Below, piece after piece: positions 1 to 64,000 of a DNA stretch of 64,000 nucleotides. Made by a program: the position numbers and the translations under genes. The notes beneath the pieces were generated by a model that worked only from the letters and a program-made list of their open reading frames with translations, had not been told where the DNA came from and did not search any database. The stretch spans positions 859-64,858 of the forward strand of contig JBJXEM010000007.1 of the NCBI GenBank assembly GCA_046154225.1, read 5' to 3'. Every line of letters begins with the position of its first letter. Within the stretch, counting starts at the first letter, position 1. Source of the stretch: Rickettsiales bacterium (GTDB lineage: Bacteria > Pseudomonadota > Alphaproteobacteria > Rickettsiales > UBA3002).

Positions 1-168
1 AAAACCCTTGCAGAAAAATTCATGCTGCCAAGCTTCCGGCCATTCGCCACCCACCAACGCTTCCACAAACCCTTTCGAGGTTTGCTTAAACACATCGTAG
101 GCCCAGCCCAGATCTTTGTCCGGGTCGGCGGGTCTGAGTTCAAATTCTGTGTCTTTGATCTTCATCAT
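1..168 (-). CDS. hypothetical protein, N-terminal fragment (gene continues beyond left edge)
   Basis: Not in ORF track (too short). The minus-strand frame is open from the ATG at 168 to base 1 (MMKIKDTEFELRPADPDKDLGWAYDVFKQTSKGFVEALVGGEWPEAWQHEFF...). Its ATG overlaps the TGA of the upstream 1314-aa gene (TGATG, 166-170), suggesting a fifth coupled gene. Confidence 0.4.
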   Translation of the reverse strand, partial: MMKIKDTEFELRPADPDKDLGWAYDVFKQTSKGFVEALVGGEWPEAWQHEFFCKGF

Positions 169-3100
169 CAGGTTCCCCTTTCCGAAGTAGCTCTCTGGCC
201 GCGCGTAATTTTAGGATTACCTTTCACAAGTGTGGCATCCGGCCCTTCGTGTGCGGGGGCGGGTGGGCTCACATCCACCACATCGCCCAATAGGCGCACC
301 ATGGGGCGTGGTGCGGGGTTGTGCCATACCATCTTGTCTGCCGGGTCGAAGTCGATGAAGTGAATCAAGTTGTCGCCGAGATTGATGTCGCGCGCGTGGT
401 CGACGAACATGGCCGTGAGTTCTTTTTGCATGCTTGCCAGGTTAGCGTAGCCATAATGCACGGCGTACTCTTCGGTGAAGCTTTCTTTGTTCATCAAAGA
501 TTTCAGTTTTTTGAGGCTTTTGAGCCCCGCTTTCGCGGCATCCTCATCCGTCATCTCATCACGCGCGAGCGCCGCACGTGCTGCATCAATCGAATCCAAG
601 CCAACGGCCACGGCAGCCTTTATCTGCTCGCGCCCCAGCTTAACACGTTCGCGCGCTTCTTTCAGCGTCATAGTCTGCACGTTGGTGATGGTGGCGGGCA
701 CTTCCCACCCACTCTCCTCTAGCCCCGGTTTTTTACTGCCCTTGACCATGCCTTCCAGGCGTGTTGCGCCAATGCTTGGCACATAGCCCTCGTGCTTGAT
801 CGCAAGGCCGGTGAGGCGCGTGTCGCGATAGCCAAGTTCGGGGCTTACCGTGGCCATGAAGTTGTCCCAGGTGCGCACTTTAATGGGTTCCAGTGATTCG
901 TTGATTTTCGCGGGAACAGGCTCGAAAGCTTCCGCCGCGATAGCGACCAACTCCTCGGGCGCGGGCGGCTCCATGCCGCTGTCGCGAAACCGCACGGCGG
1001 CGGCTTTGTATTCCTCATGGAAATACGCGCTCGGCGAAATTTCGCGTGTGGTGAGAATGGCGGGTTTTGCTGCCAGATACGTACGCCCGGTTTGTTCGCC
1101 GCGCAGAAACAGGAAAGTCCCCGGCTCCATTTCGGCTAATGCTTTGCGCTGCGCGGGGCTTGGGTTGCACATGATGAAATTGTGCGACACTTCGTGATGA
1201 CCGAGCGGCCGCTCGAGCATTTTATCGGGCACGTCGAGGGTCAGCACCTTTGCACCGGCGGGAATTTCATACCGCGCATATTCGATAGGGAACCCTTGTT
1301 TGAGCGGTTCATAGCCCATCAGGCGCTGTTTCTCGTCAGTCAGGGGATGCGCGGCCATCATTTCGGCACATAATTTTATGTATTCGTTCACGATCGGTGC
1401 GGCGACATCGCTATTGCGCATAAAAATGTCCCAGTGGCCCCAATGCTCCAGATCTTCGGGACGGACATCGCCTTTGAGAAGGTTGTCAAGAATGCGGGCA
1501 CAATCTTTCAGGCCTTTTTCACCAGTCATCCAGCGCGAGTGATCGATGTCTTCGTGAGGGGCGCGGTTCCATGCGAGGGCGATTCTACCTTCAAAAATGC
1601 GTTCCCATCTCTCCCACTCACGCAGTTTGTCTTCGCGCCCTTGGTCGGCCCAGTATTGCTTTACCCACTCCACACGCCCGGCATCGCGGAACATGCATGC
1701 CATTAATTCAGCGCTATAATTCAGCTGTTCTTTGTGAATGCTGTATTCACCTGTGCGGAATTTACTACTGCGGTCGCGCTCGCTCATGGCGTTGAGCCTT
1801 GGAAATGCGACGGGGTGCCCATAACGATCATGCACGGTAAAATCGGTACTGAAATCGCCGAATTCGCTCATAAACTCGGCACGCAATTTCCACAGATACT
1901 CAACCGCATTTGCCGTTAGCTCCGCGCATTCCTCGTGCGTCATCACGTGGGGAATTCCCGGGTTGCCACCTGCCGGCTTCACATCCCATTTCGGCGGGGT
2001 GAACGAGGCATCCGGCTTAGGCAGTTTGAAATTTTTACCCGGTAGGGATTTATGCAGCGCCTTTTCAACTTCGCCCATACGCTCGATGAACGCTTCAAGC
2101 GTGTCGTTGCGCACTTCAATTTCGACCGTTTGCGGTTTCACCGCGCGACGCAGCACCGCGTCGATACTGCGGTCAGTCGTCAATTCTTTTTCCCAAAGTA
2201 CATGCACGTCACGCGCGACCATCTCTTTTTTACCGTCCACCTCGAATTCATATCGTTTGGCATTGGCGAGGTTCGTGAATAAATGCTCTTCCGGGCGTGG
2301 ATTGCGGATGGTGCGGAAATCGGGCAATGGCGGCGTTACAAGGCAGTGCGCCTTCATTAGCTTGTCGCGCAACTCGGGGTGCGAAAGCAGGAAGCGGCGA
2401 TTGGTCTCATTCAACGCAAGGTCGCCGCCAGCACCGCGCAGAATGGCAATTTCCTTCTCAACCACCGGCGGGTTTTTGCGCATCTTGATGATTTCGCACA
2501 GCGCATCAGGGTTGCCCGCCTGCATTTTTAACATGACGGCGAGTTCGTCGGCCGTCATGTCGAGGAGTTTTTTCTCGGTGCCGTTCACGTTGTAGGTGTA
2601 ATCTTCGAGCTTGCTGTTGAGGTCGGTGCGCATCAAAAGCGCTTGCCGCCGCTCTTTCATGTCTACGTTGACGCCGACACACACGCCCAGGCGCAGATGC
2701 GCGCCGTTGGGGTGAATGTAGCGCGCAAAGCCGCGAATGGGGTGAGGCTCGAAGCCCTTGCCGCCGGTCAGGAACAGTATCAGCTTATCCAGATCGGCGT
2801 TTTCCTCGAACCGACGCACCACATCCGGCACGCGTTTACGCATGAAAGCCCGAAGCGAAATGCACGCCAACACATCGTATTCCGGGTCCTGATGCGCGAG
2901 GCGACGGTCGTATTTCGAGCCGTCCGGCATACGCACCCCTTCGTCGACGCCGCGTTCGGGGTTGGCATCGCGCGTGTTAGCCTCCATCAGGCTCGACAGC
3001 GTGTAGGATTTATAGGGCTTGCCGGTGTTGCCATCGATTTTGGTGCCCAGTTTGAAGCTGTTCTCACCGCCAACATCCACGAGCGCGATGAGCTTGGCCA

Positions 3101-4109
3101 GATGCAACGTGTCGACCCGGAACCGCTTAAATTTTTTGGTGTGGGTGAGGTGATTTTCATCGCTCATGTAGCGGTGCAGGAACGACCGTAAAATACTGTC
3201 GTCAAAGCGGCTGATATTATGGCCTTCGGTGACGGCTGGCGACTCTACTTTTTTCCAGCGTTTTTTGCTCGGTTCGGGGTCGTAATAAATGTCGCCTTTA
3301 TTCAGTTGGTCGGCGTCGGCCAGCCGATAGAGTGGCTGCGGATACCCCTCGCCCATGGCCTCCTTCATCGCTTCGGCGAAAGCGCTCATTCCACCATGAA
3401 ACGCGTATAATTTCTTCGTGATCACGTCGCGATTGAACGCGTGCGTTTCGCTATTGAAAATCTCGTGCGCATCCGTTGTGAGTACGCGGGCGATTGCCTG
3501 CGCCAGTGCTGACTTATCCTCGATGCGCTCCATCACGTCGCAATAATGATCGACGCGGTCGGGGTAACGGTACGACAGGTATTTACCGCCCTGATGGATG
3601 CGGATTTCCGTCTTCCGTTTGCCGTCGCGGCTGGCGATGCTGTAGACGCGCACTTCTTCCTCTTTGCCGGAGGGGCCGGTGATCATCATCGCTGAATCTT
3701 CCAACTGGTCCCACAACGCCCGGTAAGGATTGCGGAAATACAGCATCATTTTTGCCGCCGCGAGGTGCGGCTTCACTCGGCCTTTTTCGCTGTATAAATC
3801 CTTCGGTGGGCTTTGCGTCACGATGGCGGCTTGTGGGGCCACCACCACATCTTTGGGCACCTGAATGTCCATTTTCAGCGTGTCGATAATCCGCCCGTCG
3901 AGCGTGATGATTTTACCGCAGAACATGGTGGGGGCCGCGAACATGGGGTCGAGCCCGGTGGTTTCAAAGTCGTAGCTCAGCGACAGCAGCTTACCGCTCT
4001 CGATTAAATGCTCGACATTGTCGTAGTCGAACTGCTCGCGCAGCCACCAGTCTTGCGCCGGATTGCCTAGCTCGGTGGTTGGGGTTGGGGCAACTGCTTT
4101 ACGGGCCAT
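168..4109 (-). CDS. giant exonuclease I (SbcB)-like DEDDh 3'-5' exonuclease with internal insertion and ~700-aa C-terminal extension of unknown function
   Basis: 1314-aa ORF. The track start is GTG 4112; ATG 4109 lies 6 nt after GGGAGA. Exonuclease motifs: SYDFETTGLD (Exo I), EGHNISRFDDSILR (Exo II), AHQDPEYDVLA (Exo III, H-x4-D). The following stretch (HPIRGFARYIHPNG, IIKMRKNPPVV, NRRFLLSHPELRDKL) parallels the SH3-like and C-terminal domains of E. coli ExoI as I recall them. Confidence 0.75.
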   Translation of the reverse strand: MARKAVAPTPTTELGNPAQDWWLREQFDYDNVEHLIESGKLLSLSYDFETTGLDPMFAAPTMFCGKIITLDGRIIDTLKMDIQVPKDVVVAPQAAIVTQSPPKDLYSEKGRVKPHLAAAKMMLYFRNPYRALWDQLEDSAMMITGPSGKEEEVRVYSIASRDGKRKTEIRIHQGGKYLSYRYPDRVDHYCDVMERIEDKSALAQAIARVLTTDAHEIFNSETHAFNRDVITKKLYAFHGGMSAFAEAMKEAMGEGYPQPLYRLADADQLNKGDIYYDPEPSKKRWKKVESPAVTEGHNISRFDDSILRSFLHRYMSDENHLTHTKKFKRFRVDTLHLAKLIALVDVGGENSFKLGTKIDGNTGKPYKSYTLSSLMEANTRDANPERGVDEGVRMPDGSKYDRRLAHQDPEYDVLACISLRAFMRKRVPDVVRRFEENADLDKLILFLTGGKGFEPHPIRGFARYIHPNGAHLRLGVCVGVNVDMKERRQALLMRTDLNSKLEDYTYNVNGTEKKLLDMTADELAVMLKMQAGNPDALCEIIKMRKNPPVVEKEIAILRGAGGDLALNETNRRFLLSHPELRDKLMKAHCLVTPPLPDFRTIRNPRPEEHLFTNLANAKRYEFEVDGKKEMVARDVHVLWEKELTTDRSIDAVLRRAVKPQTVEIEVRNDTLEAFIERMGEVEKALHKSLPGKNFKLPKPDASFTPPKWDVKPAGGNPGIPHVMTHEECAELTANAVEYLWKLRAEFMSEFGDFSTDFTVHDRYGHPVAFPRLNAMSERDRSSKFRTGEYSIHKEQLNYSAELMACMFRDAGRVEWVKQYWADQGREDKLREWERWERIFEGRIALAWNRAPHEDIDHSRWMTGEKGLKDCARILDNLLKGDVRPEDLEHWGHWDIFMRNSDVAAPIVNEYIKLCAEMMAAHPLTDEKQRLMGYEPLKQGFPIEYARYEIPAGAKVLTLDVPDKMLERPLGHHEVSHNFIMCNPSPAQRKALAEMEPGTFLFLRGEQTGRTYLAAKPAILTTREISPSAYFHEEYKAAAVRFRDSGMEPPAPEELVAIAAEAFEPVPAKINESLEPIKVRTWDNFMATVSPELGYRDTRLTGLAIKHEGYVPSIGATRLEGMVKGSKKPGLEESGWEVPATITNVQTMTLKEARERVKLGREQIKAAVAVGLDSIDAARAALARDEMTDEDAAKAGLKSLKKLKSLMNKESFTEEYAVHYGYANLASMQKELTAMFVDHARDINLGDNLIHFIDFDPADKMVWHNPAPRPMVRLLGDVVDVSPPAPAHEGPDATLVKGNPKITRGQRATSERGT

Positions 4110-4112
4110 CAC

Positions 4113-7100
4113 TTATCTCCCTGCGTATGCAGCAGAATTATTTTGAAACCGCCCTAAAAGCCGCCCACGATTTTCCTGCCCAGGCAGGTCAGCGCCGCGG
4201 TCTGGCCGCTCGCCAGGGGGCGCCATGCGGTTTTCCGGCGCGGGTTCGGGCGGGCTTGCTTTGCGCTCGGCGTGAGCTCTCGCCACGTATTCGGCATCCA
4301 TGGAAGCAAGCGCACTCTCATACATCCCGCTTTTTTGTGCGGTGGCAAAAAGCCCCTTACCCACAAACCCACCCTCGGCATCCATCCGGCGGACGCGGGT
4401 GGCGATCTGGTAGCCCCCGTGATACTCTCCTTCTTTAATGATACGCTGAATGCGGATAAGCGACGCCATGCTGCGGCCAAGCGAAGTGATTTGCGTTTCT
4501 GCCGCGCTCGCGCCGGCGGCGATACCGATTTTCTCGAAATTCGGGACAATGCGCCCCATGTAGCGATGGCCGCCAGCGGCGCATATCTCGCCCACTCGCT
4601 CGCCTGCTTCTAGCGACGACGTATGCTGCGACGCCGTCATATCGGCGCGAACCATGTTCACCCATGCTTCGCAGTCTTTCGCGTAACCATGGCCGCCCGC
4701 GTGAATGGGCATGCCGCTCACCACCAATGTTTTGCCGTCCTCACTGCGTACGCAGTTTTTGCCCAGACTTTTGAGCCTTTTTTCGATTTTCTCGCGGCGG
4801 TCTAAATCGTGCGGGGCGAAATGGATGATAAACCCGTCGTGAATCGCCTGCACCACGCTGTAGCCTTGCGCCACCAGATCATCGCACATTTTGGCTTGTT
4901 TTTTGTCATTTCCCGGAATGGCACTTTGTGAAATGACGACGAAATTATTCTCGGGGTTCACCGGGCGCGCCGTGTGGCTTTTATCCGCGTTGCCGTTTAA
5001 CACCGGGTGGCGGCCTTGCGACATGGCCGTCAATGCCGCATCCACTTCGACATTGGTGCCCTGCGTGCCGGTGAGCAGCACAAGCCTGCGGCTGTCGGCG
5101 CCATGCATGCCGTCGCCATCGTCCATGCTCATGATGCGGCGTGCCGTTTTGCTGCCACGGCCCACGCGGATGGCGCCGAGCGTCAATTCATCCTCGGTTA
5201 ACGAGCCGAGCGTAGTTTTCCGGCCGAATTTATTTTTAAGAACCTGTTCATATTCCCATCGCTTTTCGTAACGGGTGGCGGGGCTTTTAATGTCTTTGAG
5301 TTTCTCAAAAAACTCCAGACGTGCTTCATGCCGCTCGATTTTATTTTCAATCGTACGGCGCGTTCTTTCGTTCGTGGTTGTTTCGAGTTTCGCTTTGTGA
5401 CCCTCGATTTTTCTGCGCAGGCGGTACTCGAAATACCAATCGAGATAGGGCAGAATATTATTACGAATTTCCGGCTCAATACGTAGATCGTTCACGCCAC
5501 CCACGTTCATGGTCGTCGCGGTTTTCTGCAGGTTGGTGCCGAATTCCGTCACGTCGCGATGCACCCGCGTGCCCACCCGCAGCGCGGTTTCGTAGCGGTT
5601 GTCGTTGGTCGAAATCATGGCAAGGAACATGCCCTTGTCCTTGAACCAGTCGGATATCTCGCAGAGATTATCCTCGACTTCAGGTTCCGTCGGCCCCCAG
5701 CCGTTTTTCATGATGGAGGTGATGTCCATGTCGAAATAAGTCGGCCCGCGCTTGGCGATTTCAGGGTCGAAGCGGTCGGCCACTTCCTGCGCCAGCTGAT
5801 TCTTTTTTGCCAAACGCTGCATTTCATCGAGGAAACGCTGGTTGCTCTCGGTGAAAAACTTCTTATCCAGATGGTCGGCGTCAACTTCGCGCCCCACGTA
5901 ATCGTCGGCATTGTGGCGACCAAACCGCGCATCGCCGTGGTTGAGGTAAGAGCCCAGCCATTTGCCCTCATAATGCCCATGCACGAAAAACGGTGTGGTG
6001 CGTGCTGAGTGCGGCGTGGCGTTGCGCGCATAATTCACCGAAAGCCGGGTTTTACCTTGCTTGTCTTTGATGTGCAGCCAGCCCTGCCCATTCAGCATCG
6101 CGAAGGTGGGCAGGTCGCGCTCGCTAATGCCCGGATAGCTTGACAACTTATCACGAATCGAGCGGTAGACCTCCGGTGTGCAATGCACCGTTTTACCACG
6201 CAGCAGGCCGCGCTCAATATAGATGAACAAGCCATCCGTGTGGTCGAGATGGCGGTGGGTGATGAGGATATCGTCGCAGTATTTCAGGTGCTCCACCACA
6301 TCCGGCGCGGCCGAGAGCGTTGCTTCATCTTTGGGGCTAAGATGCAGCCCCAAATCGATAATGACGCCTACCCGGTCGAGCTTGCCGTTTTTATCGAGCC
6401 CTTCGTGGCACACCACTTTCGAGTTGCCGCCAATCGCCTCACCCAACCCGTCAACGATGGGTTCCATGTTGTTGCCGCCAACGGAAATCATGCTCAGCCT
6501 CCCGCCCTGAGCGAGCGGTGGAGGCGGCGTATAGGTATACACCAGATCATCAAGGTCGTGCTCGACGAGATGGTCGATGGCGGCCGGATATTTACCAAAC
6601 CGCGCGTCGTGCATCATGCGGTTGGTGGCGCCGAGCCCGCGCATCTGCCGCAAATGGCTATCATCCTTGAAATTTTCGTCGCACAGATTCATTTCTGCGA
6701 GCGTGGCAGTCCGGTTTTCCGGTACCACGGATGCATCGTCGCTACTTTTCCACGCAACATCCGTCAGGCCTGGCAGGGCACTGGCCGGTTTGGTTTCAAA
6801 ATCCCAACTGGGCGAATATTGACTGCGTACGCTCGGATTTCGACCTTTAGTAGCGTGGATGAGCGTCAGGTAATCTTCGCCCGTTTCAGGATGGGTTCCG
6901 TGCAGGGGGGTCACTGGCTGCAACTTATTGTCGTGATCGATCGTATTGGCATCGAGCCCCATCAGCGCGCCCGCCACCCATTCCGGCACCGTGATTGTCT
7001 GATCGCGCGGCATCTCCTGGCCCGGCATAGCATCGAACACTAAGCCATCCTGCGTGGCCGACTGGCCGGTGACCGTCAGGCTGTGGCCGGAAGCATCTTT

Positions 7101-7622
7101 CAGCGCATACTTATCGAGGATTTTTGCCACGTTTGGCAGCTTTCCAGCGCGCATTTCAAGGTTCACGTCCTTCACCGCCGCCATCAAGCGCGACAGATTT
7201 GCCATCACCGCGTCCCTGTGATCGGGATCGTCGTCATCGCCCAGCAAGTGGCCGTCATTGCCTGATTGATACATCGGATTGCCAAGCACATACGCCGCAC
7301 GCGGGACAACGCTTGGAACTTTTGTCTGAGTGCCGTCAGGTTTGTCGACAGTGATTTCCTCCTGCGCCAACTCGATATCGAATAGTTCGAGAGATTGCTG
7401 GCGGCCTGCCGCATTCATGTACCAGTAGAGGGTTTTGAGGTGTGTCACGCCCCCGCTTTTATCGAGCACGGCTTTGGTTTGAATGGCGACGGCGCCACCG
7501 GTGCGCGGATCCACGCCGCCTTCGGCCAACCCTACAGCATGTCCCTCGCCGTTCGCCAGTGCCGGGTGGCTGAGGCCGACCGCGTTCAGAATCGCACGTT
7601 TCGGCCAGCCCCAGTAACTCAT
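4113..7622 (-). CDS. giant metallo-beta-lactamase/beta-CASP (RNase J-like) nuclease with ~400-aa unknown N-terminal region
   Basis: ORF 4113-7655. The likely start is ATG 7622, with AAGGAG 7 nt upstream and an ATGA overlap with the upstream stop. Motifs: ILITHRHLDHTDG (HxHxDH), VLLTGTQGT, SQSAIPGND, and IHAGGHGYAKDCEAWVNMVRADMTASQHT (resembles the RNase J segment hvSGHa...PvHGE). Confidence 0.75.
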   Translation of the reverse strand: MSYWGWPKRAILNAVGLSHPALANGEGHAVGLAEGGVDPRTGGAVAIQTKAVLDKSGGVTHLKTLYWYMNAAGRQQSLELFDIELAQEEITVDKPDGTQTKVPSVVPRAAYVLGNPMYQSGNDGHLLGDDDDPDHRDAVMANLSRLMAAVKDVNLEMRAGKLPNVAKILDKYALKDASGHSLTVTGQSATQDGLVFDAMPGQEMPRDQTITVPEWVAGALMGLDANTIDHDNKLQPVTPLHGTHPETGEDYLTLIHATKGRNPSVRSQYSPSWDFETKPASALPGLTDVAWKSSDDASVVPENRTATLAEMNLCDENFKDDSHLRQMRGLGATNRMMHDARFGKYPAAIDHLVEHDLDDLVYTYTPPPPLAQGGRLSMISVGGNNMEPIVDGLGEAIGGNSKVVCHEGLDKNGKLDRVGVIIDLGLHLSPKDEATLSAAPDVVEHLKYCDDILITHRHLDHTDGLFIYIERGLLRGKTVHCTPEVYRSIRDKLSSYPGISERDLPTFAMLNGQGWLHIKDKQGKTRLSVNYARNATPHSARTTPFFVHGHYEGKWLGSYLNHGDARFGRHNADDYVGREVDADHLDKKFFTESNQRFLDEMQRLAKKNQLAQEVADRFDPEIAKRGPTYFDMDITSIMKNGWGPTEPEVEDNLCEISDWFKDKGMFLAMISTNDNRYETALRVGTRVHRDVTEFGTNLQKTATTMNVGGVNDLRIEPEIRNNILPYLDWYFEYRLRRKIEGHKAKLETTTNERTRRTIENKIERHEARLEFFEKLKDIKSPATRYEKRWEYEQVLKNKFGRKTTLGSLTEDELTLGAIRVGRGSKTARRIMSMDDGDGMHGADSRRLVLLTGTQGTNVEVDAALTAMSQGRHPVLNGNADKSHTARPVNPENNFVVISQSAIPGNDKKQAKMCDDLVAQGYSVVQAIHDGFIIHFAPHDLDRREKIEKRLKSLGKNCVRSEDGKTLVVSGMPIHAGGHGYAKDCEAWVNMVRADMTASQHTSSLEAGERVGEICAAGGHRYMGRIVPNFEKIGIAAGASAAETQITSLGRSMASLIRIQRIIKEGEYHGGYQIATRVRRMDAEGGFVGKGLFATAQKSGMYESALASMDAEYVARAHAERKASPPEPAPENRMAPPGERPDRGADLPGQENRGRLLGRFQNNSAAYAGR

Positions 7623-8080
7623 GCCGAGGCTCCTTTTACCAGCGCCTGCGTCCATAAAACCTGTCCGCGTTTGGACAGTAGCGGCATGATGAGCGCATCC
7701 TTTGGTCGCGCGCTAGCCTTCAACGCGGTGATAATGGTGCCAAGCGTTGCCAGCAGCCGCGGTAGATCGGCCAAATGCGCGCCTGCGTCGCAGGTGAACG
7801 ATGTCACCGCGCACAGCCCGTCGGGCCCGGCGGGCGAGAGCGTCAGTGATAGCACGTCGAAAAACCGGCGCTTGAAACCGGGGCCCTGGCGGTGCATTTC
7901 GAAGCTGAGGATGACGCCCCCGCGCGCCGTTTCCTCGAGCCCGATCGACAGCACCCGGTAATCTCCTGTCGTGGGATTATAATCGGCCAGTTCCGCGCGC
8001 TCGCCCACCACGAGGCAAAGGCTGTGCGAAAATGCCGCCGGGTCGATGCGTAGCGAACCCATGCCAGGTGTTGCGCTCAT
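7619..8080 (-). CDS. hypothetical protein (153 aa), operon-internal
   Basis: ORF with ATGA overlaps at both ends (8077-8080 and 7619-7622). No motif recognised. Confidence 0.6.
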   Translation of the reverse strand: MSATPGMGSLRIDPAAFSHSLCLVVGERAELADYNPTTGDYRVLSIGLEETARGGVILSFEMHRQGPGFKRRFFDVLSLTLSPAGPDGLCAVTSFTCDAGAHLADLPRLLATLGTIITALKASARPKDALIMPLLSKRGQVLWTQALVKGASA

Positions 8081-10410
8081 CGCCCGGCTCCATCGCGTCT
8101 GATTTCAACGTCATCGCGCGCGGGGGACTGTTTAATGAGCTTCTGCTCACCTCGCAATGTGGTCTGCGCCGAAAGATAGGCATCCATCAGCTTATTTTGT
8201 ACCGCTTTGACGGAAGCGCGGTCGCCATCGTCACTCGTGTCGGGCTTTGCATACAAACGATCGTGCGGAATCCATAAGGCGGCCTTGGTGGTGAGCAGCC
8301 TTCTTGCCTCCTCCACCACGGTTTCTTCGCCGGATTCGCGTGGGGCCGAGGTTGTTTGGCCGCGGTCGTAACTGACGAGTTCGGGCGGCGCAAAGTTTGT
8401 GTTGATCGGGTCGCGGGTTTGCTCGCCAGCGTTGCGTGCCGACGGGTCGACCCCCATGTCATGCAGCGCAACCAACCGCGCCAGCGCCACTGCCTGCTCG
8501 GTCGCCACCACATTCGAAAGTGCCGCACGGCGCACTTCCTGCGTTAAAAGCTGGATGTCGGTGAGCAGTGTTTCAGGTGTTTTCAGGTCGGCGGCGCTGA
8601 ACACATCCAACGTCGATTGCGCGCCTGTCGGGCGTTCGATCATGCCGGCCTGAATCAGCCTTGCCCGCACACGCAACTGCACCAGGTCGTTCGAACGTTG
8701 CCACCCCTCCTGAAACACCGCCTTGTCCACATTGCGGTCGAGGTATTTCATCTGCAGCGCGAGGCGCAGTTGCGGGCTAGTTTTGCCTGCCCCAGGTTCG
8801 GCGATAAATCCTTCGGGCCGCATGCGTTCAATGGTGCTGGCGATACGCAGAAAGCTTGGGGTGCTGACCACAATTTTATGTGGGTTTTTTGCTTTTATCT
8901 CTGCCTGTAACGTTTCCGCTTCGCGCAAGTTGGCCGAAATGATTTCTGCCGTTTCGCGGCCCAGTGCCCCGGCGAGCTCATCCATGTTGTCGACGCCCAT
9001 CGCGTCGGCCCGTTCGGCACCGTATTTGCCGCGTTTGAGATCGGCGAACACCATCGTCGCCATCGGGTGGCCGGTGGGGTAAAGCCCGGTTTCGCTAGCG
9101 CCGATGGCAAACGGCAGTGCCAGCCGCTCCCACTTTTGAAGCTTGCCATACACATCATCTTCGAACATTTTCGACTGTGCGCGCTTTTCGAAGAACCGCT
9201 CGTAACTGTCGAACACGCGCTGGGGCCGCGCCTCGATATCGGCGTGTTTTGCACGCAGCGAATCCGAAGGCAACACCGAGAGAATGCTGTAGGCGTTGGC
9301 CGAAATCCTGTCGGCCACTTGTTTACATGCATCGAGCAGTTTAGCCGATAATTTACGAGGCTTTGCCTGAGCCGCGATGCGATATCCTTCCGGCAAATCA
9401 TCCAATCGCATCAACGACGCGCATTGGTTTTTCAGAATCGGCAGCAGCTCGGCCTTCAGCGCATCCATCGCGGCGAGCTCCTCGGGCGAGCGGTTCTGTA
9501 ACGTCGGGTGCAACTTGCGCCCTTCGGCCGGAATTTTTCCGGCACGAATCTCATCATCGAGCGTAAAAACCTGTGCCAACGCCGTAGCAGCTTCGCGCGG
9601 CTCGAACCCTTTGCCGAGCTGGTATTTCAGCATTTCAGCCAATTTTTCGGTGCGCCATAGCAACGACACGGGTTTGCCTTCTAGGTCGCGCACGTCCATG
9701 TCGGCATCCGGGCGCGATTCCAGCTGACCTGCCTGAATCAACACCCCGCGCATCATTTCCCAAATCGAGTTGCGCGAGAAATTCCAGTCGCCGTCGAGCA
9801 CCATCATCTTGCAGCGATCGATGACGGGGTACCAAAAGGCCATAAAATCTTCTTCTTCATAGCGCTGGCCTTTGGCGAATCCGCGGTCGCTCAGGGCACG
9901 CACTGCCCCCTCGCGCACTACGGGTGCCACCACCATTTTGTCGGCATACATGCGGCTGACGATGGCCGCGCGACGGAGGTTATCGTCTTTGTTCTGCTCG
10001 ATCGCATGCTTCACCAGCGTGCCGGCCAAACGCTCATCGGATTTATAGGTGGATTCGTCCCACTCACGATTGCCCGTGGCGCGCGAGCGATTTTTTCTAT
10101 CCAGCAGCTCGTGCATGCGCAGGCCGGAAGAAATGCCGCACGGTACATAAATCATATCGGCGTCTTGTGCGATTTCATGAAACGCGACCGCCTCAACCGT
10201 GACGCAGGCACGGGTAATTTTGGATTTAGGGTTGATCAGGCGGTTGAAATAGCTGCGCGAGCCGTCGTTACTGACGCCAAAACCGTCGAACCGGTCGGGC
10301 TTGATGCTGCCCTTGAAATACCCGCCAATCCACTCGAATAATTGCTTTTTGGGTGCGGCTTGCGGCGCATTCGTATCGTCTTGCGGTGCATCCAGTTCCG
10401 TGTTGGCCAT
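8077..10410 (-). CDS. large hypothetical protein; N-terminal region with DUF4406 / nucleoside 2-deoxyribosyltransferase-like signature
   Basis: ORF 8077-10488. I prefer the start at ATG 10410 (MANTELD..., GAGGGTG upstream). MIYVPCGISSG ... EEDFMAFWYPVIDRCKMMVLDGDWNFSRNSIWEM fits the IYIAGxxxG ... DW-x2-S-x5-E pattern of DUF4406/NDT-like proteins. This pattern is recalled from memory and needs a profile search. Confidence 0.6.
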   Translation of the reverse strand: MANTELDAPQDDTNAPQAAPKKQLFEWIGGYFKGSIKPDRFDGFGVSNDGSRSYFNRLINPKSKITRACVTVEAVAFHEIAQDADMIYVPCGISSGLRMHELLDRKNRSRATGNREWDESTYKSDERLAGTLVKHAIEQNKDDNLRRAAIVSRMYADKMVVAPVVREGAVRALSDRGFAKGQRYEEEDFMAFWYPVIDRCKMMVLDGDWNFSRNSIWEMMRGVLIQAGQLESRPDADMDVRDLEGKPVSLLWRTEKLAEMLKYQLGKGFEPREAATALAQVFTLDDEIRAGKIPAEGRKLHPTLQNRSPEELAAMDALKAELLPILKNQCASLMRLDDLPEGYRIAAQAKPRKLSAKLLDACKQVADRISANAYSILSVLPSDSLRAKHADIEARPQRVFDSYERFFEKRAQSKMFEDDVYGKLQKWERLALPFAIGASETGLYPTGHPMATMVFADLKRGKYGAERADAMGVDNMDELAGALGRETAEIISANLREAETLQAEIKAKNPHKIVVSTPSFLRIASTIERMRPEGFIAEPGAGKTSPQLRLALQMKYLDRNVDKAVFQEGWQRSNDLVQLRVRARLIQAGMIERPTGAQSTLDVFSAADLKTPETLLTDIQLLTQEVRRAALSNVVATEQAVALARLVALHDMGVDPSARNAGEQTRDPINTNFAPPELVSYDRGQTTSAPRESGEETVVEEARRLLTTKAALWIPHDRLYAKPDTSDDGDRASVKAVQNKLMDAYLSAQTTLRGEQKLIKQSPARDDVEIRRDGAGR

Positions 10411-10578
10411 TTCACCCTCGCAGCACTTCGTTGACACCGAAGGAGTGGCAAAGATTTGTGACAGTCGCGTGACGGTTGCCATGCTCAAACCTCATGGCAG
10501 CCATACCCGTTTTGCAACTATTGACTTTTCCCTGCATGGCTGCGACGCAAGGCTCGAATTTTACAAAAGGAGAAGCGA

Positions 10579-11595
10579 ATGCGTTATCCACAAGCACAAA
10601 AAATAGGCACGATGGGCGACGAAATTGATCTGCCCGCGTTCGATGCAATGATTGACCGTGCACGCGAAAAATTTCGCGCTTTGGCGCAGCGCAATCCGGC
10701 ACTGTTTGGTGGCAGCAACAACCCGCGCCTTGCACTCACCATTAACGAGGACGCTTCGCGCGGCACCATCGCCGTGCCTCAGGGCATTGACGTCAGCTCA
10801 ACGCAAGGGCTCATGCAAGCTGTCGACTTAACGGAGCTGAAACAGACCGCAATAGCCGAGGACATAAAAACCATCGCCGCCCATGCGCATACCAAAAAAG
10901 CCGCCACCGTGTGCGTGCGCCCTGAATTTGTGGCACTGGTGAAAAGCGTCACCGACGACAACCCTCCGCCCATCGCCGTGGTGGGCTTCCCTTTCGTGCC
11001 CGACCCCACCAGTGCTACACAGGCGGTGCTCGAACAAACCCGCTCTGCTATTGAAGCAGGCGCACGCGAAATCGACATGGTGCTCGCCATGAACTTCAAA
11101 GACGGCACGCCCGATTATGCCGCGCATTACGATTACATTCGCCAGATCGTGGAGGAAGCCAGCAAAAGCGGCGTGCAAGTCAAAGTGATTCTGGAAACCG
11201 CCTACCTCAGCGACGAGCAGAAAGTAGAAGCCAGCATGATCGCGAAAATGGCCGGTGCCACGTTCGTCAAAACCTCGACCGGCTTCGCCCGCGACGAGCT
11301 GATGCATCCGGACGTACCACTCACGCAAAAAGGCGCCACCGTGCACGATGTGGCACTCATGCGCCGCACCGTGGGCGATACCACCTGCGACGATGCCGGA
11401 AAGCCAACGCCCATGGGCGTAAAAGCTTCGGGCGGCGTGCGTACCCGCGAACAAGCCATCGCCCTGTATGAGGCAGGCGCGAGCCGAATCGGGGCCAGCG
11501 GTGGCATCGACCTGCGCACCCGGCCCGAAGCACGGGCAGACAGTCGCAATGCCCAGCAATCTGACGGCCCGCAGAGCGGCCTGAGTGCGTATTGA
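10579..11595 (+). CDS. deoC: deoxyribose-phosphate aldolase with ~95-aa N-terminal extension
   Basis: AAGGAG lies 6 nt upstream of the ATG. Motifs: VCVRPEFV, VVGFPFV, REIDMVLAMN, VKVILETAYL (catalytic Lys), FVKTSTGFA (Schiff-base Lys), GVKASGGVRT. Confidence 0.85.
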   Translation: MRYPQAQKIGTMGDEIDLPAFDAMIDRAREKFRALAQRNPALFGGSNNPRLALTINEDASRGTIAVPQGIDVSSTQGLMQAVDLTELKQTAIAEDIKTIAAHAHTKKAATVCVRPEFVALVKSVTDDNPPPIAVVGFPFVPDPTSATQAVLEQTRSAIEAGAREIDMVLAMNFKDGTPDYAAHYDYIRQIVEEASKSGVQVKVILETAYLSDEQKVEASMIAKMAGATFVKTSTGFARDELMHPDVPLTQKGATVHDVALMRRTVGDTTCDDAGKPTPMGVKASGGVRTREQAIALYEAGASRIGASGGIDLRTRPEARADSRNAQQSDGPQSGLSAY

Positions 11596-11736
11596 TACGG
11601 TTTACGCTTTACGCGACCCAGCGAGCCTAAGTAAATAAGTCAATGCTTAAGCAGGGTGACTATTCTTCACGGAACTGTCACATCATCTTGTTTTTACACC
11701 CGCTATACTCGTCTCGAATCAGGCATTGGGTAGGGT

Positions 11737-14700
11737 GTGGCCAAAGTAAAAACAGATAAAATTGAGACTAAAATCGCCACATTAAAGTCATTCTTTAATG
11801 CGGGAGGGTTGCAAATCGTTGCCGAGCCCAAACGCTGGTCCTATCCCAGCCCTTATGCCCCCGATCCCAATCCCAAAGACAATTACTACGCCATTTACGG
11901 TCCGCCCCTCACGCTCGATGCGTTGCAAAACAGCGGCCTTCTTTCCGAATCGGAGCTGAGGCCGCGCGTCGATAGCAAAACCGAAAGCAAGGCCTATCTG
12001 GATAGTGATCTCGCGCTGGCATTTTTGAAAAAATACCCGGAACTTAAAACCGAAACACCAAACCGCCTATTCGCCCTGAGGAATGACGCGCAGGAGCCGA
12101 CCCTCGCCTGTTTCGACACAGGCAGGCCCATCGAAGGCGACACGCACGCCGATGGCACCAAACCCGACAAGCTATCGTACCTGCTTCTCAGTGCCAGCGA
12201 TGCACGGCGTTTCGAACCAGCACTTAAGCGTCTAACGGTCGATGGTCCACGACAGTATATTACCGCCATCCATCACAAGCGCGAAGTGGGCGAATTTATG
12301 ATTCTGCCAATCCGTCACTCGATGGTGGAAAGCATCCGGCGGGCCAATCCCGGATTGATTGATCTGCAACCTGACGAGTTCGACATAGCGCAGGCGCAAG
12401 GCGCCGATATGGCAACAGCCATGCTGCATATCATAGCGAACCTGAAAGGTGACACACGGTTTGAGAAAGAACCGAAAACAAAAACCATTCACCCCAATGC
12501 ACGAGCCGCGCGCGAGCCTCAGCCAGAATTTGAGCCGCTCACCCTCGCCGATTTTCTCGGCAAACTAAAGCCGCACATTCAAGGCTTTCGGCGTATCGAG
12601 CAATTTAACGGCAGCTTTGATACAACCATGAGCGTCAATGGCAGCGCAAAATTGGCCGAACTGATAAAACGCCAAAGCACGCAAGCTAACGATCTTTCAT
12701 TCACGCCAATCCTGCAACATTCCAAGACCGTGGCTTATAAAATCAATCAGGCCACCTACGATGCCCTAAACCCATTGATCAATGGCACCACGATTACCGA
12801 GCATCTCGGCCAACAGAAATTCAATCCAAACTGGACGCAGCCTACCAACATAAAATACCTGAAGCCAAAACGCGATATCCCGCCTGCGCCAACACTAAAA
12901 AGCATTAAAACGCCAGCAGAAGAATACGATCTGGTCTCAGAATCCGTGTATTCGCTGCGCCTTGCATGTAACAGCGACGGCTCCCTTGAGCAGCATTGGT
13001 TGATCGCCGAGCTGGACAGCCCGCGCCGCGGTTTGGTGCTCGCGGAAAAAATGAGCATCGCGCCGGCGAAAGTTTCGGTGCTGACAGCCGAAAATGAAAA
13101 ACCCACCTTAATCCGCATCCCCATCAGCGCCGCTATTGCCGAAAGCCTGCGTGATGACGATGCCAAGCGGGAAACAGATAAGTCACGCGCCAAGGAAATG
13201 CGCATCGATTCGCAAGAAGCCCCCTACGATTCTCTGGAAGCACTAGACGCGGAGCAGCGCAGCCGCGCTGGCGTGACGGAGTCGCTACCCAAAAGCGCAA
13301 AAACACCTGAACCCACCGCTGAACCTGAAGCTGCCACCCACTCCGAAGAAACCATTCGCGCCGACGCCGAGAAATTGCTTTTCCTGAACCAGCCTGCCTT
13401 CGCGGCGCAGCGCGCAATTCACGTCGCGTCCTATGTCTGGACGGTGATTCATGAGAACTACTCCGACATCCCGGGTAAGCATGCGGATTTACAAACGCAG
13501 CTACGCAACGGGCGCGCGTTTCTGGGCATAAAAATACCTAAAACCGACGCGCCTGAATTCGAAAGTGCGCTGAAACATGTTGGTTTTCACGGACCCGTCG
13601 ATCGGCGCCTGACGTTAGTAGGCTCGGCAGGTCAGGACCAGGTTTATAAGCTGTCGCTTGGCAAGCTCGATGCGCTCGCCTTTGAAAAATACCTCACGCC
13701 TGAACATGCGCTGGAAAATGGCTTGGGAAGCAAGCTGGGCTTTTCTTCACAAACCACGTTTCAAAATACCCTCAAATCGCATTTCGGGGTTACTGAAAAA
13801 ACAAAAGAAGAACCGACTGACACCTACGCCGAAGCCTGGTCGCAGCTCGCCAAACTCGCACAAAAAGGCGATCTGAAATACGCGCAGGTGCGCTATGATG
13901 AAGAAACGATTGCCAAGGCGCTTCACGATTTGCAGGCCGACCTCGATCACCTGAAAGAGGTGGCGGCTCGCGCCGAAACACAAACTACACCCGACAACGA
14001 AAAAACGGAAAACCCATTGGCCGCCCTCAGCCCCGCCATTATGCGTCAGGGGGCCAAACTTTACACACTAAAACGCCATCACGAAGGTCGCCTGAATGCG
14101 CTTCGGATTCAAATTGAAACCATGGAAAAAGAAATCAGCACGTTTCGTGATTGGGTCGAGGCGCAACCGCGTACAATCAACGGCGATATTCTGGTCACGA
14201 ATCTGGTACTCCCCGATCCGGGAAGCAATATCATCAACCATCTGAACACGCTGAGAGCGCAGCTTTATAAGCCACCCGGAGCCAAGGAAGAAAAGAAAGA
14301 GAAAGGGGATAAAAAAGAAAAAAACCCCGGCGTTCAGCTTTTCCCCGATCCATTGGAGCATGTGCAAAAAGCCATGGCCGATAAAATAATCATGGCGGGG
14401 AATCGTGAGGTGTTGCAACCCCGCGAGGTGATACTCGTACCCGTTATCCCGCAATTTTTTGATGTGTTACGTATCCACGCGCCCGAAATTGAAGTCGCCG
14501 CACTCGCACCCAAACCGCTTAGCCGTGCCCGACTCCTGCAGTCGTTACGCAGCATGTTTTATGTCGAACCACCTGCGAAAGTAGAGATAGAAAAAGACCG
14601 TTCGTATGATGCAGTGGCCTCGGTGCGTGAAACCCTGCCACGGCGAGATGAATTACTTAATTGCCGCGATATCCTGCGCTACGCCACTCTGGTCGAGGGG

Positions 14701-15627
14701 CACGCGCATGAAAATCTGGCCGCCAAGACCGTAACCCGCAGGCGCGACGATGGCCGCGTGTTCGCGCGCAAGGAAGTGCTGGGCGAGCGCATCGGCGAAC
14801 AGCATGCCGCCATGTTCCACATCCGCGACGCGCGCGACTGGAAACGCGCAGAAATTTTATTAAAAAGACTCACGGCAGCCGATTGGCTCAAAAATCGTGA
14901 GCGCTATGGCGGGCTTATTGAAGCGCCTTTGCCCGACGATCTGCAAGCTGCGATCAATCAGCGCGATCACGCCACGCGGCAGATTGAATGCATTGAAAAC
15001 GATGACCTTCTTTTCCATCTTCAGCAGGTGGCAATAGGTAAAGGCACGGAATTCTCTTTGCCGCATGCACGCGTAGCAGCAAGGGCGCTGTGCGAAGCGG
15101 TCGAGTACGATGAAGATGCGGAAAAAATCCGAGATTTACTACAAACGGATGGCGACATTGATGACACGAAACTCGCCTCGGCCCACGGAAAGCTGGAAGC
15201 AATTTTCAATGAACTCCGCACGCGCCGTAACGAAGCGCAGGAGCGCGTGATTCAGCTCGGCATACACTATAAAATCCCCGAAACCGATGCACGTATGGCA
15301 CCGGAAATTATCGCCGATGAGGCGCCGCTCGCTTACCTGCCCGGTGAGGAACATGGCGTTGCGCTCTCGCAACTGGCCGAATTAATGCCCAAACTACCGG
15401 GCGATGAATCTGTCAGTTTCGTGGTTTACCTCGGGCTCGACGATAAGCGTGAGCCCGACCGGCAGATGATGGCTGCCATGCAGTCTTTTCGCCCGGCGCC
15501 GGATTCTGCAGGTGTACGCTCAGCCAAAGCCATCGAAGAAAAATATGGCCGCACCAGCGGTAACACCCTCGATGAGTGGTTTGCCGAGCGTGGCAAACAT
15601 TTCGGAGTCAGCGGCGAACTCGCATAG
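11737..15627 (+). CDS. hypothetical protein (1296 aa), no recognisable domain
   Basis: Long uninterrupted ORF with a GTG start (gtg gcc aaa gta). It has a K/E-rich low-complexity patch (PGAKEEKKEKGDKKEKNPG). No signal peptide or TM segment is seen. Confidence 0.65.
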   Translation: MAKVKTDKIETKIATLKSFFNAGGLQIVAEPKRWSYPSPYAPDPNPKDNYYAIYGPPLTLDALQNSGLLSESELRPRVDSKTESKAYLDSDLALAFLKKYPELKTETPNRLFALRNDAQEPTLACFDTGRPIEGDTHADGTKPDKLSYLLLSASDARRFEPALKRLTVDGPRQYITAIHHKREVGEFMILPIRHSMVESIRRANPGLIDLQPDEFDIAQAQGADMATAMLHIIANLKGDTRFEKEPKTKTIHPNARAAREPQPEFEPLTLADFLGKLKPHIQGFRRIEQFNGSFDTTMSVNGSAKLAELIKRQSTQANDLSFTPILQHSKTVAYKINQATYDALNPLINGTTITEHLGQQKFNPNWTQPTNIKYLKPKRDIPPAPTLKSIKTPAEEYDLVSESVYSLRLACNSDGSLEQHWLIAELDSPRRGLVLAEKMSIAPAKVSVLTAENEKPTLIRIPISAAIAESLRDDDAKRETDKSRAKEMRIDSQEAPYDSLEALDAEQRSRAGVTESLPKSAKTPEPTAEPEAATHSEETIRADAEKLLFLNQPAFAAQRAIHVASYVWTVIHENYSDIPGKHADLQTQLRNGRAFLGIKIPKTDAPEFESALKHVGFHGPVDRRLTLVGSAGQDQVYKLSLGKLDALAFEKYLTPEHALENGLGSKLGFSSQTTFQNTLKSHFGVTEKTKEEPTDTYAEAWSQLAKLAQKGDLKYAQVRYDEETIAKALHDLQADLDHLKEVAARAETQTTPDNEKTENPLAALSPAIMRQGAKLYTLKRHHEGRLNALRIQIETMEKEISTFRDWVEAQPRTINGDILVTNLVLPDPGSNIINHLNTLRAQLYKPPGAKEEKKEKGDKKEKNPGVQLFPDPLEHVQKAMADKIIMAGNREVLQPREVILVPVIPQFFDVLRIHAPEIEVAALAPKPLSRARLLQSLRSMFYVEPPAKVEIEKDRSYDAVASVRETLPRRDELLNCRDILRYATLVEGHAHENLAAKTVTRRRDDGRVFARKEVLGERIGEQHAAMFHIRDARDWKRAEILLKRLTAADWLKNRERYGGLIEAPLPDDLQAAINQRDHATRQIECIENDDLLFHLQQVAIGKGTEFSLPHARVAARALCEAVEYDEDAEKIRDLLQTDGDIDDTKLASAHGKLEAIFNELRTRRNEAQERVIQLGIHYKIPETDARMAPEIIADEAPLAYLPGEEHGVALSQLAELMPKLPGDESVSFVVYLGLDDKREPDRQMMAAMQSFRPAPDSAGVRSAKAIEEKYGRTSGNTLDEWFAERGKHFGVSGELA

Positions 15628-15628
15628 G

Positions 15629-15862
15629 CTACGACGCTACTTTTTTCAAAAAGCACGTCTTCAGCACCAGACCTTTAATTTTCTCGACGCGGCATTCCAC
15701 CTCTTCCGCGTTATGTGTGAGGCGAATATTTTTCACCATCGTGCCGCGTTTGAGGGTGATGGAGGTGCCCTTCACCGGCAAATCCTTGATGAGCGTGACC
15801 GCGTCGCCATCGACGAGAACCGCGCCGTTGCTATCTTTTACCGTGAAATCATCGTCGGTCAT
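15629..15862 (-). CDS. PhnA/YjdM C-terminal-domain protein (77 aa)
   Basis: VKDSNGAVLVDGDAVTLIKDLPVKGTSITLKRGTMVKNIRL is typical of the PhnA domain. The N-terminal zinc ribbon is absent. Confidence 0.7.
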   Translation of the reverse strand: MTDDDFTVKDSNGAVLVDGDAVTLIKDLPVKGTSITLKRGTMVKNIRLTHNAEEVECRVEKIKGLVLKTCFLKKVAS

Positions 15863-15922
15863 TGGGCTGCCTTGGGTTGGGGTGCGCCAGTGTTATAGCG
15901 CCTGCCGAATGCAGGCACAAGC

Positions 15923-17773
15923 CTAGCCCAACGCTTCTTCGTGGCGACGAATGACGGCGATGAACGCGGCACCGTAGCGCGCAAGCTTCGCATCACCCAC
16001 GCCGCTGATACCGCGTAGCTCCTCGGCATCCCTCGGTTTGCGCTGGGCGAATTCGGCGAGGGTTTTGTCGTGAAAAATCACATAAGGCGGCACGTTATGT
16101 TCGCGCGCGAGCGCGAGGCGCGCGGCTTTTAGCGCGTCGAATAATGTGGCATCCGCCGGGTTCGCCGCGAGGTTCGTGCGTGCAGCGCGTGGCGCGCGTT
16201 CACGCCGTGCAGGGCGGCCCACATACACGCGTAAATGCAAAGCCTCGCGCGCTTTTAGCCACGCATAACCCGTTTGCGTCACCGATAACCCGCCATGTTC
16301 GGCGATGTCGACATGCAGCAGCCCCAGCGCCACCAGTTGGCGAAAAATATTCTGCCATTCCGGCTTGCTCAGCCCTGCACCCACGCCAAAGGTGGGCAAC
16401 TCGTGGTGGCGAAATTGCGTCATGCGGTCGGACGATTTTCCGAGCAGCACATCGATCAGATACATCACCCCAAAGCGCGAGCCGGTGCGGTGCACGGCGG
16501 AAATGGCTTTTTGCGCAGCGATGGTGGCATCGAACGTGGCGGGGGCGGTGTCGCACGTGTCGCAGTTGCCGCAGGGGGGTGCGCCGCCGTCGCCGAAATA
16601 ATGCAGCATGATCTGGCGGCGACAGCTGGCCGCTTCGCACAAGCCCAACAGCGCGTTCAATTTCTGGTGCTCGACGCGTTTTTGGATGTCCGGCGCATTG
16701 CCACCATCGATAAAACTGCGCTGCATGGCGGCGTCTTTCATGCCGTACAGCATCAGTGCTTCGGCCGCCTGCCCGTCGCGCCCGGCACGACCGGTTTCCT
16801 GATAATACGCTTCGATGTTTTTGGGGATGCCCAGATGCGCCACAAACCGCACATCGGGCTTATCGATGCCCATGCCGAACGCCACCGTCGCCACCATTAC
16901 CACCGCTTCTTCGCGCTGGAATTGCTGCTGGTGCACCACGCGCAGCCCCTGCTCCATGCCTGCATGATAGGGCAATGCACGAATCCCTTGCTCCACCAGA
17001 AACGCCGCGATTTCCTCGGTCTGCGCGCGGCTGAGGCAATAGACAATGCCGCTTTCGTTCGCATGGGTGGCGATGAAATCGCGCAATTGCTGCTTCGGAT
17101 TTTTTTTGAGGTCGATGCGGTAATGAATGTTGGGGCGGTCGAACCCGGCCACGAAACTGCGGCCTTCATTTAATTGCAACCGCTCCACAATGTCACGGCG
17201 CGTGGGTGCGTCGGCCGTCGCGGTGAGCGCGATGCGTGGCACGTTTGGAAAACGCGTGGCGAGCAGCCCAAGCTCCATGTAATGCGGCCTGAAATCATGC
17301 CCCCATTGCGACACGCAATGCGCTTCGTCGATCGCGAAGAGCGCGAGCGGCGATTGCTCCAGCAGGTCGAGAAAATCCGGCATCAGCAGTCGCTCGGGCG
17401 CGACATACAGCATGTCGAGCGCACCGTTGCGCAGGTCGCGTTTGGCGTTGGCCACTTCCCCCGCATCAATGAGCGAGTTGATGGCCGCGGCGCGAATGCC
17501 CAGCTCGCGCAACGCCGCCACCTGGTCCTGCATCAGCGCAATCAACGGCGAAATCACGATGCCGACGCCTTGCCGGATGAGCGAGGGAATCTGGTAGCAT
17601 AGCGATTTCCCGCCGCCCGTCGGCATCAGCACGAAGGCATGGCCGCCTGCCACCACATGGTCAATCACCGCCGCCTGCTCACCACGAAACGCGCCGTAGC
17701 CGTAGGTGTGCTGCAGGATATGCAGTGGTGTGGGCTGCGCGGATTCCGCTGAGAGTGGTGAAGCAAGTTGCAT
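15923..17773 (-). CDS. recQ: ATP-dependent DNA helicase RecQ
   Basis: [40 protein letters not shown], the zinc-binding CRRQ..CGNCDTC, and a C-terminal HRDC-like region. The start is uncertain: ORF start 17824, with ATG 17773 fitting the E. coli N-terminus better. Confidence 0.9.
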
Positions 17774-17861
17774 GCATGCAGTGGTAGCACATGCGCTGGC
17801 TTGCGCTGCATAAAAAAGGCCCACCGTTTGCGCGGCGGGCCTTTCTGTTGCGTCAAAGCGA

Positions 17862-19193
17862 CTATTTGAACGAGTAGGAGTTCATCGACGGCGCACTGCG
17901 CGCCGCTTCGCCGTGTTGCGAGCTGTCGAGGCCGTGGCCTTCGGCGTCGGTGCCCACACGAATCGGCACAAACGCATCGACGACTTTCACAATCACGGCC
18001 GTTGCCACGAACGAGAAAATGGCCACCGCCAGCACGCCTTCGAGGTTGGCGATGAAGGTGCCCGTTTCACCGGAAACGAAATAGCCTTCCACCGCGACGG
18101 CCGGGTTCACGGCCTTACTGGCATACAGCCCGGTCATGACGGCCCCAACTACACCGCCCACGCCATGGCAGGCAAACACATCAAGCGAATCGTTGAGATG
18201 GGTGATTTTCTTCACCGCCAGTGCGGTGTAGAAACACACAATCGGCGCCACTGCCCCAATGATGAGCGATGCTTGCAGCGTCACGAACCCGGCGGCAGGC
18301 GTAATGGCCACCAGCCCCACCACGATACCGATGGACGAACCAACCGCGGTCGGTTTACCATGTACGCACCAGTCCAGCACCATCCACACCAAAAATGCGA
18401 CGGCAGCGGCAAGGAAGGTGTTCATGAACGCATACGACGCCAGCGCGCCCGAGGTCACGGCAGAACCAGCATTAAAGCCGAACCAGCCGAACCACAGCAG
18501 CGCCGCACCCAACATCACCATCGGCACGTCGCTCGCAACGGTCATGGCGCGGTCGCCACGGCGGCCGAACAGGAAGCCGCACGCCAATGCCGAGAAACCG
18601 GCCGTGATATGCACCACCAGGCCGCCCGCGAAATCGAGACCGCCTTTGGCTGCAATCCAGCCGCCCGGACCCCACACCCAATGCGCGACGGGCACGTAAA
18701 CCACAAGGCTCCATAGCACCATGATGATGAGCCATGCCTTGAAATTCACCCGCTCGGCGAAGGCCCCGGTAATCAGGGCTGGGGTGATGATGGCAAACAT
18801 CATCTGAAACGCCACATAGGCGAGGTTCGGAATCCCGGTCTCGCCGTACAACGTGTTTTCAAGCCCCGCGAGCATAAGGTTCGCGGTGCCGCCGATGTAA
18901 GCGGTGTTTTCAGTGAACACTAAACTGTAGCCCACCACCACCCACACAATGCCCACTATCGCGAGTGCGACGTAGTTTTGCAGCAGCGTGGAAACCACGT
19001 TTTTATGATGCACCATGCCGCCATAAAAGAAAGCGAGGCCGGGCGTCATGAGCATGACAAGCGCCGCCGATAGCAGCAGCCACGCCGTGTTTCCGGTGTC
19101 GATTTTAGGGGCAGCGTCAGCCGCCAGCGCAGGCACACTGAACAGCAGTGCCGCCATGGCCACAGCGGCCAGGCGAGGAAAAATTTTCAACAT
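17862..19193 (-). CDS. amt: ammonium transporter (Amt family)
   Basis: Signal-like N-terminus [24 protein letters not shown], with GGAG 5 nt upstream of ATG 19193. Motifs: [35 protein letters not shown]. Confidence 0.9.
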
Positions 19194-19364
19194 AAGTGCT
19201 CCAATGATGGTTCTCAAGTTTACGCGCGGGAGCGGTCGGTGAGCCGCCACTCCTCTTTGTTCCTGCAAGCACTTATGCATCAGCGCTACTGGATTGTACA
19301 TCGCACCGCAACATTTTTTATGATGCAAACTTTACATGCCGGCGAAGCGGCGTATGGTGGAGGC

Positions 19365-20363
19365 ATGAACTTGTTTTCTACCTACTTTACAAAGCTCTCA
19401 GCCGCGCAGGACTCGGCTATCGACACCGCGCTCGGCCAAGCCGAAACACATTTGGACGGCGCATGGGGCACGGTCTTCGACACGCTGAGCGACGTTAAAT
19501 TCTCCATCGGCCATGTCGATCTGAACCTGTTTCTGATCCTCAAGGGCCTCGTCATTGTGTTCGTGCTGCAATGGCTGGTCAGCTCGTTACTTCGCCGTGC
19601 CGAGCGCCGATTACACAATCTGAAAAACATGCGCGCCAGCGACCGCACGCTGATTATGAAAATGCTCACGATCGGGCTTTATTTCCTCATCTGCGTGGTC
19701 GGCCTGCAATCCATCGGGGTCGACCTTACCGCCTTGTCGGTGCTGGGCGGCGCACTCGGCGTGGGCATCGGGTTTGGCTTACAAAAAATCGCCTCGAACT
19801 TTATTTCGGGCATTATCCTGCTGTTCGAAAAATCCATCGAAGTCGACGATTTGATCGAGATGACCGACGGCACCATCGGTTTCGTGCGCCAGACTTACGC
19901 GCGCTACACCCTGATGGAAGCCTATGATGGCCGTGAAATCCTGATCCCCAACGAGGAATTCATCACCCAGCGCGTGATTACCTGGACGCACACCAGCCGC
20001 CGCGTGCGCATCGAAGTGCTGGTCGGCGTTGCTTATGACTCCGACCTCGACCTCGTTGAAAAACTGGTGCTCGACGCCGCCCGCAGCCACCCCCAATGCC
20101 TGAGCGACCCCGAACCCAATTTCTTTGTCACCGCCTTTGGCGAGAGCAGCATCAACCTGCAATTATTCTTCTGGATAGACAACATCACCGATGGCAAATT
20201 ATGCGCTAAAAGCGACGTGATGCGCGCCATCGTGAAATCCTTCCGCGAGCATGGCGTATCCATTCCGTTTCCACAGCGTGAGGTGCGCATGCTGGACGAG
20301 GACGCGGACGCATCGACCAAGCCCACACCCCCTGCCCGCAAACCAGCCAAGCAGGCCGTATGA
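19365..20363 (+). CDS. mechanosensitive ion channel (MscS family)
   Basis: LGGALGVGIGFGLQKIASNFISGIILLFEKSIEVDDLIEM...ILIPNEEFITQRVITWT. The start is uncertain (19239 GTG, 19320 ATG or 19365 ATG). Confidence 0.8.
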   Translation: MNLFSTYFTKLSAAQDSAIDTALGQAETHLDGAWGTVFDTLSDVKFSIGHVDLNLFLILKGLVIVFVLQWLVSSLLRRAERRLHNLKNMRASDRTLIMKMLTIGLYFLICVVGLQSIGVDLTALSVLGGALGVGIGFGLQKIASNFISGIILLFEKSIEVDDLIEMTDGTIGFVRQTYARYTLMEAYDGREILIPNEEFITQRVITWTHTSRRVRIEVLVGVAYDSDLDLVEKLVLDAARSHPQCLSDPEPNFFVTAFGESSINLQLFFWIDNITDGKLCAKSDVMRAIVKSFREHGVSIPFPQREVRMLDEDADASTKPTPPARKPAKQAV

Positions 20364-21370
20364 GCATGCTCACCATCGGCGGCGAGGATATTGGCCGGGG
20401 CGAGCGGCGGCAATTATCGCTGATCGTCGCAAAGCTCTACGATTTCACCGACATGAAAATCCCCGTCGAAGTGGTGCGTGGCCAAGAGGACGGGCCCACC
20501 CTGTTTGTGTCCGCCGCGATTCATGGCGACGAAATCAACGGTGTCGATATCGTGCGCCGGCTGCTGAAGCACCGCGCCATGAAGCAACTGCGTGGAACGC
20601 TCATCGCCATTCCCATCGTCAATGTGTTCGGCTTCAACGACAAGTCGCGCTACCTGCCCGACCGGCGCGATTTGAACCGCAGCTTCCCCGGTGCCCAGCA
20701 CGGTTCGCTGGCCAGCCAGGTGGCGCATATTTTCCGTACCGAAATTGTCAGCCAATGCACCCACGGTATCGATTTACACACGGGCGCTATTCACCGGCGC
20801 AACCTACCGCAAATCCGCGCCGACCTCAGTTTCGCTCCCAACATGGAACTGGCCCGCGCCTTCGGCGTGCCGGTGATTCTCGACGCCTCCCCGCGCGACG
20901 GCAGTTTGCGCGAAATGGTGAACGAGCAAAATATTCCCATGCTGCTGTACGAAGCAGGCACGGCGCTGCGTTTCGACAAGCGCGCCGCCCTCACCGGCGT
21001 CGAGGGGATTTTGAACGTCATGCGCAACATTGGCATGTTACCGCCGCTGCGCTTCCCCAAACCCATGACCAATCCGCTGATTGCCACCGCTAGCCACTGG
21101 GTGCGCGCCCCCATCAGCGGCATTTTCATCACCCGCAAAAAACTGGGCGAATTCGTGGCCAAGGGCGATCCGCTTGGCTTCATCACCAACCCGTTTGGCG
21201 ACTATGAACACCGCATCGACTCACCCGACGACGGATTGATCATCGGCAATTCTATCCTGCCTCTGGCCAACGAAGGCGACGGGCTCTACCATATCGCTCT
21301 CGTCGACGGCAAAGACCTCCCCCGCGACGAAGAGCTGTATCCCTACATCGACCCGGAATTGCAGGAATAG
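20360..21370 (+). CDS. succinylglutamate desuccinylase/aspartoacylase (AstE/AspA) family zinc hydrolase
   Basis: ATGA overlap with the mscS-family stop. Motifs: SAAIHGDEINGV, IPIVNVFGF, DRRDLNRSFPG, IDLHTG. Confidence 0.8.
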   Translation: MSMLTIGGEDIGRGERRQLSLIVAKLYDFTDMKIPVEVVRGQEDGPTLFVSAAIHGDEINGVDIVRRLLKHRAMKQLRGTLIAIPIVNVFGFNDKSRYLPDRRDLNRSFPGAQHGSLASQVAHIFRTEIVSQCTHGIDLHTGAIHRRNLPQIRADLSFAPNMELARAFGVPVILDASPRDGSLREMVNEQNIPMLLYEAGTALRFDKRAALTGVEGILNVMRNIGMLPPLRFPKPMTNPLIATASHWVRAPISGIFITRKKLGEFVAKGDPLGFITNPFGDYEHRIDSPDDGLIIGNSILPLANEGDGLYHIALVDGKDLPRDEELYPYIDPELQE

Positions 21371-21404
21371 TGCAATTAGGCAGCGCTTTCTTACGCACTC
21401 AGCC

Positions 21405-21476
21405 TGTCATCCCGGCCTTGTGCCGGGATCTACCTTCCTTGAGAAAGATGGATCCCGGGATAACCCCGGGATGACA
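21405..21476. repeat. palindromic repeat family A, copy A1 (TGTCATCCCGG..CCGGGATC ... GATCCCGGG..CCCGGGATGACA)
   Basis: Two hairpin arms in inverted orientation. The architecture matches the copies at 32968, 42791 and 44278. Confidence 0.8.
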
Positions 21477-21488
21477 TTTTTCGGGCAA

Positions 21489-21629
21489 TTTATAGTCGAT
21501 TTGAATAAAAACTTTACAATTTTGTCATTCCCGCGAAGGCGGGAATCCACTTTTTCATGAAGGAGATTCCCGCCTTCGCGGGAATGACAAAATACATAGC
21601 ATGTACAAAATTTTCGAAACGACTATAAA
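21489..21629. mobile_element. MITE-like element family B, copy B1 (~141 bp)
   Basis: Terminal inverted repeats TTTATAGTCGATTTG / CGAAACGACTATAAA flank internal arms TTGTCATTCCCGCGAAGGCGGGAATC / GATTCCCGCCTTCGCGGGAATGACAA. The same element is inverted at 34910-35052 and diverged at 40168-40321. Confidence 0.8.
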
Positions 21630-21687
21630 TAGGTATTTATTGCCTAGTTAGTGGAGTTTTATTCCATAACTAGGCATTTTTTGCCTA
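21630..21687 (+). promoter_or_regulatory. two palindromic sites TAGGYA-N5-TGCCTA (putative enhancer-binding-protein UAS)
   Basis: TAGGTAtttatTGCCTA at 21630-21646 and TAGGCAtttttTGCCTA at 21671-21687, with centres 41 bp apart. They lie about 100-140 bp upstream of the sigma-54 -24 element. A related site sits upstream of flgB. Confidence 0.5.
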
Positions 21688-21776
21688 GTTTACATAATCC
21701 CTCAAATTTTAGCTAAATTTCAGCCATTTAACTGAAATCGCAGAAATCCGCCATTTTCACAGCTTTGGCCGACATT

Positions 21777-21796
21777 TGGCACGGCTGTTGCATAGT
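21777..21796 (+). promoter_or_regulatory. sigma-54 (RpoN) type promoter
   Basis: TGGCACggctgTTGCATAGT has exact -24 GG / -12 GC spacing. It lies about 45 nt upstream of ATG 21838. Confidence 0.7.
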
Positions 21797-21837
21797 CTTG
21801 GGCAAGCAGCAGCAAGCTGTACCAACAGGAGGTGAAT

Positions 21838-22053
21838 ATGACCAAACAACAACTCGAAGTGCACGCAACGATTCAATCCATGGCGGAAGAGCAAGTGCTG
21901 TTCCTGAAAAACCGCTACAAAATGAACCCCGAGGAAATCATCAGCCTCTACACCGGCGAGAGCAAGGCGAAAGCCACCTACTCCGACGCCATTCGCTCCA
22001 TCATGGTGTTCAACACCCAAAACGCAAAACAACACGGCTTCATCGCTTCGTAA
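21838..22053 (+). CDS. small hypothetical protein (71 aa)
   Basis: AGGAGG lies 5 nt upstream of the ATG (the track start 21832 is a GTG inside the SD spacer). A sigma-54 promoter lies upstream and an intrinsic terminator downstream. No homology recognised. Confidence 0.65.
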   Translation: MTKQQLEVHATIQSMAEEQVLFLKNRYKMNPEEIISLYTGESKAKATYSDAIRSIMVFNTQNAKQHGFIAS

Positions 22054-22153
22054 CGTTATCGGCGCCACCGGCGAAGTCGGTGGCAGAAAAGGCGAGTCGC
22101 CTCGGCAAGTAAGAATTCGGCGCATGGCGCCAGACGAACACACCATCCTCACT

Positions 22154-22187
22154 GGGTCACTTAGCAATAAGTGACCCATTTTTTTTT
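22154..22187 (+). terminator. rho-independent terminator
   Basis: GGGTCACT (22154-22161), an 8-nt loop, AGTGACCC (22170-22177), then A plus T9. Confidence 0.8.
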
Positions 22188-22214
22188 GACGCTCCTCGCG
22201 GATTCATGTATGTA
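22186..22214 (+). promoter_or_regulatory. sigma-70-like promoter of pilin-like gene 1
   Basis: TTGACG (22186-22191), a 17-nt spacer, TATGTA (22209-22214), with a T-run upstream. The predicted TSS coincides with ATG 22221, so the mRNA would be leaderless or near-leaderless. Confidence 0.5.
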
Positions 22215-22220
22215 AATTAT

Positions 22221-23036
22221 ATGTTTTTTCCTCAGCGCTCAGCCACCCAAGCCTTCAGCCTCGTTGAGCTTAGCATTGTGCTGGTAATCCTGGGTCTGCT
22301 CACGGGCGGCATTCTGGCCGGACAATCCCTAATCCGCGCGGCGGAGTTACGGGCAGTCACCACCGAATATGCGCGCTACGTCACCGCCGTGCAAAGCTTT
22401 CGTGACAAGTATTTTGCCATTCCCGGCGATATGCCCAACGCCTCACAGTTCTGGACCTCCATCCCCGGTACGGTGGGTTGCACTACCTCCACCACCTGCG
22501 GCAACGGTGATGGCGGCGGCACAATCACCCCCCCTGCGTTCGTGGCGAGCAGCTATTCCGAGAACCTTCAAGTGTGGAATGAACTGGCCTTGTCCGGGTT
22601 GATTGAAGGCAGCTATCCCGGCACCACCGGGCCGACAAACGGCGGCAATGGTGCGATGGATACCATTCCGGGCACTAACTCACCTAAATCTAAACTGTCG
22701 AATGCAGGTTGGGGCGTTTGGTGGGGTCCGCCCGGGTATCCGGGACAGCCGAATATCTATGCCGGTAACTTTGGCAATTCCCTTGTTTTTGGTGGGGTGT
22801 ATGGCGGTTTTGCGCCCATTGGCTCCCGCTTGAAGCCGGAGGAAGCGTGGAACATCGACACAAAGCTGGATGATGGCGTGCCCAATAAAGGCAAAGTCTA
22901 TGCAGGAAATCCCGGAACCTGCACGCTGGTATCGCCCGGTGGTGCCGCATCGGCAGGTACCAGCACGACGCCGGAAGTGTATAGCCTGCAAAGCAGTACG
23001 GTGGGCTGTGCGCTGTTTTTCCCCGGGGCGTTTTAA
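22221..23036 (+). CDS. prepilin-type N-terminal cleavage/methylation domain protein (pseudopilin/pilin-like), paralogue 1
   Basis: MFFPQRSATQA|FSLVELSIVLVILGLLTGGILAG has Glu at +5 and Ala instead of Gly at -1. The ORF-track start 22206 lies inside the predicted -10 box. Confidence 0.75.
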   Translation: MFFPQRSATQAFSLVELSIVLVILGLLTGGILAGQSLIRAAELRAVTTEYARYVTAVQSFRDKYFAIPGDMPNASQFWTSIPGTVGCTTSTTCGNGDGGGTITPPAFVASSYSENLQVWNELALSGLIEGSYPGTTGPTNGGNGAMDTIPGTNSPKSKLSNAGWGVWWGPPGYPGQPNIYAGNFGNSLVFGGVYGGFAPIGSRLKPEEAWNIDTKLDDGVPNKGKVYAGNPGTCTLVSPGGAASAGTSTTPEVYSLQSSTVGCALFFPGAF

Positions 23037-23094
23037 CTACAAAATCGTCGGATTCGCAGCGCGGCCGCTGTTCCAAATGCAGCATATGACTTTT

Positions 23095-23123
23095 TTGACA
23101 ATGTGCCCATACTAACGTATTAT
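23095..23123 (+). promoter_or_regulatory. sigma-70-like promoter of pilin-like gene 2
   Basis: TTGACA (23095-23100), a 17-nt spacer, TATTAT (23118-23123). ATG 23130 is 6 nt downstream and no SD is present. Confidence 0.55.
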
Positions 23124-23129
23124 TGTTAG

Positions 23130-23939
23130 ATGAATTCACTCCCACGCTCTGCCCGACTCGCCTTCAGCCTCGTTGAGCTGAGCATTGTGCTGGTGATTTT
23201 GGGTTTACTCACCGGCGGCATCCTCGCGGGACAATCCCTCATCCGTGCGGCGGAGTTGCGCAGCATCACCACGCAAATTAATCTCTACACCACCGCCGCA
23301 CAAACTTTCCGCGACAAATATTTTGCCATCCCCGGCGACATGAACAACGCGACCGCTTTTTGGGGGACCGATAATGTAGGCTGCCCCAATGGCGGCGGCA
23401 GCACGGGAACTTGCAATGGAGATGGAAACGGACAAATCGGATTAATAGCGAGTGGCTGCGAAGCGCAAGAGTTCTGGCGACAGCTTGCGCGTGCAGGCCT
23501 GATAGAGGGCAGCTATACACCTCTCACTGCATCCGCCTGTTATGACCTGCCAGTATTGGGCACAAACATTCCAAAAACAAAATTATCCAATGTCGGTTTT
23601 GGAATCGCTTACACAGCGAATATTGTGAGCAATGCGGGAGGCTCATTTCCAAGTAACTTCCTTTACACGGGCAGTTATGGAAATGCATTCTACATTGGTG
23701 GCAATAACATCAGTGGCGTCAATTATCTCCAAATGGTGCCCGCCTTCAAAGTGGAAGAAGCCTGGAACATTGACACCAAGATGGATGACGGGCGACCCGA
23801 TTTGGGAAGCGTTACTTCGGTATTATTAGGCCCCTACAATTCCGGCTGCGCCACCAGCGCCACCCCCGGTAGCGCCGCTTATAACCTGAGTAACACTGCC
23901 GGCAGCCAATGTTCGCTGGTGATAAAATCCGGGCTTTAA
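23130..23939 (+). CDS. prepilin-type N-terminal cleavage/methylation domain protein, paralogue 2
   Basis: MNSLPRSARLA|FSLVELSIVLVILGLLTGGILAGQSLIRAAELR is near-identical to paralogue 1 over the first ~70 aa. Shared C-terminal motif EEAWNIDTK(L/M)DDG. Confidence 0.8.
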   Translation: MNSLPRSARLAFSLVELSIVLVILGLLTGGILAGQSLIRAAELRSITTQINLYTTAAQTFRDKYFAIPGDMNNATAFWGTDNVGCPNGGGSTGTCNGDGNGQIGLIASGCEAQEFWRQLARAGLIEGSYTPLTASACYDLPVLGTNIPKTKLSNVGFGIAYTANIVSNAGGSFPSNFLYTGSYGNAFYIGGNNISGVNYLQMVPAFKVEEAWNIDTKMDDGRPDLGSVTSVLLGPYNSGCATSATPGSAAYNLSNTAGSQCSLVIKSGL

Positions 23940-23972
23940 AGAATTGTCGGGTTCGGCGCATTGCCCTGTTCC

Positions 23973-24049
23973 TGTCACCCCGTCGCATGACGGGGTCTGC
24001 GCCTAAAAATATTGAGGTGCGCGGATGCCGTCATGAAGACGGCATGACA
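23973..24049. repeat. palindromic repeat, family A-like variant (A5)
   Basis: TGTCA-CCCCGTCgcatGACGGGG-TC ... GA-TGCCGTCatgaaGACGGCA-TGACA. It has the same TGTCA/TGACA termini and two-hairpin layout as family A, with different stems. Confidence 0.65.
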
Positions 24050-24071
24050 GGTGAGGAGTTTTGCTAGGTAT

Positions 24072-24530
24072 TTACAAAATCGTCGGATTCGGCGCGTCGC
24101 CGTAGACCTTCAGCGGGTCGAACATTTTTTTGTCTTCGCGGAATTCTAGGGTGTGTGACGCTTCTTCACCCAGCGGCACGGCGCGGTAGAAGCAGCTGCG
24201 GTAGCCTACGTGGCAGCTGGCGTCACCCGGGATATCGACCGAAATCCATACCGCGTCCTGGTCGTCGTCGATGCGCATTTCGCTGACTTTTTGCACGAGG
24301 CCCGACGTCGCCCCCTTGTGCCAAAGCACCTGGCGGCTGCGGCTGAAATAATGCGCCTCGCCGGTTTCAATGGTTTTGCGCAGCGCTTCTTCGTTCATGT
24401 AGCCCAGCATCAGCACCTCGCCGGTTTTGGCGCTGGTGGTGACGCAGGCAATGAGGCCCTGCGCGTCGAATTTCGGCGCGAGCTCGTTGCCTTCTTCGAC
24501 TTGTTCGATGGTTTTTCGTGGATTGAACAT
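24072..24530 (-). CDS. hisI: phosphoribosyl-AMP cyclohydrolase
   Basis: [69 protein letters not shown]. Confidence 0.9.
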
Positions 24531-24538
24531 AGCTGTCT

Positions 24539-24633
24539 CGTGAGTGGTGAGTGGTGGGTGGTGATACAGGAAAAATCCTGGCGGCTGCCAGCAAAACTTT
24601 CACCACCCACTACTCACTACTCACCACTCACCC
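24539..24633. repeat. heptad (GTGNGTG)n inverted repeat, family C copy 1
   Basis: GTGAGTGGTGAGTGGTGGGTGGTGA ... TCACCACCCACTACTCACTACTCACCACTCACCC. It fills almost the whole 105-bp gap between the virB9-like stop (24636) and the hisI start (24530). Confidence 0.8.
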
Positions 24634-24635
24634 TA

Positions 24636-25433
24636 CTAAAACGGCTGATACTCACGGATTTTGTCGGAAATCTGTTTGTCGGGTGCGGGGGTGCGCACGA
24701 AGGGCACACGCTCGTTATACACACAGAGAATTTCAGCCCCACGGCGCAGAGTGAAGCGCGAGCTGACGCGCTCGACCACGATATAATTGCCGCGCTTGCG
24801 GAAGTTGATGAGCTGCTCGTTCCCGCCGCCATCCACGTTGAAGAAGGCCGGAACCTCAGCGTTTTTGTCGCGCATTTCGAAATAGGTAAACTCACCATCG
24901 TCAAAAATGCGAATGGGTTCGATCACGTTCGAACCGCGCACGGAATAATTGAAGTTATATTTTTCTGGGTTTTTATCCACGTCCGGCAGCGGCTCGAATT
25001 GGCTGAAATCAATTCCTGCGTTGTCGTCGGGGTAAATAAAGCGCAGGCTGAAAATCAGGTCTTTGTCGCGAATATCCTTGGTTTCCTCGGCATGCAGCTC
25101 GAACAGGTACGAGCGTTTGTCGGTGATAACCGTCATGTTGGTCAGCGCGTTCTGCTCGATCGGCTTCAGGAACAAACGATTGCCTGAAGGGTTGACCAGC
25201 CACGCCACGGAATCACCGATCGAGACCGTCTGAATTTTTTCGTCCTCGGCGAATTCGATGGTCGACTGATAGCTGTAATGGCCGATGAACTGGTACACTT
25301 CATTCGGGCTATAGCGCACCGTGCGGATGCGGCTATCGGTCGCAATCGGGCGCGGCGTTTGCAGCGCCAACGCAGGTGCCGCCATGCACAGCCCAACCAA
25401 CAATAGCAAACTAGCGCGCGGGAATAATGTCAT
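24636..25433 (-). CDS. virB9: VirB9/TrbG/CagX-family type IV secretion outer-membrane core protein homologue
   Basis: Signal peptide MTLFPRASLLLLVGLCMAAPALA. Motifs: VRYSPNEVYQFIGHYSYQSTIEFAEDEKIQTVSIGDSVAWLV, TNMTVITDKRSYLFEL, and the C-terminal IFDDGEFTYFEM...LINFRKRGNYIVVERV. Confidence 0.8.
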   Translation of the reverse strand: MTLFPRASLLLLVGLCMAAPALALQTPRPIATDSRIRTVRYSPNEVYQFIGHYSYQSTIEFAEDEKIQTVSIGDSVAWLVNPSGNRLFLKPIEQNALTNMTVITDKRSYLFELHAEETKDIRDKDLIFSLRFIYPDDNAGIDFSQFEPLPDVDKNPEKYNFNYSVRGSNVIEPIRIFDDGEFTYFEMRDKNAEVPAFFNVDGGGNEQLINFRKRGNYIVVERVSSRFTLRRGAEILCVYNERVPFVRTPAPDKQISDKIREYQPF

Positions 25434-26130
25434 AACTGACTACCTGAAACTGAGGATCCTGGGTGGTGGTGATGGGGCGGCCCGCCTCATCCGTACCCGG
25501 GGTGACAACCATGGGAGTGTAGTAATATTGCAGCCGTGTCGTGCCCCGTGCCGGTATGGTGCTAACCGCGAGATTGATAAGCTCGGAACGCCAACTGATA
25601 GTGGCCGTACGCGGCTCGACCTTGTCGTCGATAACAACACTGTCGATGAAAAGCAATCGCTGGCCGTTATAGCCCAATTGCGCCGCCAGGCTTTGTGGGT
25701 TGGTGCTGCTGTACTGCTTGGCGAAATAGGCCGCCGTGGGTTGGTCGGAATGGGCAACAATGAACGCGTAATTGCTAGTGTAATGGCTGTATTCATAGCT
25801 CTCACGCATTTTCACATAAAGCGCGATCAGGTTTCGCTCCATCGCAGGCTCGATGGGTGCACCGGTAGGCTTGATACGCTGCACGTGGGGCACCACGTCG
25901 TCGGGGCGGTCCGAGCGAATGACAATGCCGGGCCGCGAGGTAAGGGGCAGTAGGCTGGTCATGGCAATGATGCCAAACAGGGCCACGAAACTGGCAAGCA
26001 TGGCCACCAACAGAAAAAAGCTGCGTTCCGAGATCGGGCCGATGTATAACGCAGCGTACCACGCGCGCGATTCCTTGTAGTAGGCCCCGCTACGGATCAT
26101 TTCGGCTAGCTGCTTTGCATCGTCGCTCAT
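25411..26130 (-). CDS. virB8: VirB8-like type IV secretion protein homologue
   Basis: Likely start at ATG 26130 (MSDDAKQ...). Features: YYKESRAWYAALY, a single TM (FFLLVAMLASFVALFGIIAMTSLL), then a periplasmic domain with LIALYVKMRESYEY. It overlaps the virB9-like start by 23 nt. Confidence 0.6.
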   Translation of the reverse strand: MSDDAKQLAEMIRSGAYYKESRAWYAALYIGPISERSFFLLVAMLASFVALFGIIAMTSLLPLTSRPGIVIRSDRPDDVVPHVQRIKPTGAPIEPAMERNLIALYVKMRESYEYSHYTSNYAFIVAHSDQPTAAYFAKQYSSTNPQSLAAQLGYNGQRLLFIDSVVIDDKVEPRTATISWRSELINLAVSTIPARGTTRLQYYYTPMVVTPGTDEAGRPITTTQDPQFQVVSYDIIPAR

Positions 26131-26233
26131 GGCCTTCGAATCGCTAAAATTGTAACATTTTCCGTGCAGCTTACCGGGCAGTGTGGTAATGTAAATAACA
26201 ATCACAAAAACAACAGGCTGGTGTGGGTATTTA

Positions 26234-35603: not shown

Positions 35604-35798
35604 TTAATCGCGTTCGTCGATCCACGCCATTTGAATGGCCTCGAGGATTTTTTCGTTGCAGCCATCGGGGGCGTCGGTGAATCCCGGCAGGGAAACCACC
35701 CATTGGCGCAGGTCGGTGAAGCGCAGGTTGAGGTTGTCCGCCTGCGGATACAACTCATCCAACGCGATTGCAATTTTCTGTACATCAGTCCAACGCAT
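35604..35798 (-). CDS. iscX: IscX (YfhJ)-like Fe-S assembly protein (64 aa)
   Basis: MRWTDVQKIAIALDELYPQADNLNLRFTDLRQWVVSLPGFTDAPDGCNEKILEAIQMAWIDE aligns along its full length with E. coli IscX as recalled. GGAGA lies 6 nt upstream. Confidence 0.7.
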   Translation of the reverse strand: MRWTDVQKIAIALDELYPQADNLNLRFTDLRQWVVSLPGFTDAPDGCNEKILEAIQMAWIDERD

Positions 35799-35861
35799 GA
35801 TTAATCTCCGACTTATCAAAAAAAACTTAAAACGATTCACTTGCATAAAAAGGTTTAGACT

Positions 35862-36254
35862 ATGCCCGTCAATAAGGCCATGCCCATCCTGATCGTCGAT
35901 GATTATAAAACCATGCTGCGCATTGTGCGCGGCCTTCTCAACCAGCTCGGCTTTACCAATATCGACGAAGCGACCGACGGCACGATGGCGTGGGACATGG
36001 TGCAGAAAAAACCCTACGGCCTCATTGTGTCGGACTGGAACATGGAGCCCATGTCGGGGTTCGAGTTTTTAAAACTGGTGCGCACCAACGCCAACCCGGC
36101 CATTAAATCGCTGCCGTTCATCATGGTCACGGCGGAAAGTAAAACCGAGAACATCATTGCGGCGAAACAGGCAGGTGTCAGCAATTACATCGTGAAGCCA
36201 TTCAACGGCGTCACACTCAAACAGAAACTCGAAGCTGTTTTTGGCGCATTTTAG
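35862..36254 (+). CDS. cheY: chemotaxis response regulator CheY
   Basis: ILIVDDYKTM, LIVSDWNMEPMSG, IMVTAE and YIVKPF (Asp pocket, T, K). Confidence 0.9.
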   Translation: MPVNKAMPILIVDDYKTMLRIVRGLLNQLGFTNIDEATDGTMAWDMVQKKPYGLIVSDWNMEPMSGFEFLKLVRTNANPAIKSLPFIMVTAESKTENIIAAKQAGVSNYIVKPFNGVTLKQKLEAVFGAF

Positions 36255-36266
36255 GGATTTTTTGTT

Positions 36267-36803
36267 ATGGCGAGCACCACTATTACCGAAGCGCAGCTTA
36301 AAAAAGAGATCGAGAAAATCGGCGAGTACATTAGCCAAGCGAAAGCCGAAATCGCCGCTATTTCATTGCATCAGGAAGAGTCCGGCAGCGACAAAAACAT
36401 CGCCCATGCCACACTCGAATTAAACGAAGTGGTGCGCCACACCGAGGAAGCCACCAACAGCATCATGGACAAAGCCGAAGCCATTATGGCGCTCGCCGGA
36501 AACGTCAGCGATGCCGATACAAGCGCGAAACTGGGCGAATATGCGGTGAACATCCTAGAAGCGTGCAGCTTTCAGGACATCACCGGCCAGCGCATTAAAA
36601 AAGTGCTCAAAACGCTGCAACAAATCGAGCTGCGGGTGGGCAACCTGATTAAATTATTCGGGGGCAATATGCCTGCCGGGTTGCAGATCGGCGAAATAGA
36701 GACCACCCCTCGCCGTGCCGACGAAGACCTGCTGAATGGCCCGCAAATGGGCGGCGATGGTGTTAGCCAAGCTGATATCGATAAGCTGTTCGGGAATTCC
36801 TAG
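36267..36803 (+). CDS. cheZ: CheZ-like CheY-P phosphatase (short alphaproteobacterial type)
   Basis: ILEACSFQDITGQRIKKV (catalytic D..Q motif), located directly downstream of cheY. Confidence 0.7.
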   Translation: MASTTITEAQLKKEIEKIGEYISQAKAEIAAISLHQEESGSDKNIAHATLELNEVVRHTEEATNSIMDKAEAIMALAGNVSDADTSAKLGEYAVNILEACSFQDITGQRIKKVLKTLQQIELRVGNLIKLFGGNMPAGLQIGEIETTPRRADEDLLNGPQMGGDGVSQADIDKLFGNS

Positions 36804-36844
36804 AACCTGTTGCTTTCCCGGCATGTTGGGTCATAACAAACACC

Positions 36845-39800
36845 ATGGCCGCTCATCGCCGAATGCTTTTCCTATCGCTTGTGTCTGTGGTGCTCATCAC
36901 CGCGACCGCGGCGATGGCTGCGCAAATTTCGGCGCAGACGCGCAGTAGCTATCAACGAATCAGCTTCACGTTCAACGCCGAACCCCAAATGCAAATCAGT
37001 GGCGGCGGCACGGCCTTGGTGCTCAGTTTTAACCAACCACTTGAGCAGCCACCTAGCGCCATTAGCAACAAACTACGTGGTTACGCAAAAAGCGTCACCC
37101 TCTCGAACGATGGCAAGCAACTCAGCATCGCCCTCACCAAACCATTTCGCACGCGCCAGTTTCGCAGCGGCACCACCGTCGGCCTCGACCTGATCGGCGC
37201 GCCCGATGAGGCCGCACTTGCGCAAACCCAAACGGCAGTGCCCGAGGCACCGAGCGCCGCCACGCCCAATGAAAAACCATTGCCGCCAAAAACTGAAAAA
37301 CGCCTGCCGAAAAACGAACCACGCGCGACTGCCGCCAAACCGCCCGCCACAAAATCTAAGCCGCCCGAAAAGCCCAAGGCGGAACCGGCACCCGTGGATG
37401 CTATTTTAAGCACAAAAGCCGCAACGCCTGAAAAACCCGAGGAAGTGCTGACGACCAAAGCAGCGCCTGCGCCTAAAGCTGAGCCCAAGCCTGAATCTAA
37501 GCCCGAGCCTGTGCTTGCCGCCGAACCCAAGCCTGAACCCGCCCCTACCGCCGAACCCGCAACGCCTGCGCCCGTGGCGAAAGCTACGCCGCCCGTTGAA
37601 GCCAAAACCTCGCCTGAAGCCGCGCCCGAGAAAAAAGACATCCCCTTCATCGTCACCGGCAAAACCACTGGCAACGGTACCGTTATCGACTTCCCGTGGC
37701 AGGGACGCACGGCGGCCGCCCTGTTCGAGCGCGCACGCGATATTTGGCTGGTATTCGATCACCCGGCGGATGCCAATGTGGCGCTGCTGCGCACCATCCT
37801 ACCCAAGGGCGTGGTCGATGTGACGCAATTCGCCCTGCCGGGTGCCACAGTACTGCGTTTGACCACCGACGGGTCGTTGCACGCGCGCGCCACGCAATCC
37901 AAAGGCGAATTTAACTGGAAAATTACCCTCGGCACCAGCGCCCAGCCACCCACGCTCGACACGCCGGTGACAGGCGACTCCACCAACGGCGAGGCGAAAT
38001 TGGTCATTGCCGCGTTCGATGCCGCCGACCCCATTCGTTTCTACGACCCGCGCATTGGCGATTTGCTGCTGGCCATCCCCACGTTTGAGTCCGGGCGCGG
38101 CATCAGCAATCTGAAATCGTACCCAGAACTGAGCGTCCTCGCCTCGGGTCAGGGCATCACCCTCACCAGCAACCGCGACGACCTCACAACCAGCCGCAAT
38201 CGCAACGGCATCACCGTCAGTGCGCCCGGAGGCTTGGCGATTTCCGGCAACCTCTCGACCCTGACGCCAACAGCGGTGCCCGTGCCCGGCACGTCCGCGC
38301 TGTCGGACGTGATGATTCCCTACGACCAATGGTATGTCGCGCCCGAATTATTTGTCGATACCCGTGCCGCGCGATTGCGTGCCGTGGCCAACGCCTCCGC
38401 CGCCACCAAACCCGATGCGCTTTTGCAAATGGTGAGCCTTTACCTAGGCCAGGGCCTTGGGGCAGAGGCCGCAGGTTACCTCGCATTACTGCGTGAGCGC
38501 TACCCGGATTATTACACCGCCCGCAAGCTCGCGCTGCTCGATGGTGCAGCTTCGTTCATGCAAGGCCACCTTGATGCCGCGCAGAAAGCAATTTCCGCAC
38601 CGGAACTGAGCGACGTGACCGAAGCGCAATTATGGCGCGAGGCCGTAGGGCTTTCGGCCCCCGAGGCGAGTGAAATTCAGAAGCTGCAAAATACCGTCAC
38701 ACAGGGCGGCGCGCCCGCGGCACCACCCGCACCTGCGCCTGCGCCGGCTGCCGATGACGATCAGGACGCGGGCGATAAACCATCCGCCACTCCCAGCGCC
38801 GCTAGCGCGCGCCCCCCGTTTCGTTTCCTGAAATGGAACAAGCCCTACATTCATTTCTATCCACCGCGCATTCGCCAGCGCCTCGCCATTACCGCCGCCG
38901 ATGCGTACCTTGAAAACGGGCAGGACGACAAAGCCCTCGCCGCCTACGAAACCCTGAACCGCGACGGCATTTTAACACCGATCAAGCATTATGCCGAAAT
39001 CACCATCGCGGAAATTGCCGCGAGCCGTAACCAAACCAAACAGGCGCTCGAAGCCTTCGACACCTTAAGCGACCAGAGCGACGATCCCTACATCAGCACC
39101 CGCGCGCGGTTCGACGGCGCAATGTTGAGCCACAAACTCGGCCTCTTGAGTGACGACGACACCGCCGAGATTCTGGAACGCCTGCTGCTAGGCTGGCGCG
39201 GCGACGCGCTGGAACGTAAAATCCTCGACAGCCTCGTGATGCTCTACCGCGACGCAAAACGTTACGATGCCATGTTGCGCAGCTGGCGCAAAATCATCGA
39301 AGACTTCCCGGGCGATCCGCAAATCCTGAAAATTTCCGGCGACATGAGCCAACTTTTCCAAGAACTGTTCCTCGGCGACGCACTCGACGAACAACCACCG
39401 CTGAAAGCACTCGCGCTGTTCTACGAATTCCGCGATTTAACCCCCGTTGGCGATACGGGCGACCAGATCATCCAGAAACTGGCCGACCGCCTCGCCGCCG
39501 TCGACCTGCTCGACCGCGCCACCCAGTTGCTGGAAAATCAGGTAAAGTTCCGCCTCAGCGGTGAGGAACGCTCGCGCGTGGGTGCGCGCCTGGCGCTGCT
39601 GTATTTGCTCAACCAACAACCACAGGAAGCGCTGAATGTACTGCAAATCACCAATTTCGGCACCAATGCAGGCGAGCTGCAAACCAACCGCCAGCAACTT
39701 ACGGCCGAAGCGTTAAGCAAACTTGGTAAAAACACCGAAGCGTTGAGCCTGATTTTTAACGACTCCACCCACAAAGGCACACTGCTCAGGCTCGACCTAT

Positions 39801-40156
39801 TATGGGGACTGCAGGATTGGCCCAATGTCATCAACCGCGCCGAGGATATTCTGGCGGCGCGGGCCAACCTCACCGCCACCCTCACCACCGAGGAAACCGA
39901 TGTGCTGCTGAAGCTGGCTCTCGCCTATGCGTTCGAAGGCGACAGCAATCAGCTGAAATTCCTGCGCGAATTCTACGGCCCCCTCGTGCCTGATAGTGCC
40001 TACAGGGAAATTTTCAATTTCATCACCAGCGACACCGCCCCGCTGGATGCCGCCGACCTGGCGCTGCTCACCAAACAGATCAGCAACACCGAAAGCTTCA
40101 TGACCGATTTCAAAGCCAAAATCGCCGCCGGGAAATTGAGCGATACGGTGAAGTAA
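36845..40156 (+). CDS. large periplasmic hypothetical protein (1103 aa) with Pro/Ala/Lys/Glu-rich linker and helical-repeat (TPR-like) C-terminal half
   Basis: Signal-like N-terminus MAAHRRMLFLSLVSVVLITATAAMAAQ. A ~150-aa PEPKPA-type low-complexity region follows. The C-terminal half is rich in A/L helices. Confidence 0.65.
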   Translation: MAAHRRMLFLSLVSVVLITATAAMAAQISAQTRSSYQRISFTFNAEPQMQISGGGTALVLSFNQPLEQPPSAISNKLRGYAKSVTLSNDGKQLSIALTKPFRTRQFRSGTTVGLDLIGAPDEAALAQTQTAVPEAPSAATPNEKPLPPKTEKRLPKNEPRATAAKPPATKSKPPEKPKAEPAPVDAILSTKAATPEKPEEVLTTKAAPAPKAEPKPESKPEPVLAAEPKPEPAPTAEPATPAPVAKATPPVEAKTSPEAAPEKKDIPFIVTGKTTGNGTVIDFPWQGRTAAALFERARDIWLVFDHPADANVALLRTILPKGVVDVTQFALPGATVLRLTTDGSLHARATQSKGEFNWKITLGTSAQPPTLDTPVTGDSTNGEAKLVIAAFDAADPIRFYDPRIGDLLLAIPTFESGRGISNLKSYPELSVLASGQGITLTSNRDDLTTSRNRNGITVSAPGGLAISGNLSTLTPTAVPVPGTSALSDVMIPYDQWYVAPELFVDTRAARLRAVANASAATKPDALLQMVSLYLGQGLGAEAAGYLALLRERYPDYYTARKLALLDGAASFMQGHLDAAQKAISAPELSDVTEAQLWREAVGLSAPEASEIQKLQNTVTQGGAPAAPPAPAPAPAADDDQDAGDKPSATPSAASARPPFRFLKWNKPYIHFYPPRIRQRLAITAADAYLENGQDDKALAAYETLNRDGILTPIKHYAEITIAEIAASRNQTKQALEAFDTLSDQSDDPYISTRARFDGAMLSHKLGLLSDDDTAEILERLLLGWRGDALERKILDSLVMLYRDAKRYDAMLRSWRKIIEDFPGDPQILKISGDMSQLFQELFLGDALDEQPPLKALALFYEFRDLTPVGDTGDQIIQKLADRLAAVDLLDRATQLLENQVKFRLSGEERSRVGARLALLYLLNQQPQEALNVLQITNFGTNAGELQTNRQQLTAEALSKLGKNTEALSLIFNDSTHKGTLLRLDLLWGLQDWPNVINRAEDILAARANLTATLTTEETDVLLKLALAYAFEGDSNQLKFLREFYGPLVPDSAYREIFNFITSDTAPLDAADLALLTKQISNTESFMTDFKAKIAAGKLSDTVK

Positions 40157-40167
40157 TTTTTTTATTG

Positions 40168-40321
40168 AACGACAGTCGAAGCAACCAAAAACCCAAATTT
40201 TGTCATTCCCGCGAAGGCGGGAATCTCCTTTGCCGTTTGCGCTAGGGATTGAATGGGATTCCCGCCTTCGCGGGAATGACAAAGCGAGAGCTGTACGAAA
40301 ATTACGCAAAACGACGATAAT
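40168..40321. mobile_element. MITE-like element family B, copy B3 (diverged termini)
   Basis: Core arms TTTGTCATTCCCGCGAAGGCGGGAATC (40198-40224) and GATTCCCGCCTTCGCGGGAATGACAAA (40257-40283). The termini are degenerate: CGACAGTCG / ACGACGATA. Confidence 0.7.
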
Positions 40322-40329
40322 AGCGACGT

Positions 40330-40584
40330 TTATTCCGAATCCACGCGTTTATAATCGCCGTCGATCACGGTGATGGTGGGCGGAGCGTCCTCAGTCACGG
40401 GCGGAACGCCGGGGGTTGGATTCAAAATACCTTTGGCGATGAGATACGTTTTCAGGTGCGCCCACACCACCGCGATCAACCCAATCGCGAACAGTGCCAG
40501 CAATAGCCACAGTGACACCCACACCGCAAACGCGAGGCCGAGCAACAGCACCGCAAAACCCACCATCTGCATAATCCACGGCAT
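40330..40584 (-). CDS. small membrane protein (84 aa), coupled to fliP
   Basis: Two predicted TM helices. Its ATG overlaps the fliP TGA by 1 nt. Confidence 0.55.
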   Translation of the reverse strand: MPWIMQMVGFAVLLLGLAFAVWVSLWLLLALFAIGLIAVVWAHLKTYLIAKGILNPTPGVPPVTEDAPPTITVIDGDYKRVDSE

Positions 40585-41522
40585 CAGTTCACACCGAAGC
40601 TGCGAACGAGTGAGCCAGCCAGCATGTACCAGCCGTCGATCAGCACGAAGAAAATCACTTTGAACGGCAGCGAAATCACGACCGGCGGCAGCATCATCAT
40701 GCCCATCGCCAGCAGCACCGAGGCGATGACCATGTCGATGATGAGAAACGGTACGAAAATAAGGAACCCGATTTCAAACGAGCGGCGCAATTCGGAAATC
40801 ATGAAGGCCGGAATCACTACGGTGTAGGGCACTGTTTCGGGTGTTTCGACTTTGGTTTTGCTGATGTCAACAAACAGCTGCAAATCCTTCTCGCGCACAT
40901 GGTGCATCATGAAATCGTGGAATGGTGCGGCGGCAAGCTTCAGCCCTTCTTCCTCGCTGATTTTTTCGGCGATGAGGGGCTTGATGCCATCGTCGTAGGC
41001 TTTCTGGAACGTGGGAGTCATGATGAACATGGTGAGAAACAGCGCCAGCGCCACCAGCACTTGGTTGGGCGGGGTGTTTTGCGTGCCCATGGCGGTGCGC
41101 ACGAAGCTGAGCACAATGATAATGCGCATAAAGCTCGTCACCATAATCAGGATCGAAGGCGCGAGGCTCAGTACGGTCAGCAACACCAGCACCTGAATAA
41201 TCCGCGCGGTTGAGGACCCGCCGCCGCCAGCATCGAGGCTAAGGCTCTGTGCCTGCGCGGCTAGGGGCGACAGCAGCAGTGCCAACATGACTGCAGCAAA
41301 ACAGGACCCAACAAATGTCACTCTATATTTACCTCTCCCTTGGGAGAGGTCGAAATCATTCTGCATGATTTCGGGTGAGGGCGTGCGGCGCTTCAGAACG
41401 CCCTCACCCGAAATCCCCTCTAACTCCCCCCGCTTGCAGGGGGAGTTAGAGGGGATTTCGACCTCTCCCAAGGGAGAGGTAAAAAAGTTGGCTGCTTTGT
41501 TCATCAATGCTCGCACGTTCAT
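40584..41522 (-). CDS. fliP: flagellar export apparatus protein FliP (N-terminus carries or is preceded by a family D palindromic element)
   Basis: IIQVLVLLTVLSLAPSILIMVTSFMRIIIVLSFVRTAMGTQNTPPNQVLVALALFLTMFIMTP and later sequence are typical FliP. ATG 41522 forms an ATGA overlap with the fliO stop. An alternative GTG near 41306 lies 10 nt after GGGAGAGG. Confidence 0.85.
   Translation of the reverse strand: MNVRALMNKAANFFTSPLGEVEIPSNSPCKRGELEGISGEGVLKRRTPSPEIMQNDFDLSQGRGKYRVTFVGSCFAAVMLALLLSPLAAQAQSLSLDAGGGGSSTARIIQVLVLLTVLSLAPSILIMVTSFMRIIIVLSFVRTAMGTQNTPPNQVLVALALFLTMFIMTPTFQKAYDDGIKPLIAEKISEEEGLKLAAAPFHDFMMHHVREKDLQLFVDISKTKVETPETVPYTVVIPAFMISELRRSFEIGFLIFVPFLIIDMVIASVLLAMGMMMLPPVVISLPFKVIFFVLIDGWYMLAGSLVRSFGVN
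41329..41482. repeat. family D nested palindromic element, copy D2 (~154 bp)
   Basis: The outer arms TACCTCTCCCTTGGGAGAGGTCGAAAT / ATTTCGACCTCTCCCAAGGGAGAGGTA are reverse complements. Inner hairpins: ATTTCGGGTGAGGGCG..CGCCCTCACCCGAAAT and CCCCTCTAACTCCCCCCgcttgcaGGGGGAGTTAGAGGGG. Confidence 0.85.
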
Positions 41523-41788
41523 GCCTTCTTCTCGAACCGTTCGATGATTTCTGCCTTGTCGGCGGTGATGAGTAACAGATACTCGCGATCGTCGGCGCGT
41601 ACCAGCGTGAGTTTTCGCCGCGGGTCGAGATACAACACATCGACGACGGCCAGCCGCCCCTGCCCGCCGGTAATGCCGCGCAAACGCTTGTCCATGCCGG
41701 TGCGCTTTGCCAACACCGCCAAGCCCCAAATGAGCGCGATGACAAATGCGAGCGCCAGAAAAAACCGGGTGAAATCGACCGTTTCCAC
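41519..41788 (-). CDS. fliO: flagellar biosynthesis protein FliO
   Basis: Single N-terminal TM (FFLALAFVIALIWGLAVLA), then VVDVLYLDPRRKLTLVRADDREYLLLI, located directly upstream of fliP. Confidence 0.75.
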   Translation of the reverse strand: METVDFTRFFLALAFVIALIWGLAVLAKRTGMDKRLRGITGGQGRLAVVDVLYLDPRRKLTLVRADDREYLLLITADKAEIIERFEKKA

Positions 41789-42124
41789 TTACGCCTCCGG
41801 CTTTTTGAGGTAGGCTTTCGCCGCGCGCTGACGCTTGTCGAGCGCGTCCATGTCGTCGCCCAATTCGGCTTTGGCGGCTTCAATTGCACCCGCCAACTGT
41901 GTGAGGCGCTCGTTCAAATGTTCAAGCTCCGGTGCGTATTCTTTGGACTCTGCTGCAGGCAGCGCCAGCACGCGTTGGCACAACACATCCACCACCGTGT
42001 CGAGCCCGGCGAGGCGCACGGTATCGCCCACTTTCAGCAAAGCCTCGGCCGCAACCACATAGCTTAAAATATCGCCGAGCAATTGTTCGGGATGTTGCTC
42101 GCGGCCGATGTCAGGGAGCTGCAT
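41789..42124 (-). CDS. hypothetical protein (111 aa) in flagellar export operon
   Basis: The ORF abuts the fliO start. It is helical and acidic. No motif recognised. Confidence 0.5.
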   Translation of the reverse strand: MQLPDIGREQHPEQLLGDILSYVVAAEALLKVGDTVRLAGLDTVVDVLCQRVLALPAAESKEYAPELEHLNERLTQLAGAIEAAKAELGDDMDALDKRQRAAKAYLKKPEA

Positions 42125-42458
42125 GCGATTCCTTTCCGCGCGGTTTCAAGGCGGCATTGGCCTGATACACGTAGGCGAGAATTTCGGCAACCGCCGCGAA
42201 TGCCTCGAGCGGAATGGGCGAATCGACGTCGACCAGCGACAGGATTTCCACCAGCTCCGCATCCTCGCGCACCTTGATGCCACGGTCGAACGCGATGGCC
42301 AAAATTTGCTCCGCCGCCGCCCCCCGGCCCGAGGCCAACACCATGGGCGCGTCATCCGTCGCGCGGTCGTAGCCCAACGCCACCGCTTGCGTGAACGCGG
42401 CAGGCTTTTTGCCACGGCTGTCGGTTTCGCGCAGGTCGATATCGGTTTTATCGGTCAT
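42111..42458 (-). CDS. FlhB C-terminal-domain-like protein (EscU/YscU/HrcU family fragment)
   Basis: APMVLASGRGAAAEQILAIAFDRGIKVREDAELVEILSLVDVDSPIPLEAFAAVAEILAYVY parallels the C-terminus of FlhB in this window (APKVVAKGADDVAARIRELATKNKVPIVRNPPLARILYETAELDEVIPLAHYQAVAKIIGYVY). It lacks the NPTH site. Confidence 0.75.
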   Translation of the reverse strand: MTDKTDIDLRETDSRGKKPAAFTQAVALGYDRATDDAPMVLASGRGAAAEQILAIAFDRGIKVREDAELVEILSLVDVDSPIPLEAFAAVAEILAYVYQANAALKPRGKESHAAP

Positions 42459-42712
42459 TTCGGCGCCTTTGGGGTATCGAGGAGCGACAAGTCGAACTCG
42501 CCCTCCATGAAATCCGCATCATCCCCACCGCCAGTGGCGGCCGCCATGTTTTCGGCCAGAATTTTGTCGTAAATTTCTTTTCGCAGCACGGTCGCTTCCG
42601 GTGGAAAATCGAAGCCGATTTTCACCGTTTTGCCGCGCACCTCAACGACGGTGAGCTCAATCGAGTTATTGATAACTATCGACTCGCCAATCTTGCGCGA
42701 TAAATACAGCAT
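42455..42712 (-). CDS. csrA: carbon storage regulator CsrA
   Basis: MLYLSRKIGESIVINNSIELTVVEVRGKTVKIGFDFPPEATVLRKEIYDKI. ATGA overlap with the next gene. Confidence 0.85.
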   Translation of the reverse strand: MLYLSRKIGESIVINNSIELTVVEVRGKTVKIGFDFPPEATVLRKEIYDKILAENMAAATGGGDDADFMEGEFDLSLLDTPKAPK

Positions 42713-42790
42713 GAAGACCTACTGGTGACTGCGTGACCTACTGGTAGATATGGCTTAACACGAATAGTGCTATTTCCGCCAGCGAGAATT

Positions 42791-42876
42791 TGTCATCCCG
42801 GGCTGTGCCGGAATCTGCCGTACGACGCACGCATTGCTTGTTGTTGCGCGGATCTCGGGACAAGCCCGGGATGACA
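42791..42876. repeat. palindromic repeat family A, copy A3
   Basis: TGTCATCCCGGGCTGTGCCGGAATC ... GATCTCGGGACAAGCCCGGGATGACA. Confidence 0.8.
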
Positions 42877-42910
42877 GCACAAGACACATCGATATTTTAT
42901 TCTTGCAAAC

Positions 42911-42927
42911 TAGGTAAAAATTACCTA
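42911..42927 (+). promoter_or_regulatory. palindromic site TAGGTA-N5-TACCTA (putative UAS of flgB promoter)
   Basis: Perfect palindrome about 80 bp upstream of the -24 element. It has the same half-site family as 21630-21687. Confidence 0.45.
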
Positions 42928-42997
42928 TATTACACCTATACGAGATGGGGCGCTTTCACCCTGCATGTATCGGCTAGGCTTCCGCGTTTATTGTAAC

Positions 42998-43017
42998 TGG
43001 CATTGTGTTTGCATAGT
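42998..43017 (+). promoter_or_regulatory. sigma-54 type promoter upstream of flgB
   Basis: TGGCATtgtgtTTGCATAGT. The spacing and extended -12 (TTGCATAGT) are identical to the promoter at 21777. Confidence 0.65.
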
Positions 43018-43054
43018 GTAGTGAAAAATGCAGTCATAAAAGGAGCTTTCGACC

Positions 43055-43456
43055 ATGCCCGCACCCATTCTGCACCAAATGTTGGCGACCAGCCTGCGCT
43101 ACAATATGCAGCGGCAGAAGGTGCTGGCGAGCAACATCTCGAACATCGATACCCCCAAATATCAGGCCTATGACGTAAAAAAGCCCGACTTCGCCAAAAT
43201 GGCCGAAGCCAGTGGGCAGCTCCAGTTGTTGTCCACCTCAGGCACGCATCTCACGGGCACACTTGGCGTCGGCCAGAATTTCCGTAGCGACAAAAACCGC
43301 AAGCCGTTCGAAATCACGCCCGTCGGCAACTCGGTGGTGCTGGAAGAGCAAATGGCAAAAGTGTCGGACACCACCGCCAGCTACGAATTCTCGAGCACGA
43401 TGCTGAAAAAATTCACCGGCCTTTACAAAACCGCCCTCGATAACCGCGGCAGTTAG
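43055..43456 (+). CDS. flgB: flagellar basal-body rod protein FlgB
   Basis: AAGGAG SD. Motifs: VLASNISNIDTPKYQA and the C-terminal SYEFSSTMLKKFTGLYKTAL. Confidence 0.85.
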   Translation: MPAPILHQMLATSLRYNMQRQKVLASNISNIDTPKYQAYDVKKPDFAKMAEASGQLQLLSTSGTHLTGTLGVGQNFRSDKNRKPFEITPVGNSVVLEEQMAKVSDTTASYEFSSTMLKKFTGLYKTALDNRGS

Positions 43457-43464
43457 GAACGTTT

Positions 43465-43872
43465 ATGGATCTCGTCGACACCATGCATATTTCCGCCGCC
43501 GGCATGCGGGCGCAGTCCGACCGCTTGCGGGTGGTGTCGCAAAACATCGCCAACGCCGATTCCGTCGGCACGCGGGCGGGCGATTTACCGTATCGCCGCC
43601 AAACCATCAGCTTCAAAGACAGCGTCGACCGCGAAACGGGGCTGAAACTTGTGGGCGTCAACCGCATCAGCGGCGATAACAGCGAGTTCCCGCGCAAATA
43701 CGAACCGACCAATCCGAATGCCGACCCGCAGGGTTATGTGTTCTATCCGAACGTGAACCCTATCATCGAAACCATCGACATGCGCGAAGCACGACGGGGT
43801 TATGAAGCGAATCTCGACGTCATTCAGGCATCGAAATCGATGCTCAGCCAGACCATCAATTTACTACGCTAA
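43465..43872 (+). CDS. flgC: flagellar basal-body rod protein FlgC
   Basis: ISAAGMRAQSDRLRVVSQNIANADS, YPNVNPIIETIDMREARRGYEANLDVIQASKSML. Confidence 0.9.
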   Translation: MDLVDTMHISAAGMRAQSDRLRVVSQNIANADSVGTRAGDLPYRRQTISFKDSVDRETGLKLVGVNRISGDNSEFPRKYEPTNPNADPQGYVFYPNVNPIIETIDMREARRGYEANLDVIQASKSMLSQTINLLR

Positions 43873-43904
43873 CACCACAAAAAAAATAACCGAGGGAGAA
43901 TTTT

Positions 43905-44243
43905 ATGGACGCACGTTTCAGCCAGGCCGCAGGTGCTTATCAAGACGCATTTCGCGCCGCGCAGCGCATACTTGAACAAACCAGCAGCGCCGCACCCGAC
44001 AGCCGCCGCGCACCAAACATCGGCGACACCAGCTTCCTCGATTACGTCAGCGACTCGCTGAAAAGCGCCGCCGCCAGCGGTTACAAAAGTGAAGTGACAG
44101 CCACCAAGGCCCTCACCGGCAAAGCCGACCTGACGGATGTAGTGACCGCCGTGGCCGGGGCCGAAACGGCGCTCAACACCGTGGTCGCCATCCGCGACAA
44201 AGTCATCAGCGCCTATCAGGACATCATTAAAATGCCGATTTAG
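43905..44243 (+). CDS. fliE: flagellar hook-basal body complex protein FliE
   Basis: C-terminal LTDVVTAVAGAETALNTVVAIRDKVISAYQDIIKMPI, located after flgBC. Confidence 0.8.
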   Translation: MDARFSQAAGAYQDAFRAAQRILEQTSSAAPDSRRAPNIGDTSFLDYVSDSLKSAAASGYKSEVTATKALTGKADLTDVVTAVAGAETALNTVVAIRDKVISAYQDIIKMPI

Positions 44244-44277
44244 TGCGTGAGGGTTACGCTCCTTTACATAAAAACGT

Positions 44278-44366
44278 TGTCATCCCGGGTTTATCCCGGG
44301 ATCCAGCCACGCCACGCACTATGCGCTTGAGGCCGGACTGGATCCCGGCACAAGGCCGGGATGACA
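44278..44366. repeat. palindromic repeat family A, copy A4
   Basis: TGTCATCCCGGGTTTATCCCGGGATCCAGCC ... GGACTGGATCCCGGCACAAGGCCGGGATGACA. Confidence 0.85.
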
Positions 44367-44464
44367 GGTGGTTACGGGGCATGCGCCAATAGGCCAGTTA
44401 ATGGTTGGCAGTCGCGCCGTGGCAGGCTAATCACAAGGAACACCAACCTCGCCGGGAACGCGCT

Positions 44465-44731
44465 ATGGAAAGCTCCGACCTCATCACGCTCGCCCGCCAA
44501 GGTGTCTGGGTGTTGATGCTGGTGAGTTCCCCCATGATGATTACGGCGCTGGTCGTTGGGCTTTTAGTGTCGCTGTTTCAGGCACTCACGCAAATTCAGG
44601 AAAATACCCTCACCTTCGTGCCCAAAATGGTGTCGATGCTGATCGTGATGCTCATCGCCCTGCCCTACATGCTGCAATCGCTGCAGGACTATACCGGCGA
44701 GCTGTTCGAAAAAATCGAAAACATCCAATAG
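44465..44731 (+). CDS. fliQ: flagellar export apparatus protein FliQ
   Basis: 88 aa from ATG 44465. PMMITALVVGLLVSLFQALTQIQENTLTFVPKMV is typical FliQ. Confidence 0.85.
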   Translation: MESSDLITLARQGVWVLMLVSSPMMITALVVGLLVSLFQALTQIQENTLTFVPKMVSMLIVMLIALPYMLQSLQDYTGELFEKIENIQ

Positions 44732-44746
44732 CGGCGGGCGGGCACC

Positions 44747-45529
44747 ATGACCCATACGCTGCTCGACTATTTCCTGATTACCCAGCTTTCCGCCGCCTTG
44801 CTTATTTTCTGCCGCGTTGGTGCGGCGTTTATTTTGCTGCCGGGCATTGGCGATGTGTATGTGCCCGCCCGCGTGCGCCTCACCGTTGCGCTGGTGCTCA
44901 CGGTATTGACCACGCCGTTGCTTGAGGCGCGAATGCCACCCCTGCCCGGCGCGCCGCTGGCGCTGTTCGTCATGATGTCGGGCGAAATTCTGGTAGGCAT
45001 TTTCATCGGCATGATTGCACGCGTGGTGCTGAGCGCGGTGCACGTGGCGGGCCACATGATTGCGCTGCAATCGTCGCTGTCGGTCGCCACTTTGTTCGAC
45101 CCCAATACCGGCGCGCAATCGGCCACGCTGAGCAATTTCCTCAGCATCACCGCGCTGGTGCTGTTGTTCATCACCAACATGCACCATTTGCTGATTGCGG
45201 TGGTGTTCCAAAGTTACGACGTGTTTGCCCCGGGCATTTTTCCCAACGTGTCGGACATGAACCTGCTGAACACCCGCGTGATGGCGGATAGCTTCGCGCT
45301 CGGCGTGATGCTTTCGGCGCCGCATATTGTGTTTTCGCTGCTGTTTTACGTCGCGGGCGGGCTCATGACCCGGCTGATGCCAAGCTTTCAGGTGTTCTAC
45401 GTGATGGTGCCACTGCAATTGCTGATCGCGTTTTTCCTGCTCATCGCCATCCTGCCCAACATGATGCAGATATTTGGCGGGTTTTTCGAACACCAGATGC
45501 TGAATTTCGTTTCAGCAGACGGCATATAA
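44747..45529 (+). CDS. fliR: flagellar export apparatus protein FliR
   Basis: A 260-aa polytopic membrane protein located between fliQ and flhB. Motifs: FCRVGAAFILLPG, GEILVGIFIG. Confidence 0.85.
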   Translation: MTHTLLDYFLITQLSAALLIFCRVGAAFILLPGIGDVYVPARVRLTVALVLTVLTTPLLEARMPPLPGAPLALFVMMSGEILVGIFIGMIARVVLSAVHVAGHMIALQSSLSVATLFDPNTGAQSATLSNFLSITALVLLFITNMHHLLIAVVFQSYDVFAPGIFPNVSDMNLLNTRVMADSFALGVMLSAPHIVFSLLFYVAGGLMTRLMPSFQVFYVMVPLQLLIAFFLLIAILPNMMQIFGGFFEHQMLNFVSADGI

Positions 45530-45541
45530 GGCGAGGAACCC

Positions 45542-46678
45542 ATGGCCGACGATAGCCACGACGATTCCTCGAAGACCGAGGAACCTACCCAGAAAAAGCT
45601 CGATGACGCCCGCAAAAAAGGGCAGACCATCTCGACGCGCGAGCTGAACCATTTTTTCATCATGCTGGCGCTGGCCACGTTCATTTACATGCTGTCGGCG
45701 CGCACAGGCATTGGCATTCTCGAACTGCTTTCCCCCTACATCACCAAACCCGAAGAATTCCCGACCGAAGCAGGCGGCATCAAAGATGCGCTGTCGCACG
45801 CGGTGATTGGTGCGGCGTTCGTCATGGCGTTACCACTGTTCGTCACGTTTGTTGCGGCATTTGCCCCGGCGGTGGTGCAGGGGAAATGGATTTTCTCGAC
45901 CGAACAAATCAAGCCAAAATGGAGCAAAATTTCGCCACTCAGCGGCTTTTCGCGATTGTTTGGCTGGAAGGCGATGATCGAGTTTTTGAAAAACGCGATT
46001 AAGGTCACGATCGTTGGCACGGCAGCCGTTATGGTGGCCCTACCCGCGCGCAACGAAATGGTGCGGCTGATGGAAGTCGACCGCACGGGCATGCTGCTTT
46101 TTACCCAGCACGTGGCCGGAAAAATGCTTATCTCTGCGTGCATTTTTCTCTTTTTCCTGTCGATCATCGACTACATCTACCAGCGCTTTATTTTCCTTAA
46201 ATCACAGCGCATGACCAAGCAGGAAGTAAAGGAAGAATACAAACAGCAGGAGGGCGACCCGCATGTGAAAGGAAAAGTACGCCAGATCCGCCGCGAGCGC
46301 GCAAAAAAACGCATGATGGCCAACGTGCCCAAGGCCGATGTCATCATCACCAACCCCACCCATTACGCCGTCGCCCTGCAATACGACGCGAACACCATGC
46401 CTGCCCCGAAGGTGGTAGCAAAGGGCGCCGACGATGTCGCTGCGCGCATCCGCGAATTAGCCACTAAAAACAAGGTGCCGATTGTCCGCAATCCGCCGCT
46501 CGCGCGCATTCTGTATGAAACCGCCGAACTGGATGAAGTGATTCCCCTCGCCCACTATCAGGCCGTCGCTAAAATCATTGGCTATGTGTACAAACTGAAA
46601 GGCAAAGTGCCGCAAAAACCGCCCACCAAGCCCACTGGAAAAGGCATCAAGATGCCGACTATCAACCTCAAAAAATAA
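45542..46678 (+). CDS. flhB: flagellar export apparatus switch protein FlhB
   Basis: SSKTEEPTQKKLDDARKKGQ, and LKSQRMTKQEVKEEYKQQEGDPHVKGKVRQ followed by the NPTH autocleavage site (ADVIITNPTHYAVAL). Confidence 0.9.
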   Translation: MADDSHDDSSKTEEPTQKKLDDARKKGQTISTRELNHFFIMLALATFIYMLSARTGIGILELLSPYITKPEEFPTEAGGIKDALSHAVIGAAFVMALPLFVTFVAAFAPAVVQGKWIFSTEQIKPKWSKISPLSGFSRLFGWKAMIEFLKNAIKVTIVGTAAVMVALPARNEMVRLMEVDRTGMLLFTQHVAGKMLISACIFLFFLSIIDYIYQRFIFLKSQRMTKQEVKEEYKQQEGDPHVKGKVRQIRRERAKKRMMANVPKADVIITNPTHYAVALQYDANTMPAPKVVAKGADDVAARIRELATKNKVPIVRNPPLARILYETAELDEVIPLAHYQAVAKIIGYVYKLKGKVPQKPPTKPTGKGIKMPTINLKK

Positions 46679-46783
46679 TCCGGCTGCGGGATTCCTGCAC
46701 CGTTTGTCCTCCAAAGCACCGCCGCACGCCAGATAAGCCTTTTTTTCAGTTGCGTCGGAAGGCAGTCGAGCTAATCTGCTTCG

Positions 46784-47770
46784 ATGCGTTTCAATGAAAA
46801 CGAGTACCACGATCCGTCCCGGCTAGATTTTGTGCCGAGGGAGTATCGACGCCAGTTCGTGCGTATGATTGCGGCTTTTACCGTGTGCCTGCTGGCGCTG
46901 CTGGTGGTTGGGTTTATCGGCACCATCCGCAACAGTGGCTTTTCACCGCTGCTCTCACTGTTCATCATCATCTTTATTTCCATGTATGCGCTCATTCGCA
47001 AGCAGCGCGACATCGACCTCGTGGTCAACACTGAATACCAGAACATGTTATTTTCGCAGGGCGTGGCCCTTGGCAGCAGCTTTTACATGTTCGTGCGGAT
47101 GGACGGCACCATCGCCTATTCCAGCGATGGCTTGCGCACATTATTTCCCATGCTGGCCGGTGGCGAGGCGCAGGCGCTCGCATCGGTACTCGAGCATGGT
47201 GGCATATTAGCCCCCGACCGCGATCGCCTGATGAAAGCCATCACCACCTGCAGCGCCGACCGCATGGTGTTCCCCATTCCCGCCAATAACGACAAAAAAG
47301 AGTATGTCATCACCGTCGACCCCTTGCCGCGCCCGGCAGGCATGCTGCTGGTGCGTGGTCGCGAATTCCGCGATAATCGCTCGGGCACCCAATTACTTCC
47401 CGACGTGTTACGCTCCACCACCACCGAAAAGCTCGACCACATGCTGGCGCGCAGCCCTGTGGGCCATTATACCGCCGATGGTTTCGGCCAGATCGAATAC
47501 GCAAACCGTGCGTTCGAGGAGCTTTTAGGCTACGCACCTGGTGAAGCCACCGAGCGTAAACTCACCCTCGCCGAAGTGATTCACGCCCTGCATGGCATCC
47601 CCTACGACGCCGAGGCGGGACTAATGGAAACCTCCGGCGATGCAAGCCTGCGCCGCAAACAAGGCGGGCAAGTGAGCGTGATGTTATTTCAGAGCCTAAT
47701 CCGCGATGCTGCAGGCAAGCCCACTGCCGCCACCGGCAGCATTCTGCCGTTCAGCGCAACGCGAGAATAG
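46784..47770 (+). CDS. membrane-anchored PAS-like sensor protein (328 aa)
   Basis: Two N-terminal TM segments. There is a PAS-like segment (FGQIEYANRAFEELLGYAPGE). It is adjacent to the hybrid kinase. Confidence 0.6.
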   Translation: MRFNENEYHDPSRLDFVPREYRRQFVRMIAAFTVCLLALLVVGFIGTIRNSGFSPLLSLFIIIFISMYALIRKQRDIDLVVNTEYQNMLFSQGVALGSSFYMFVRMDGTIAYSSDGLRTLFPMLAGGEAQALASVLEHGGILAPDRDRLMKAITTCSADRMVFPIPANNDKKEYVITVDPLPRPAGMLLVRGREFRDNRSGTQLLPDVLRSTTTEKLDHMLARSPVGHYTADGFGQIEYANRAFEELLGYAPGEATERKLTLAEVIHALHGIPYDAEAGLMETSGDASLRRKQGGQVSVMLFQSLIRDAAGKPTAATGSILPFSATRE

Positions 47771-47776
47771 CACGCC

Positions 47777-49384
47777 ATGTCAACGCCATTTGAATTTACC
47801 GCCAGCAAGCCCACCGGGCTCGACATCAACAGTTTCATTGAGTTTTCTCCTATCGCGGTGATCCGCCTGAGCGCGCAGGGCGAAATTGTCGAGGCCAACA
47901 GTGCCTTCCTCCAATTGATGAACCACGCGTTGCCGGCGGACCGCCCCGTCACCTTCGCCGAACTCATCGAACCCGAAGACCGCATCCGCTTCCTCGATGT
48001 GTTCCGCCGCATGATGGCAGGCGAGAAAGTCGCGCCGTTGTCGCTTAGCCTTCTGTCGCCGGGCGACACTGAAATGCGGGTCGTGTACACTTACATGGGC
48101 GTCATGCATCCGGGCGGGCCGCATGCGCCGGTGCCTATGCTGCACATGATCGACCAGACCGAGCAGAAAAACCTTGAGCACCGCTTCGCCCACAGCCAGA
48201 AAATGCAGGCCGTGGGTCAGCTGGCGGGCGGCGTGGCGCATGATTTCAACAATCTGCTCACCGCCATGATCGGCTTTTGCGATTTACTGCTCATGCGCCA
48301 CCCGGCAGGCGACCCGAGCTTTGCCGACATCATGCAAATCAAACAAAACGCCAACCGCGCCGCGAATTTGGTGCGCCAGTTACTTGCGTTTTCGCGCCGC
48401 CAAACGCTGCAGCCTAAAATGGTCGACCTGACGGATGTATTGGCGGAATTATCGAACCTCATCCGCCGCCTGATTGGCGAAAACATTCAAATGAACATGC
48501 TGCATGGCCGCGATTTGGGCATGGTGCGCGCCGACCAGGGCCAGCTCGAGCAGGTCATCATCAACCTCGCAGTTAACGCGCGCGACGCGATGAAAGAAGG
48601 CGGCGTGCTTTCCATCCGCACCAGCGTGACGCGCATTGAGTCGATGGAATCGCTACCGCGTCACCTCATCGCGCCCACCGAGGACGAAGCCATCGTGCCC
48701 GGCGAGTATATTCTGGTCGAAGTCGAGGATTCCGGCACCGGCATTCCGCCCGAAATCGTCAAAAACATTTTTGAGCCGTTTTTCTCGACCAAAGAAGTCG
48801 GCTCGGGCACCGGGCTTGGACTTTCCACGTGCTACGGCATCATCAAACAATCCGGCGGCTATATTTTTGTCGATACCGAAATCGGCCGCGGCACCAACTT
48901 CCACCTCTACTTCAAACGCTACGAGCAGGCGGAAACCACCAAGCCCGCCGAAACACACGACGACAAAAGCAGCGGCGACCTCACCGGCCGCGCCACCGTG
49001 CTGCTGGTCGAAGACGAAACGCCCGTGCGTATTTTCGCCGCCCGCGCGCTGCGCAACAAAGGCTACGAAGTGCTCGAAGCCGATTCCGGCGAGAACGCCA
49101 TCGAAGTATTCACCAGCCATGACGGCCCGATTGATGTTATTATTTCTGACGTGGTAATGCCCGGTGTCAACGGCCCAAAAATGATCGAGTCATTATATGA
49201 GTCTCACGCTACACGCATGGATTCCATCAAAGTTATTTTCATTTCTGGTTATGCGGAAGACGCATTTGTCGATACGTACGGAACCGAACGCAGCTTTAAT
49301 TTCCTACCAAAACCATTCACGCTTAAACAGTTAGCGAGTAAAGTTAAAGAAGTGCTGGAGCTTGAAGAAAAAAGTGAACATTAG
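47777..49384 (+). CDS. hybrid sensor histidine kinase/response regulator (PAS-HisKA-HATPase-REC)
   Basis: H-box GGVAHDFNNLLTAMIGF, N-box NLAVNARDAM, DSGTGIP, GTGLGLS, and a receiver domain LLVEDE...IISDVVMPG...KPF. Confidence 0.9.
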   Translation: MSTPFEFTASKPTGLDINSFIEFSPIAVIRLSAQGEIVEANSAFLQLMNHALPADRPVTFAELIEPEDRIRFLDVFRRMMAGEKVAPLSLSLLSPGDTEMRVVYTYMGVMHPGGPHAPVPMLHMIDQTEQKNLEHRFAHSQKMQAVGQLAGGVAHDFNNLLTAMIGFCDLLLMRHPAGDPSFADIMQIKQNANRAANLVRQLLAFSRRQTLQPKMVDLTDVLAELSNLIRRLIGENIQMNMLHGRDLGMVRADQGQLEQVIINLAVNARDAMKEGGVLSIRTSVTRIESMESLPRHLIAPTEDEAIVPGEYILVEVEDSGTGIPPEIVKNIFEPFFSTKEVGSGTGLGLSTCYGIIKQSGGYIFVDTEIGRGTNFHLYFKRYEQAETTKPAETHDDKSSGDLTGRATVLLVEDETPVRIFAARALRNKGYEVLEADSGENAIEVFTSHDGPIDVIISDVVMPGVNGPKMIESLYESHATRMDSIKVIFISGYAEDAFVDTYGTERSFNFLPKPFTLKQLASKVKEVLELEEKSEH

Positions 49385-49586
49385 TTCTGATGAATACTGC
49401 GTTGTTCTAGACACACTCTGCTAAAACCCACGGGACTTCATGAGTCTCCTGTAAGATAATTCACTGACGATAGTTTGCAACTCATGGTAGTTATATTTCT
49501 GCACTATCGTGTTTCCAAATAAAAATGAGATATTTTTATTTGGGGTCACGCTCGCTTCGCGGCGAAATTCCTGCTTCGCAGTCATT

Positions 49587-49620
49587 CATAGTCGTCCCAA
49601 TTAAAATTGGAACGACTATA
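49587..49620. repeat. minimal family B hairpin (terminal repeats only)
   Basis: ATAGTCGTCCCAATTaaaATTGGAACGACTAT has the same TATAGTCG termini as family B without the internal arms. Confidence 0.55.
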
Positions 49621-49639
49621 ACCTAAGAAATGAGGCATT

Positions 49640-51343
49640 ATGTTTGGTCACAAAAACGAAAGTGCCGCGATTCTCACCGCACTCGATAAATCTCAGGCCG
49701 TCATCGAATTCGACCTGAACGGCATTATCCTCAACGCGAACGATAATTTCCTGAACGCAATGGGTTACACGCTCGCCGAAGTCAAAGGCAAGCATCACCG
49801 CATGTTCGCCGAGCCTGCCTACGCACAAAGCAGTGAATATGCCGATTTTTGGGCTAAACTGGGCCATGGTGAATACCAGACCGCGTAGTATAAACGCTTG
49901 GCTAAAGGCGGCCGTGAAGTGTGGATTGAAGCCAGCTACAACCCCATTTCCAACGGTCGCGGCAAGCCCTATAAGGTTGTCAAATACGCCACCGACATCA
50001 CCGCGCAAAAACTGCGCGACGCCGATGCGCAGGGCCAGATTTCCGCCATTGGCAAATCGCAGGCCGTCATCCATTTCGCGCTCGACGGCACCATCCTCGA
50101 AGCGAACGAGAATTTTTTGAACGTTATGGGCTACACACTCGCTGAAATCAAAGGCAAGCACCACAGCATGTTCGCCGAACCGAGCTTCGCCCGCAGCGCT
50201 GAATACGCCGAATTCTGGGCTAAACTGAACCGCGGCGAATACCAGTCGGCGGAATATAAACGCCTCGCCAAAGGCGGCCGCGAAGTGTGGATTCAGGCCA
50301 GCTACAACCCGATTATGGCCATGAACGGCAAGCCATTCAAGATGGTGAAATACGCCACCGACATCACCGCCCAGAAAATAGCCTCGTCCGATGTACAGGG
50401 CCAGATTGCAGCGATCAGTAAATCGCAGGCAGTCATCCATTTCAATCTCGATGGCACCATCCTCACCGCCAACGATAATTTTTTGAATACTATGGGCTAC
50501 GCGCTCAGCGAAATTCAAGGCAAGCACCACAGCATGTTCGCCGAGCCCGCTTACGCCCGCAGCGCCGAATATGCTGAATTCTGGGCTAAACTGAACCGAG
50601 GCGAGTTTCAACAGGCTGAATATAAACGCCTTGGCAAAAATGGCCGAGAGGTCTGGATTCAGGCCAGCTACAACCCGATTCTCGACATGAACGGCAAAGC
50701 GTTCAAGGTCGTAAAATTTGCGGCCGACATCACCGCCCAAATGGGCGCGCGGCTGGAGTCGGCGCAGCTGGTACGCAACACCATGGCCAACGTGCAAAGC
50801 GTTGCCGCCGCGGCCGAGGAAATGACCGCCTCGATCAGCGAAATCAGCAAAAACATGAGCATGACCAAAGGCGCGGTCGATGAAATCGTGAGCAAAACCA
50901 ACGCCGCTAACGCTGCCAGCACACAGTTGCAAAGCAGCGCAAAATCGATGGAAAACGTGGTGAACTTCATCCGCTCCATCGCCGAGCAGGTGAACCTGCT
51001 GGCGCTGAACGCGACGATTGAAGCCGCCCGCGCCGGCGAGGCCGGGCGTGGCTTTGCCGTGGTTGCCGCCGAAGTGAAAAACCTGGCCAACCAAACCACC
51101 AAAGCGACCGACGACATCGCCAAGGAAATCCTCGGCATGCAGCAAGTGTCGGAAAATGTGGGCTCAAGCGTCACGGCCATCACCGGCTCCACCCAATCGG
51201 TCGAGCAATACGTGACCGGGGTGGCCAGCGCCATCGAGGAGCAAAGCGCCGTCACCCGCGAAATTTCCGGCAACATGCAACGCGCCGCGCAAGGCATCGA
51301 GGAAATCGACGGCTGCATGAAGCAAATCGCCAACGCGGCGTAA
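49640..51343 (+). pseudogene. soluble methyl-accepting chemotaxis protein with three tandem PAS domains, interrupted by an in-frame TAG at 49886-49888
   Basis: ORFs 49640-49888 and 49898-51343 share a frame. The stop sits where PAS repeats 2 and 3 have GAA (..[19 protein letters not shown]..). The MCP signalling domain is [41 protein letters not shown] lies before ATG 49640. Confidence 0.75.
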
Positions 51344-51408
51344 GTAACGCACGTTAATCTTCATGAAACTGTCACGTTTTCTTTAGTTCATGATGCTACT
51401 TGTACGCA

Positions 51409-52359
51409 ATGGATAACGGCCTCTACCCTCAAGAACGGGAAGCACTGATTGCGGCAGCGAAAGCTGCAAGCAGCATCTCAAGCGCGTGGTTTGAGAAGGC
51501 ACGCGCCTCGGAAAATCCGGACAAAGTGTTACATACGATTCATAAAAAAGGTGATTTTCGCACACTCGGTTATCAGGATGTCTTTACGCAGGCCGACATC
51601 GACACTGAGGATGAGATACTCGGCATCCTCAAATCCTGCCGCGATATCTTGATCGTTTCCGAAGAAAAAAATCCGCTTTGCCCTGAAGTGCCGGACGTTA
51701 CGCAACGCTGGCTGGTTGACCCCATCGACGGCACCTCGCAGTTCAAGCAGGGCAAAGAAGCTTTTTCTGTCACGCTGGCACTGCAAACTAAGCGCGATGG
51801 AGAATGGGTAACGGACATCGGTGTCGTCGCCGTCCCCATGAAAAATTCCATCTACGTAGCAGACGACCGTGGTGCCGCGAAAATCATCGGCGACAATACG
51901 GAGGCCATCAATGTTACATCGCCCTGCCCAATCCAAGCTTTCGTAGGCTCACGCAGTAAAGCATTGCGTGGGAAGTTGATCGAGAACGTTGTTTATTCAC
52001 ACTCAAATCCAATACTAATGAAAACACATCATCCATTCAGAGAGGCTTTAAAGACAAGCGGGGCCAATGTTAGCACCACCTATTCATCCGCCCTCGTGCA
52101 TGTTGAAATGGTGGAGCGCGACGGCGTGGATGCGATTGTGCTGGCGGGCAGCGCGCTCGATTTCGCATGGGATACCGACGCAGCATTCCACATTGGGCAT
52201 AAAGCGGGGCTTTCGAGCAAAAAATTCGAGCTTGATGGTGAGCCGGTGGTTATTTTTGCCAAAGACCCTTCAACCATCCCCGCGCTCGAAGTCACGCTGC
52301 GCGACACCTATTATGTCCAGAAGCTCAACGCGGCACAAAATCCCGTGCATAACCGATAA
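51409..52359 (+). CDS. inositol monophosphatase family protein
   Basis: ILIVSEEK and WLVDPIDGTSQF motifs. The track start 51400 is TTG, and ATG 51409 is preferred. Confidence 0.75.
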   Translation: MDNGLYPQEREALIAAAKAASSISSAWFEKARASENPDKVLHTIHKKGDFRTLGYQDVFTQADIDTEDEILGILKSCRDILIVSEEKNPLCPEVPDVTQRWLVDPIDGTSQFKQGKEAFSVTLALQTKRDGEWVTDIGVVAVPMKNSIYVADDRGAAKIIGDNTEAINVTSPCPIQAFVGSRSKALRGKLIENVVYSHSNPILMKTHHPFREALKTSGANVSTTYSSALVHVEMVERDGVDAIVLAGSALDFAWDTDAAFHIGHKAGLSSKKFELDGEPVVIFAKDPSTIPALEVTLRDTYYVQKLNAAQNPVHNR

Positions 52360-52434
52360 TTCCCGTTGAGCCAGCGTGGGCGCGGGTGTAAGGTTTCGGC
52401 TCCAAATTAGAAATCACACCCGAGGAGCTGCGCC

Positions 52435-53520
52435 ATGTCCGTCACCGCAAAAACCGAAACGAAACCTGCCGAAAAGAAAAAAGCGCTCGACGCCGCGCTG
52501 GCGCAAATCGAGAAAACCTTCGGCAAGGGCTCGATCATGAAGCTCTCAAACGCCGAGCAAAACACGGCAATTGAAGTGATCTCGACTGGCTCGCTCGGGC
52601 TCGATATTGCACTCGGCGTGGGTGGCATTCCCAAAGGCCGGGTGATTGAAATTTACGGGCCGGAAAGCTCGGGTAAAACCACCCTTACCCTGCACTGCAT
52701 CGCGGAATGCCAAAAGCAAGGCGGCACCTGCGCGTTCGTCGATGCCGAGCACGCGCTCGACCCCTCCTACGCTCGCAAACTGGGCGTGAATGTCGATGAG
52801 CTACTCATCAGCCAGCCCGATTCCGGCGAACAGGCGTTAGAGATCGCCGACACGCTGGTACGCTCCGGCGCGATTGACATGGTGATCGTCGACTCCGTCG
52901 CCGCCCTCGTGCCCAAGGCCGAACTGGAAGGCGAAATGGGCGACGCCACCATGGGCGCACAAGCCCGCCTGATGAGCCAGGCACTGCGTAAAATGACCGG
53001 CACCGTCAGCCGCACGGGTTGCACGGTGATTTTCATCAACCAGATCCGCCAGAAAATCGGCGTGATGTTCGGCAACCCCGAAACCACCACCGGCGGCAAC
53101 GCGCTGAAATTCTACGCTTCCGTGCGGCTCGACATCCGCCGCATTGGCGCGCTGAAAGACAAGGAAGAAACCGTGGGCAACCTTACCCGCGTGAAAGTCG
53201 TGAAAAACAAAGTGTCGCCGCCGTTCAAAACCGTCGAGTTCGATATTCTCTACGGTCAGGGCATTTCGAAAGAGGGCGAATTGCTCGACATGGGCATTAA
53301 AGCAGGCGTCGTCGAAAAATCCGGCAGCTGGTTTGCGTACAAAGACCAACGCATCGGCCAGGGCAAAGAAAACGCGCGGCAATATCTGCGCGACAATAAA
53401 AAAGCCGCCGCCGAAATCGAGACTGCAATCCGCGCTAAATCGAACAAAATCTCGGAAGAGCTCACCGGTTCGCCCGCCGATTATACCGAGGACTCACCGA
53501 CGGCCGCCGATGCAGCATAA
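52435..53520 (+). CDS. recA: recombinase RecA
   Basis: GAGGAG SD. Motifs: [67 protein letters not shown]. Confidence 0.95.
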
Positions 53521-53566
53521 ATTTTGTATGCTGCTGAATGATTCACTTTAACCTTTAGGAAAAACC

Positions 53567-53878
53567 ATGAAAAAACTTCTCGTCACCGCCACGATTATCG
53601 CCCTCACCTCGACTGCTGCGCTTGCTGGCGGCAAAACCTATCAAGTTACCGGTCCCGTACTGGCCTTAACCGATAGCGCGATCACCGTTCAAAAAGGTTC
53701 TGAAAAATGGGAGCTGGCACGCGATGGCAGCACCAAGCTGCCTGAAACGGTGAAAGTTGGCTCGAAAGTGACGATTCAATACAGCATCACCGCTGTGAGC
53801 GTGGAAGATAAATCCCCCGCACCGAAAGCCGAGAAACCCACCAAAGTGGATGACAAAGCTGTCGCTAAAAAACATTAG
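53567..53878 (+). CDS. small exported hypothetical protein (103 aa)
   Basis: Signal peptide MKKLLVTATIIALTSTAALA and a Lys-rich C-terminus, followed by an intrinsic terminator. Confidence 0.65.
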   Translation: MKKLLVTATIIALTSTAALAGGKTYQVTGPVLALTDSAITVQKGSEKWELARDGSTKLPETVKVGSKVTIQYSITAVSVEDKSPAPKAEKPTKVDDKAVAKKH

Positions 53879-53897
53879 CCTTACTGGTAGTCAATGC

Positions 53898-53930
53898 AAG
53901 CGGCGCCGGGGCAACCTTGCGCCGCTTTTT
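53898..53930 (+). terminator. rho-independent terminator
   Basis: AAGCGGCGC, a 12-nt loop, GCGCCGCTT, then TTT. Confidence 0.7.
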
Positions 53931-54007
53931 ATCGAATTTTCTGCTATTAGGAACTGCCACCGCCGCATTCGGCGACGATGACGACCACAGCCTAGCAGGA
54001 GTCGTTT

Positions 54008-54124
54008 ATGGCCCGCGTTCTCATGATTCTTATCGCTCTCATCGCCGCTTTCATCGCGTGGCAGCACCAGCCGGAAATTCTCCACGCCGTGGGCATGTGC
54101 CCGGACGATTTATCGCAATGCTGA
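54008..54124 (+). CDS. possible small membrane protein (38 aa)
   Basis: Not in ORF track. AGGAG lies 7 nt upstream of the ATG. The product is MARVLMILIALIAAFIAWQHQPEILHAVGMCPDDLSQC. Confidence 0.35.
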   Translation: MARVLMILIALIAAFIAWQHQPEILHAVGMCPDDLSQC

Positions 54125-54213
54125 TGACCCTCCCCCACGCCTAAACCACGGATTTTTCTTGCCGCCCTGCCCCGCGCTGGCTATGAATTTTCTCCCTTTC
54201 TGAGAGAACCCCC

Positions 54214-57200
54214 ATGCCCACCACCAGCGACGTTCGCGCCCAGTTTTTGCAATTTTTCGACAGCAAGCAACACCGTGTGTTGCCCAGTTCCAGCCTCGTG
54301 CCGCATAACGACCCGACCCTGATGTTCGCCAACGCAGGCATGAACCAGTTCAAGAATATTTTCACCGGCAACGAAAAGCCGTTAGCCCCACGAGTGACGA
54401 CTACGCAGAAAGTGGTACGCGCCGGGGGCAAACATAACGACCTCGACAATGTGGGCTACACTGCCCGCCACCATACGTTTTTCGAGATGCTCGGCAATTT
54501 CAGTTTCGGCGATTATTTTAAGGAAGGTGCGATTGAATTTGCGTGGGAGCTGCTCACCAACATATGGCAGATTAATCCCGAGAAGCTTTGTGTTACCGTC
54601 TATCATACGGACGATGAAGCCTTTGCACTCTGGAAAAAAATCGCGGGGCTCCCTGAATCGAGAATCATCCGTATCGCCAGCGACGATAATTTCTGGGCGA
54701 TGGGCGACACCGGCCCTTGCGGTCCCTGCTCGGAAATTTTCTACGACCACGGCGCGCATATCGCGGGCGGCCCACCCGGCTCGCCCGATGCCGATGGCGA
54801 CCGGTTCGTGGAAATCTGGAACCTTGTGTTCATGCAGTCCGACCAGAAGGACGCCGACACACGCGTTAATCTTCCCAAACCCTGCATCGATACCGGCATG
54901 GGGCTCGAGCGCATTACCGCCGTGCTGCAAGGGGTTCACGATAATTACGACACGGATTTATTTAAAAACCTGATTGCAGCCTCTGTAAATTTCTCAAAGA
55001 GCAACTCAGCAAAGTCCGCCAGCCACCGTGTCATCGCCGACCATCTGCGCTCCAGCAGTTTTCTCATCGCCGACGGCGTACTGCCCAGTAACGAAGGGCG
55101 CGGCTACGTGCTGCGCCGCATTATGCGCCGCGCGATGCGCCACGCCCACATGCTAGGCTGCCGCGACCCGCTGATGTACAAACTTGTGCCCACGCTGGTT
55201 TCCGAAATGGGCGCCGCCTACCCCGAACTCACCCGCGCCGAAACCGCGATTACCGAAACGCTGAAGCTCGAGGAAGAGCGTTTCAAACAAACGCTGGATC
55301 GCGGGTTAAAACTGCTGGAGGAGGAAAAAGCAAAACTCTTCAGCTCCCCCCCTGAGGGGGAGCGGGCGAGTGTAGCGAGCCGTGGGGGGGACTCTCCACG
55401 CGTCGATGCGCTGAAATCCCCCCCCACCAAATCCGCAGGCGGATTTGACTCCCCCTCGGGGGGGGAGTTGCCAGGGCCCGCCACGCGACCTCAGTTCCCA
55501 GGCGTTGTCGCGTTCAAACTTTACGACACCTTCGGCTTCCCACTCGACCTGACGCAGGATATTTTGCGCGGCGAGAATATTGCGGTCGACCTTGAGGGCT
55601 TCACCGCCGCCATGGACGAGCAAAAAGCCAAAGCCCGCGCGGCGTGGAAAGGCTCGGGGCAGTCGGCCACGGCGGGGCTGTGGTTTGATATTAAAGAACG
55701 CGTCGGCGCGACCGAGTTTTTGGGCTACGCGATGGATGAAGCGGAGGCGCAAGTGGTCGCTATCGTGCATGGCGACGCTGAAGTGCAGTCCGCCGCAGCT
55801 GGCGAAACCGTCAGCGTATTGCTCAATCAAACACCGTTTTACGGCGAATCCGGCGGCCAAATCGGCGATGCGGGAACCTTTAGCGCTAACGGCACTGTCA
55901 TCGGTCTTGTCACCCGCACCGGCAAACTCCTCGATGGGCTGATTGTGCATGAAGTGACGCTCAGCGCATCGCTGAAAGTGGGCGATTCAGTGCAAGCCCA
56001 TATCGCGGGCGATGCACGCCGTCTCATCCGCGCCAACCACTCGGCCACGCACTTGCTGCACGCAGCGCTGCGCGAAAAACTGGGTGAGCACGTTACCCAA
56101 AAGGGCTCGCTCGTGACCGCCGAACGGCTGCGGTTCGACGTGACGAACCCCAAAGCCATCAGCCGCGACGAGTTGGATGCGGTGGAAGCCACGGTCAACC
56201 ACTACGTGGCGCAGCAATCACCCGCCACCACCAAACTGATGACGCAGGATGAAGCCATAAAATCCGGCGCGATGGCGCTGTTCGGCGAAAAATACGGCGA
56301 CGAAGTGCGCGTGCTCGAATTAGGCTACAGAGAAGATACTTCCTTCCTTCACTCCCCCCTTGCGGGGGAGTCGAATCGCCCCTTAAGCGATTCGGTGGGG
56401 GGTACAGCGCCGCAAGAAGCCCCCCACGGATTTTCTCAAGAGAAAATCCCGCTCCCCCGCAAGGGGGGAGCTAAAGTGCCCTTCTCGGTCGAGCTATGCG
56501 GCGGCACCCATGTTGCCAACACCGGCGATATCGGTGCGTTCAAAATTGTCTCGGAAGGCTCGGTCAGCTCCGGTGTGCGGCGAATCGAAGCCGTGACGGG
56601 CGAAGGCGTGCGGGTCTATTTGCTTGAGCAGCTAGAGAAGCTCTCGGCACAGATGCAAGGCCTCATCGGGGAAAATACTCGCCTGCGTGGCGAGCTTAAA
56701 CAACCGGCAAGTGCCGCCATTTCTGCCCCTGATACGGCCGCATTGCACACCGCATCGCTTGCGCAGGTGCCCGCACTTTATGCCGACCAATCCGCCAAAG
56801 CCGCCGCGCCGATTGCTTCGCTCGCGGAAGAAAACAAGAAGCTCGCCAAGCAGCTCGAAAGCGCTAAAAAGCAAGCGGCGATGGATGGCGCAGGCGGCGA
56901 AGCGGATGTTGAAACTATCGGCTCCATCAAACTCGCCAGCAAACATTTTGGCGAGCTGGACGCGAAGTCGCTGCGCGATCTCGCCCAGGCCCTGCAACAA
57001 AAACACGGCGATTGCGTCGTCGTCGCACTTTCCACTACGGAAGGCAAAGCCAACATCATTATCGCCATCGGCAAAGAGATTCAGGGCAAGGTAGCGGCAC
57101 CGGATTTGGTGAAAGTGGCGGTTGAAGCCGTTGGCGGCAAAGGCGGTGGCGGCCGCCCCGAATTCGCCCAAGGCGGCGGGCCTGATGGTGACAAGCTAGA

Positions 57201-57240
57201 TGCGGCGCTTTTGGCGGTAAAGGCGGCGCTCGCATTATAA
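54214..57240 (+). CDS. alaS: alanine--tRNA ligase carrying two in-frame palindromic-element insertions
   Basis: [67 protein letters not shown]. It is 1008 aa versus about 876 aa in E. coli. Confidence 0.95.
55339..55488. repeat. family D palindromic element D3, in frame inside alaS (50 codons)
   Basis: Hairpins: GCTCCCC..GGGGAGC, AAATCCGCagGCGGATTT, ACTCCCCCtcGGGGGGGGAGT. It encodes [50 protein letters not shown], which is absent from canonical AlaS between ..EEEKAKL and [11 protein letters not shown]. Confidence 0.8.
56326..56478. repeat. family D palindromic element D4, in frame inside alaS (51 codons)
   Basis: Hairpins: CTCCCCccttgcGGGGAG, GAATCGCcccttaaGCGATTC, GGATTTTCTCaaGAGAAAATCC, GCTCCCCCgcaaGGGGGGAGC. 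It is inserted between RVLELG and [11 protein letters not shown]. Confidence 0.8.
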
Positions 57241-57291
57241 TCTTCATCTAATCTTCATTAAACTCAGTATGCGCTGTGCTATTTCATCGAA

Positions 57292-58917
57292 ATGCACACA
57301 TTGAACGAACGCATTTTGCCCTCAAAACGTCGCAAATCCATCGCCATTATCGGCGGTGGGTTAACTGGCTTGATGACAGCTAAAGAGCTTCAGGAACAAG
57401 GCTTTGCCGTTACAGTGTTCGAGGAAGATGCGCGGCTTGGCGGCCACATAAAAACGGTCATGGCACCCCATGAGGGGCTCATGATCGAATCTGGTGCTGA
57501 ACTCATCTCAGGCAAGCACGAACATGTTCTGAAACTAGCGCAGGAATTGGGGCTGGAAGTTCAGCCGCTCTCGACGCCCGATAATTCTGCGGATACTGGC
57601 ACCCTCCTGCATTTCGGCGGGCAGGTGTATACGCAGAGCGAATTCGAATCGACTTTCGCCATACTAGCCCAAGCCATTGCGCAGGATGAGTCAGAGCTCT
57701 ATTTTCGCACTGACCTGCCCATAGACTCCACCCGAGACATTCCATGGAACCGTCACGTGGCCGAGAAACTCGATGCGATGAGCTTACGCGATTATTTGCT
57801 GGAAAAAAAACAGCAGCTGCACGTAGCCGGAAATGACATTCCGGACTGGCTGATTGAAGCGATTGCCACTTCCTACGGTGGTGAAATTGGTCAGGATGCT
57901 GAAAGAATTTCTGCCCTAACATTCGTCACCATGCTGAACACGTCGTTGTTGCGCAGTGGCAATGCACAGGGGCTTGAAATGCCAGGCGAAGAAGATCAAA
58001 TCTACCGCATTCGCGGTGGCAACGAAGCACTGATCGGCGCACTCGTCGACCGGGTGCTGTCCACCGCCCCGCCGCCCAACCACTTCCATCGCGGCGGCGG
58101 TGTTATCCGGCACTCCTCACCGGTCACACATGTCCAGCAAATCCCTCGCAATCGAGTCAGCGTCACTTACCAAAACCACGGACAGCTACAAACCGAACAG
58201 TTCGATGGGCTGGTCACGACCATGTCGATGTCGGCCCTGCGCCAAATCCCCGGCATGCAACATGTGCTGCAGCGCCACAGCACCGCGAGCGAAGATGTGG
58301 ACATCATCGAAACCATGCAAGAAAGCGATGTCAGTAAAATCACCTTCCAGACGCGCCTGCCTCCGGCACAACTGCTTGCGACCCTTAACGACGGAAAAGC
58401 TTTTGAGGGAATTATCTACACGGATTCCGGCCCGCAAACCATTTGGGTGTCGAGCAGTAACCAGCGCACTACTTATGGAAAGCCACCTCGCGGCGGCCTG
58501 ATTACGTGCTATGTGTGCGGCGAAACGTCTCGCCTAGCTGCACCCGAAAAAGCAGCACTTTGCGAGAAAGCAATTCTGCAGATGCTGCAATCACGCGATG
58601 CTACCCTCACCCGCAATGCCATTTTTACGGACAATCCTCCGGTCGTGAGTGATTGGGTGGATAATTTACAGGGCTGCTTTGCTTCGCCTGCGCCCGGCCA
58701 GTTTCTGCCGCTGTGCGATTTTAATCCGTATCACGGTAACATCGTGACCACCGGCAGCTTCCTGCCGCTGACCGTGAATAACCCCACGACGGAAGAAGGT
58801 TTCGATATCGACATTCAGCTGGGGTACATGAACAATGCCATTAATGCCGCGAAACAAGCTGCCAATCACTTGACCGCCTATTATGCAAAACGCTCAGCTT
58901 CTGTGCCGTTACGATAA
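57292..58917 (+). CDS. FAD-dependent amine oxidase family oxidoreductase
   Basis: N-terminal dinucleotide-binding motif IAIIGGGLTGLMTAKELQEQGFAVTVFEEDARLGGH. Confidence 0.7.
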   Translation: MHTLNERILPSKRRKSIAIIGGGLTGLMTAKELQEQGFAVTVFEEDARLGGHIKTVMAPHEGLMIESGAELISGKHEHVLKLAQELGLEVQPLSTPDNSADTGTLLHFGGQVYTQSEFESTFAILAQAIAQDESELYFRTDLPIDSTRDIPWNRHVAEKLDAMSLRDYLLEKKQQLHVAGNDIPDWLIEAIATSYGGEIGQDAERISALTFVTMLNTSLLRSGNAQGLEMPGEEDQIYRIRGGNEALIGALVDRVLSTAPPPNHFHRGGGVIRHSSPVTHVQQIPRNRVSVTYQNHGQLQTEQFDGLVTTMSMSALRQIPGMQHVLQRHSTASEDVDIIETMQESDVSKITFQTRLPPAQLLATLNDGKAFEGIIYTDSGPQTIWVSSSNQRTTYGKPPRGGLITCYVCGETSRLAAPEKAALCEKAILQMLQSRDATLTRNAIFTDNPPVVSDWVDNLQGCFASPAPGQFLPLCDFNPYHGNIVTTGSFLPLTVNNPTTEEGFDIDIQLGYMNNAINAAKQAANHLTAYYAKRSASVPLR

Positions 58918-59000
58918 CCTGTTCCCACCTCTAATCGCCAAAGCACATCAAGCCGCACGAAATTGCCACAACCTCAGGTTTACTTGGCCAAGTGGCTGGC

Positions 59001-59029
59001 CGGATTCCAGCTTTCGCTGGAATGACGGG
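59001..59029. repeat. solo arm of the GGATTCCAGCTTTCGCTGGAATGAC repeat
   Basis: Identical to the right outer arm at 35064-35088. No partner arm is nearby. Confidence 0.7.
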
Positions 59030-59078
59030 GGTGGCCCGCGGTATAAGGAAGCGAAGATTTAACCTTAGGAGCACCCAC

Positions 59079-60554
59079 ATGGCATCCGTCGTTCAGCTGA
59101 ATAAAAACCCCGAAGCTCACACCATTACCGTGGCCTACGGCGATGGCATCGGGCCGGAAATCATGGAAGCGGTGCTGAAAATCCTGAAAGAAGCCCATTG
59201 CCCACTGGTGATCGACACCATCGAGGTTGGCCAAAAATTCTACGAAAAAGGCGTCACGACCGGCATTCCGCCGGCCGCGTGGGATTCCATTCGCCGCACC
59301 AAGGTGCTGCTGAAAGCCCCCATCACCACCCCGCAAGGTGGCGGGTATAAAAGCCTGAACGTGACGATGCGCAAAGCGCTGGGGCTTTACGCCAACGTGC
59401 GGCCCTGCACCAGCTTTCACCCCTACATCAAGTCCATGCATGCCAACATGAACCTCGTGATCGTGCGCGAGAACGAAGAGGATTTATACGCCGGGATTGA
59501 ATATCGCCAGACGCAGGACGCGTTTCAGTCGGTGAAAATCATCACCCGTTCGGGGTCCGAGCGCATCATGCGTTACGCGTTCGAATATGCCGTGGCCAAC
59601 GGTCGCAAAAAAGTGACCTGCATGAGCAAAGACAACATCATGAAACTCACCGACGGTGCGTTCCACGACATGTTCACCAAAGTGGCCGCCAACTTCCCGC
59701 AAATTGAATCCGAGCATTACATCATCGATATCGGCTCGGCCCGCATCGCCAGCAAACCCCATATTTTCGACGTGATCGTGACCGAAAACCTGTTCGGTGA
59801 CATTATTTCGGACATTGCTGCGGAAGTCTCCGGTTCGGTGGGCTTGGCGGGCAGTGCTAATATCGGCGCGAATTACGCCATGTTCGAAGCGATTCACGGC
59901 AGCGCGCCGGACATTGCTGGTAAAAACATCGCTAACCCCTCGGGCCTGCTGCATGGCGCCATCATGATGCTGGTGCATCTGGGCCTGCATAAAGAAGCCA
60001 GCACGATTCACAACGCATGGCTGAAAACCATCGAAGACGGGCAGCATACCGGCGATATCTTCAGCGACATGAGCAAAGCAAAACTGGGCTGCAAGGAATT
60101 CGCGGAGGCGGTAATCGAGCGTTTGGGGCAAGAGCCCGAAACCTACCGCGTGGTAAAATACGCGCCGCGCGCCAGCAGCGAATCCATCCACGCGGTGATG
60201 GCGCCGGAAACGGAAATACGTAAACTCGTCGGCGCCGATTTCTTCGTGCACTGGACGGGCGACGACATCAACGATCTGGGCACGCAAATCAGCGAACTTT
60301 CGACCGACGCGTTAGGCCTCACACTTATTTCGTGTAAAGGTTTAAAAGTATGGCCTAACATGGTGACCGAAATGGATTTTACCGACCGTTTCCGCTGCCG
60401 CTTCCTGCCTAAAAACAAGGATGCCGAAGTCACCCACGCGGAAATTGCCGAGCTGCTAACGCGCGCGGCTGCCAAAAACATCGACTTCCTGAAAGTGGAA
60501 ACGCTGTTCACGTTTGATGGCAAAGCCGGGTTCAGCGCCAGCCAGGGGGAATAA
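59079..60554 (+). CDS. icd: NADP-dependent isocitrate dehydrogenase (~490-aa type with C-terminal extra domain)
   Basis: AGGAG SD. Motifs: ITVAYGDGIGPEIM, GYKSLNVTMRKALGLYANVRPC, LVIVRENEEDLYAGIE, NLFGDIISD, HGSAPDIAGKNIANP. Confidence 0.9.
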   Translation: MASVVQLNKNPEAHTITVAYGDGIGPEIMEAVLKILKEAHCPLVIDTIEVGQKFYEKGVTTGIPPAAWDSIRRTKVLLKAPITTPQGGGYKSLNVTMRKALGLYANVRPCTSFHPYIKSMHANMNLVIVRENEEDLYAGIEYRQTQDAFQSVKIITRSGSERIMRYAFEYAVANGRKKVTCMSKDNIMKLTDGAFHDMFTKVAANFPQIESEHYIIDIGSARIASKPHIFDVIVTENLFGDIISDIAAEVSGSVGLAGSANIGANYAMFEAIHGSAPDIAGKNIANPSGLLHGAIMMLVHLGLHKEASTIHNAWLKTIEDGQHTGDIFSDMSKAKLGCKEFAEAVIERLGQEPETYRVVKYAPRASSESIHAVMAPETEIRKLVGADFFVHWTGDDINDLGTQISELSTDALGLTLISCKGLKVWPNMVTEMDFTDRFRCRFLPKNKDAEVTHAEIAELLTRAAAKNIDFLKVETLFTFDGKAGFSASQGE

Positions 60555-60557
60555 TAT

Positions 60558-60734
60558 TTGGGTGAGTTTCTGCTATTTATCGTGGAAATCGTCGCTGACT
60601 TTTTAATGTTCCGTCACGTCAAATCGACAGGCGCCATTGATGAGAAAGAGTTTTCATGGATAAAGATTGCCGTTTTTGTCGCCTGTTTGGCCATTGTCGG
60701 TATAATCTTTTTCACCGTGCAATTTAACCGCTAA
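60558..60734 (+). CDS. possible small membrane protein (58 aa, TTG start)
   Basis: Not in ORF track. GGGGGA lies 7 nt upstream of the TTG. The product is GEFLLFIVEIVADFLMF...IAVFVACLAIVGIIFFTVQFNR. It overlaps the convergent hisF-like stop by 11 nt. Confidence 0.25.
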   Translation: MGEFLLFIVEIVADFLMFRHVKSTGAIDEKEFSWIKIAVFVACLAIVGIIFFTVQFNR

Positions 60735-61482
60735 ACGCTGCGGTCATGTCGGCCCTACTCGGCACATTCACCAGTACCGCGCGGTGTTTTCCCTGAAACA
60801 CGAACAGCGCCCCGGCGCTGGCGGCGGAAGCCCCGGCGCGGGTGGCAGCAGCGAGGTTTGCGGCGCTGTTGGCTCCCCCGGCGGCAATAACGGGCACGGT
60901 GGTGTTTTTGGCCACGAGGCCCACCAATTCAAGGTCGTAGCCGCTGAGTGTGCCGTCTTTGTGAATCGCCTGAATCAGGATTTCGCCAGCCCCTTTGGCT
61001 GTCACGTCGCGCACATATTCCTCAAGTAGCGTGGCGATTTTGCGGCTGCCGGATGCGACCATCACCTCATAGCCGCCCAGCAGCTTTTTGCGCACATCGA
61101 TACCCACGACCACGCTTTGGCGACCAAAACGTGCGGCGGCTTCCTCGATAAAACCCGGTGTGCTTGCAGCCGTGGTAATGCAGATTTTTTCACAGCCGAG
61201 GCGGTAGAGGCGCTCCATTTGCGCCACGTTTTTCACGCCTCCGCCATAGCATAGCGGCATAAAGCATTCGCTCGCCAGTTCACCGATGAGCGCGTAATTC
61301 GGTTCGCGCCCTTCGCGCGTCGCGTCGATGTCGAGCAACATGAGCTCATCAACGCCTTTGTCGTTAAAAATCCGCGCGGTGTTGATGGCGTCGCCCACAT
61401 AGCGGTGGTTGGCGAATTTTTCGCCCTTCACCAGCCCGGTTTTGCGTAGCAGCAGGCAAGGAATGATGCGCGGTCTAGCCAT
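60724..61482 (-). CDS. imidazole glycerol phosphate synthase cyclase subunit homologue (HisF/WbuZ-like, sugar acetamidino modification type)
   Basis: RIIPCLLLRKTGLVKGEKF, VDELMLLDIDA, PLCYGGGV, PVIAAGGA. It is clustered with the hisH-like and N-acetyl sugar amidotransferase genes. Confidence 0.8.
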   Translation of the reverse strand: MARPRIIPCLLLRKTGLVKGEKFANHRYVGDAINTARIFNDKGVDELMLLDIDATREGREPNYALIGELASECFMPLCYGGGVKNVAQMERLYRLGCEKICITTAASTPGFIEEAAARFGRQSVVVGIDVRKKLLGGYEVMVASGSRKIATLLEEYVRDVTAKGAGEILIQAIHKDGTLSGYDLELVGLVAKNTTVPVIAAGGANSAANLAAATRAGASAASAGALFVFQGKHRAVLVNVPSRADMTAAFSG

Positions 61483-61864
61483 GCGTCACTTCCCGCAAAT
61501 CGTAGTGAAACACTTTTGCAATAATCTGCCAGCGATCTGCCACGCATATCAATGTCAGGAAGTCGGTAAAAAATTTTATCCCAATTGCGCATTGTACTTT
61601 GGCAAACGCCGTCACCGGCCCAGCAAACTCGATGGAAATTATGCGGTCAGCGCGCTGTTCATTACGACTGGCAGGGGATTCGCGCTTGGCTACCACTTGG
61701 AAATACTCATCCATATGCAAATGCAGTAATGTTCCGTCCGTGGCGCAAGAATATTGGGCTTTGGGGTGAAAAACCTGCTGCAATAACCCTACATCACTAT
61801 GATAAAGCCCATCGAAATACTGGTTTAGCACTGCTGCCACCGCATGAAAATCATTGCTAGCCAT
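61475..61864 (-). CDS. NTF2/SnoaL-like fold protein (129 aa)
   Basis: AVAAVLNQYFDGLYHSDVGLLQQVFHPKAQY ... RWQIIAKVFHYD resembles NTF2-like (lumazine-binding-type) proteins. It has 8-nt overlaps with both neighbours. Confidence 0.55.
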   Translation of the reverse strand: MASNDFHAVAAVLNQYFDGLYHSDVGLLQQVFHPKAQYSCATDGTLLHLHMDEYFQVVAKRESPASRNEQRADRIISIEFAGPVTAFAKVQCAIGIKFFTDFLTLICVADRWQIIAKVFHYDLREVTHG

Positions 61865-62594
61865 GGAATTCCTCCGCGAAGGCTTTCAAAAACCGCATGC
61901 CGAAGGCGTGGCTTTTTTCGGGGTGGAACTGCGCGCCCACCACATTGCCGCGCGCGAAAGCCGATACAAAATCGTGCCCATAATGGGTGGTGCCCAGCAC
62001 ATCGGACTTTTCGGCGCAGGTGACGTAATAGGAATGCACAAAGTAAAAGCGCGGAGGTTCACTCCCTCCCCCAGAGGGGGAGGGTTGGGGTGGGGGCGAC
62101 TCAAGCGTTGATCCAGGAATATTATCCGCAGTGCCAATCAGCCCCCCTCCCAACCTCCCCCCTCCAGGGGGAGGAACTTGTTCGGCGTAGCCATTTGCGA
62201 AAGGACTGGCGGGGGCGAATGCCACTTCGTCCCAGCCCATATGCGGCACGGGTAACGGCGCCACATCGCGAAATTCGCGCACGGTCGCATCTATCCAGCC
62301 CAGCCCGTCGCAATCGCCCTCTTCGCTGTGCTTGGCCATCAGCTGCATGCCGAGGCAAATGCCTAAAATCGGGGTTTTTTGGCCCAGCACGGCCGTGTCA
62401 AGCGCTGCGCGGTAGCCGCTTTGGTTCAGCCACGCCATCACCGTGGCGAAATGGCCCACGCCAGGTAGGATAACCTTGCTGGCACCCAGCACATCTGCGG
62501 GCGATTGGGCAATACGGGCAGCCACGCCAATGCGTTTGAGCATATTGGCGACCGAGCTGATGTTGCTTTGCTGGGTGTCGATTAAAGTGATCAT
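61857..62594 (-). CDS. glutamine amidotransferase HisH/WbuY-like subunit carrying an in-frame palindromic-element insertion
   Basis: Start at ATG 62594 (MITLIDTQQSN). Motifs: VILPGVGHF, PILGICLGMQLM (catalytic Cys), VPHMGWDEV, FYFVHSYY, GAQFHPEKS. Confidence 0.85.
   Translation of the reverse strand: MITLIDTQQSNISSVANMLKRIGVAARIAQSPADVLGASKVILPGVGHFATVMAWLNQSGYRAALDTAVLGQKTPILGICLGMQLMAKHSEEGDCDGLGWIDATVREFRDVAPLPVPHMGWDEVAFAPASPFANGYAEQVPPPGGGRLGGGLIGTADNIPGSTLESPPPQPSPSGGGSEPPRFYFVHSYYVTCAEKSDVLGTTHYGHDFVSAFARGNVVGAQFHPEKSHAFGMRFLKAFAEEFHG
62053..62178. repeat. family D palindromic element D5, in frame inside the hisH-like gene (~42 codons; boundaries approximate)
   Basis: Hairpins CCCTCCCCCagaGGGGGAGGG and CCTCCCCCCtccaGGGGGAGG. 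It encodes PPPGGGRLGGGLIGTADNIPGSTLESPPPQPSPSGGGSEPP between FANGYAEQV and RFYFVHSY. Confidence 0.75.
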
Positions 62595-62700
62595 GTGCGT
62601 GGTGGGTGGTGAGTGGTGAGTAGTGGCGTTGCGTATAGTTTGTGCTACATAGCATCGGCTTTTTACTTTCACTACTCACAACTCACCACCCACCACGCAC
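62595..62700. repeat. heptad (GTGNGTG)n inverted repeat, family C copy 2, occupying the whole divergent intergenic region
   Basis: GTGCGTGGTGGGTGGTGAGTGGTGAGTAGTG (62595-62625) and CACTACTCACAACTCACCACCCACCACGCAC (62670-62700) form a 31-bp inverted repeat with 1 mismatch. Each arm abuts a start codon (62594 and 62701). Confidence 0.85.
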
Positions 62701-63846
62701 ATGCAACAAACTACTTGCCAAGTCTGCATCATGGACACGACGGACCCCGAAATTGTGTTTCACGGGGCGGATGGCTGCAATCATTGCATCAACGCCCGCG
62801 CACGCATCGAACACGACGCGTTTCCCGGGACCGAGGGTGAAGCGCGGCTGGCCGCACTCGCCGAAACCATTAAAGCCGCAGGGCGCGGCCGGGAATATGA
62901 CTGCCTCGTCGGCATTTCCGGTGGGGTGGATTCGAGCTACGTGATTTACAAGGCAAAGCAACTCGGCCTGCGCCCGCTCGCCCTGCATCTCGATAATGGC
63001 TGGAACTCGGAACTGGCCGTGCATAACATCGAGCGGCTGATGACCAAACTGGGCATCGACCTTGTCACCCACGTCGTCGACTGGGAAGAAATCCGCGATA
63101 TGCAGCGCGCCTGTTTCAACGTGCCGCTGATGGATATCGAAATCGTGTCCGACCACGCTATTTTCGCGGCCATGTTTAAAACCGCCGCGCAGCACGGCAT
63201 TAAATACATTCTCTCCGGCAGCAACGTGGCGACGGAATCCATCATGCCGCGTGCGTGGTTTTACGATAAGCGCGATAGTCGCCATGTGCGCGCAGTGCAT
63301 CGCAAATTCGGCGCAGGCGTACGGCTAAAAACATTTCCGTTCTTATCACCGTGGAAGTTTTTGCAATATGTGTTCGTGAATAAAATCCGGATGATTCCGA
63401 TGTTGAATTATGGCGGTTTCAACAAACCGATGGCGGTGGAATTTTTAGGCCGCGAATTCGACTGGCGCCCCTACCCCAACAAGCACGGCGAATCGACGTT
63501 CACGCGGTTTTTTCAGGATTATTATCTGCCCGCCAAATTCGGCATCGACAAGCGCCGGGCTCATTTCTCGAGCATGATCGCGGCCGGCCAAATGACGCGC
63601 GACGAAGCCATTTCGCGACTAAGCACGCCATTATTTACGCCCGAAGCACTAGCGATTGAGAAAGAATATGTGTTGAAAAAGCTGGGCTACACCTCCCCGG
63701 AATGGGACGCGATCATGGCCCGCCCGGCCACGCCGCATCAGGCCCTGCCGCATAATGGCTGGATGTTTAACACCAACAACCCGCTGGTGCAGTTCATTCG
63801 CCGCACCACCAAAATGGAACGCGGGGCGCGCGGGGGGCGTGCATGA
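62701..63846 (+). CDS. N-acetyl sugar amidotransferase (WbpG/PseA-like PP-loop ATP pyrophosphatase)
   Basis: N-terminal CQVC...CNHC zinc ribbon and the PP-loop CLVGISGGVDSSYV. It pairs with the hisH/hisF-like genes. Confidence 0.8.
   Translation: MQQTTCQVCIMDTTDPEIVFHGADGCNHCINARARIEHDAFPGTEGEARLAALAETIKAAGRGREYDCLVGISGGVDSSYVIYKAKQLGLRPLALHLDNGWNSELAVHNIERLMTKLGIDLVTHVVDWEEIRDMQRACFNVPLMDIEIVSDHAIFAAMFKTAAQHGIKYILSGSNVATESIMPRAWFYDKRDSRHVRAVHRKFGAGVRLKTFPFLSPWKFLQYVFVNKIRMIPMLNYGGFNKPMAVEFLGREFDWRPYPNKHGESTFTRFFQDYYLPAKFGIDKRRAHFSSMIAAGQMTRDEAISRLSTPLFTPEALAIEKEYVLKKLGYTSPEWDAIMARPATPHQALPHNGWMFNTNNPLVQFIRRTTKMERGARGGRA

Positions 63847-64000: not shown

Follow-up and report, generated by a model that had tools for sequence, protein, structure and literature searches.

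A conserved cassette of ExoI-like, RNase J-like and DUF4406/NDT-type proteins, sometimes adjoining deoC, in uncultured Alphaproteobacteria

Overview

Three genes encoding large proteins, A, C and D, form a conserved unit that is present in about 16 distinct loci, and all of its members are annotated as "hypothetical". In the window, i.e., the whole 64,000-nucleotide stretch of Rickettsiales DNA analyzed here, these genes and a small gene, B, are a single translationally coupled operon next to deoC. We tentatively predict that their products form a complex that attacks nucleic acid at both ends, splits the (d)NMPs so formed into base and sugar-5-phosphate and hands the sugar on to DeoC.

Organization of the operon

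The features of the region are as follows.

1..168, minus strand: first 56 codons of a fifth ORF that is cut by the window edge, start-stop coupled to D
168..4109, minus strand: gene D, 1313 aa, ExoI/SbcB-like DEDDh 3'-5' exonuclease domain at the N-terminus
4113..7622, minus strand: gene C, 1169 aa, RNase J-like metallo-beta-lactamase/beta-CASP nuclease (Foldseek, profiles)
7619..8080, minus strand: gene B, 153 aa, small accessory with no known domain, translationally coupled on both sides
8077..10410, minus strand: gene A, the first gene of the operon, 777 aa, helical with tandem DUF4406/NDT-type Rossmannoid modules
10411..10578: divergent A/deoC intergenic region, 168 bp, presumed promoter site
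10579..11595, plus strand: deoC, deoxyribose-phosphate aldolase, 338 aa, divergent from A (TIGR00126)

An earlier note on this DNA had described gap-free packing, and the ORFs and stop/start overlaps that it gave are all correct; genes A to D abut or overlap with the coordinates first described. The stop codon of A and the start codon of B share an ATGA (8077-8080), as do those of B and C (7619-7622), with AAAGGAG upstream of the latter. The TAA of C is followed immediately by GTGATG (4107-4115), and the D stop lies within TGATG (166-170), overlapping the ATG of the following ORF. A purine-rich, Shine-Dalgarno-like run is present at every start of the operon genes, and the four protein lengths are identical in the NCBI and Logan gene calls. 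The gene order, the 4-nt overlaps and the 3-nt gaps are repeated in independent genomes, and so the junction pattern is beyond chance.

The note counted five genes. Genes A to D stand, but the fifth ORF has no homologue in any related locus, where the position next to D is occupied by a small protein, S, or by unrelated genes; therefore, the unit in the window has four genes. Ten loci have a B homologue between A and C, L008 has a divergent copy, and in some loci B is duplicated to ~318 aa. It is missing from the A-C-D triads that are most divergent. B and S are accessories to A-C-D.

Linkage to deoC

The deoC product is a true DERA (TIGR00126, E 5.7e-49, 166 bits for a cut-off of 117); it has a conserved extension of ~65 aa at the N-terminus and ends in a Tyr. 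As the note had said, the gene is divergent and nearby, its start being 168 bp from that of A. An Rfam search of the intergenic region gave no match at E<=1, and a sigma-70 consensus scan of it was uninformative.

The gene adjoins the cassette in four of the ~16 loci (the window, L004, L016 and L017/L019). It is divergent in L004 and co-directional in L016 and L017/L019, lying 120 bp before A in L017. It is the sole flank common to the window, L004 and L016/L017. Because this adjacency occurs on separate branches and in two orientations while every other flank differs, there is moderate evidence for a functional link between deoC and the cassette. However, the adjacency is absent from the 12 other loci, including all of the divergent ones, which counts against the metabolic reading that we prefer. 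Thus the idea that deoC belongs to the system survives as an accessory link, and not as a core part.

Gene A

Neither Pfam, NCBIfam nor PADLOC gave a direct match to A, and no member of its family matches DUF4406 directly. Relatives are rare (98 clusters among 1.84 billion representatives), and most of them have 700-940 aa. The following features were recognized in A.

9535..10224, minus strand: N-terminal DUF4406-like module, aa 63-292 (hhalign and transitive profile searches)
9757..9777, minus strand: motif S212-R213-N-S-I-W-E218 (SRxxxxE), putative phosphate-binding Ser and catalytic Glu
8437..8970, minus strand: second DUF4406-like module, degenerate, aa ~481-658 (hhalign internal repeat)

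The earlier note had seen a DUF4406/NDT-like signature here, and the homology is real, although only transitive searches reveal it. For example, hhalign of A3 against its single-domain relatives, A6, gave a probability of 99.8% (E 1.3e-28), and three single-domain relatives match Pfam DUF4406, two of them above gathering. The AF2 model of A is good (pLDDT 84, pTM 0.85); in BFVD, an NDT-like protein (probability 0.85, TMt 0.59) and DUF4406 came up as weak fold matches. A PDB fold search with the whole chain, however, found no match, including to NDT or DNPH1.

The module shares with DNPH1/Rcl (a dNMP N-glycosidase), NDT and DUF4406, which are of the same clan, a beta-alpha-beta core of Rossmannoid type, in which beta-1 is followed by a Gly/Ser-rich loop (YVPCGISSG), and it has a Ser-x5-Glu pair like that of DNPH1. 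The spacing of Ser212 and Glu218 equals that of Ser87 and Glu93 of rat DNPH1, which bind phosphate and ribose (PMC3834327). The SRxxxxE motif is unchanged in 31 of 31 aligned homologues and in the divergent L008, L010, L021-L023, L025 and L026. The N-terminal module is the predicted active one, with nucleoside 5'-monophosphates as its predicted ligands. It differs from those families in lacking a direct Pfam match or a significant match to a solved structure, and in being embedded in a 777-aa helical protein. No characterized function of DUF4406 was found in the literature.

The two modules align with each other (aa 126-293 against 481-658, probability 95.4%, E 1.7e-8), and L579 of the second aligns with E218, so that this module is without the catalytic Glu. 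NDT and DNPH1 are obligate dimers with residues acting in trans (PMC3834327); by analogy, the tandem modules of A may mimic such a dimer.

Genes C and D

The note had proposed that two catalytic cores are buried in C and D. Both folds are real and their catalytic residues intact, but by sequence the matches are weak and under the cut-offs. In C, aa ~375-1060 have the fold of RNase J (7wnu, 3bk1, 5a0t), a 5'-3' exo/endoribonuclease; RNase J accounts for each of the best 25 Foldseek matches in the PDB (E 4.4e-13, TMt 0.56-0.72), and the RNase J of D. radiodurans aligns with the C profile in three colinear segments. Neither of the Pfam matches, to Lactamase_B_2 (5.7e-5) and to RNase_J beta-CASP (1.5e-4), reaches gathering. 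All of the metal-ligand and beta-CASP histidines, including the IHxxGH motif, are kept.

6240..6257, minus strand: metal-binding motif 2 of C, H456-R-H-L-D-H461 (HxHxDH), from the family alignment

This motif, H538, H974-x3-H978 and H1000 are unchanged throughout the family, the divergent loci included. Unlike RNase J, C has only 12-17% identity to that family, scores 23 bits against a cut-off of 820, and carries long helical insertions in its core; its ~400 N-terminal aa are novel and rich in beta structure, and its tail is disordered.

In the exonuclease domain of D (aa ~40-440), the motifs Exo I (YDFETTG), Exo II (GHNxxRFDD) and Exo III (AHxxxxYD) follow each other as in ExoI, and the residues of the DEDDh set, D47/E49, D303/D304 and H406/D412, do not vary. 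Its best profile matches are ExoI models, and it matches ExoI 4rg8 colinearly in three segments. ExoI (SbcB) of E. coli and relatives, a DEDDh-family enzyme, has ~475 aa, whereas D has 1313 aa with an ~85-aa lineage-specific insert and a C-terminal region of ~860 aa, belongs to a fixed A-C-D gene triad, and scores 16.9 bits (E 0.0019) against the NCBIfam ExoI equivalog cut-off of 260. The note had also said that the remainder of these proteins resembles nothing recognizable, and indeed neither D aa 450-1313 nor C aa 1-400 has a PDB or Pfam relative, profile searches included.

The RNase J fold of C suggests RNA over DNA as substrate, which counts against a DNA-catabolic reading. The cassette could be a lineage-specific housekeeping machine for RNA turnover or DNA repair, in the manner of a degradosome or of the archaeal RecJ3/4-aRNase J complex, with A as a scaffold or nucleotide-pool sanitizer and deoC adjacency as residual synteny. 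The C orthologue in L010 weakly matches the RMMBL RNA-specificity domain, RNase T and oligoribonuclease are among the DEDDh enzymes, a homologue of D matches PF00929, and the chromosomal context and vertical-looking descent (see below) fit as well. The Haloferax volcanii RecJ3/RecJ4-aRNase J complex (PMC10470531) joins a beta-CASP RNase J-type enzyme to exonucleases of opposite polarity and acts in survival of DNA damage, and DNPH1 is described as a nucleotide-pool sanitizer (PMC10603095). However, the Haloferax exonucleases are DHH RecJ and not DEDDh, and that complex is archaeal, has no NDT-like component and is not encoded in a like operon. We consider this explanation unlikely: the cassette is limited to a few uncultured lineages, unlike universal RNA decay and repair; RNA helicase, PNPase or enolase partners are in the operon at none of the visible loci; and deoC adjacency is kept where all other synteny is lost.

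Distribution and inheritance

The carriers are all uncultured Alphaproteobacteria (Rickettsiales-like MAGs and Micavibrio spp.). The A-C-D order is kept even where the similarity of A has fallen to E 1e-12 to 1e-14, and the catalytic motifs of all three proteins are kept in relatives down to ~20% identity. Since the triad recurs across loci, the possibility that these genes are never syntenic elsewhere can be dismissed. No described system matching the cassette was found in the literature, in agreement with the note's statement that it knew of no such operon.

A nuclease-based conflict system, acting against phages or plasmids, was another alternative; the NDT/DUF4406-type modules of A would sense or process a nucleotide signal or modified nucleotides, and C and D would be the effector nucleases, acting on the nucleic acid of the invader or of the cell itself. 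Giant proteins with two nucleases in a multi-gene, coupled arrangement and a rare, patchy-looking spread would suit such a system. So would the IS1595, integrase fragments and OLD-type TOPRIM fragments that flank L002, the helicase genes upstream of the cassette in L017 and L022, and the match of D to the SbcB-like component model of PADLOC DRT (1.5e-5). NDT/SLOG-type domains are also said to be nucleotide sensors in conflict systems. However, PADLOC gave no defence-system match, A, B and C fitting none of its system models, and no cassette homologues were found in 50,697 phage records, 72,556 plasmid records or IMG/VR. Most loci lie among ordinary housekeeping genes of the chromosome (for example, flhA, lytB, the rib operon and cytochrome bd), and the region shows no compositional anomaly and unremarkable GC content. 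A and C give broadly congruent trees, and the cassette and the neighboring DeoC (57-65% identity) diverge at similar rates, which suggests that the cassette is vertically inherited. Nor does a defence role obviously explain why the link to deoC recurs. We regard a conflict system as improbable.

C-terminal tails and the virB pair

The note had pointed to Arg-rich C-termini and to virB8/virB9 homologues, and A, C and D might be effectors, translocated by a T4SS or otherwise, that attack the nucleic acid of a host or prey of an obligately host-associated or predatory bacterium. The Rickettsiales-like and Micavibrio carriers would fit this. The C-terminal 30 aa of A, C and D are disordered and net positive in otherwise acidic proteins, but the charge is modest (+1 to +3) and no secretion signal is established. 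Their conserved, family-specific motifs (A ...G-A-x-R; C ...LPGxExRHRLF...SAAF; D ...PDPxxVxGxPxIxRG) resemble docking motifs more than a generic charge signal. Both virB8 and virB9 are confirmed at 24.6-26.3 kb, but they are an isolated pair, 14 kb off and unlinked to the cassette at every other locus. Signal peptides are absent, translational coupling suggests assembly inside the producer cell, and an enzyme acting on mononucleotides with a link to DeoC makes more sense there. We regard translocated effectors as very improbable.

Proposed function

The DNA-to-central-metabolism route outlined in the earlier note retains its nuclease folds, its NDT-like module and its synteny, and loses the fifth gene and deoC as a core part. 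Its end point resembles the deo regulon, in which nucleases yield nucleosides that pass through DeoA/DeoD, DeoB and DeoC, with DeoC beside nucleases and nucleic-acid sugar entering glycolysis. The cassette, however, has no phosphorylase or phosphopentomutase, deoxyribose-5-P would arise by direct N-glycosidic cleavage of dNMP, and only about one locus in four has a linked deoC. Against the route, the window has no other deo or nucleoside-salvage gene, and no uptake system or signal peptide accounts for the substrate source. Enzymes of 800-1300 aa with ~2000 aa of unmatched sequence also exceed the needs of a simple catabolic pathway.

In E. coli, growth on DNA as a nutrient reportedly requires ssDNA exonucleases, ExoI among them, and the nucleic acid of prey sustains predators of the Bdellovibrio type. 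We infer that the A-B-C-D products may form a cytoplasmic multi-enzyme assembly that dismantles nucleic acid beyond nucleotides. D would provide the 3'-5' exonuclease step and C the 5'-3' exo/endonuclease step, so that single-stranded nucleic acid would be attacked at both ends and reduced to 5'-mononucleotides. Scaffolding, substrate handling or regulation would presumably fall to B, to S and to the large novel parts of the other three proteins. A, as a fused pseudo-dimer with one active and one degenerate module, would bind the (d)NMP and cleave its N-glycosidic bond to a free base and (deoxy)ribose-5-phosphate. In the part of the lineage where it is linked, DeoC would then convert deoxyribose-5-P to glyceraldehyde-3-P and acetaldehyde.

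Organization of the cassette

Four genes, referred to here as A, B, C and D, form a head-to-tail run on the minus strand in the MAG chromosome of an uncultured "Rickettsiales bacterium". The D, C and A proteins are 100% identical to NCBI ACKVOE_01745, _01750 and _01760, respectively.

Genes of the cassette region (window positions)
8077-10410, minus strand: gene A, 777 aa, complete ORF
7619-8080, minus strand: gene B, 153 aa, complete ORF
4113-7622, minus strand: gene C, 1169 aa, complete ORF
168-4109, minus strand: gene D, 1313 aa, complete ORF
1-168, minus strand: fifth ORF downstream of D, start only
10579-11595, plus strand: deoC, its start 168 bp from A on the opposite strand

The earlier note on this DNA had described a five-gene operon of nuclease-like proteins facing deoC. 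Four of the five genes stand as complete ORFs, and the fifth does not belong with them, as it has no counterpart in any related locus. All of the junctions that had been reported were found again (ATGA at 8077-8080, ATGA at 7619-7622, TAA-GTG-ATG at 4107-4115 and TGATG at 166-170), and a purine-rich run resembling a Shine-Dalgarno sequence lies upstream of every cassette start. This coupled arrangement is not due to chance because the same layout, including the 4-nt overlaps, is present in other genomes. A scan for promoters and terminators was uninformative, with counts about those expected from shuffled sequence, and no riboswitch or other RNA was found in the intergenic region between A and deoC.

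Distribution and conservation

For each of A, C and D, the homologues found number only a few dozen; these proteins come from metagenomes or MAGs, and every one is annotated as "hypothetical". The loci that encode them, the counts of which take in related genomes, range from close to very distant.

Related loci by identity to the window cassette
49-65% identity: L002/7, L003, L004, L005/13, L006, L011/12 and L016-L018
30-36% identity: L008
23-28% identity: L009/L010 (Micavibrio sp., Alphaproteobacteria MAG)
A recognizable only at E 1e-51 and 1e-14: L021 and L022, respectively

The gene order A-(B)-C-D recurs in every locus that is long enough for a judgement, and the invariant core of the cassette is the triad A-C-D. 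The family alignments are shallow (21-31 sequences). Even the most divergent members retain all of the predicted catalytic residues of A, C and D, which argues that all three predicted activities are needed.

B has no recognizable domain; the closer clade has it, as does L008, and in some loci it is duplicated. The gene for a second small protein, S (about 85 aa), immediately follows that for D in five loci (L003 13768-14040, L004 16142-16417, L006 12447-12731, L011 17176-17424 and L017 ~19800-20005). S carries the motif RPCWFLLKA...IDLxxYGEVxxSGWGH; it was not seen in the window, where another ORF succeeds D. A third, X120, a neighbor of about 115 aa, is present as a ~110-aa protein upstream of deoC in L016 (3718-4050, minus strand) and L017 (8348-8659, minus strand) and downstream of S in L006 (12736-13026, minus strand). 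Pfam searches with B, S and X120 gave nothing. In L023 a 119-aa PF04384 (IscX-like, Fe-S assembly) protein at 3303-3662 takes the place of B after A and is unrelated to B (E 0.069).

The genes that flank the cassette vary by genome and are ordinary chromosomal ones, for example, the rib operon, lytB/panC, an acyl-CoA dehydrogenase, cytochrome bd and flhA. Mobile-element flanks (IS and integrase debris) are present in L002 only. GC content is flat throughout the cassette region, and on this and the housekeeping flanks the reading as a horizontal-transfer island was rejected. Near-identical DNA was not found in plasmids, tblastn searches with A against plasmids and phages and with D against plasmids gave no matches, and the D profile had none in IMG/VR. 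Matches in PHROGs were limited to weak ExoI-like or MBL (metallo-beta-lactamase) ones. Two sets of neighbors were considered as partners and rejected. 'Metallophos' genes beside the cassette in L002 and L013 do not cluster together at 1e-8, and the PRPP-synthetase-like (prs), NAPRTase-like and NAD-synthase genes that precede A-C-D on the same strand in L021 (2787-9595), a setting related to nucleotides and ribose phosphates, occur only once.

These searches also bear on the suggestion that the cassette is a defense system. Such a system would be of a new type, composed of parts that resemble RNase J, ExoI and NDT (nucleoside 2-deoxyribosyltransferase), with A as a nucleotide sensor or processor. 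However, the genomic context and the apparent vertical descent both disfavor this idea, as does the lack of any counterpart in phages or plasmids or of a matching PADLOC system; in PADLOC-DB 2.0 the sole match was a partial, SbcB-like one to D (1.5e-5), and A, B and C had none at E<=1. We therefore consider defense to be unlikely.

Predicted activities of the triad proteins

A, C and D are likened here to DNPH1/DUF4406, RNase J and ExoI, respectively, although none of the three passes the curated thresholds of those families. Comparison of A, C and D with hhalign found no domain common to them (probability <1%), and Pfam scans of all A- and D-family members and of the divergent A proteins gave no informative match.

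The nuclease cores that had been recognized in C and D from the sequence alone hold up. The window D protein has no Pfam match, matches to ExoI/SbcB-type models are confined to aa ~45-130, and the ExoI equivalog NF008746, which has a cut-off of 260 bits, gives 16.9. The D family profile aligns to ExoI 4rg8 in three colinear segments, which correspond to Exo motifs I, II and III. D47 and E49 of the Exo I D-x-E do not vary among 21 homologues, nor in L008, L010 or L021; likewise, N298, D303/D304, H406 and D412 of Exo II/III, aligned to 4rg8 138-162 and 219-249, are invariant. By its Exo II Asp and its Exo III H-x4-5-D, D belongs to the 'h' subtype, and we predict that it works like ExoI, as a DEDDh exonuclease. 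An insertion of about 85 aa (aa ~184-268) lies within the exonuclease domain of the window protein and of three of the seven other displayed homologues (P0002, P0003 and P0005), and the rest are without it.

C likewise falls short of the family cut-offs, scoring 23.2 and 22 bits against the Pfam MBL and RNase J beta-CASP models (gathering 27) and 23.2 bits against NCBIfam RNase J1 (cut-off 820). Yet the fold and all of the motif residues were found. A profile of 21 C homologues aligns colinearly to three segments of Deinococcus radiodurans RNase J, and although the AlphaFold2 model of C is of moderate confidence (pLDDT 67), the first 25 Foldseek matches in the PDB are all RNase J (E 4.4e-13 to 2e-7, TMt 0.56-0.72). 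The invariant residues, which are retained in the divergent loci, are the MBL motifs (HxHxDH, H456/H458/D460/H461, followed by H538 and D564) and the beta-CASP His motifs (H974-x3-H978 and H1000). C is predicted to work like RNase J, as an MBL/beta-CASP nuclease. As had been remarked, large portions of both proteins match nothing: profile-to-PDB and Pfam searches found no relative for the remaining ~860 C-terminal aa of D or the beta-rich first ~400 aa of C, and the disordered tail of C also has no match.

The case of A is less direct. No library gave a direct match to it, nor were there any for 31 homologues (Pfam, E<=5) or for 10 divergent members (E<=1). AlphaFold2 gives a confident model (pLDDT 84, pTM 0.85); the whole chain has nothing significant in the PDB (best E 0.026), a full-length profile-to-PDB search found nothing, and the fold matches in BFVD are weak, namely an NDT-like protein (E 0.53, probability 0.85, TMt 0.59), DUF4406 (E 0.6) and a CMP hydrolase. 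The secondary structure consists of two Rossmannoid beta-alpha-beta modules, and hhalign detects an internal duplication of aa 126-293 and aa 481-658 (probability 95.4%, E 1.7e-8). Searching 1.84 billion representatives with the A family profile recovered 98 relatives, the weak end of which consists of single-domain proteins of about 280-320 aa. Three of these (P0160, P0163 and P0171) match DUF4406 (PF14359) with 23.7, 18.6 and 23.4 bits, respectively (gathering 22), and aa 63-292 of A align to the single-domain relatives in hhalign with a probability of 99.8% (E 1.3e-28). Therefore, the DUF4406/NDT-like signature that had been noticed in A is real, but it can be detected only transitively, through these single-domain relatives.

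In the first module of A, S212-R-x4-E218 is invariant throughout the family; in the second, a Leu (L579) is in place of the predicted catalytic Glu. In rat DNPH1 (the dNMP N-glycosidase also called Rcl), Ser87 binds the 5'-phosphate, Glu93 holds the ribose and the active site is completed by residues from the partner subunit (PMC3834327). The spacing from Ser to Glu is identical in the two proteins. Because its second module has Leu for Glu, A looks like a fused pseudo-dimer of one active and one inactive module, and the active one is predicted to work like DNPH1/DUF4406. The function of DUF4406 itself is uncharacterized in the searchable literature.

The link to deoC

DeoC scores 166.4 bits against the TIGR00126 equivalog (cut-off 117.3) and its C-terminal Tyr is conserved; by these signatures the product is a bona fide deoxyribose-phosphate aldolase. 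The deoC orthologues beside the cassette have a ~65-aa N-terminal extension in common and are 57-65% identical. The gene is divergent from the cassette in the window and in L004 and co-directional with it in L016 and L017/L019; in L017 it lies upstream of A at a distance of 120 bp. In neighbor-joining trees of A and C, the four deoC-bearing loci are on separate branches of the core clade, and their flanks have nothing in common except deoC. There is moderate evidence that deoC and the cassette are functionally linked, the link having been either kept or formed anew as the rest of the synteny was lost. However, as the locus counts include related genomes, the four adjacencies are not independent events, and as an adjacent deoC is missing in the other ~12 loci, deoC is not an obligatory part.

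No deoA, deoB or deoD is present among the annotated window ORFs or beside any related locus, and so the clustering of deoC with one of these genes that marks a canonical deo operon was not found. A 1296-aa ORF on the other side of deoC (11737-15627, plus strand, between deoC and recQ) was considered as a member of the system and rejected, having no homologue in any related locus; it has no match in Pfam, NCBIfam or PADLOC and only a marginal one in PHROGs. In L004 the deoC frame (4459-6138, minus strand) stays open for ~234 further codons upstream (MLNAHALNPDF...); either an N-terminal fusion or a mis-start could account for this, and Pfam recognizes the DeoC part only.

Other features of the window

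A virB9 gene (CagX, E 1.5e-64) and a virB8 gene (E 1.3e-15) adjoin hisI at 24636-26268 on the minus strand. The pair is isolated, with no further T4SS genes nearby; the rvh T4SS genes of the Rickettsiales are scattered in a similar manner. The pair, together with the Arg-rich C-termini of the cassette proteins, had raised the idea that A, C and D are translocated effectors. The tails are disordered and contain Arg, but they are only modestly positive (net +1 to +3), and the conserved, family-specific motifs in them resemble docking peptides. Furthermore, no other locus links the virB8/virB9 pair to the cassette, and we regard export of the three proteins as very improbable.

Directly adjoining virB8 are two ORFs of 1654 and 553 aa (26234-32847, plus strand) with signal-peptide-like N-termini and no Pfam domain. 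A pair of paralogues at 22206-23036 and 23130-23939 (plus strand) has near-identical prepilin-type N-termini, the PF07963 N-methylation motif being scored for the first only (20.5 bits, gathering 21.2); a homologue is also present near the cassette in L006 (13815-14624). Two copies of the whalefall-1 RNA motif (RF01762), at 41329-41382 on the plus strand and 41400-41482 on the minus strand (46.9 and 43.2 bits, gathering 37), form an inverted pair 18 nt apart in or beside an ORF at 40584-41729 (minus strand).

Proposed function

The earlier note had sketched a complete route from DNA to central metabolism. Of the readings that we weighed, a narrower form of this route is the best supported, although we hold it tentatively, at somewhat less than an even chance. 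From the gene order, coupling, conservation, folds and motifs, we infer that D (as a 3'-5' DEDDh exonuclease) and C (as a 5'-3' exo/endo MBL/beta-CASP nuclease) would act in one translationally coupled complex, yielding 5'-mononucleotides from single-stranded nucleic acid. These would then be cleaved at the DNPH1-like site of A to base and (deoxy)ribose-5-phosphate, and DeoC could carry the deoxy product into glycolysis.

Several observations count against this coupled nuclease/N-glycosidase-type complex. Most loci lack deoC, A has no match among solved structures, and about 2000 aa of extra sequence are not explained by the route. In addition, the RNase J fold of C hints at RNA. A lineage-specific RNA-turnover or repair machine, which would suit that hint, seems improbable to us.

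As a class, the cassette belongs with known kinds of systems, those of nucleases and nucleotide catabolism. Nevertheless, neither this combination nor a fused pseudo-dimer like A nor the large unmatched regions are described in PADLOC, in Pfam/NCBIfam names or in the searchable literature, in agreement with the initial impression that no operon of this composition has been described. It is conceivable, if rather doubtful, that the cassette is a new kind of molecular machine or an immune system of an entirely new class made from the same parts. As a machine, it would physically couple exonucleolysis from both directions to cleavage of the N-glycosidic bond in the mononucleotides set free, with A as the first member of the DUF4406 branch to be characterized. 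It would take nucleic acid to (deoxy)ribose-5-phosphate and base directly, bypassing nucleoside phosphorylases and feeding DeoC, and its carriers would be predatory or host-associated Alphaproteobacteria. In either case, new biology would lie in A, the whole chain of which is without a solved relative, and in the ~2000 unmatched aa of C and D.

For expression and assay, the triad makes a clean target in which nine predicted catalytic residues could be mutated, and it offers structural biologists three large, well-conserved protein families, one of which has a confident model and no solved relative. If the complex feeding DeoC works as proposed, it would provide the first function for the DUF4406 branch of the NDT superfamily and a bacterial counterpart of DNPH1 that serves in bulk catabolism rather than in pool sanitization. 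The uncultured Micavibrio- and Rickettsiales-like bacteria depend on other cells, and such a complex would also show how they obtain carbon, energy and free bases from the nucleic acid that they acquire.

What the first reader, a model, noticed from the sequence alone, without database searches (positions are those of the whole stretch)
8077..10410. DUF4406/deoxyribosyltransferase-like signature in the first operon gene
MIYVPCGISSG and EEDFMAFWYPVIDRCKMMVLDGDWNFSRNSIWEM reproduce the spacing of the DUF4406 pattern: IYIAG..G, then ..DY....IDxCD...L.DW-x2-S-x5-E. I am recalling this pattern from memory. The two halves are split by a ~90-aa insertion and followed by ~500 aa of unknown sequence. 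Members of this fold include dNMP N-glycosidases (Rcl/DNPH1) whose product, deoxyribose-5-phosphate, is the DeoC substrate. deoC is the divergent neighbour.
Basis: inference. Interest (0 to 1): 0.6.

Follow-up and report, generated by a model that had tools for sequence, protein, structure and literature searches.

The report
Tandem DUF4406-like glycosidase in nuclease–DeoC operon
The 777-residue "hypothetical protein" carries one apparently active and one degenerate copy of a very divergent DUF4406/deoxyribosyltransferase-like domain. It always sits beside two giant predicted nucleases and often beside deoxyribose-phosphate aldolase, so it is probably the nucleotide-splitting step of an undescribed DNA-breakdown module.

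Summary
The gene at 8077..10410 (-) encodes MIYVPCGISSG (aa 86-96) and EEDFMAFW...DGDWNFSRNSIWEM (aa 186-219), and deoC is the divergent neighbour.

Direct tests of the DUF4406 idea fail:
- Pfam, NCBIfam and PDB profile searches give no hit.
- Foldseek searches with good AlphaFold models never return NDT or DNPH1 structures.

Indirect sequence evidence supports it:
- The family profile reaches short single-domain relatives (hhalign probability 100%).
- Those relatives score above the PF14359 cut-off.
- hhalign against 120 real DUF4406 proteins puts S212 and E218 on the S and E of GWxxSxGAxxE. Probability is 19% intact and 88% once a 43-aa insertion is removed; controls give 11% or less.
- E218, S212, G96, N140 and W193 are nearly invariant in 78 relatives.

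The "unknown" C-terminal part holds a second copy without the Glu.

The gene always travels with a metallo-beta-lactamase/beta-CASP nuclease and a protein with ExoI-like DEDDh motifs. DeoC is adjacent in 6 of 12 close loci, in two orientations. A distant operon reads A-C-D-DeoC-aldehyde dehydrogenase.

Best reading: nucleases make dNMPs, this protein makes deoxyribose-5-phosphate, and DeoC consumes it. The function is inferred, not shown. I rate it a new variant of a known kind.

The parts
8077..10410 (-). Gene A: 777-aa protein with two DUF4406-like domains. It is the first gene of the four-gene operon A-B-C-D.
   Evidence: ORF list. Identical NCBI protein and 33 homologues with no Pfam annotation. 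98 representative relatives in 1.84 billion proteins. AlphaFold model with pLDDT 83 and pTM 0.83.
9511..10233 (-). Domain 1 (aa 60-300): divergent DUF4406/NDT-like alpha/beta domain, predicted to be the catalytic copy.
   Evidence: hhalign against the short single-domain relatives (alignment A5): probability 100%, E 1e-46. hhalign against 120 PF14359 proteins: 18.6% intact, 87.6% with aa 97-139 removed; controls 0.1-10.6%. Strand/helix order in the AlphaFold model is beta-alpha-beta-alpha-beta-alpha-beta-alpha.
10123..10155 (-). First strand plus loop, MIYVPCGISSG (aa 86-96). It corresponds to the IYIAGPMTG motif of DUF4406.
   Evidence: Aligned by hhalign. G96 75/78, S/T94 75/78, Y88 44/78.
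9994..10122 (-). Family-specific insertion (aa 97-139) between the first loop and the conserved Asn140.
   Evidence: Removing it raises hhalign probability against DUF4406 from 18.6% to 87.6%. The same operation on the short relatives raises the PF14359 score from 26.7 to 34.5 bits.
9727..9858 (-). Core motif aa 185-228: EEEDFMAFW...LDGDWNFSRNSIWEMMRGVLIQAG. It carries S212, R213 and the putative nucleophile E218 (codon 9757-9759).
   Evidence: E218 77/78, S212 76/78, W193 75/78, G228 76/78, R213 57/78. S212 and E218 align with the S and E of GWekSrGAxLE in DUF4406.
8431..9138 (-). Domain 2 (aa ~425-660): degenerate duplicate of domain 1. It includes LALPFAIGASETG (aa 430-442) and DRNVDKAVFQEGWQRSNDLVQLRVRARLIQAG (aa 558-589). 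The Glu position is Leu579.
   Evidence: hhalign domain 1 against domain 2: 88% with 22 sequences and 98.7%, E 2e-16, with 78 sequences. Domain 2 against the short relatives: 98.6%. The column equivalent to E218 is L/D/H/M, not conserved.
7619..8080 (-). Gene B: 153-aa protein of unknown function. Its ATG overlaps the stop codon of A (ATGA).
   Evidence: No hit in Pfam, NCBIfam, PADLOC or PHROGs. Present in most close loci, absent in L004. Junction sequence read.
4113..7655 (-). Gene C: 1180-aa protein with a metallo-beta-lactamase plus beta-CASP (RNase J/CPSF73-like) nuclease core at about aa 431-950. The HxHxDH motif ITHRHLDHTDG lies at nt 6231-6263.
   Evidence: Lactamase_B_2 at 23.2 bits and RNase_J_b_CASP at 22 bits, both sub-threshold. 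The same pair of hits appears in every orthologue tested, and the L021 orthologue scores 30.3 bits against a 27-bit cut-off. Weak PDB hits to CPSF-73/100.
168..4112 (-). Gene D: 1314-aa protein. Its N-terminal part (aa ~36-450) carries DEDDh exonuclease motifs resembling E. coli exonuclease I: YDFETTG (nt 3954-3974), GHNISRFDD (3198-3224) and AHQDPEYDV (2871-2897).
   Evidence: The motif residues are invariant in 5 orthologues. Distant orthologues carry them in canonical form: DSETGG/GYNN..DD/HGARYD in L021 and DLETSG/GFNVKGYD/HGAVID in L022. hhalign against E. coli SbcB: probability 26%, E 7e-4. An insertion-deleted construct gives RNase_T at E 0.037 and DNA_pol_B_exo1 at E 0.19. This evidence is weak.
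10579..11595 (+). deoC: deoxyribose-phosphate aldolase, 338 aa with an N-terminal extension of about 78 aa. It is transcribed divergently from A, 168 bp away.
   Evidence: TIGR00126 at 166.4 bits and PF01791 at 63.3 bits. The same long DeoC type is adjacent to A in L005, L007, L016, L017 and L018. A 321-aa DeoC lies downstream of D in L021.

Best explanation
Gene A encodes a tandem-domain member of the N-(deoxy)ribosyltransferase-like superfamily.

Architecture:
- Domain 1 (aa ~60-300) is a very divergent DUF4406-like domain. It keeps the first-strand glycine loop (S/T94-x-G96), Asn140, Ser212-Arg213 and the Glu (E218) that aligns with the nucleophile of DNPH1 and NDT enzymes.
- Domain 2 (aa ~425-660) is a duplicate that has lost that Glu. 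I infer that it plays the part of the second subunit of the homodimer these enzymes normally form.

Proposed mechanism (inferred, not shown):
1. The two constant partners degrade nucleic acid, most likely DNA, to nucleoside 5'-monophosphates. C is a beta-CASP metallo-beta-lactamase nuclease; D is an ExoI-like DEDDh exonuclease.
2. Protein A cleaves the N-glycosidic bond of dNMPs through a covalent Glu218-deoxyribosyl intermediate, releasing the base and 2-deoxyribose-5-phosphate.
3. DeoC splits that product into glyceraldehyde-3-phosphate and acetaldehyde. In one lineage an aldehyde dehydrogenase removes the acetaldehyde.

This would be a shortcut from DNA to central metabolism that bypasses the nucleotidase, phosphorylase and phosphopentomutase steps of the classical deo route.

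What is shown: conservation, the internal duplication, homology to the DUF4406-positive short relatives, and the gene linkage. What is inferred: the fold, the catalytic role of E218, the substrate, and the activities of C and D.
For: Homology chain:
- Family profile to P0108 at E 1.3e-7 and P0122 at E 4.4e-5, in 1.84 billion proteins.
- Those two proteins score 23.7 and 23.4 bits on PF14359 (cut-off 22).
- Their family consensus scores 26.7 bits, and 34.5 bits (E 2.9e-8, profile positions 3-82 of 91) without the insertion.
- hhalign of domain 1 against the short relatives: probability 100%.
- hhalign of domain 1 against 120 PF14359 proteins: 18.6% intact and 87.6% with the insertion removed, in the register S212/E218 = S/E of GWekSrGAxLE. 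Other regions of the protein give 0.4-1%, the reversed target 10.6%, and ten column-shuffled targets 0.1-1.2%.

Active-site-like conservation: E218 77/78, S212 76/78, G96 75/78, N140 73/78, W193 75/78, E167 70/78.

Phosphate-site analogy: Ser212 lies six residues before Glu218. That spacing matches the phosphate-binding Ser87 and Glu93 of rat DNPH1 (PMC3834327). Glu104 of human DNPH1 forms the covalent dRP intermediate (PMC10603095).

Duplication.

Context:
- The A/C/D trio is present in every locus long enough to show it. That covers the close relatives, distant relatives at 25-37% identity (L011, L021, L022) and a permuted C-D-A order in L024.
- deoC is adjacent in 6 of 12 close loci, either divergent or co-directional.
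- The L021 operon is A-C-D-DeoC-Aldedh, with Aldedh at 508.9 bits.
- Stop/start overlaps show that A-B-C-D form one operon.
Against: - No direct Pfam or NCBIfam hit for this protein, its consensus or the insertion-deleted construct.
- No PDB sequence-profile hit.
- Foldseek with the full-length model and the domain-1 model gives nothing below E 0.03. NDT and DNPH1 are not among the 50 matches listed; the best matches are generic three-layer alpha/beta folds.
- The 88% hhalign value depends on my choice of what to delete.
- The position that aligns with the conserved Asp of the DUF4406 MRxD motif is Trp193. From sequence spacing alone, I take that Asp to correspond to the general-acid Asp80 of human DNPH1.
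- Tyr88 is only 44/78 conserved.
- deoC is absent from the neighbourhood in half of the close loci and in L011, L022 and L024.
- The nuclease assignments for C and especially D rest on sub-threshold scores and motifs.
- Nothing explains why the three proteins are 800-1300 aa long, or what B does.
Confidence: 0.5

Rival explanations
1. A is NDT-like, but it does not work on free dNMPs as a catabolic enzyme. In this reading A, C and D form a nucleic-acid-targeting machine, for example an anti-phage or other conflict system or a repair complex. The DUF4406-like domain would excise bases from DNA or RNA, destroy a nucleotide cofactor or pool (dNMP or NAD-type), or sense a nucleotide and switch on the nucleases.
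For: The trio of giant proteins with two nuclease-like partners is the constant feature, whereas DeoC is optional. Relatives of this superfamily (TIR, SLOG) act in defence systems, which I state from my own knowledge; the papers listed were not read. L001 has an OLD-like TOPRIM fragment and an IS1595 transposase nearby. The large sizes and extra unknown regions are more typical of regulated machines than of simple catabolic enzymes.
Against: None of the five proteins has a meaningful PADLOC hit; the only match is DrmC on DeoC at E 0.0024. The neighbourhoods differ between loci and are mostly housekeeping genes, not defence islands. Every contig examined showed a single copy. DeoC linkage in three different arrangements, plus an aldehyde dehydrogenase, points to consumption of deoxyribose-5-phosphate.
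Confidence: 0.22
2. A is an NDT-superfamily enzyme with a different substrate or chemistry. It could be a ribonucleotide N-glycosidase (like MilB, LOG or PpnN) acting on NMPs released from RNA by the RNase J-like partner. Or it could be a base-exchanging deoxyribosyltransferase rather than a hydrolase.
For: C resembles RNase J/CPSF73, which are mainly RNA enzymes. Nothing in the sequence discriminates 2'-H from 2'-OH substrates. The remembered DUF4406 consensus also matches PF05014, the transferase family (E 4.9e-6).
Against: DeoC and aldehyde dehydrogenase act on the deoxy-sugar branch; ribose-5-phosphate would not need them. Ser at Glu-6 matches the phosphate-binding Ser87 of DNPH1. From memory, NDT transferases have Asp at that position, where it contacts the 5'-OH of nucleosides. 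D carries ExoI-like motifs, and ExoI is a DNA exonuclease.
Confidence: 0.15
3. The resemblance to DUF4406 is convergent or due to chance. Domain 1 would then be a generic Rossmann-like domain unrelated to N-glycosidases, and the DeoC adjacency would be inherited synteny without functional meaning.
For: No direct profile hit. No structural hit to NDT or DNPH1. The intact hhalign probability is only 18.6%. Foldseek's best, non-significant matches are PP-loop ATPases and GT-B domains.
Against: Two independent routes converge on the same register: HMMER to the short relatives and on to the Pfam gathering score, and hhalign with controls. The aligned Ser and Glu are the most conserved residues of the whole family. 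DeoC is found divergent, upstream co-directional and downstream in different lineages, which is not simple inherited synteny.
Confidence: 0.08

Closest known systems
DUF4406 (Pfam PF14359; N-(deoxy)ribosyltransferase-like superfamily)
   Same: Same order of elements: first strand plus Gly loop (IYxxGxxxG), a conserved Asn, a strand ending in Pro, a helix, a strand, then W-x2-S-x5-E at the start of the next helix. The Ser and Glu are nearly invariant. Short single-domain relatives of our domain pass the PF14359 gathering score.
   Different: Our protein itself scores nothing on PF14359. The domain is about 240 aa rather than the 95-157 aa of the 120 PF14359 proteins retrieved. It has a 43-aa insertion after the first loop and two extra C-terminal helices. 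The Asp of the DUF4406 'MRxD' motif is Trp193. The domain is duplicated within a 777-aa protein. DUF4406 itself has no characterised function: a full-text search found three papers that mention the name, and the two I checked only list it as an annotation.
DNPH1/Rcl, 2'-deoxynucleoside 5'-phosphate N-hydrolase
   Same: The proposed chemistry: a Glu nucleophile forming a covalent deoxyribose-5-phosphate intermediate. A Ser six residues upstream binds the 5'-phosphate. The product is the DeoC substrate (PMC3834327, PMC10603095). DNPH1 works as a dimer with each active site touched by the other chain; here a second, Glu-less copy in the same chain could do this.
   Different: No detectable direct sequence or Foldseek similarity. 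The general-acid Asp is not conserved at the aligned position. Tyr of the triad is only partly conserved (Y88 44/78). DNPH1 is about 170 aa. A role in bulk DNA catabolism rather than pool sanitation is an inference.
Nucleoside 2'-deoxyribosyltransferase (NDT, PF05014)
   Same: Same superfamily as DUF4406; my remembered DUF4406 consensus, used as bait, also hits PF05014 at E 4.9e-6. Same position of the catalytic Glu.
   Different: NDTs use nucleosides and, from memory, have Asp rather than Ser six residues before the Glu. They are small oligomeric proteins. No hit to PF05014 here.
Classical deo pathway (nucleotidase, then DeoA/DeoD phosphorylase, DeoB mutase and DeoC)
   Same: Ends in the same DeoC reaction. 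An aldehyde dehydrogenase follows DeoC in L021.
   Different: No deoA, deoB or deoD lies next to this deoC. The proposed route goes from dNMP to deoxyribose-5-phosphate in one step and is physically linked to nucleases.
RNase J/CPSF73 beta-CASP nucleases and E. coli exonuclease I (SbcB)
   Same: C has the HxHxDH motif and a beta-CASP match. D has the three DEDDh motifs, colinear with SbcB. Both enzyme classes release nucleoside 5'-monophosphates, which is established knowledge.
   Different: C and D are two to three times larger than their namesakes and carry long unassigned regions. In this window the matches for both are below family thresholds.

Membership tests
DUF4406 (PF14359) | Scores at or above the Pfam gathering threshold (22 bits) | tested here: not met
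   No hit at E<=10 for the protein, 21 close homologues, the A1 and A2 consensus sequences, or the insertion-deleted construct. Only the short relatives P0108 and P0122 pass, at 23.7 and 23.4 bits.
DUF4406 (PF14359) | Profile-profile homology to bona fide members | tested here: inconclusive
   hhalign against 120 PF14359 proteins: 18.6% intact and 87.6% after deleting aa 97-139; controls are 10.6% or less. Homology to the PF14359-positive short relatives is 100%.
DUF4406 (PF14359) | W-x2-S-x-G-A-x2-E motif with conserved Ser and Glu | tested here: met
   The sequence is DWNFSRNSIWE. S212 is 76/78 and E218 is 77/78. The register is confirmed by hhalign. Gly and Ala are replaced by Asn and Ser in this protein.
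DUF4406 (PF14359) | N-terminal strand plus Gly loop (IYIAGPMTG) followed closely by a conserved Asn | tested here: met
   The loop is MIYVPCGISSG, with G96 75/78. N140 is 73/78, but it lies 43 residues further along than in DUF4406.
DUF4406 (PF14359) | Small single-domain protein (the 120 PF14359 proteins retrieved are 95-157 aa, most about 100) | tested here: not met
   The protein is 777 aa with two copies of a domain of about 240 aa.
NDT/DNPH1 N-glycosidases | Flavodoxin-like three-layer alpha/beta fold | tested here: inconclusive
   The AlphaFold models (pLDDT 83 and 78) show alternating strands and helices. Foldseek against PDB and BFVD gives no significant match, and no NDT or DNPH1 structure among the 50 matches listed. 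I could not obtain coordinates for a direct superposition.
NDT/DNPH1 N-glycosidases | Catalytic Glu nucleophile at the start of the third helix | tested here: met
   E218 is 77/78 conserved and aligns with the DUF4406 Glu. Equivalence to DNPH1 E104 is inferred from motif spacing.
NDT/DNPH1 N-glycosidases | General-acid Asp (human DNPH1 D80) and Tyr of the triad (Y24) | tested here: not met
   W193 (75/78) aligns with the conserved Asp of the DUF4406 MRxD motif; I equate that Asp with D80 by spacing only. Y88 is Y in 44/78, otherwise M or F. An upstream acidic cluster (E185-D188) could substitute; this is untested.
NDT/DNPH1 N-glycosidases | 5'-phosphate-binding Ser six residues before the Glu (rat DNPH1 Ser87) | tested here: met
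   S212 is 76/78 and lies at position E218 minus 6 (PMC3834327).
NDT/DNPH1 N-glycosidases | N-glycosidic bond cleavage of dNMPs or deoxynucleosides | not testable with these tools
   This needs an enzyme assay.
beta-CASP metallo-beta-lactamase nucleases (gene C) | HxHxDH motif plus a beta-CASP insert | tested here: met
   The motif is THRHLDH at aa 466-472. Lactamase_B_2 and RNase_J_b_CASP match in every orthologue tested (17.6-23.5 bits, sub-threshold), and the L021 orthologue reaches 30.3 bits, above the 27-bit cut-off.
DEDDh (DnaQ/ExoI-like) exonucleases (gene D) | ExoI (DxE), ExoII (NxxxD) and ExoIII (Hx4D) motifs, and a profile match | tested here: inconclusive
   The motifs are present and invariant. 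Here ExoIII has one extra residue (H407...D413). Profile support is weak: RNase_T at E 0.037 and hhalign against SbcB at 26%.
DeoC deoxyribose-phosphate aldolase (neighbour) | TIGR00126 equivalog score | tested here: met
   166.4 bits against a cut-off of 117.3.

The most novel reading that the evidence does not exclude
A, C and D (with or without B) form a previously undescribed module conserved in uncultured Alphaproteobacteria labelled Rickettsiales. It would dismantle DNA all the way to central metabolites. Two giant nucleases produce dNMPs, and a pseudo-dimeric NDT-like enzyme converts dNMP directly to deoxyribose-5-phosphate. That is a DNPH1-type reaction used for bulk catabolism. DeoC and an aldehyde dehydrogenase finish the job. 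This would also give the first physiological role and substrate for the DUF4406 branch of the superfamily.
Probability: 0.35. Interest if true: 0.7.

Novelty: new variant of a known kind. Interest (0 to 1): 0.6.

Why it matters
DUF4406 is a large family with no assigned function; 925 proteins matched the bait at E<=1e-5. Only 3 papers in the held full-text library mention it, and the two I checked only list it as an annotation.

If the reading is right, this locus would provide three things:
- A testable substrate for a divergent branch of DUF4406.
- An example of a homodimeric N-glycosidase turned into a single-chain pseudo-dimer.
- A candidate one-step bacterial route from dNMP to deoxyribose-5-phosphate, coupled to dedicated nucleases. 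I did not find such a route described; one full-text search for DNPH1 together with deoxyribose-phosphate aldolase and bacteria returned nothing.

It also assigns tentative roles to three very large "hypothetical" proteins. They are conserved across uncultured Rickettsiales-like Alphaproteobacteria, where scavenging of host or environmental DNA could matter. All of this rests on inference and needs biochemistry.

Tried and rejected
Searches that found nothing for A:
- Direct hmmscan against Pfam, NCBIfam, PADLOC and PHROGs.
- hmmscan of all close homologues.
- hmmscan of A1 and A2 consensus sequences and of an insertion-deleted construct of our own protein.
- PDB sequence-profile searches with A1, A2 and A5; only chance-level hits.

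Structure searches:
- Foldseek of the full-length model against PDB.
- Foldseek of a separately predicted domain-1 model against PDB and BFVD.

Getting a real DUF4406 alignment:
- The phage Ps15 "DUF4406-domain protein", taken as a canonical example, turned out to be PF24963 (DUF7768) under current Pfam, and I dropped it.
- A DUF4406 consensus written from memory found no PDB entry except a chance-level NDT hit at E 1.8. It scored 127.6 bits on PF14359, so I used it only as bait to fetch real members.
- My first hhalign run was accidentally in global mode and is disregarded.

Other:
- A PDB profile search for D found nothing.
- Promoter and terminator scans around the A/deoC intergenic region and the operon end gave nothing useful.
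- I rejected the idea that the 1296-aa ORF after deoC belongs to the system. It is absent from all other loci.

Full report
**1. What is at the coordinates**

The minus-strand ORF 8077..10488 is open for 803 codons. The 777-aa product starting at ATG 10410 is identical to an NCBI entry, [quoted passage not shown]. It has 32 further homologues of about 770 aa at 42-67% identity, none with any Pfam domain.

The divergent neighbour 10579..11595 is a true deoC (TIGR00126 166 bits against a cut-off of 117).

**2. Direct tests of the DUF4406/NDT idea fail**

- hmmscan against Pfam, NCBIfam, PADLOC and PHROGs gives nothing for the protein at E<=1.
- hmmscan gives nothing relevant for 21 homologues at E<=10.
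- Profile searches of PDB sequences with 22-, 78- and 9-sequence alignments give only chance-level hits.
- AlphaFold2 gives confident models: full length pLDDT 83 and pTM 0.83; aa 60-300 alone pLDDT 78 and pTM 0.75.
- Foldseek with the full-length model against PDB, and with the domain-1 model against PDB and BFVD, finds nothing better than E 0.03. TM-scores are about 0.2.
- The best, non-significant matches are generic three-layer alpha/beta nucleotide-binding folds (TilS, NAD synthetase, OtsA). No NDT or DNPH1 entry is among the 50 matches listed.

The other (fold unrelated to NDT) is undecided. The strand/helix order of the model is what an NDT-like domain would have, but I could not superpose coordinates.

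**3. Indirect sequence evidence supports it**

An exhaustive HMMER search of 1.84 billion representative proteins with the family profile found 98 relatives. Most are 700-900 aa. A few are short proteins of 200-320 aa that match only the first domain.

Among 47 distant relatives scanned individually, the only Pfam family hit more than once was PF14359, DUF4406, hit by 4 members. These four are P0108, P0122, P0109 and P0123. P0108 and P0122 pass the curated cut-off of 22 bits, at 23.7 and 23.4 bits.

These short proteins plainly have the same domain as ours. P0108 reads YISTPITSG ... VIKPN ... IIAPAAFE ... DEYMGLWFDVIEKKVTSIVLLDGWEYSNGAVEEYLQALLMQAG. hhalign of our domain 1 (78 sequences) against them gives probability 100%, E 1e-46. 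Plain tblastn gives E 1e-13.

The consensus of the short relatives scores 26.7 bits on PF14359. With the segment between the first loop and the conserved "PN" removed, it scores 34.5 bits (E 2.9e-8) over profile positions 3-82 of 91.

To compare with real DUF4406 proteins, I wrote the family consensus from memory. I checked that it is a fair proxy (127.6 bits on PF14359). I then used it only as bait to retrieve 120 proteins that carry a precomputed PF14359 annotation.

hhalign results against that alignment:

| Query | Probability | E-value |
|---|---|---|
| Domain 1, intact | 18.6% | 1.3e-3 |
| Domain 1, aa 97-139 deleted | 87.6% | 3.5e-6 |
| Domain 2 | 24.8% | 7.9e-4 |
| Control: aa 300-500 of the protein | 0.4% | – |
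| Control: aa 640-777 of the protein | 1.0% | – |
| Control: reversed DUF4406 alignment (deleted construct as query) | 10.6% | – |
| Control: ten column-shuffled DUF4406 alignments | 0.1-1.2% | – |

- IYVPCGISSG aligns with IYIAGPMTG.
- N140 aligns with the conserved Asn.
- VVAP aligns with VVNP.
- DFMAFW aligns with dYMRxD.
- DGDWNFSRNSIWE aligns with LPGWekSrGAxLE.

The deletion boundaries were my choice, so the 88% figure is somewhat optimistic. Two independent routes still agree on the same columns. I put the probability that domain 1 belongs to the DUF4406/NDT-like superfamily at about 0.85.

**4. Anatomy**

Relative to DUF4406, the insertion is about 43 aa (aa 97-139), not about 90. The domain also has two additional helices (aa ~250-290).

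In 78 relatives down to about 17% identity, the most conserved positions of the whole protein are as follows:

| Position | Conservation |
|---|---|
| E218 | 77/78 |
| S212 | 76/78 |
| G228 | 76/78 |
| G96 | 75/78 |
| W193 | 75/78 |
| S/T94 | 75/78 |
| N140 | 73/78 |
| P163 | 73/78 |
| E167 | 70/78 (plus 6 Gln) |
| R213 | 57/78 |

This looks like an active site.

The "unknown" remainder is not featureless. aa ~425-660 is a second copy of the domain:
- N half against C half of the close-homologue alignment A1: 88%.
- Domain 1 against domain 2 in the 78-sequence alignment: 98.7%, E 2e-16.
- Domain 2 against the short relatives: 98.6%.
- Its N-terminal half (LALPFAIGASETG ...) is also detected, at 78.7%.

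Copy 2 keeps W570, S573 and G589. At the Glu position it has Leu579, and the column across the family is L/D/H/M.

DNPH1 is a homodimer in which each active site is contacted by the other chain (PMC10603095; PMC3834327). A catalytic copy fused to a dead copy therefore suggests a single-chain pseudo-dimer. This is an inference.

**5. Comparison with the characterised enzymes**

In DNPH1 the Glu (E104 in human, E93 in rat) forms the covalent deoxyribose-phosphate intermediate. Ser87, six residues earlier, binds the 5'-phosphate together with backbone amides of the first loop. Here S212 lies six residues before E218, and the first loop is Gly/Ser-rich. That fits a nucleotide substrate rather than a nucleoside.

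Two features do not fit:
- Trp193 aligns with the conserved Asp of the DUF4406 MRxD motif, which by spacing I take to be the general-acid Asp (D80).
- Tyr88 is only 44/78 conserved.

A conserved acidic cluster (E185-D188) and E167 might take over acid/base roles. I did not test this.

**6. Gene context**

A, B (153 aa), C (1180 aa) and D (1314 aa) are contiguous on the minus strand, with overlapping or abutting stop and start codons.

Gene C has the HxHxDH motif (THRHLDH). It also has Lactamase_B_2 and RNase J beta-CASP matches that recur in every orthologue tested. They are sub-threshold everywhere except L021, which scores 30.3 bits against a 27-bit cut-off. There are weak PDB hits to CPSF-73/100.

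Gene D has no family hit. Its N-terminal part carries YDFETTG, GHNISRFDD and AHQDPEYDV. These are invariant in orthologues and take canonical DEDDh form in distant ones: DSETGG/GYNN..DD/HGARYD in L021 and DLETSG/NVKGYD/HGAVID in L022. They are colinear with E. coli exonuclease I. hhalign against SbcB gives 26%, E 7e-4, and BLASTP segments fall in order. An insertion-deleted construct gives RNase_T at E 0.037 and DNA_pol_B_exo1 at E 0.19. I regard C as a beta-CASP nuclease (probability about 0.85) and D as a DEDDh exonuclease (about 0.65).

The A/C/D trio occurs in every locus long enough to show it:
- Nine distinct close loci, counting the duplicate pairs L001/L006 and L002/L003 once each.
- Distant ones with A at 25-37% identity: L011 (A-C-D), L021, L022 and L024, where the order is C-D-A.

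Surrounding genes are unrelated between loci and mostly housekeeping. None of the five proteins scanned (A, B, C, DeoC and the 1296-aa ORF) has a meaningful PADLOC match; D was not scanned.

**7. DeoC linkage**

Among 12 distinct close loci with at least 1.5 kb of upstream sequence, a 338-aa DeoC is adjacent in six. It is divergent in the window and L007. It is immediately upstream on the same strand in L005, L016, L017 and L018.

In the distant L021 the operon reads A - C - D - DeoC (321 aa) - aldehyde dehydrogenase (PF00171, 508.9 bits). Acetaldehyde is the DeoC product that such an enzyme would remove.

Three different arrangements argue for selection on linkage, not mere inherited synteny. 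DeoC is nevertheless absent near the trio in the other half of the close loci and in L011, L022 and L024. It is an accessory, not a core part.

**8. Most likely mechanism and rivals**

The best-supported model (confidence about 0.5) has three steps:
1. C and D degrade DNA to dNMPs.
2. A hydrolyses dNMPs via Glu218 to base plus deoxyribose-5-phosphate.
3. DeoC, with or without an aldehyde dehydrogenase, feeds the sugar into central metabolism.

Rivals:
- The trio is a nucleic-acid-targeting conflict or repair machine, in which the NDT-like domain excises bases, depletes a nucleotide or senses one (0.22).
- Same superfamily, but a ribonucleotide substrate or transferase chemistry (0.15).
- Not NDT-like at all (0.08).

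Still unexplained: the very large sizes, protein B, the helical regions aa 300-420 and 660-777 of A, and the Trp in place of the general acid.

**9. Novelty and verdict**

The protein is not a member of PF14359 by Pfam's own criterion. It is a remote, tandemly duplicated relative embedded in a conserved nuclease operon that I could not find described. A search for DUF4406 returned 3 papers, and the two I checked only list it as an annotation. A search for DNPH1 with DeoC and bacteria returned none.

I classify it as a new variant of a known kind and score interest at 0.6. Its interpretation is partly supported: the homology is supported through intermediates, the function is made more plausible by context, and neither the fold nor the activity has been demonstrated.

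Noticed in passing
window 11737..15627 (+): A 1296-aa ORF lies directly downstream of deoC. It has no meaningful hit in Pfam, NCBIfam, PADLOC or PHROGs. It is absent from every other locus that carries the A-C-D cassette.
   Followed up: partly
window 26234..31198 (+): A 1654-aa ORF has no Pfam hit. It lies in the most GC-rich part of the window (28-30 kb, 64.8% GC against about 56% elsewhere).
   Followed up: no
L021 12021..14679: In a distant relative's operon, DeoC is followed by an aldehyde dehydrogenase (PF00171, 508.9 bits) on the same strand, after the A, C and D homologues.
   Followed up: yes
L024 3268..12151: The gene order is permuted to C-D-A in a lineage where A is 32% identical. 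Pentapeptide-repeat and ankyrin-like genes lie upstream.
   Followed up: partly
window 7619..8080 (-) and L002 12325..13281: Protein B varies from about 150 to about 318 aa between loci through an N-terminal extension, and it is missing in L004. It has no family hit anywhere.
   Followed up: partly
L010 30686..31186 (OL702939 130685..131185): The Stenotrophomonas phage Ps15 gene published as a 'DUF4406-domain protein' scores for PF24963 (DUF7768, 60 bits) and not PF14359 with the current Pfam.
   Followed up: yes
window 10579..10812 (+): The DeoC linked to the cassette carries an N-terminal extension of about 78 aa ahead of the aldolase domain (Pfam match starts at residue 79). The linked DeoC genes in L005 and L007 align to it from residue 12 onward, so they share most of the extension.
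   Followed up: no
window 22206..23939 (+): Two adjacent ORFs of about 270 aa carry weak N-terminal methylation (type IV pilin-like) motifs.
   Followed up: no

Follow-up and report, generated by a model that had tools for sequence, protein, structure and literature searches.

A putative FlbD/sigma-54-type transcription unit for an undescribed small-protein family in a Rickettsiales bacterium

Within the window, i.e., the whole stretch of 64,000 nucleotides of Rickettsiales DNA that was analyzed, a gene encoding a 71-aa protein is located among genes that are not flagellar, namely an astE/aspA-like gene, mscS, hisI and virB8/9, with amtB nearby. An earlier note on this DNA had proposed that the gene is transcribed from a sigma-54 promoter under the same enhancer-binding protein (EBP) as flgB, which would place the unknown small protein in the motility regulon. 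This raises the questions of which regulatory system switches the gene on, whether this system is shared with flagellar genes, and what can be said about the transcript and its product. Features of the upstream region and of the coding sequence are listed below by their positions in the window.

21630..21646, no strand assigned: candidate distal activator site, an ftr-like palindrome TAGGTAtttatTGCCTA with half-sites GGTA and TGCC
21671..21687, no strand assigned: candidate proximal activator site TAGGCAtttttTGCCTA, a perfect GGCA-N5-TGCC dyad equal to the published FlbD/ftr core
21718..21757, forward strand: candidate IHF bending region between enhancer and promoter
21777..21792, forward strand: sigma-54 promoter TGGCACggctgTTGCA, with the -24 GG at 21778-79 and the -12 GC at 21790-91
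21806..21820, forward strand: short 5' hairpin (GCAG-cagcaag-CUGU) of the predicted transcript, inside the conserved leader CAAGCGnnnnnAAGGCGC
21827..21832, forward strand: Shine-Dalgarno sequence AGGAGG, extended to AGGAGGUGA, 5 nt before the ATG at 21838
21838..22053, forward strand: coding sequence of a soluble 71-aa protein of an undescribed family with three predicted helices, stop codon at 22051-53

Direct reading of the sequence at 21777-21796 gives TGGCAC-ggctg-TTGCATAGT, and transcription is predicted to start near 21802-21804. Exact matches to TGGCAY-N5-TTGCW occur twice in the window (21777-21792 and 42998-43013) compared to 0.22 expected by chance, a number that was attained in 2 of 100 shuffles. 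In order to evaluate conservation, 26 upstream regions were aligned, which represent orthologous loci from species-level metagenome-assembled genomes (MAGs), the related genomes amounting to about 25 MAGs. All 26 regions keep the -24/-12 element some 60 to 70 nt before the ATG, with the -12 part reading GTGCA in two of them. Moreover, a sigma-54 promoter is located 48–60 nt before the ATG in all five distant family members examined (30–49% identity), one of which also carries two GGCA-N5-TGCC sites. The Shine-Dalgarno sequence is likewise kept in the orthologues and is far stronger than the ribosome-binding sites of 26 other genes of the window. Regarding the 5' hairpin, for three of its four predicted pairs, one or more sequences contain a compensatory change; its predicted folding energy is weak. 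An ‘AGT’ or ‘ATAGT’ extension of the -12 element, which had been taken to be common to the promoters of the small gene and of flgB, is not kept in orthologues of either gene and is probably a coincidence.

The centers of the two palindromes are separated by 41 bp; the -24 GG follows 140 and 99 bp further downstream, respectively. Exact copies of TAGGYA-N5-TRCCTA were found three times in the window compared to 0.00 expected, and none of 100 shuffles attained even one; all three copies are located upstream of the two sigma-54 promoters of the window. Within a further 187 kb of related loci, both motifs occurred together only before the orthologous small gene. The spacing between the palindromes amounts to 39–41 bp in 11 loci. 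Orthologues mostly carry GGCA...TGCC half-sites, and the distal site of the window aligns with a conserved GGCA-N5-TGCC site of orthologues. Both palindromes are kept across the 26 aligned regions, as are the -24/-12 element and the Shine-Dalgarno sequence, whereas the intervening sequence is not. REP-like inverted repeats were observed directly upstream of the palindromes (21405-21476 and 21519-21593).

The palindromes could also be conventional repressor or activator operators, or remnants of the REP/MITE-like repeats adjoining them, and a weak sigma-70-like match indeed overlaps the proximal site. This explanation is very improbable: the REP-like elements are absent from orthologous loci, in which the distance between palindromes and sigma-54 promoter is nevertheless constant, the palindrome sequence is unlike the REP arms, and sigma-70-like matches in the window are at chance level (2 compared to 1.1 expected). 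Furthermore, the palindromes are the only conserved upstream sites of the sigma-54 promoter, and sigma-54 promoters are not known to fire without an enhancer-binding protein.

Between palindromes and promoter, two IHF-like matches were identified. TTTCAGCCATTTA (21718-30) differs from the IHF-like consensus WATCARNNNNTTR by one mismatch, and AATCCGCCATTTT (21745-57), which differs by two, occupies the position that is conserved in orthologues. Among the orthologous promoters, 61% contain an IHF-like match with at most one mismatch compared to 14% of shuffles, and in 11 of 23 promoters the match begins 31–32 nt upstream of TGGCA. With its one to two mismatches, the match is weak in the window itself, and a bending function of this region is a candidate assignment.

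A counterpart of this architecture is located upstream of the flgB-flgC-fliE-fliQ-fliR-flhB operon of the same window.

42911..42927, no strand assigned: ftr-like palindrome TAGGTAaaaatTACCTA in the csrA-flgB intergenic region, with both half-sites of the GGTA/TACC type
42974..42980, forward strand: conserved half-site CTAGGCT, located between palindrome and promoter of flgB; loci L114-L117 have CTAGGC(T/A) at the corresponding position
42998..43013, forward strand: sigma-54 promoter TGGCATtgtgtTTGCA of the flgB-flgC-fliE-fliQ-fliR-flhB operon, kept in loci L114-L117

The sequence TGGCATtgtgtTTGCATAGT occupies 42998-43017 ahead of flgB (43055), the first gene of the operon. The adjacent csrA gene is located at 42455-42712 on the minus strand. 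Four orthologous flgB loci were selected by protein similarity and not by motif, and palindrome as well as sigma-54 promoter precede flgB in each of them, so that the arrangement is present in five of five clade genomes when the window is included; the palindrome is kept at -139 to -165 in all four orthologues. With this, the promoter, the palindromes and their 41-bp spacing, the AGGAGG sequence, the flgB counterpart and the terminator (described below), all of them features that the earlier note had listed, were recovered at the coordinates given here and far exceed chance expectation.

Metagenomes were further scanned for the composite element, yielding 79 loci, of which 14 feature a flagellar gene directly downstream (flgB six times, flagellin or flgL-like genes four times, fliK three times and flgF once), a proportion obtained without a control pattern and to be read in view of the fact that flagellar genes are common sigma-54 targets anyway. 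Three further loci carry members of the 71-aa family. The pattern also matched upstream of non-flagellar genes, namely pspA, a type IV pilin gene, Usg-like genes and genes of a separate lineage with response-regulator and PilZ genes. In locus L090, three sigma-54 promoters are each accompanied by a palindrome of their own; at least two of them precede flagellin genes, and flaF and flbT adjoin the locus. The occurrence of the same element before flgB in four of four orthologues and, in other lineages, before flagellin, fliK, flgF and flgB genes supports the proposed membership of the small gene in the motility regulon.

As to the activator, FlbD of Caulobacter binds ftr sites and activates RpoN-dependent flagellar genes (PMC3930126). 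The FlbD site is given as CCCGGCAxxxxxTGCCGGG and the site recognized by the Desulfovibrio homologue as GGCAxxxxTGCC, as quoted in PMC3333781. Since the palindrome core equals the published FlbD core and the element recurs at flagellar genes, the cis evidence gives good support to control by an FlbD-class activator together with sigma-54, as part of a motility regulon. GGTA or TACC half-sites, in contrast to the published GGCA/TGCC, occur in the distal site and in the flgB site. The evidence points to the FlbD class specifically and not to the FleQ class; from the earlier proposal of one EBP of the FlbD/FleQ class for both genes, the FlbD part is retained and the FleQ part is not. Signature-motif searches revealed no gene for FlbD, another EBP or RpoN in the window, which covers 64 kb of a 193-kb contig, or in the fetched loci of the clade, and we therefore infer the identity of the trans-acting factor. 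An EBP with the GAFTGA motif encoded near a flagellin-like gene was encountered only in the unrelated locus L102.

The same promoter architecture could be served by another sigma-54 activator (TacA-like, NtrC-like or lineage-specific) binding the palindromes, in which case the flgB operon would be one part of a wider developmental or physiological program and the small protein would have no motility role. Several observations are in line with this: the small gene resides among non-flagellar genes with amtB nearby, the scan pattern also precedes non-flagellar sigma-54 genes (Usg-like, pspA, pilin), and no flbD gene was found in the window or in the fetched clade loci. Moreover, only FlbD and TacA bear the GAFTGA motif in Caulobacter, TacA being the second such activator and having non-flagellar targets (bioRxiv 10.1101/2023.06.06.543975). 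We consider this explanation unlikely, because core and spacing of the palindromes equal the published FlbD site (PMC3333781) and because several lineages have the element before flgB, flgF, fliK and flagellin genes, with flaF and flbT present at some of these loci.

Together, these elements probably make up a full sigma-54 transcription unit that depends on an enhancer and corresponds to the class III/IV flagellar type of Caulobacter. Dimers of an FlbD-like EBP would bind the two ftr-type palindromes (core GGCA-N5-TGCC), whose centers are some 125 and 165 bp ahead of the predicted transcription start and which would be presented on one side of the helix. Bending of the DNA, probably by IHF, would carry the activator to the sigma-54 RNA polymerase, which is expected to wait as a closed complex on TGGCAC-N5-TTGCA until the promoter is opened by ATP hydrolysis of the activator. 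The predicted output is a monocistronic mRNA of ~385 nt consisting of a 5' hairpin, a maximal Shine-Dalgarno sequence, 71 codons, a structured 3'UTR of 134 nt and an intrinsic terminator. Since a site and a promoter of the same type precede flgB-flgC-fliE-fliQ-fliR-flhB, the small gene would be switched on together with flagellar rod and export genes.

The regulatory logic of sigma-54, FlbD ftr sites and IHF was already known from Caulobacter in the 1990s. The class III/IV promoters of Caulobacter crescentus (flbG/flaN, fljK, fljL) resemble the arrangement described here in possessing a -24/-12 promoter and GGCA-N5-TGCC dyads about 100 bp away (PMC3333781; PMC3930126), and in the occurrence of the element at rod and flagellin genes; their IHF site has a candidate counterpart here between enhancer and promoter. 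They differ in the flanks of the sites, which are AT-rich here (TA...TA) instead of CCC...GGG, and in that some half-sites read GGTA here; moreover, the target described here encodes a non-flagellar-looking small protein outside any flagellar cluster. A further difference concerns the flgB operon with its export-gate genes fliQ, fliR and flhB, which appears to be under sigma-54/ftr control in this lineage, whereas the divergent flgB/fliO promoters are controlled by CtrA in Caulobacter and Rhodobacter (PMC6180460). CtrA boxes were looked for in the window and none was found, and the more distant relative represented by locus L118 carries TTAA-N7-TTAA boxes instead of the sigma-54/ftr arrangement. 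The position of flgB-fliE-fliQR-flhB behind a sigma-54/ftr promoter in this lineage and behind CtrA-type boxes in a distant relative indicates that the flagellar hierarchy was rewired. The regulon of DVU1063, the FlbD homologue of Desulfovibrio vulgaris, is also comparable, being sigma-54-dependent, featuring a GGCA...TGCC dyad and including flagellar, hypothetical and regulatory targets (PMC3333781); there, the spacing is N4 rather than N5, the organism belongs to another phylum, and none of the targets is homologous to the 71-aa family.

The description of the 71-aa gene as an ORFan in the earlier note is wrong. Its product is one of a family of ~70-aa proteins that form at least 190 clusters when grouped at 90% identity and 37 when grouped at 50%, all members of which originate from uncultured alphaproteobacterial MAGs. 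An exhaustive HMM search for relatives retrieved only ~70-aa metagenomic proteins, none of the distant members was from a named cultured organism, and a word-index search seeded with distant members again returned only close relatives. Differences between the sequences amount to 3655, 2795 and 9181 at the first, second and third codon position, respectively, and this dominance of third-position changes demonstrates that the gene is protein-coding and under purifying selection. The protein initially seemed exceptionally conserved in comparison to FlgB; its identity of ~80% equals that of the neighboring AstE-like protein (78%) and HisI (85%), and this notion was abandoned. Within the clade, the gene order amtB, mscS, astE-like, the small gene, hisI and virB9/8 is kept. 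The neighborhood was dropped as a clue to function, since the synteny is non-flagellar and differs in distant members.

Searches with the 71-aa protein against Pfam, NCBIfam, PHROGs and PADLOC provided nothing significant, and single scans of 36 family members against Pfam resulted in no consistent match. The AlphaFold2 model, a confident prediction of three helices, reached a mean pLDDT of 92.7; in a Foldseek search of this model against the PDB no fold match was obtained (best E-value 3.5), and a profile search of PDB sequences gave nothing below E = 0.33. Membership in the motility regulon does not yet say what the protein does. Our best guess, held tentatively, is that it may be cytoplasmic and serve the flagellar program as a regulator or adaptor by binding a conserved partner, and we do not think that it is a structural or secreted part of the flagellum. 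The residues E17, E18, Q19, K24, R26 and K28 are invariant and located at the protein surface. In this proposed role it would be comparable to the small flagellar regulators and chaperones FliX, FlbT, FlaF, FlgM, FliS, FliT, FlgN and FliW, which are likewise small, cytoplasmic, mostly helical, partner-binding and co-expressed with flagellar genes. In contrast to this likeness, there is no sequence similarity to these proteins, the Pfam/NCBIfam searches, which included FlaF, FlbT, FliJ and CsrA models, gave no match, no fold match was found in the PDB, and 71 aa is about half the size of the FlaF/FlbT genes in L090 and L102 (130–145 aa). For a conserved small-protein family without annotation, domain or structural relative, the regulon provides a context that can be tested.

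Downstream of the coding sequence, the following features were identified.

22054..22152, forward strand: structured 3'UTR with two conserved motifs
22101-09, forward strand: conserved 3'UTR motif CTCGGCAAG
22137-51, forward strand: invariant, unpaired anti-SD-like motif AACACACCATCCTCA, with the core ACACACCATCC at 22138-48
22153..22187, forward strand: intrinsic terminator with an 11-bp stem (22153-22178), a 4-nt loop and T9 (22179-87)

Of 29 loci, 25 have a terminator, the stem of which shows compensatory changes in eight of nine pairs across 22 orthologues; the downstream genes vary between relatives. A conserved and covarying terminator followed by variable genes indicates that the small gene is monocistronic, which is in agreement with the earlier note. 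Just 5' of the terminator, the anti-SD-like motif (ACACACCAUCC) resembles the anti-SD end of 16S rRNA. All 22 orthologues share an unchanged 11-nt core ACACACCATCC, directly beside a terminator stem that varies with compensatory changes, and the core remains unpaired in the minimum-energy as well as in the centroid fold, while the 3'UTR as a whole folds much better than shuffled sequences (z-score of -4.56). Pairing of the motif with the ribosome-binding site of the gene itself reached a median of -10.9 kcal/mol compared to -4.2 kcal/mol for 26 other genes of the window, a difference that is largely due to the unusually long Shine-Dalgarno sequence of this gene.

The invariant motif suggests an RNA function besides the protein. 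Going further, the RNA could be the main product of a dual-function sigma-54/FlbD-dependent transcript, in which ACACACCAUCCUCA together with the terminator hairpin and the U-tail would act in trans, as a 3'UTR-derived sRNA on ribosome-binding sites, or in cis on its own Shine-Dalgarno sequence. Identity of the core beside a covarying stem, its unpaired state in a well-folding 3'UTR and its anti-SD-like character with the pairing energies given above are in favor of this. Purifying selection clearly acts on the reading frame, and the protein therefore matters; the contribution of the long Shine-Dalgarno sequence also weakens the argument from pairing. Moreover, matches of the motif to possible trans targets within the window were located only inside coding sequences, none being convincing at a start codon, the motif was found neither in the distant family members nor in L008 and L024, and an Rfam search of the UTRs matched no family. 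On balance, we regard an RNA as main product as possible and lean against it; such a role would add to the FlbD/sigma-54 reading rather than replace it.

Flagellar RNAs derived from UTRs are known from E. coli, where MotR, FliX, FlgO and UhpU depend on sigma-28, and the 3'UTR of icaR in Staphylococcus aureus contains an anti-SD element. By analogy only, the transcript described here is similar in placing a conserved, unpaired C-rich motif directly before the terminator of a flagellar-regulon mRNA, with sigma-54 in place of sigma-28. The invariant 3'UTR motif accordingly represents a concrete candidate RNA regulator within such an mRNA.

A more far-reaching and doubtful proposal is that the locus constitutes a dual-output module of the flagellar regulon. 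One FlbD/sigma-54 transcript would then deliver a partner-binding three-helix protein and a regulatory RNA embedded in the 3'UTR, and would tie translation control to flagellar assembly in a clade whose flgB/export-gate operon moved from CtrA to FlbD control. For such a module, the anti-SD-like seed (ACACACCAUCCUCA and the terminator) might repress translation of its own mRNA or of others, and a possible partner of the protein is CsrA with a long C-terminal tail, which is encoded beside flgB.

Around the small gene and flgB, the following features were read directly from the window. The promoter, paired palindromes, Shine-Dalgarno (SD) sequence and terminator claimed for the small gene in the earlier note were all present, as were the promoter and palindrome of the same type claimed for flgB.

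21630-21646: distal palindrome, TAGGTAtttatTGCCTA, its centre 41 bp from that of the proximal palindrome
21671-21687: proximal palindrome, TAGGCAtttttTGCCTA, with the exact core and spacing of the quoted FlbD site
21777-21796, plus strand: sigma-54 promoter TGGCAC-ggctg-TTGCATAGT, with the -12 GC at 21790-21791
21803-21825: conserved leader element CAAGCGnnnnnAAGGCGC, forming a short hairpin at the extreme 5' end of the predicted transcript
21827-21832, plus strand: SD sequence AGGAGG, with a 5-nt spacer to the ATG
21838-22053, plus strand: coding sequence of 71 codons, ATG at 21838, stop at 22051-22053
22101-22109: second 3'UTR motif, CTCGGCAAG, conserved in orthologues
22137-22151: 3'UTR motif AACACACCATCCTCA, directly 5' of the terminator
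22153-22178, plus strand: 11-bp hairpin of the intrinsic terminator, followed by T9
42911-42927: third exact palindrome of the window, 70 nt upstream of the flgB consensus
42998-43013: exact sigma-54 consensus, 57 nt before flgB

Exact matches to TGGCAY-N5-TTGCW occurred twice in the window versus 0.22 expected, and those to TAGGYA-N5-TRCCTA three times versus 0.00 expected and in none of the shuffles; all three palindromes adjoin the two sigma-54 promoters, i.e., those of the small gene and flgB. Moreover, in 251 kb of sequence (window and fetched loci), the palindrome and promoter motifs were found together only at these two genes. Sigma-70 promoter matches were at chance level. Within 26 upstream regions aligned from the fetched loci (24 from species-representative genomes, and more from large contigs), conserved blocks are separated by unalignable sequence and follow the order: two GGCA-N5-TGCC palindromes, a CA...TTA element, TTGGCAYG-N4-TTGCWT, the leader CAAGCG...GCGC and the SD sequence. 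Inter-palindrome spacing is 39-41 bp in orthologous loci where both palindromes fit the strict pattern. A match to the IHF consensus with at most one mismatch was found in 61% of orthologous promoters versus 14% of shuffles, beginning exactly 31-32 nt upstream of TGGCA in 11 of 23 promoters; the homologous position of the window carries two mismatches, with a one-mismatch site 27 nt further upstream.

Furthermore, a canonical sigma-54 promoter lies 48-60 nt before the start codon in each of five distant members of the family, which have 30-49% identity and other gene neighbourhoods; this argues that sigma-54 dependence is an old and stable property of the 71-aa family. Two of these members also carry palindromes: L028 has two GGCA-N5-TGCC sites, and in L031 the promoter is followed by a related palindrome.

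Two further elements were observed in this region. The sequence YCATCC(A/C)C precedes the -24 element by 5-10 nt in many orthologous promoters (L001, L002, L006, L009, L013-L018, L021, L025) and is not present at window positions 21762-21776; its CCATCC part also occurs in the 3'UTR motif. REP-like inverted repeats (21405-21476, 21519-21593 and 42791-42876; arms TGTCATCCCGG... and GTCATTCCCGCGAAGGCGGGAAT...) sit just upstream of both enhancer regions and are missing in orthologous loci, which explains the greater length of the intergenic region in the window.

Based on the position of the -12 GC, transcription should start near 21802-21804, giving a 35-nt leader, the 216-nt reading frame and a 134-nt 3'UTR. 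Three of the four leader hairpin pairs show compensatory change. The terminator was found in 25 of 29 loci, with compensatory changes in eight of nine stem pairs among 22 orthologues, and the downstream genes vary: two prepilin-like genes follow in the window, one in L026 and none in L025. This conserved, covarying terminator in front of variable genes indicates that the small gene stands alone, as the earlier description of a monocistronic unit had it. The two prepilin-type genes (22188-23939), with N-terminal methylation motifs, begin only about 20-35 nt after the terminator; they number two, one or none among relatives, no promoter of their own was seen, and they may be expressed via read-through from the sigma-54 promoter.

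The 3'UTR motif at 22137-22151, which had not been noticed before, is undescribed; an Rfam search of the UTRs gave no match. Its core ACACACCATCC is identical in all 22 orthologues despite the diverged neighbouring stem and is unpaired in the predicted fold, between stem-loops and terminator. Folding of the 3'UTR is predicted to be much more stable than that of shuffled sequences (z = -4.56). In sequence, the motif is similar to the anti-Shine-Dalgarno end of 16S rRNA. Pairing with the gene's own ribosome-binding site reached a median of -10.9 kcal/mol versus -4.2 for 26 other window genes, a gap largely due to the unusually long SD sequence of the small gene, and no targets at start codons were found within the window. 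In its anatomy the region matches a small RNA derived from a 3'UTR, or an element through which the 3' and 5' UTRs pair in cis; such a function, a candidate reading of fairly low probability, would add to the protein-coding role and not replace it.

In order to identify the class of activator, the sites were compared with published ones. The Caulobacter FlbD site, CCCGGCAxxxxxTGCCGGG as quoted in a Desulfovibrio response-regulator paper (PMC3333781), has the same core and spacing as the proximal site; its flanks are GC-rich, whereas those in the window are AT-rich, as would be expected of a genome with 57% G+C. DVU1063, the FlbD homologue of Desulfovibrio, recognizes GGCAxxxxTGCC and has flagellar genes among its targets (PMC3333781). 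By binding ftr sites, FlbD activates the middle and late flagellar genes that depend on RpoN (PMC3930126), and in Caulobacter the GAFTGA motif, which contacts sigma-54, occurs in FlbD and TacA only (bioRxiv 10.1101/2023.06.06.543975).

The cis architecture also recurs at flagellar genes. Four flgB orthologues, whose products are 90, 67, 52 and 54% identical to FlgB of the window, were collected by protein similarity without use of the motif; in all of them a palindrome lies at -139 to -165 and a sigma-54 promoter at -51 to -79, and the half-site CTAGGC is conserved. A metagenome scan with TAGGYA-N5-TRCCTA-N(50-80)-TGGCAY-N5-TTGC, its gap chosen to miss the 89-102 nt that usually separate the two motifs at the small gene, returned 79 loci, the first downstream gene being flgB in six, flagellin or flgL-like in four, fliK in three and flgF in one (the scan was run without a control pattern); 71-aa family members occurred in three more. 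The G+C content of these loci, 35 to 69%, indicates several lineages. The same scan matched unrelated sigma-54 systems (pspA, a type IV pilin, Usg-like genes and loci of a separate lineage). Locus L090, part of a contig of about 1 Mb, has three sigma-54 promoters, and about 60-70 bp upstream of each lies a separate palindrome; flagellin genes follow at least two of these promoters, and flaF and flbT, Caulobacter-type flagellin regulators, are adjacent to the locus. Orthologues, scan and L090 are three independent lines tying the element to flagella, and on this cis evidence the proposed placement of the small gene in the motility regulon is upheld. Regarding the single FlbD/FleQ-class enhancer-binding protein (EBP) suggested for both genes, the sites point to an activator of the FlbD rather than the FleQ class; neither an EBP nor an rpoN gene was found in the window or any fetched locus of this clade.

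Among the unrelated scan matches, about 25 loci (within L033-L110, e.g., L033, L049, L071, L105) belong to a separate lineage from wetland metagenomes. Here TAGGTAAAGTTTACCTA precedes by 60-72 nt the sigma-54 promoters of response-regulator, EBP and PilZ genes, and these probably form the regulon of a different EBP with a similar dyad. Usg-like (PF06233) genes of 89-90 aa follow TAGGCACTTCCTGCCTA and a sigma-54 promoter in L032, L040, L084 and L086.

According to the mechanism proposed here, a FlbD-type activator would bind the two palindromes on one helix face, a bend, probably by IHF, would deliver it to the sigma-54 polymerase at -24/-12, and ATP hydrolysis would open the promoter; the small gene would in this way be co-expressed with the flgB operon for rod and export proteins. 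Regulation of this kind is well known from Caulobacter class III/IV flagellar promoters and not surprising. New is its target, a family of small proteins that lacks annotation and is restricted to uncultured alphaproteobacteria. The findings open this unknown family to experimental tests and point to a candidate RNA element.

The gene had been called an ORFan, which proved wrong: among 5.8 billion proteins, 158 homologous clusters at 73-100% identity were found, nearly all exactly 71 aa long. All derive from metagenome-assembled genomes labelled Rickettsiales, Alphaproteobacteria or Azospirillum, the last label being probably wrong. When 1.84 billion representatives were searched exhaustively with a profile, 37 clusters emerged at the 50% level, sharing the signature AEEQVLFL...M.P.EII..YTG....A...DA...I..FN....GF and measuring 57-98 aa except for one weak match, a 424-aa protein (E = 2e-5); no distant member came from a cultured organism. 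Across 24 orthologues, differences at codon positions 1, 2 and 3 numbered 3655, 2795 and 9181, and synonymous versus non-synonymous changes 6327 versus 4555; both excesses indicate a translated frame under purifying selection. Exceptional constraint was considered and rejected: at about 80%, identity to the window protein is close to the values for the adjacent AstE-like enzyme (78%) and HisI (85%), as in any well-conserved but ordinary gene, and FlgB merely evolves faster.

The AlphaFold2 model is confident and comprises three helices (residues 3-27, 31-39 and 48-65; mean pLDDT 92.7). Pfam, NCBIfam, PHROGs, PADLOC and PDB sequences gave no match, and the best Foldseek hit in the PDB had E = 3.5. 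Signal peptide and membrane segment are absent, and many invariant residues are charged and located on helix 1 and the turn (E17, E18, Q19, K24, R26, K28), which suggests an interaction surface. Based on these properties and the well-folded model, the protein is tentatively proposed to act in the cytoplasm as a regulator or adaptor for the flagellar programme, working by binding a partner. FlgM, in contrast, is intrinsically disordered. CsrA, encoded divergently from flgB, is a speculative partner.

In the window, flgB heads the operon flgB-flgC-fliE-fliQ-fliR-flhB. In this clade the flgB operon, fliQ, fliR and flhB included, has a sigma-54/ftr-type promoter (ftr, FlbD enhancer site). In Caulobacter and Rhodobacter, CtrA controls the flgB/fliO promoters (PMC6180460). 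The more distant, GC-rich relative L118 has two CtrA-type TTAA-N7-TTAA boxes and no sigma-54 promoter in the same intergenic region (L118 9775-10000, window 42713-43054), and no such box occurs anywhere in the window. The flagellar hierarchy has apparently been rewired, and the place of the flgB operon in it differs from that in known systems.

Further observations concern the surroundings of flgB. The csrA gene (42455-42712, minus strand), encoding a long acidic C-terminal extension, is the first of the divergent operon (csrA, a flhB-C-like gene, an unknown gene, fliO, fliP). Two tandem copies of CACCAGUAGGUC in the csrA leader (42716-42750) overlap the ribosome-binding site and are conserved in the flgB orthologue loci L115-L117. 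Two Rfam whalefall-1 RNA matches on opposite strands (46.9 and 43.2 bits; 41329-41482), between fliO and the real fliP start, coincide with nested perfect inverted repeats and look like a REP/MITE-type insertion. Finally, CckA (NCBIfam models) appears to be encoded in two pieces, a 328-aa PAS protein (46784-47770) and a 535-aa kinase-receiver protein (47777-49384); since the flgB orthologue locus L114 has a separate PAS gene of equal length, the split is probably real and no sequencing error.

Follow-up and report, generated by a model that had tools for sequence, protein, structure and literature searches.

Probable copies of a palindromic DNA repeat in frame in the alanyl-tRNA synthetase gene of a Rickettsiales bacterium

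The alaS gene of a Rickettsiales bacterium raises the question of how two long extra segments, built at the DNA level from strings of G/C hairpins, came to lie within the reading frame of an alanyl-tRNA synthetase (AlaS or AlaRS). The gene occupies positions 54214-57240 of the plus strand in a stretch of 64,000 nucleotides (the window) and forms an intact ORF of 1008 amino acids with all conserved motifs. Its product matches the AlaRS structures in PDB at an E value of 4e-168, and NCBI lists an identical protein, from a 'Rickettsiales bacterium' MAG, as alanine--tRNA ligase.

Extra segments in alaS

The ORF and an alignment of orthologues agree with a preliminary description of this DNA, which credited AlaS with 1008 amino acids and two extra segments. 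The lengths given there, exactly 50 and 51 codons, are too long because the intervals take in residues of the native loops (YREDTS, for example, is the counterpart of KRADGS in relatives): the net excess over the nearest orthologues is 47 codons at site 1 (variable segment 55330-55494) and 45 codons at site 2 (56326-56481). Site 1 had been assigned to the junction of the catalytic and editing domains and has to be relocated; it aligns to approximately residues 385-390 of E. coli AlaRS, within the N-terminal 441-residue fragment for aminoacylation and tRNA recognition. Site 2 was correctly placed just before the ELCGGTH motif, the segment ending three residues upstream of it. The insert peptides are rich in P, S and G, as reported (15, 14 and 13%, compared with 5, 7 and 10% in the whole of AlaS). 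AlphaFold renders residues 384-420 and 710-750 as coil with pLDDT <50, flanked by confidently predicted elements, with the insert at site 1 lying between helices H343-377 and H430-440. Both inserts are predicted to be disordered loops, in keeping with the earlier view of them as tolerated.

The preliminary description allowed that close relatives might share the extra segments, but neither insert is present in the orthologues P0002 (85% identity in the AlaS alignment) and P0003-P0010 (72-78%). Orthologues that are 97-98% identical also differ in insert presence (P0052 and P0067, P0018 and P0023); on this comparison of sequences, insert gain or loss is recent. Inserts at the same two AlaS loops are carried by several clades, and the alaS copies of four other assemblies, as far as examined, are all in frame and free of stops. 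Repeated insertion at these loops would imply strong filtering or a preference for a target, be it structural or of sequence; the recurrence could be explained by target preference, or by transfer of alaS segments through recombination, as well as by selection.

A family of palindromic repeats

Very probably, the two extra segments of alaS and an extra segment in hisH each represent a palindromic DNA repeat, non-autonomous and approximately 110-150 bp long. Each extra segment of alaS holds one palindromic copy of about 120-125 nt, in which a central stem (GTGGGGGG...CCCCCCAC) has a variable hairpin on either side, and the outer ends are formed by a terminal hairpin (CTCCCCC..GGGGGAG) and its inverted counterpart. 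Copy 1 (55341-55470) lies in frame at site 1 (amino acids ~376-422) and scores 84 bits on both strands with a covariance model built from the family. It consists of hairpin 1 (55344-55362), a decayed hairpin 2 (55363-55381), a central stem pairing GTGGGGGGG at 55382-55390 with CCCCCCCCAC at 55418-55427, hairpin 4 (55428-55447, stem CAAATCCGC/GCGGATTTG) and hairpin 5 (55449-55467). Copy 2 (56349-56473), in frame at site 2 (amino acids ~713-753), scores 109 bits on both strands and comprises hairpin 1 (56352-56370), hairpin 2 (56372-56394, stem CGAATCGC/GCGATTCG), a central stem of 56395-56402 with 56420-56427, hairpin 4 (56428-56449, stem GGATTTTCTC/GAGAAAATCC) and hairpin 5 (56452-56470). The terminal 19-mers are exact reverse complements in copy 2 and mismatch at one position in copy 1.

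The same family had been claimed at 32853, 41329 and 62053, and membership of all three sites follows from their detection by the covariance model. Copy 3 (62063-62176; 26 bits, E 6e-4), a variant without the two variable hairpins, lies in frame in hisH (61857-62594, minus strand), where it adds 41 amino acids between AEQ and PRFYFVHSYY. The HisH structure 4gud aligns only to residues 2-136 and 173-241 of the product; the closest HisH relatives are 204-206 amino acids long and have no insert, and one homologue (P0131) carries a comparable insert in that position. The in-frame position of this copy within hisH had been overlooked. Copy 4 (41328-41483; 75 bits) belongs to the CCTCTCCC subfamily and separates two minus-strand genes identified by Pfam matches, fliO (41522-41788) and fliP (coding region below ~41300). 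A solo or partial unit at 32856-32925 begins 9 nt past the stop of the ORF 31186-32847 and contains the hairpin CCTCCCCCC-ATC-GGGGGGAGG, a spacer and a GGTGGGGGG tail, with a partial covariance-model match at 32856-32880 (E 0.04).

By the covariance model, the 64 kb contain five copies, and window copies measure 114-156 nt. The motif CTCCCC-N3-9-GGGGAG occurs seven times in the window (at 32859, 55344, 55449, 56352, 56452, 62066 and 62155) and in none of 100 dinucleotide shuffles, which bears out the reported hairpin strings; the stems named in the preliminary description are also real (55428-55447, 56372-56394 and 56428-56449). Single-strand folds of the four full copies, from copy 1 to copy 4, give z = -5.6, -10.6, -4.2 and -16.1, and none of 200 shuffles was equally stable. 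All three genic copies in the window, which were located via the DNA motif and not via the ORF, are in frame and stop-free.

The element is composed of two inverted units of ~56 nt, each made up of a terminal hairpin, another hairpin whose sequence is free, and a tail rich in purines, and the pairing of the two tails forms the central stem. The units are oriented tail-in in the window copies and tail-out in another carrier locus (L101:2214-2347) and in the whale-fall contigs. Among 104 variable-hairpin segments there are 64 distinct arm sequences, and a perfect stem of at least 7 bp is present in 49% of the segments compared with 0.4% of shuffles. All four Watson-Crick pair types, but hardly any G-U pairs, occur in the variable hairpins. 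Across the family, pairing extends to 93.4% of cells, compared with 75% in shuffles, double changes occur in 30 of the 44 pairs, covariation links the loops of hairpins 1 and 5, and every covariance-model match scores nearly equally on both strands. Stem covariation that almost always preserves Watson-Crick pairing, together with the matching scores of the two strands, favours a DNA palindrome over an RNA. Several element copies carry GANTC sites. Chen and Shapiro reportedly described in 2003 a CcrM-associated intergenic repeat (CIR) of Caulobacter, and the GANTC sites prompt the idea that the element may be that repeat.

To the concern that the segments might not be repeated elsewhere, the answer lies in further copies, both elsewhere in the window and in many other genomes. 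Scanned with a sequence pattern, species-representative genomes yielded at least 116 loci, which belong to Alphaproteobacteria, Gemmataceae and others; a regular expression gave 52 full copies, and the covariance model ~85 distinct ones. The family has many copies, scattered patchily over several phyla, Planctomycetota (the Gemmataceae) among them, and isolated carriers among the matches listed include Gemmataceae CJuql4, Caulobacter sp. Root655 and Asticcacaulis machinosus LKC15W. Besides alaS, at least six kinds of gene host family members in frame. Outside the window these include aroA, ileS, an addA-like helicase, a HemN-like radical-SAM gene and a gene of the purine-nucleoside-phosphorylase family, where the copies split the Pfam domains of EPSP synthase, IleRS, UvrD/AddA-like helicase, HemN-like radical-SAM protein and PNP_UDP_1. 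Most of these in-ORF cases were found through ORF continuity, so the set is biased towards in-frame copies. Within unrelated coding regions of several phyla the copies sit in either orientation. An 8-peptide profile of the element matched only three of 5.8 billion proteins, and phmmer with the site-2 peptide gave three matches among 1.84 billion representatives, two of them spurious repeat proteins; these searches are uninformative for host counts because a peptide of 42-45 amino acids cannot reach significance at such database sizes. Literature searches for a prior description of the family in Gemmata or in aminoacyl-tRNA synthetase genes returned nothing relevant.

The layout of hairpin 1, hairpin 2 and then GTGGGGGG agrees with the description of the whalefall-1 motif (Rfam RF01762) by Weinberg et al. 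2010 (PMC2864571, supplementary file 1). Against a gathering score of 37, the arms of copy 4 reach 46.9 and 43.2 bits on opposite strands. The alaS copies score below it (31.4, 26.9 and 21.2 bits; window-wide E 3e-4, 8e-3 and 0.55), copy 2 accounting for 31.4 and 21.2 bits on opposite strands. In a gathering-threshold Rfam scan of 18 carrier loci, whalefall-1 was returned only for the CCTCTCCC subfamily in L101; the CTCCCCCC subfamily, which is that in alaS, is generally below the threshold. Rfam records whalefall-1 as type Gene, an sRNA known only from the whale-fall metagenome. By contrast, the motif is here one arm of a DNA palindrome, found on both strands, inside coding regions and in sequenced genomes. 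Equal strand scores, the near-absence of G-U pairs and the genic copies point indirectly against a strand-specific RNA, and whalefall-1 may be mis-typed as an sRNA in Rfam.

Mobility and alternative explanations

We infer, as the label 'mobile' in the preliminary description did, that the elements move. Gain and loss of copies would take place in the DNA itself, through transposition in trans or hairpin-dependent copying, with homologous recombination as a further possible route. In coding DNA, a copy would persist only if the added length is a multiple of three, if the frame in use is the element's one stop-free frame per strand, and if the site is a permissive surface loop. The stop-free frame reads SP[LP]EGE...SVGG...PPT...P[PL][QK]GG from the C-runs and G-runs, and would be translated as a Pro/Gly/Ser-rich disordered loop, presumably neutral to the host. 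The same element reading frame is used in unrelated host genes, and the conservation of frame and absence of stops in essential genes suggest that the inserts are translated. The window ORFs scanned with Pfam contain no transposase domain or RAYT gene, as fits a non-autonomous element, and no autonomous partner was found among them. No clean target-site duplication is visible at any filled/empty pair among the near-identical genomes L004, L122 and L123. The filled sites have extra or remodelled flanking DNA in the comparisons of L122 with L123 and of L004 with L122, and the filled L122 exceeds the empty L123 by a net 135 nt. TAR...YTA flanks are present at only about half of the alphaproteobacterial copies.

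It is unlikely that the segments, as selfish or neutral palindromes, spread without transposition, chiefly through gene conversion or homologous recombination among related genomes and through local hairpin-templated repair. The lack of a target-site duplication at the filled/empty pairs and of a transposase in the scanned window ORFs would suit such a history. So would the alaS genes of L004 and L122, a mosaic of 70-100% identity in which the element region is 100% identical, and the junction KL|FSSPPEGER, which is common to the window and L002 though the nearest relatives of each are empty. However, the site-1 copies of the window and L002 differ in both internal hairpin modules, and copies occur at unrelated genic and intergenic loci, within one genome and across phyla, a pattern that recombination between orthologous sites cannot create. 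Quite unlikely, too, is a function of the elements as structured RNAs (the whalefall-1 sRNA) or as mRNA structures regulating the translation or stability of alaS, hisH and fliP. Weinberg et al. 2010 (PMC2864571) judged the motif likely to be RNA, the stems covary strongly, and RF01762 matches 41329-41482 above the gathering score and alaS below it (window-wide E 3e-4 and 8e-3). Yet the matches come in inverted pairs with equal scores on both strands, and the covarying stems avoid G-U pairs, a feature to be expected where pairing is required of both DNA strands and unusual for RNA. Copies also lie in either orientation inside unrelated coding regions of several phyla, and even the original whale-fall contigs show the motif as one arm of a larger inverted arrangement.

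Hairpins of -46 to -52 kcal/mol (as DNA) in an essential mRNA should hinder ribosomes, and ribosomal bypass is exemplified by mitochondrial byp elements and T4 gene 60. That the inserts are absent from the mature protein, through bypass or through excision from mRNA or protein, is nevertheless very unlikely: the genic window copies and the alaS copies of the four other assemblies keep the frame without stops, a constraint for which a skipped segment would have no need, the unrelated host genes share one element reading frame, and no intein or intron signature is present. Other AlaS relatives have short unrelated inserts at the same loops, indicating that these loops are intrinsically variable, and the segments might on that ground be lineage-specific loops that evolved in place, their hairpins incidental. 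We find this hardly credible, since the closest relatives lack the segments, the DNA belongs to a multi-copy family with non-coding copies, and the fold scores are z = -5.6 and -10.6; motif counts, orthologue alignment and covariance-model matches refute it. Inteins and introns were ruled out as well, their signatures being absent and the inserts being members of a repeat family.

Beyond the copies themselves, we see an even chance that whalefall-1 is no RNA gene but an arm of a cross-phylum palindromic mobile DNA that propagates structure rather than sequence, colonises coding sequences in frame on a scale known so far mainly from the Rickettsia palindromic elements (RPEs), has entered the same two AlaRS loops repeatedly in at least five lineages, and is an ongoing source of disordered loops in essential enzymes. 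If this is true, essential enzymes of bacteria in general would still be acquiring new disordered loops through this family. The entry of palindromic repeats into the frame of essential genes has largely been regarded as peculiar to Rickettsia; an apparently different, G+C-rich family does likewise in alphaproteobacterial MAGs and in Planctomycetota. Because near-identical orthologues differ in insert presence, they offer a natural experiment on the tolerance and acquisition of disordered loops, and the existence of isolated carriers makes translation, mobility and fitness cost directly testable. Annotators will meet the peptide SPLEGE..SVGG..PPT..PPQGG in many 'hypothetical' and housekeeping proteins.

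Comparison with known repeats

Yeast mitochondrial GC clusters and byps are G+C-rich hairpin elements. As with these mitochondrial clusters and double-hairpin elements, the mobile hairpins considered here can sit inside coding regions; the mitochondrial elements are organellar and shorter, some are bypassed in translation, and the likeness to the alaS element is one of description only. Repetitive hairpin-forming elements are also found in sponge mitochondrial DNA (PMC2800124). Among bacterial repeats, REP/REPIN doublets are mobilised by RAYT transposases (PMC3116915). The present element resembles them as an inverted doublet of a short hairpin-forming unit that folds into a longer hairpin, with structure kept and sequence varying. 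By contrast, its unit of ~56 nt has two hairpins and a tail and no GTAG-type REP signature, the scanned window ORFs contain no RAYT gene, and many of its copies are intragenic, whereas REPs are extragenic by definition.

Bacterial MITEs, such as Correia/NEMIS, ERIC and Nezha (reviewed in PMC10969869), share with the element its small size, terminal inverted repeats, lack of transposase coding, many copies and occasional in-frame genic copies. Unlike MITEs, it has no parent insertion sequence among the scanned window ORFs, has TA flanks at only about half of its alphaproteobacterial copies, and has internal hairpins that covary as if structure, not sequence, were copied or selected.

A close parallel is with the RPEs, which the preliminary description had invoked, aptly in view of the other gene kinds that host the family in frame. 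As summarised in that review, RPEs are palindromic multi-copy repeats of ~100-150 bp, inserted in frame in housekeeping genes (Ogata et al. 2000, 2002, via PMC10969869). The present family is likewise a palindromic multi-copy repeat of ~100-150 bp with in-frame insertions in unrelated genes, at sites predicted to be tolerant; a recurrent encoded peptide, fold-compatible sites and the lack of a known transposase are common to both, as far as RPEs are described there. The sequence family is in all likelihood a different one, as had also been recognised: it consists of G+C-rich C-run/G-run hairpins in a modular five-hairpin layout with freely covarying internal hairpins, and its arms resemble whalefall-1. 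The Rickettsia genome is AT-rich, and a close similarity to AT-rich RPEs seems implausible, since the element copies have 57-70% G+C. RPEs, on the same account, belong to one genus, whereas the present family crosses phyla (Alphaproteobacteria, Gemmataceae of the Planctomycetota, and others). The alaS inserts are an RPE-like phenomenon that arises from an apparently different, cross-phylum family.

Two palindromic insertions in alaS

The alanyl-tRNA synthetase gene alaS (54214-57240, plus strand) encodes a protein of 1008 aa, which matches PDB AlaRS structures with an E-value of 4e-168 and is recorded in identical form in an NCBI 'Rickettsiales bacterium' MAG. We determined the insert borders by aligning 16 AlaS sequences and measuring the variable segments. 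At site 1 (element at 55341-55470) the stretch from ...LLEEEK to FPG..AFKLYD comprises 55 residues, as against 7-8 in the relatives P0003-P0010; at site 2 (56349-56473) the stretch from EVRVLxxG to FSVELCGG comprises 52 residues, as against 6-7 in relatives. The two segments thus add a net 47 and 45 codons, respectively, and not exactly 50 and 51 as given in the preliminary description. The second segment does lie right before ELCGGTH, ending three residues upstream of it; the first, earlier assigned to the junction of the catalytic and editing domains, maps instead to approximately positions 385-390 of E. coli AlaRS, within the 441-residue N-terminal fragment. The DNA of the nearest relative, P0002 (85% identical in the alignment), lacks the element at both sites; both segments are, as originally described, insertions relative to orthologues. 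In an AlphaFold2 model based on 117 aligned sequences (mean pLDDT 81.8), residues 384-420 and 710-750 are coil with pLDDT <50, between the confident flanks H343-377 and H430-440 at site 1 and E697-706 and E755-761 at site 2; both alaS copies sit in predicted loops.

CTCCCC-N3-9-GGGGAG has seven matches in the window, four of them inside alaS, and none in 100 shuffles that preserve the dinucleotides. An inverted-repeat scan recovers the stems named in the preliminary description, and finds each alaS segment to be an imperfect palindrome overall (at site 2, with 51-nt arms, 76% complementary). As single strands, the four full copies are much more stable than shuffled controls (z-scores of -4.2 to -16.1). 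Side by side, the copies share one layout: a terminal hairpin CTCCCCC-loop-GGGGGAG, a second hairpin of free sequence, a central stem formed by GTGGGGGG and CCCCCCAC around a 16-30-nt loop, another free-sequence hairpin and, finally, the terminal hairpin as its reverse complement, loop included. At site 2 each 19-nt terminus is the perfect reverse complement of the other; at site 1 a single position deviates. In an RNAalifold analysis of 16 copies the two termini pair mutually, with covariation between their loop positions. Beyond this core, many of the intergenic copies found in other genomes have an extra, lineage-specific outer inverted repeat (GGTTTTGAC...GTCAAAACC in Gemmataceae, TTCCAGAGCCTAAAG...CTTTAGGCTCTGGAA in one alphaproteobacterial MAG).

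Repeats elsewhere in the window

A covariance model of the element (R1), built from 16 copies and run against the window with filters off, matches three sites besides both alaS copies: 41328-41483, 62063-62176 and, as a partial unit, 32856-32880. The alaS segments belong to a multi-copy family. The copy at 62063-62176 lies in frame in hisH on the minus strand. The HisH structure 4gud aligns with residues 2-136 and 173-241 only of the window protein. Its nearest relatives, at 85-87% identity, have 204-206 aa and are short of 41 residues; in P0131, which is more distantly related, a similar insert occupies this position. The copy at 41328-41483 lies between fliO and fliP, which overlap without a spacer in the relative L122. 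The fliP frame (40584-41729, minus strand) is open across the whole of this element, and an ATG within it (MQNDFDLSQGRGKYRVTFVG...) may provide the start or 5' end of fliP. Three of the five copies in the window are genic. Although located through the DNA motif and not through an ORF, each of them is in frame and free of stops.

Directly upstream of the hisH start, a long inverted repeat (62592-62703) has arms of ~30 nt, GTGCGTGGTGGGTGGTGAGTGGTGAGTAGTG...CACTACTCACAACTCACCACCCACCACGCAC, whose sequence is not related to that of the alaS elements. A second family of intergenic hairpin pairs, usually inverted, is found at 21409-21585, 32972-33052, 34886-35085, 40205-40277, 44282-44362 and 59004-59023, with the motifs TGTCATTCC[CA]GC-GAAR-GC[GT]GGAATC and ATCCCGG[GC]-N5-[GC]CCGGGAT. 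It matches R1 weakly (30-34 bits) and Rfam WsnRNA46 and SSRC34 below threshold, and it conforms to the pattern ATTCCC-N8-GGGAAT of the dRS3 repeats of Neisseria. Pfam gives no match at E 1e-5 for five very long ORFs (803-1654 aa; 168-4112, 4113-7655, 8077-10488, 11737-15627 and 26234-31198), one of which adjoins a VirB8-like gene (25414-26268).

Distribution in other genomes and occupancy of AlaS loops

The repeat family is present beyond this genome: the pattern GTGGGGGG-N12-36-CCCCCCAC-N18-28-CTCCCCC, scanned in one genome per GTDB species, matches at least 116 loci. Among the matches listed are Alphaproteobacteria (MAGs labelled Rickettsiales or Azospirillum, Caulobacter, Asticcacaulis, Mesorhizobium), Planctomycetota of the Gemmataceae genera Frigoriglobus, Gemmata and Urbifossiella, one gammaproteobacterial MAG and a few others. 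Recovered full copies number 52 by regular expression and about 85 by covariance model. This set was ascertained from DNA, and five of its copies sit in frame inside genes, with Pfam domains flanking or spanning the insert: EPSP synthase (locus L030), IleRS (L106), a UvrD/AddA-like helicase-nuclease (L108) and, in one Frigoriglobus MAG, a HemN-like radical-SAM protein (L024) and a PNP_UDP_1 phosphorylase (L078). All five host genes use a single element frame, SP[LP]EGE..SVGG..PPT..P[PL][QK]GG; the remaining frames usually contain TGA in a hairpin loop or TAA past the G-run. A further copy (L004:17389-17487) lies 3'-terminally in a sugar-transferase gene (Bac_transf) and replaces the C-terminus of its product. 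This is a C-terminal fusion, not an internal loop: the protein has 227 aa and ends in ...RRGITSPRRGEDGRGALPGTMEHITPPP, against 204 aa and ...RRGTQ in L122 and L123. Besides its element, the IleRS of L106 (256-4176) has a GNAT acetyltransferase domain (PF13302, aa 418-560) nested in the class I synthetase domain.

Among the best 120 AlaS matches, element-like inserts occupy site 1 in P0001, P0013, P0018, P0031, P0052, P0060, P0094, P0105 and P0110, and site 2 in P0001, P0044 and P0060. The insert is missing from the nearest neighbours of every carrier (P0052 versus P0067, 98% identical; P0018 versus P0023, 97%; P0060 versus P0065, 94%). Carriers form at least five groups whose nearest neighbours are all empty, which implies several gains or many precise losses. 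The five-hairpin element is present in the DNA of four other assemblies (L002, L004, L122 and, decayed, L005); filled L122 exceeds empty L123 by 135 nt at site 1, and at site 2 L004 is longer by another 198 nt. Between the alaS genes of two related metagenomic genomes, L004:10001-12958 and L122:10001-12760, identity varies as a mosaic between 70% (a single 300-nt stretch) and 100% (around the element), indicating recombination within alaS and hence that homologous recombination also moves element-bearing segments. Short inserts of a different sequence type are found in AlaS relatives: QLAAEGRS twice at site 1 in P0094, C/YHPERS... in P0102 and P0117 (~aa 556) and LPPLSPPASGGS in P0053 (~aa 211). 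AlaS may also be host to other repeat families.

A DNA palindrome and its relation to known repeats

Both arms of the 41328-41483 copy match Rfam whalefall-1 (RF01762), on opposite strands, with 46.9 and 43.2 bits (gathering score 37). The alaS arms share the design, but remain below the threshold at 31.4, 26.9 and 21.2 bits (window-wide E 3e-4, 8e-3 and 0.55). The study that described whalefall-1 detected it in a whale-fall metagenome only and graded it a likely non-coding RNA (PMC2864571). In the flanked alignment of that study (supplementary file 53), the motif is preceded by a complementary pyrimidine arm and two further hairpins. The whale-fall contigs and L101:2214-2347 contain an inverted, 'tail-out' pair, in the order pyrimidine arm, hairpin, hairpin, spacer, hairpin, hairpin, purine arm; given such permuted units, the basic unit seems to be a 56-nt half that pairs in either orientation. 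We conclude that whalefall-1 corresponds to one unit of the present palindromic repeat, its purine-rich 'tail' being one stem arm, and that it is probably mis-typed in Rfam.

The pattern of substitutions bears on the same choice between DNA and RNA. In an alignment of 150 covariance-model matches, where pairing is inflated by fitting to the model, pairing holds in 93.4% of cells versus 75.1% in shuffles, double changes affect 30 of 44 pairs, and the covariation score is 0.394 versus 0.03-0.05 in slid controls. A test without alignment is in agreement: of 104 variable segments (64 distinct arm sequences), 49% have a best perfect stem of 7 bp or more, versus 0.4% of shuffles. Both strands score about equally for every covariance-model match, and all four Watson-Crick pair types occur in the covarying stems, with G-U almost absent, which points to complementarity being kept in DNA.

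Copies would arrive pre-formed, through a mechanism that recognises or regenerates the hairpin structure; in essential genes, only in-frame, stop-free and loop-sited copies would survive, to be translated as presumably disordered Pro/Gly/Ser-rich loops. TAR...YTA flanks about half of the copies in Alphaproteobacteria, which hints at a TA target. No clean target-site duplication appears in any filled/empty pair compared, and no transposase domain was found among the scanned window ORFs.

In anatomy the element resembles MITEs and REPIN doublets. Functionally it is comparable to the Rickettsia palindromic elements (RPEs) as summarised in PMC10969869, which bears out the parallel drawn in the preliminary description; by sequence it is apparently not an RPE, its copies being G+C-rich and the Rickettsia repeats AT-rich. 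We file it as a protein-colonising palindromic repeat, a new member of a kind already known, to which cross-phylum distribution, repeated insertion at the same AlaRS loops and the probable Rfam mis-typing add interest.
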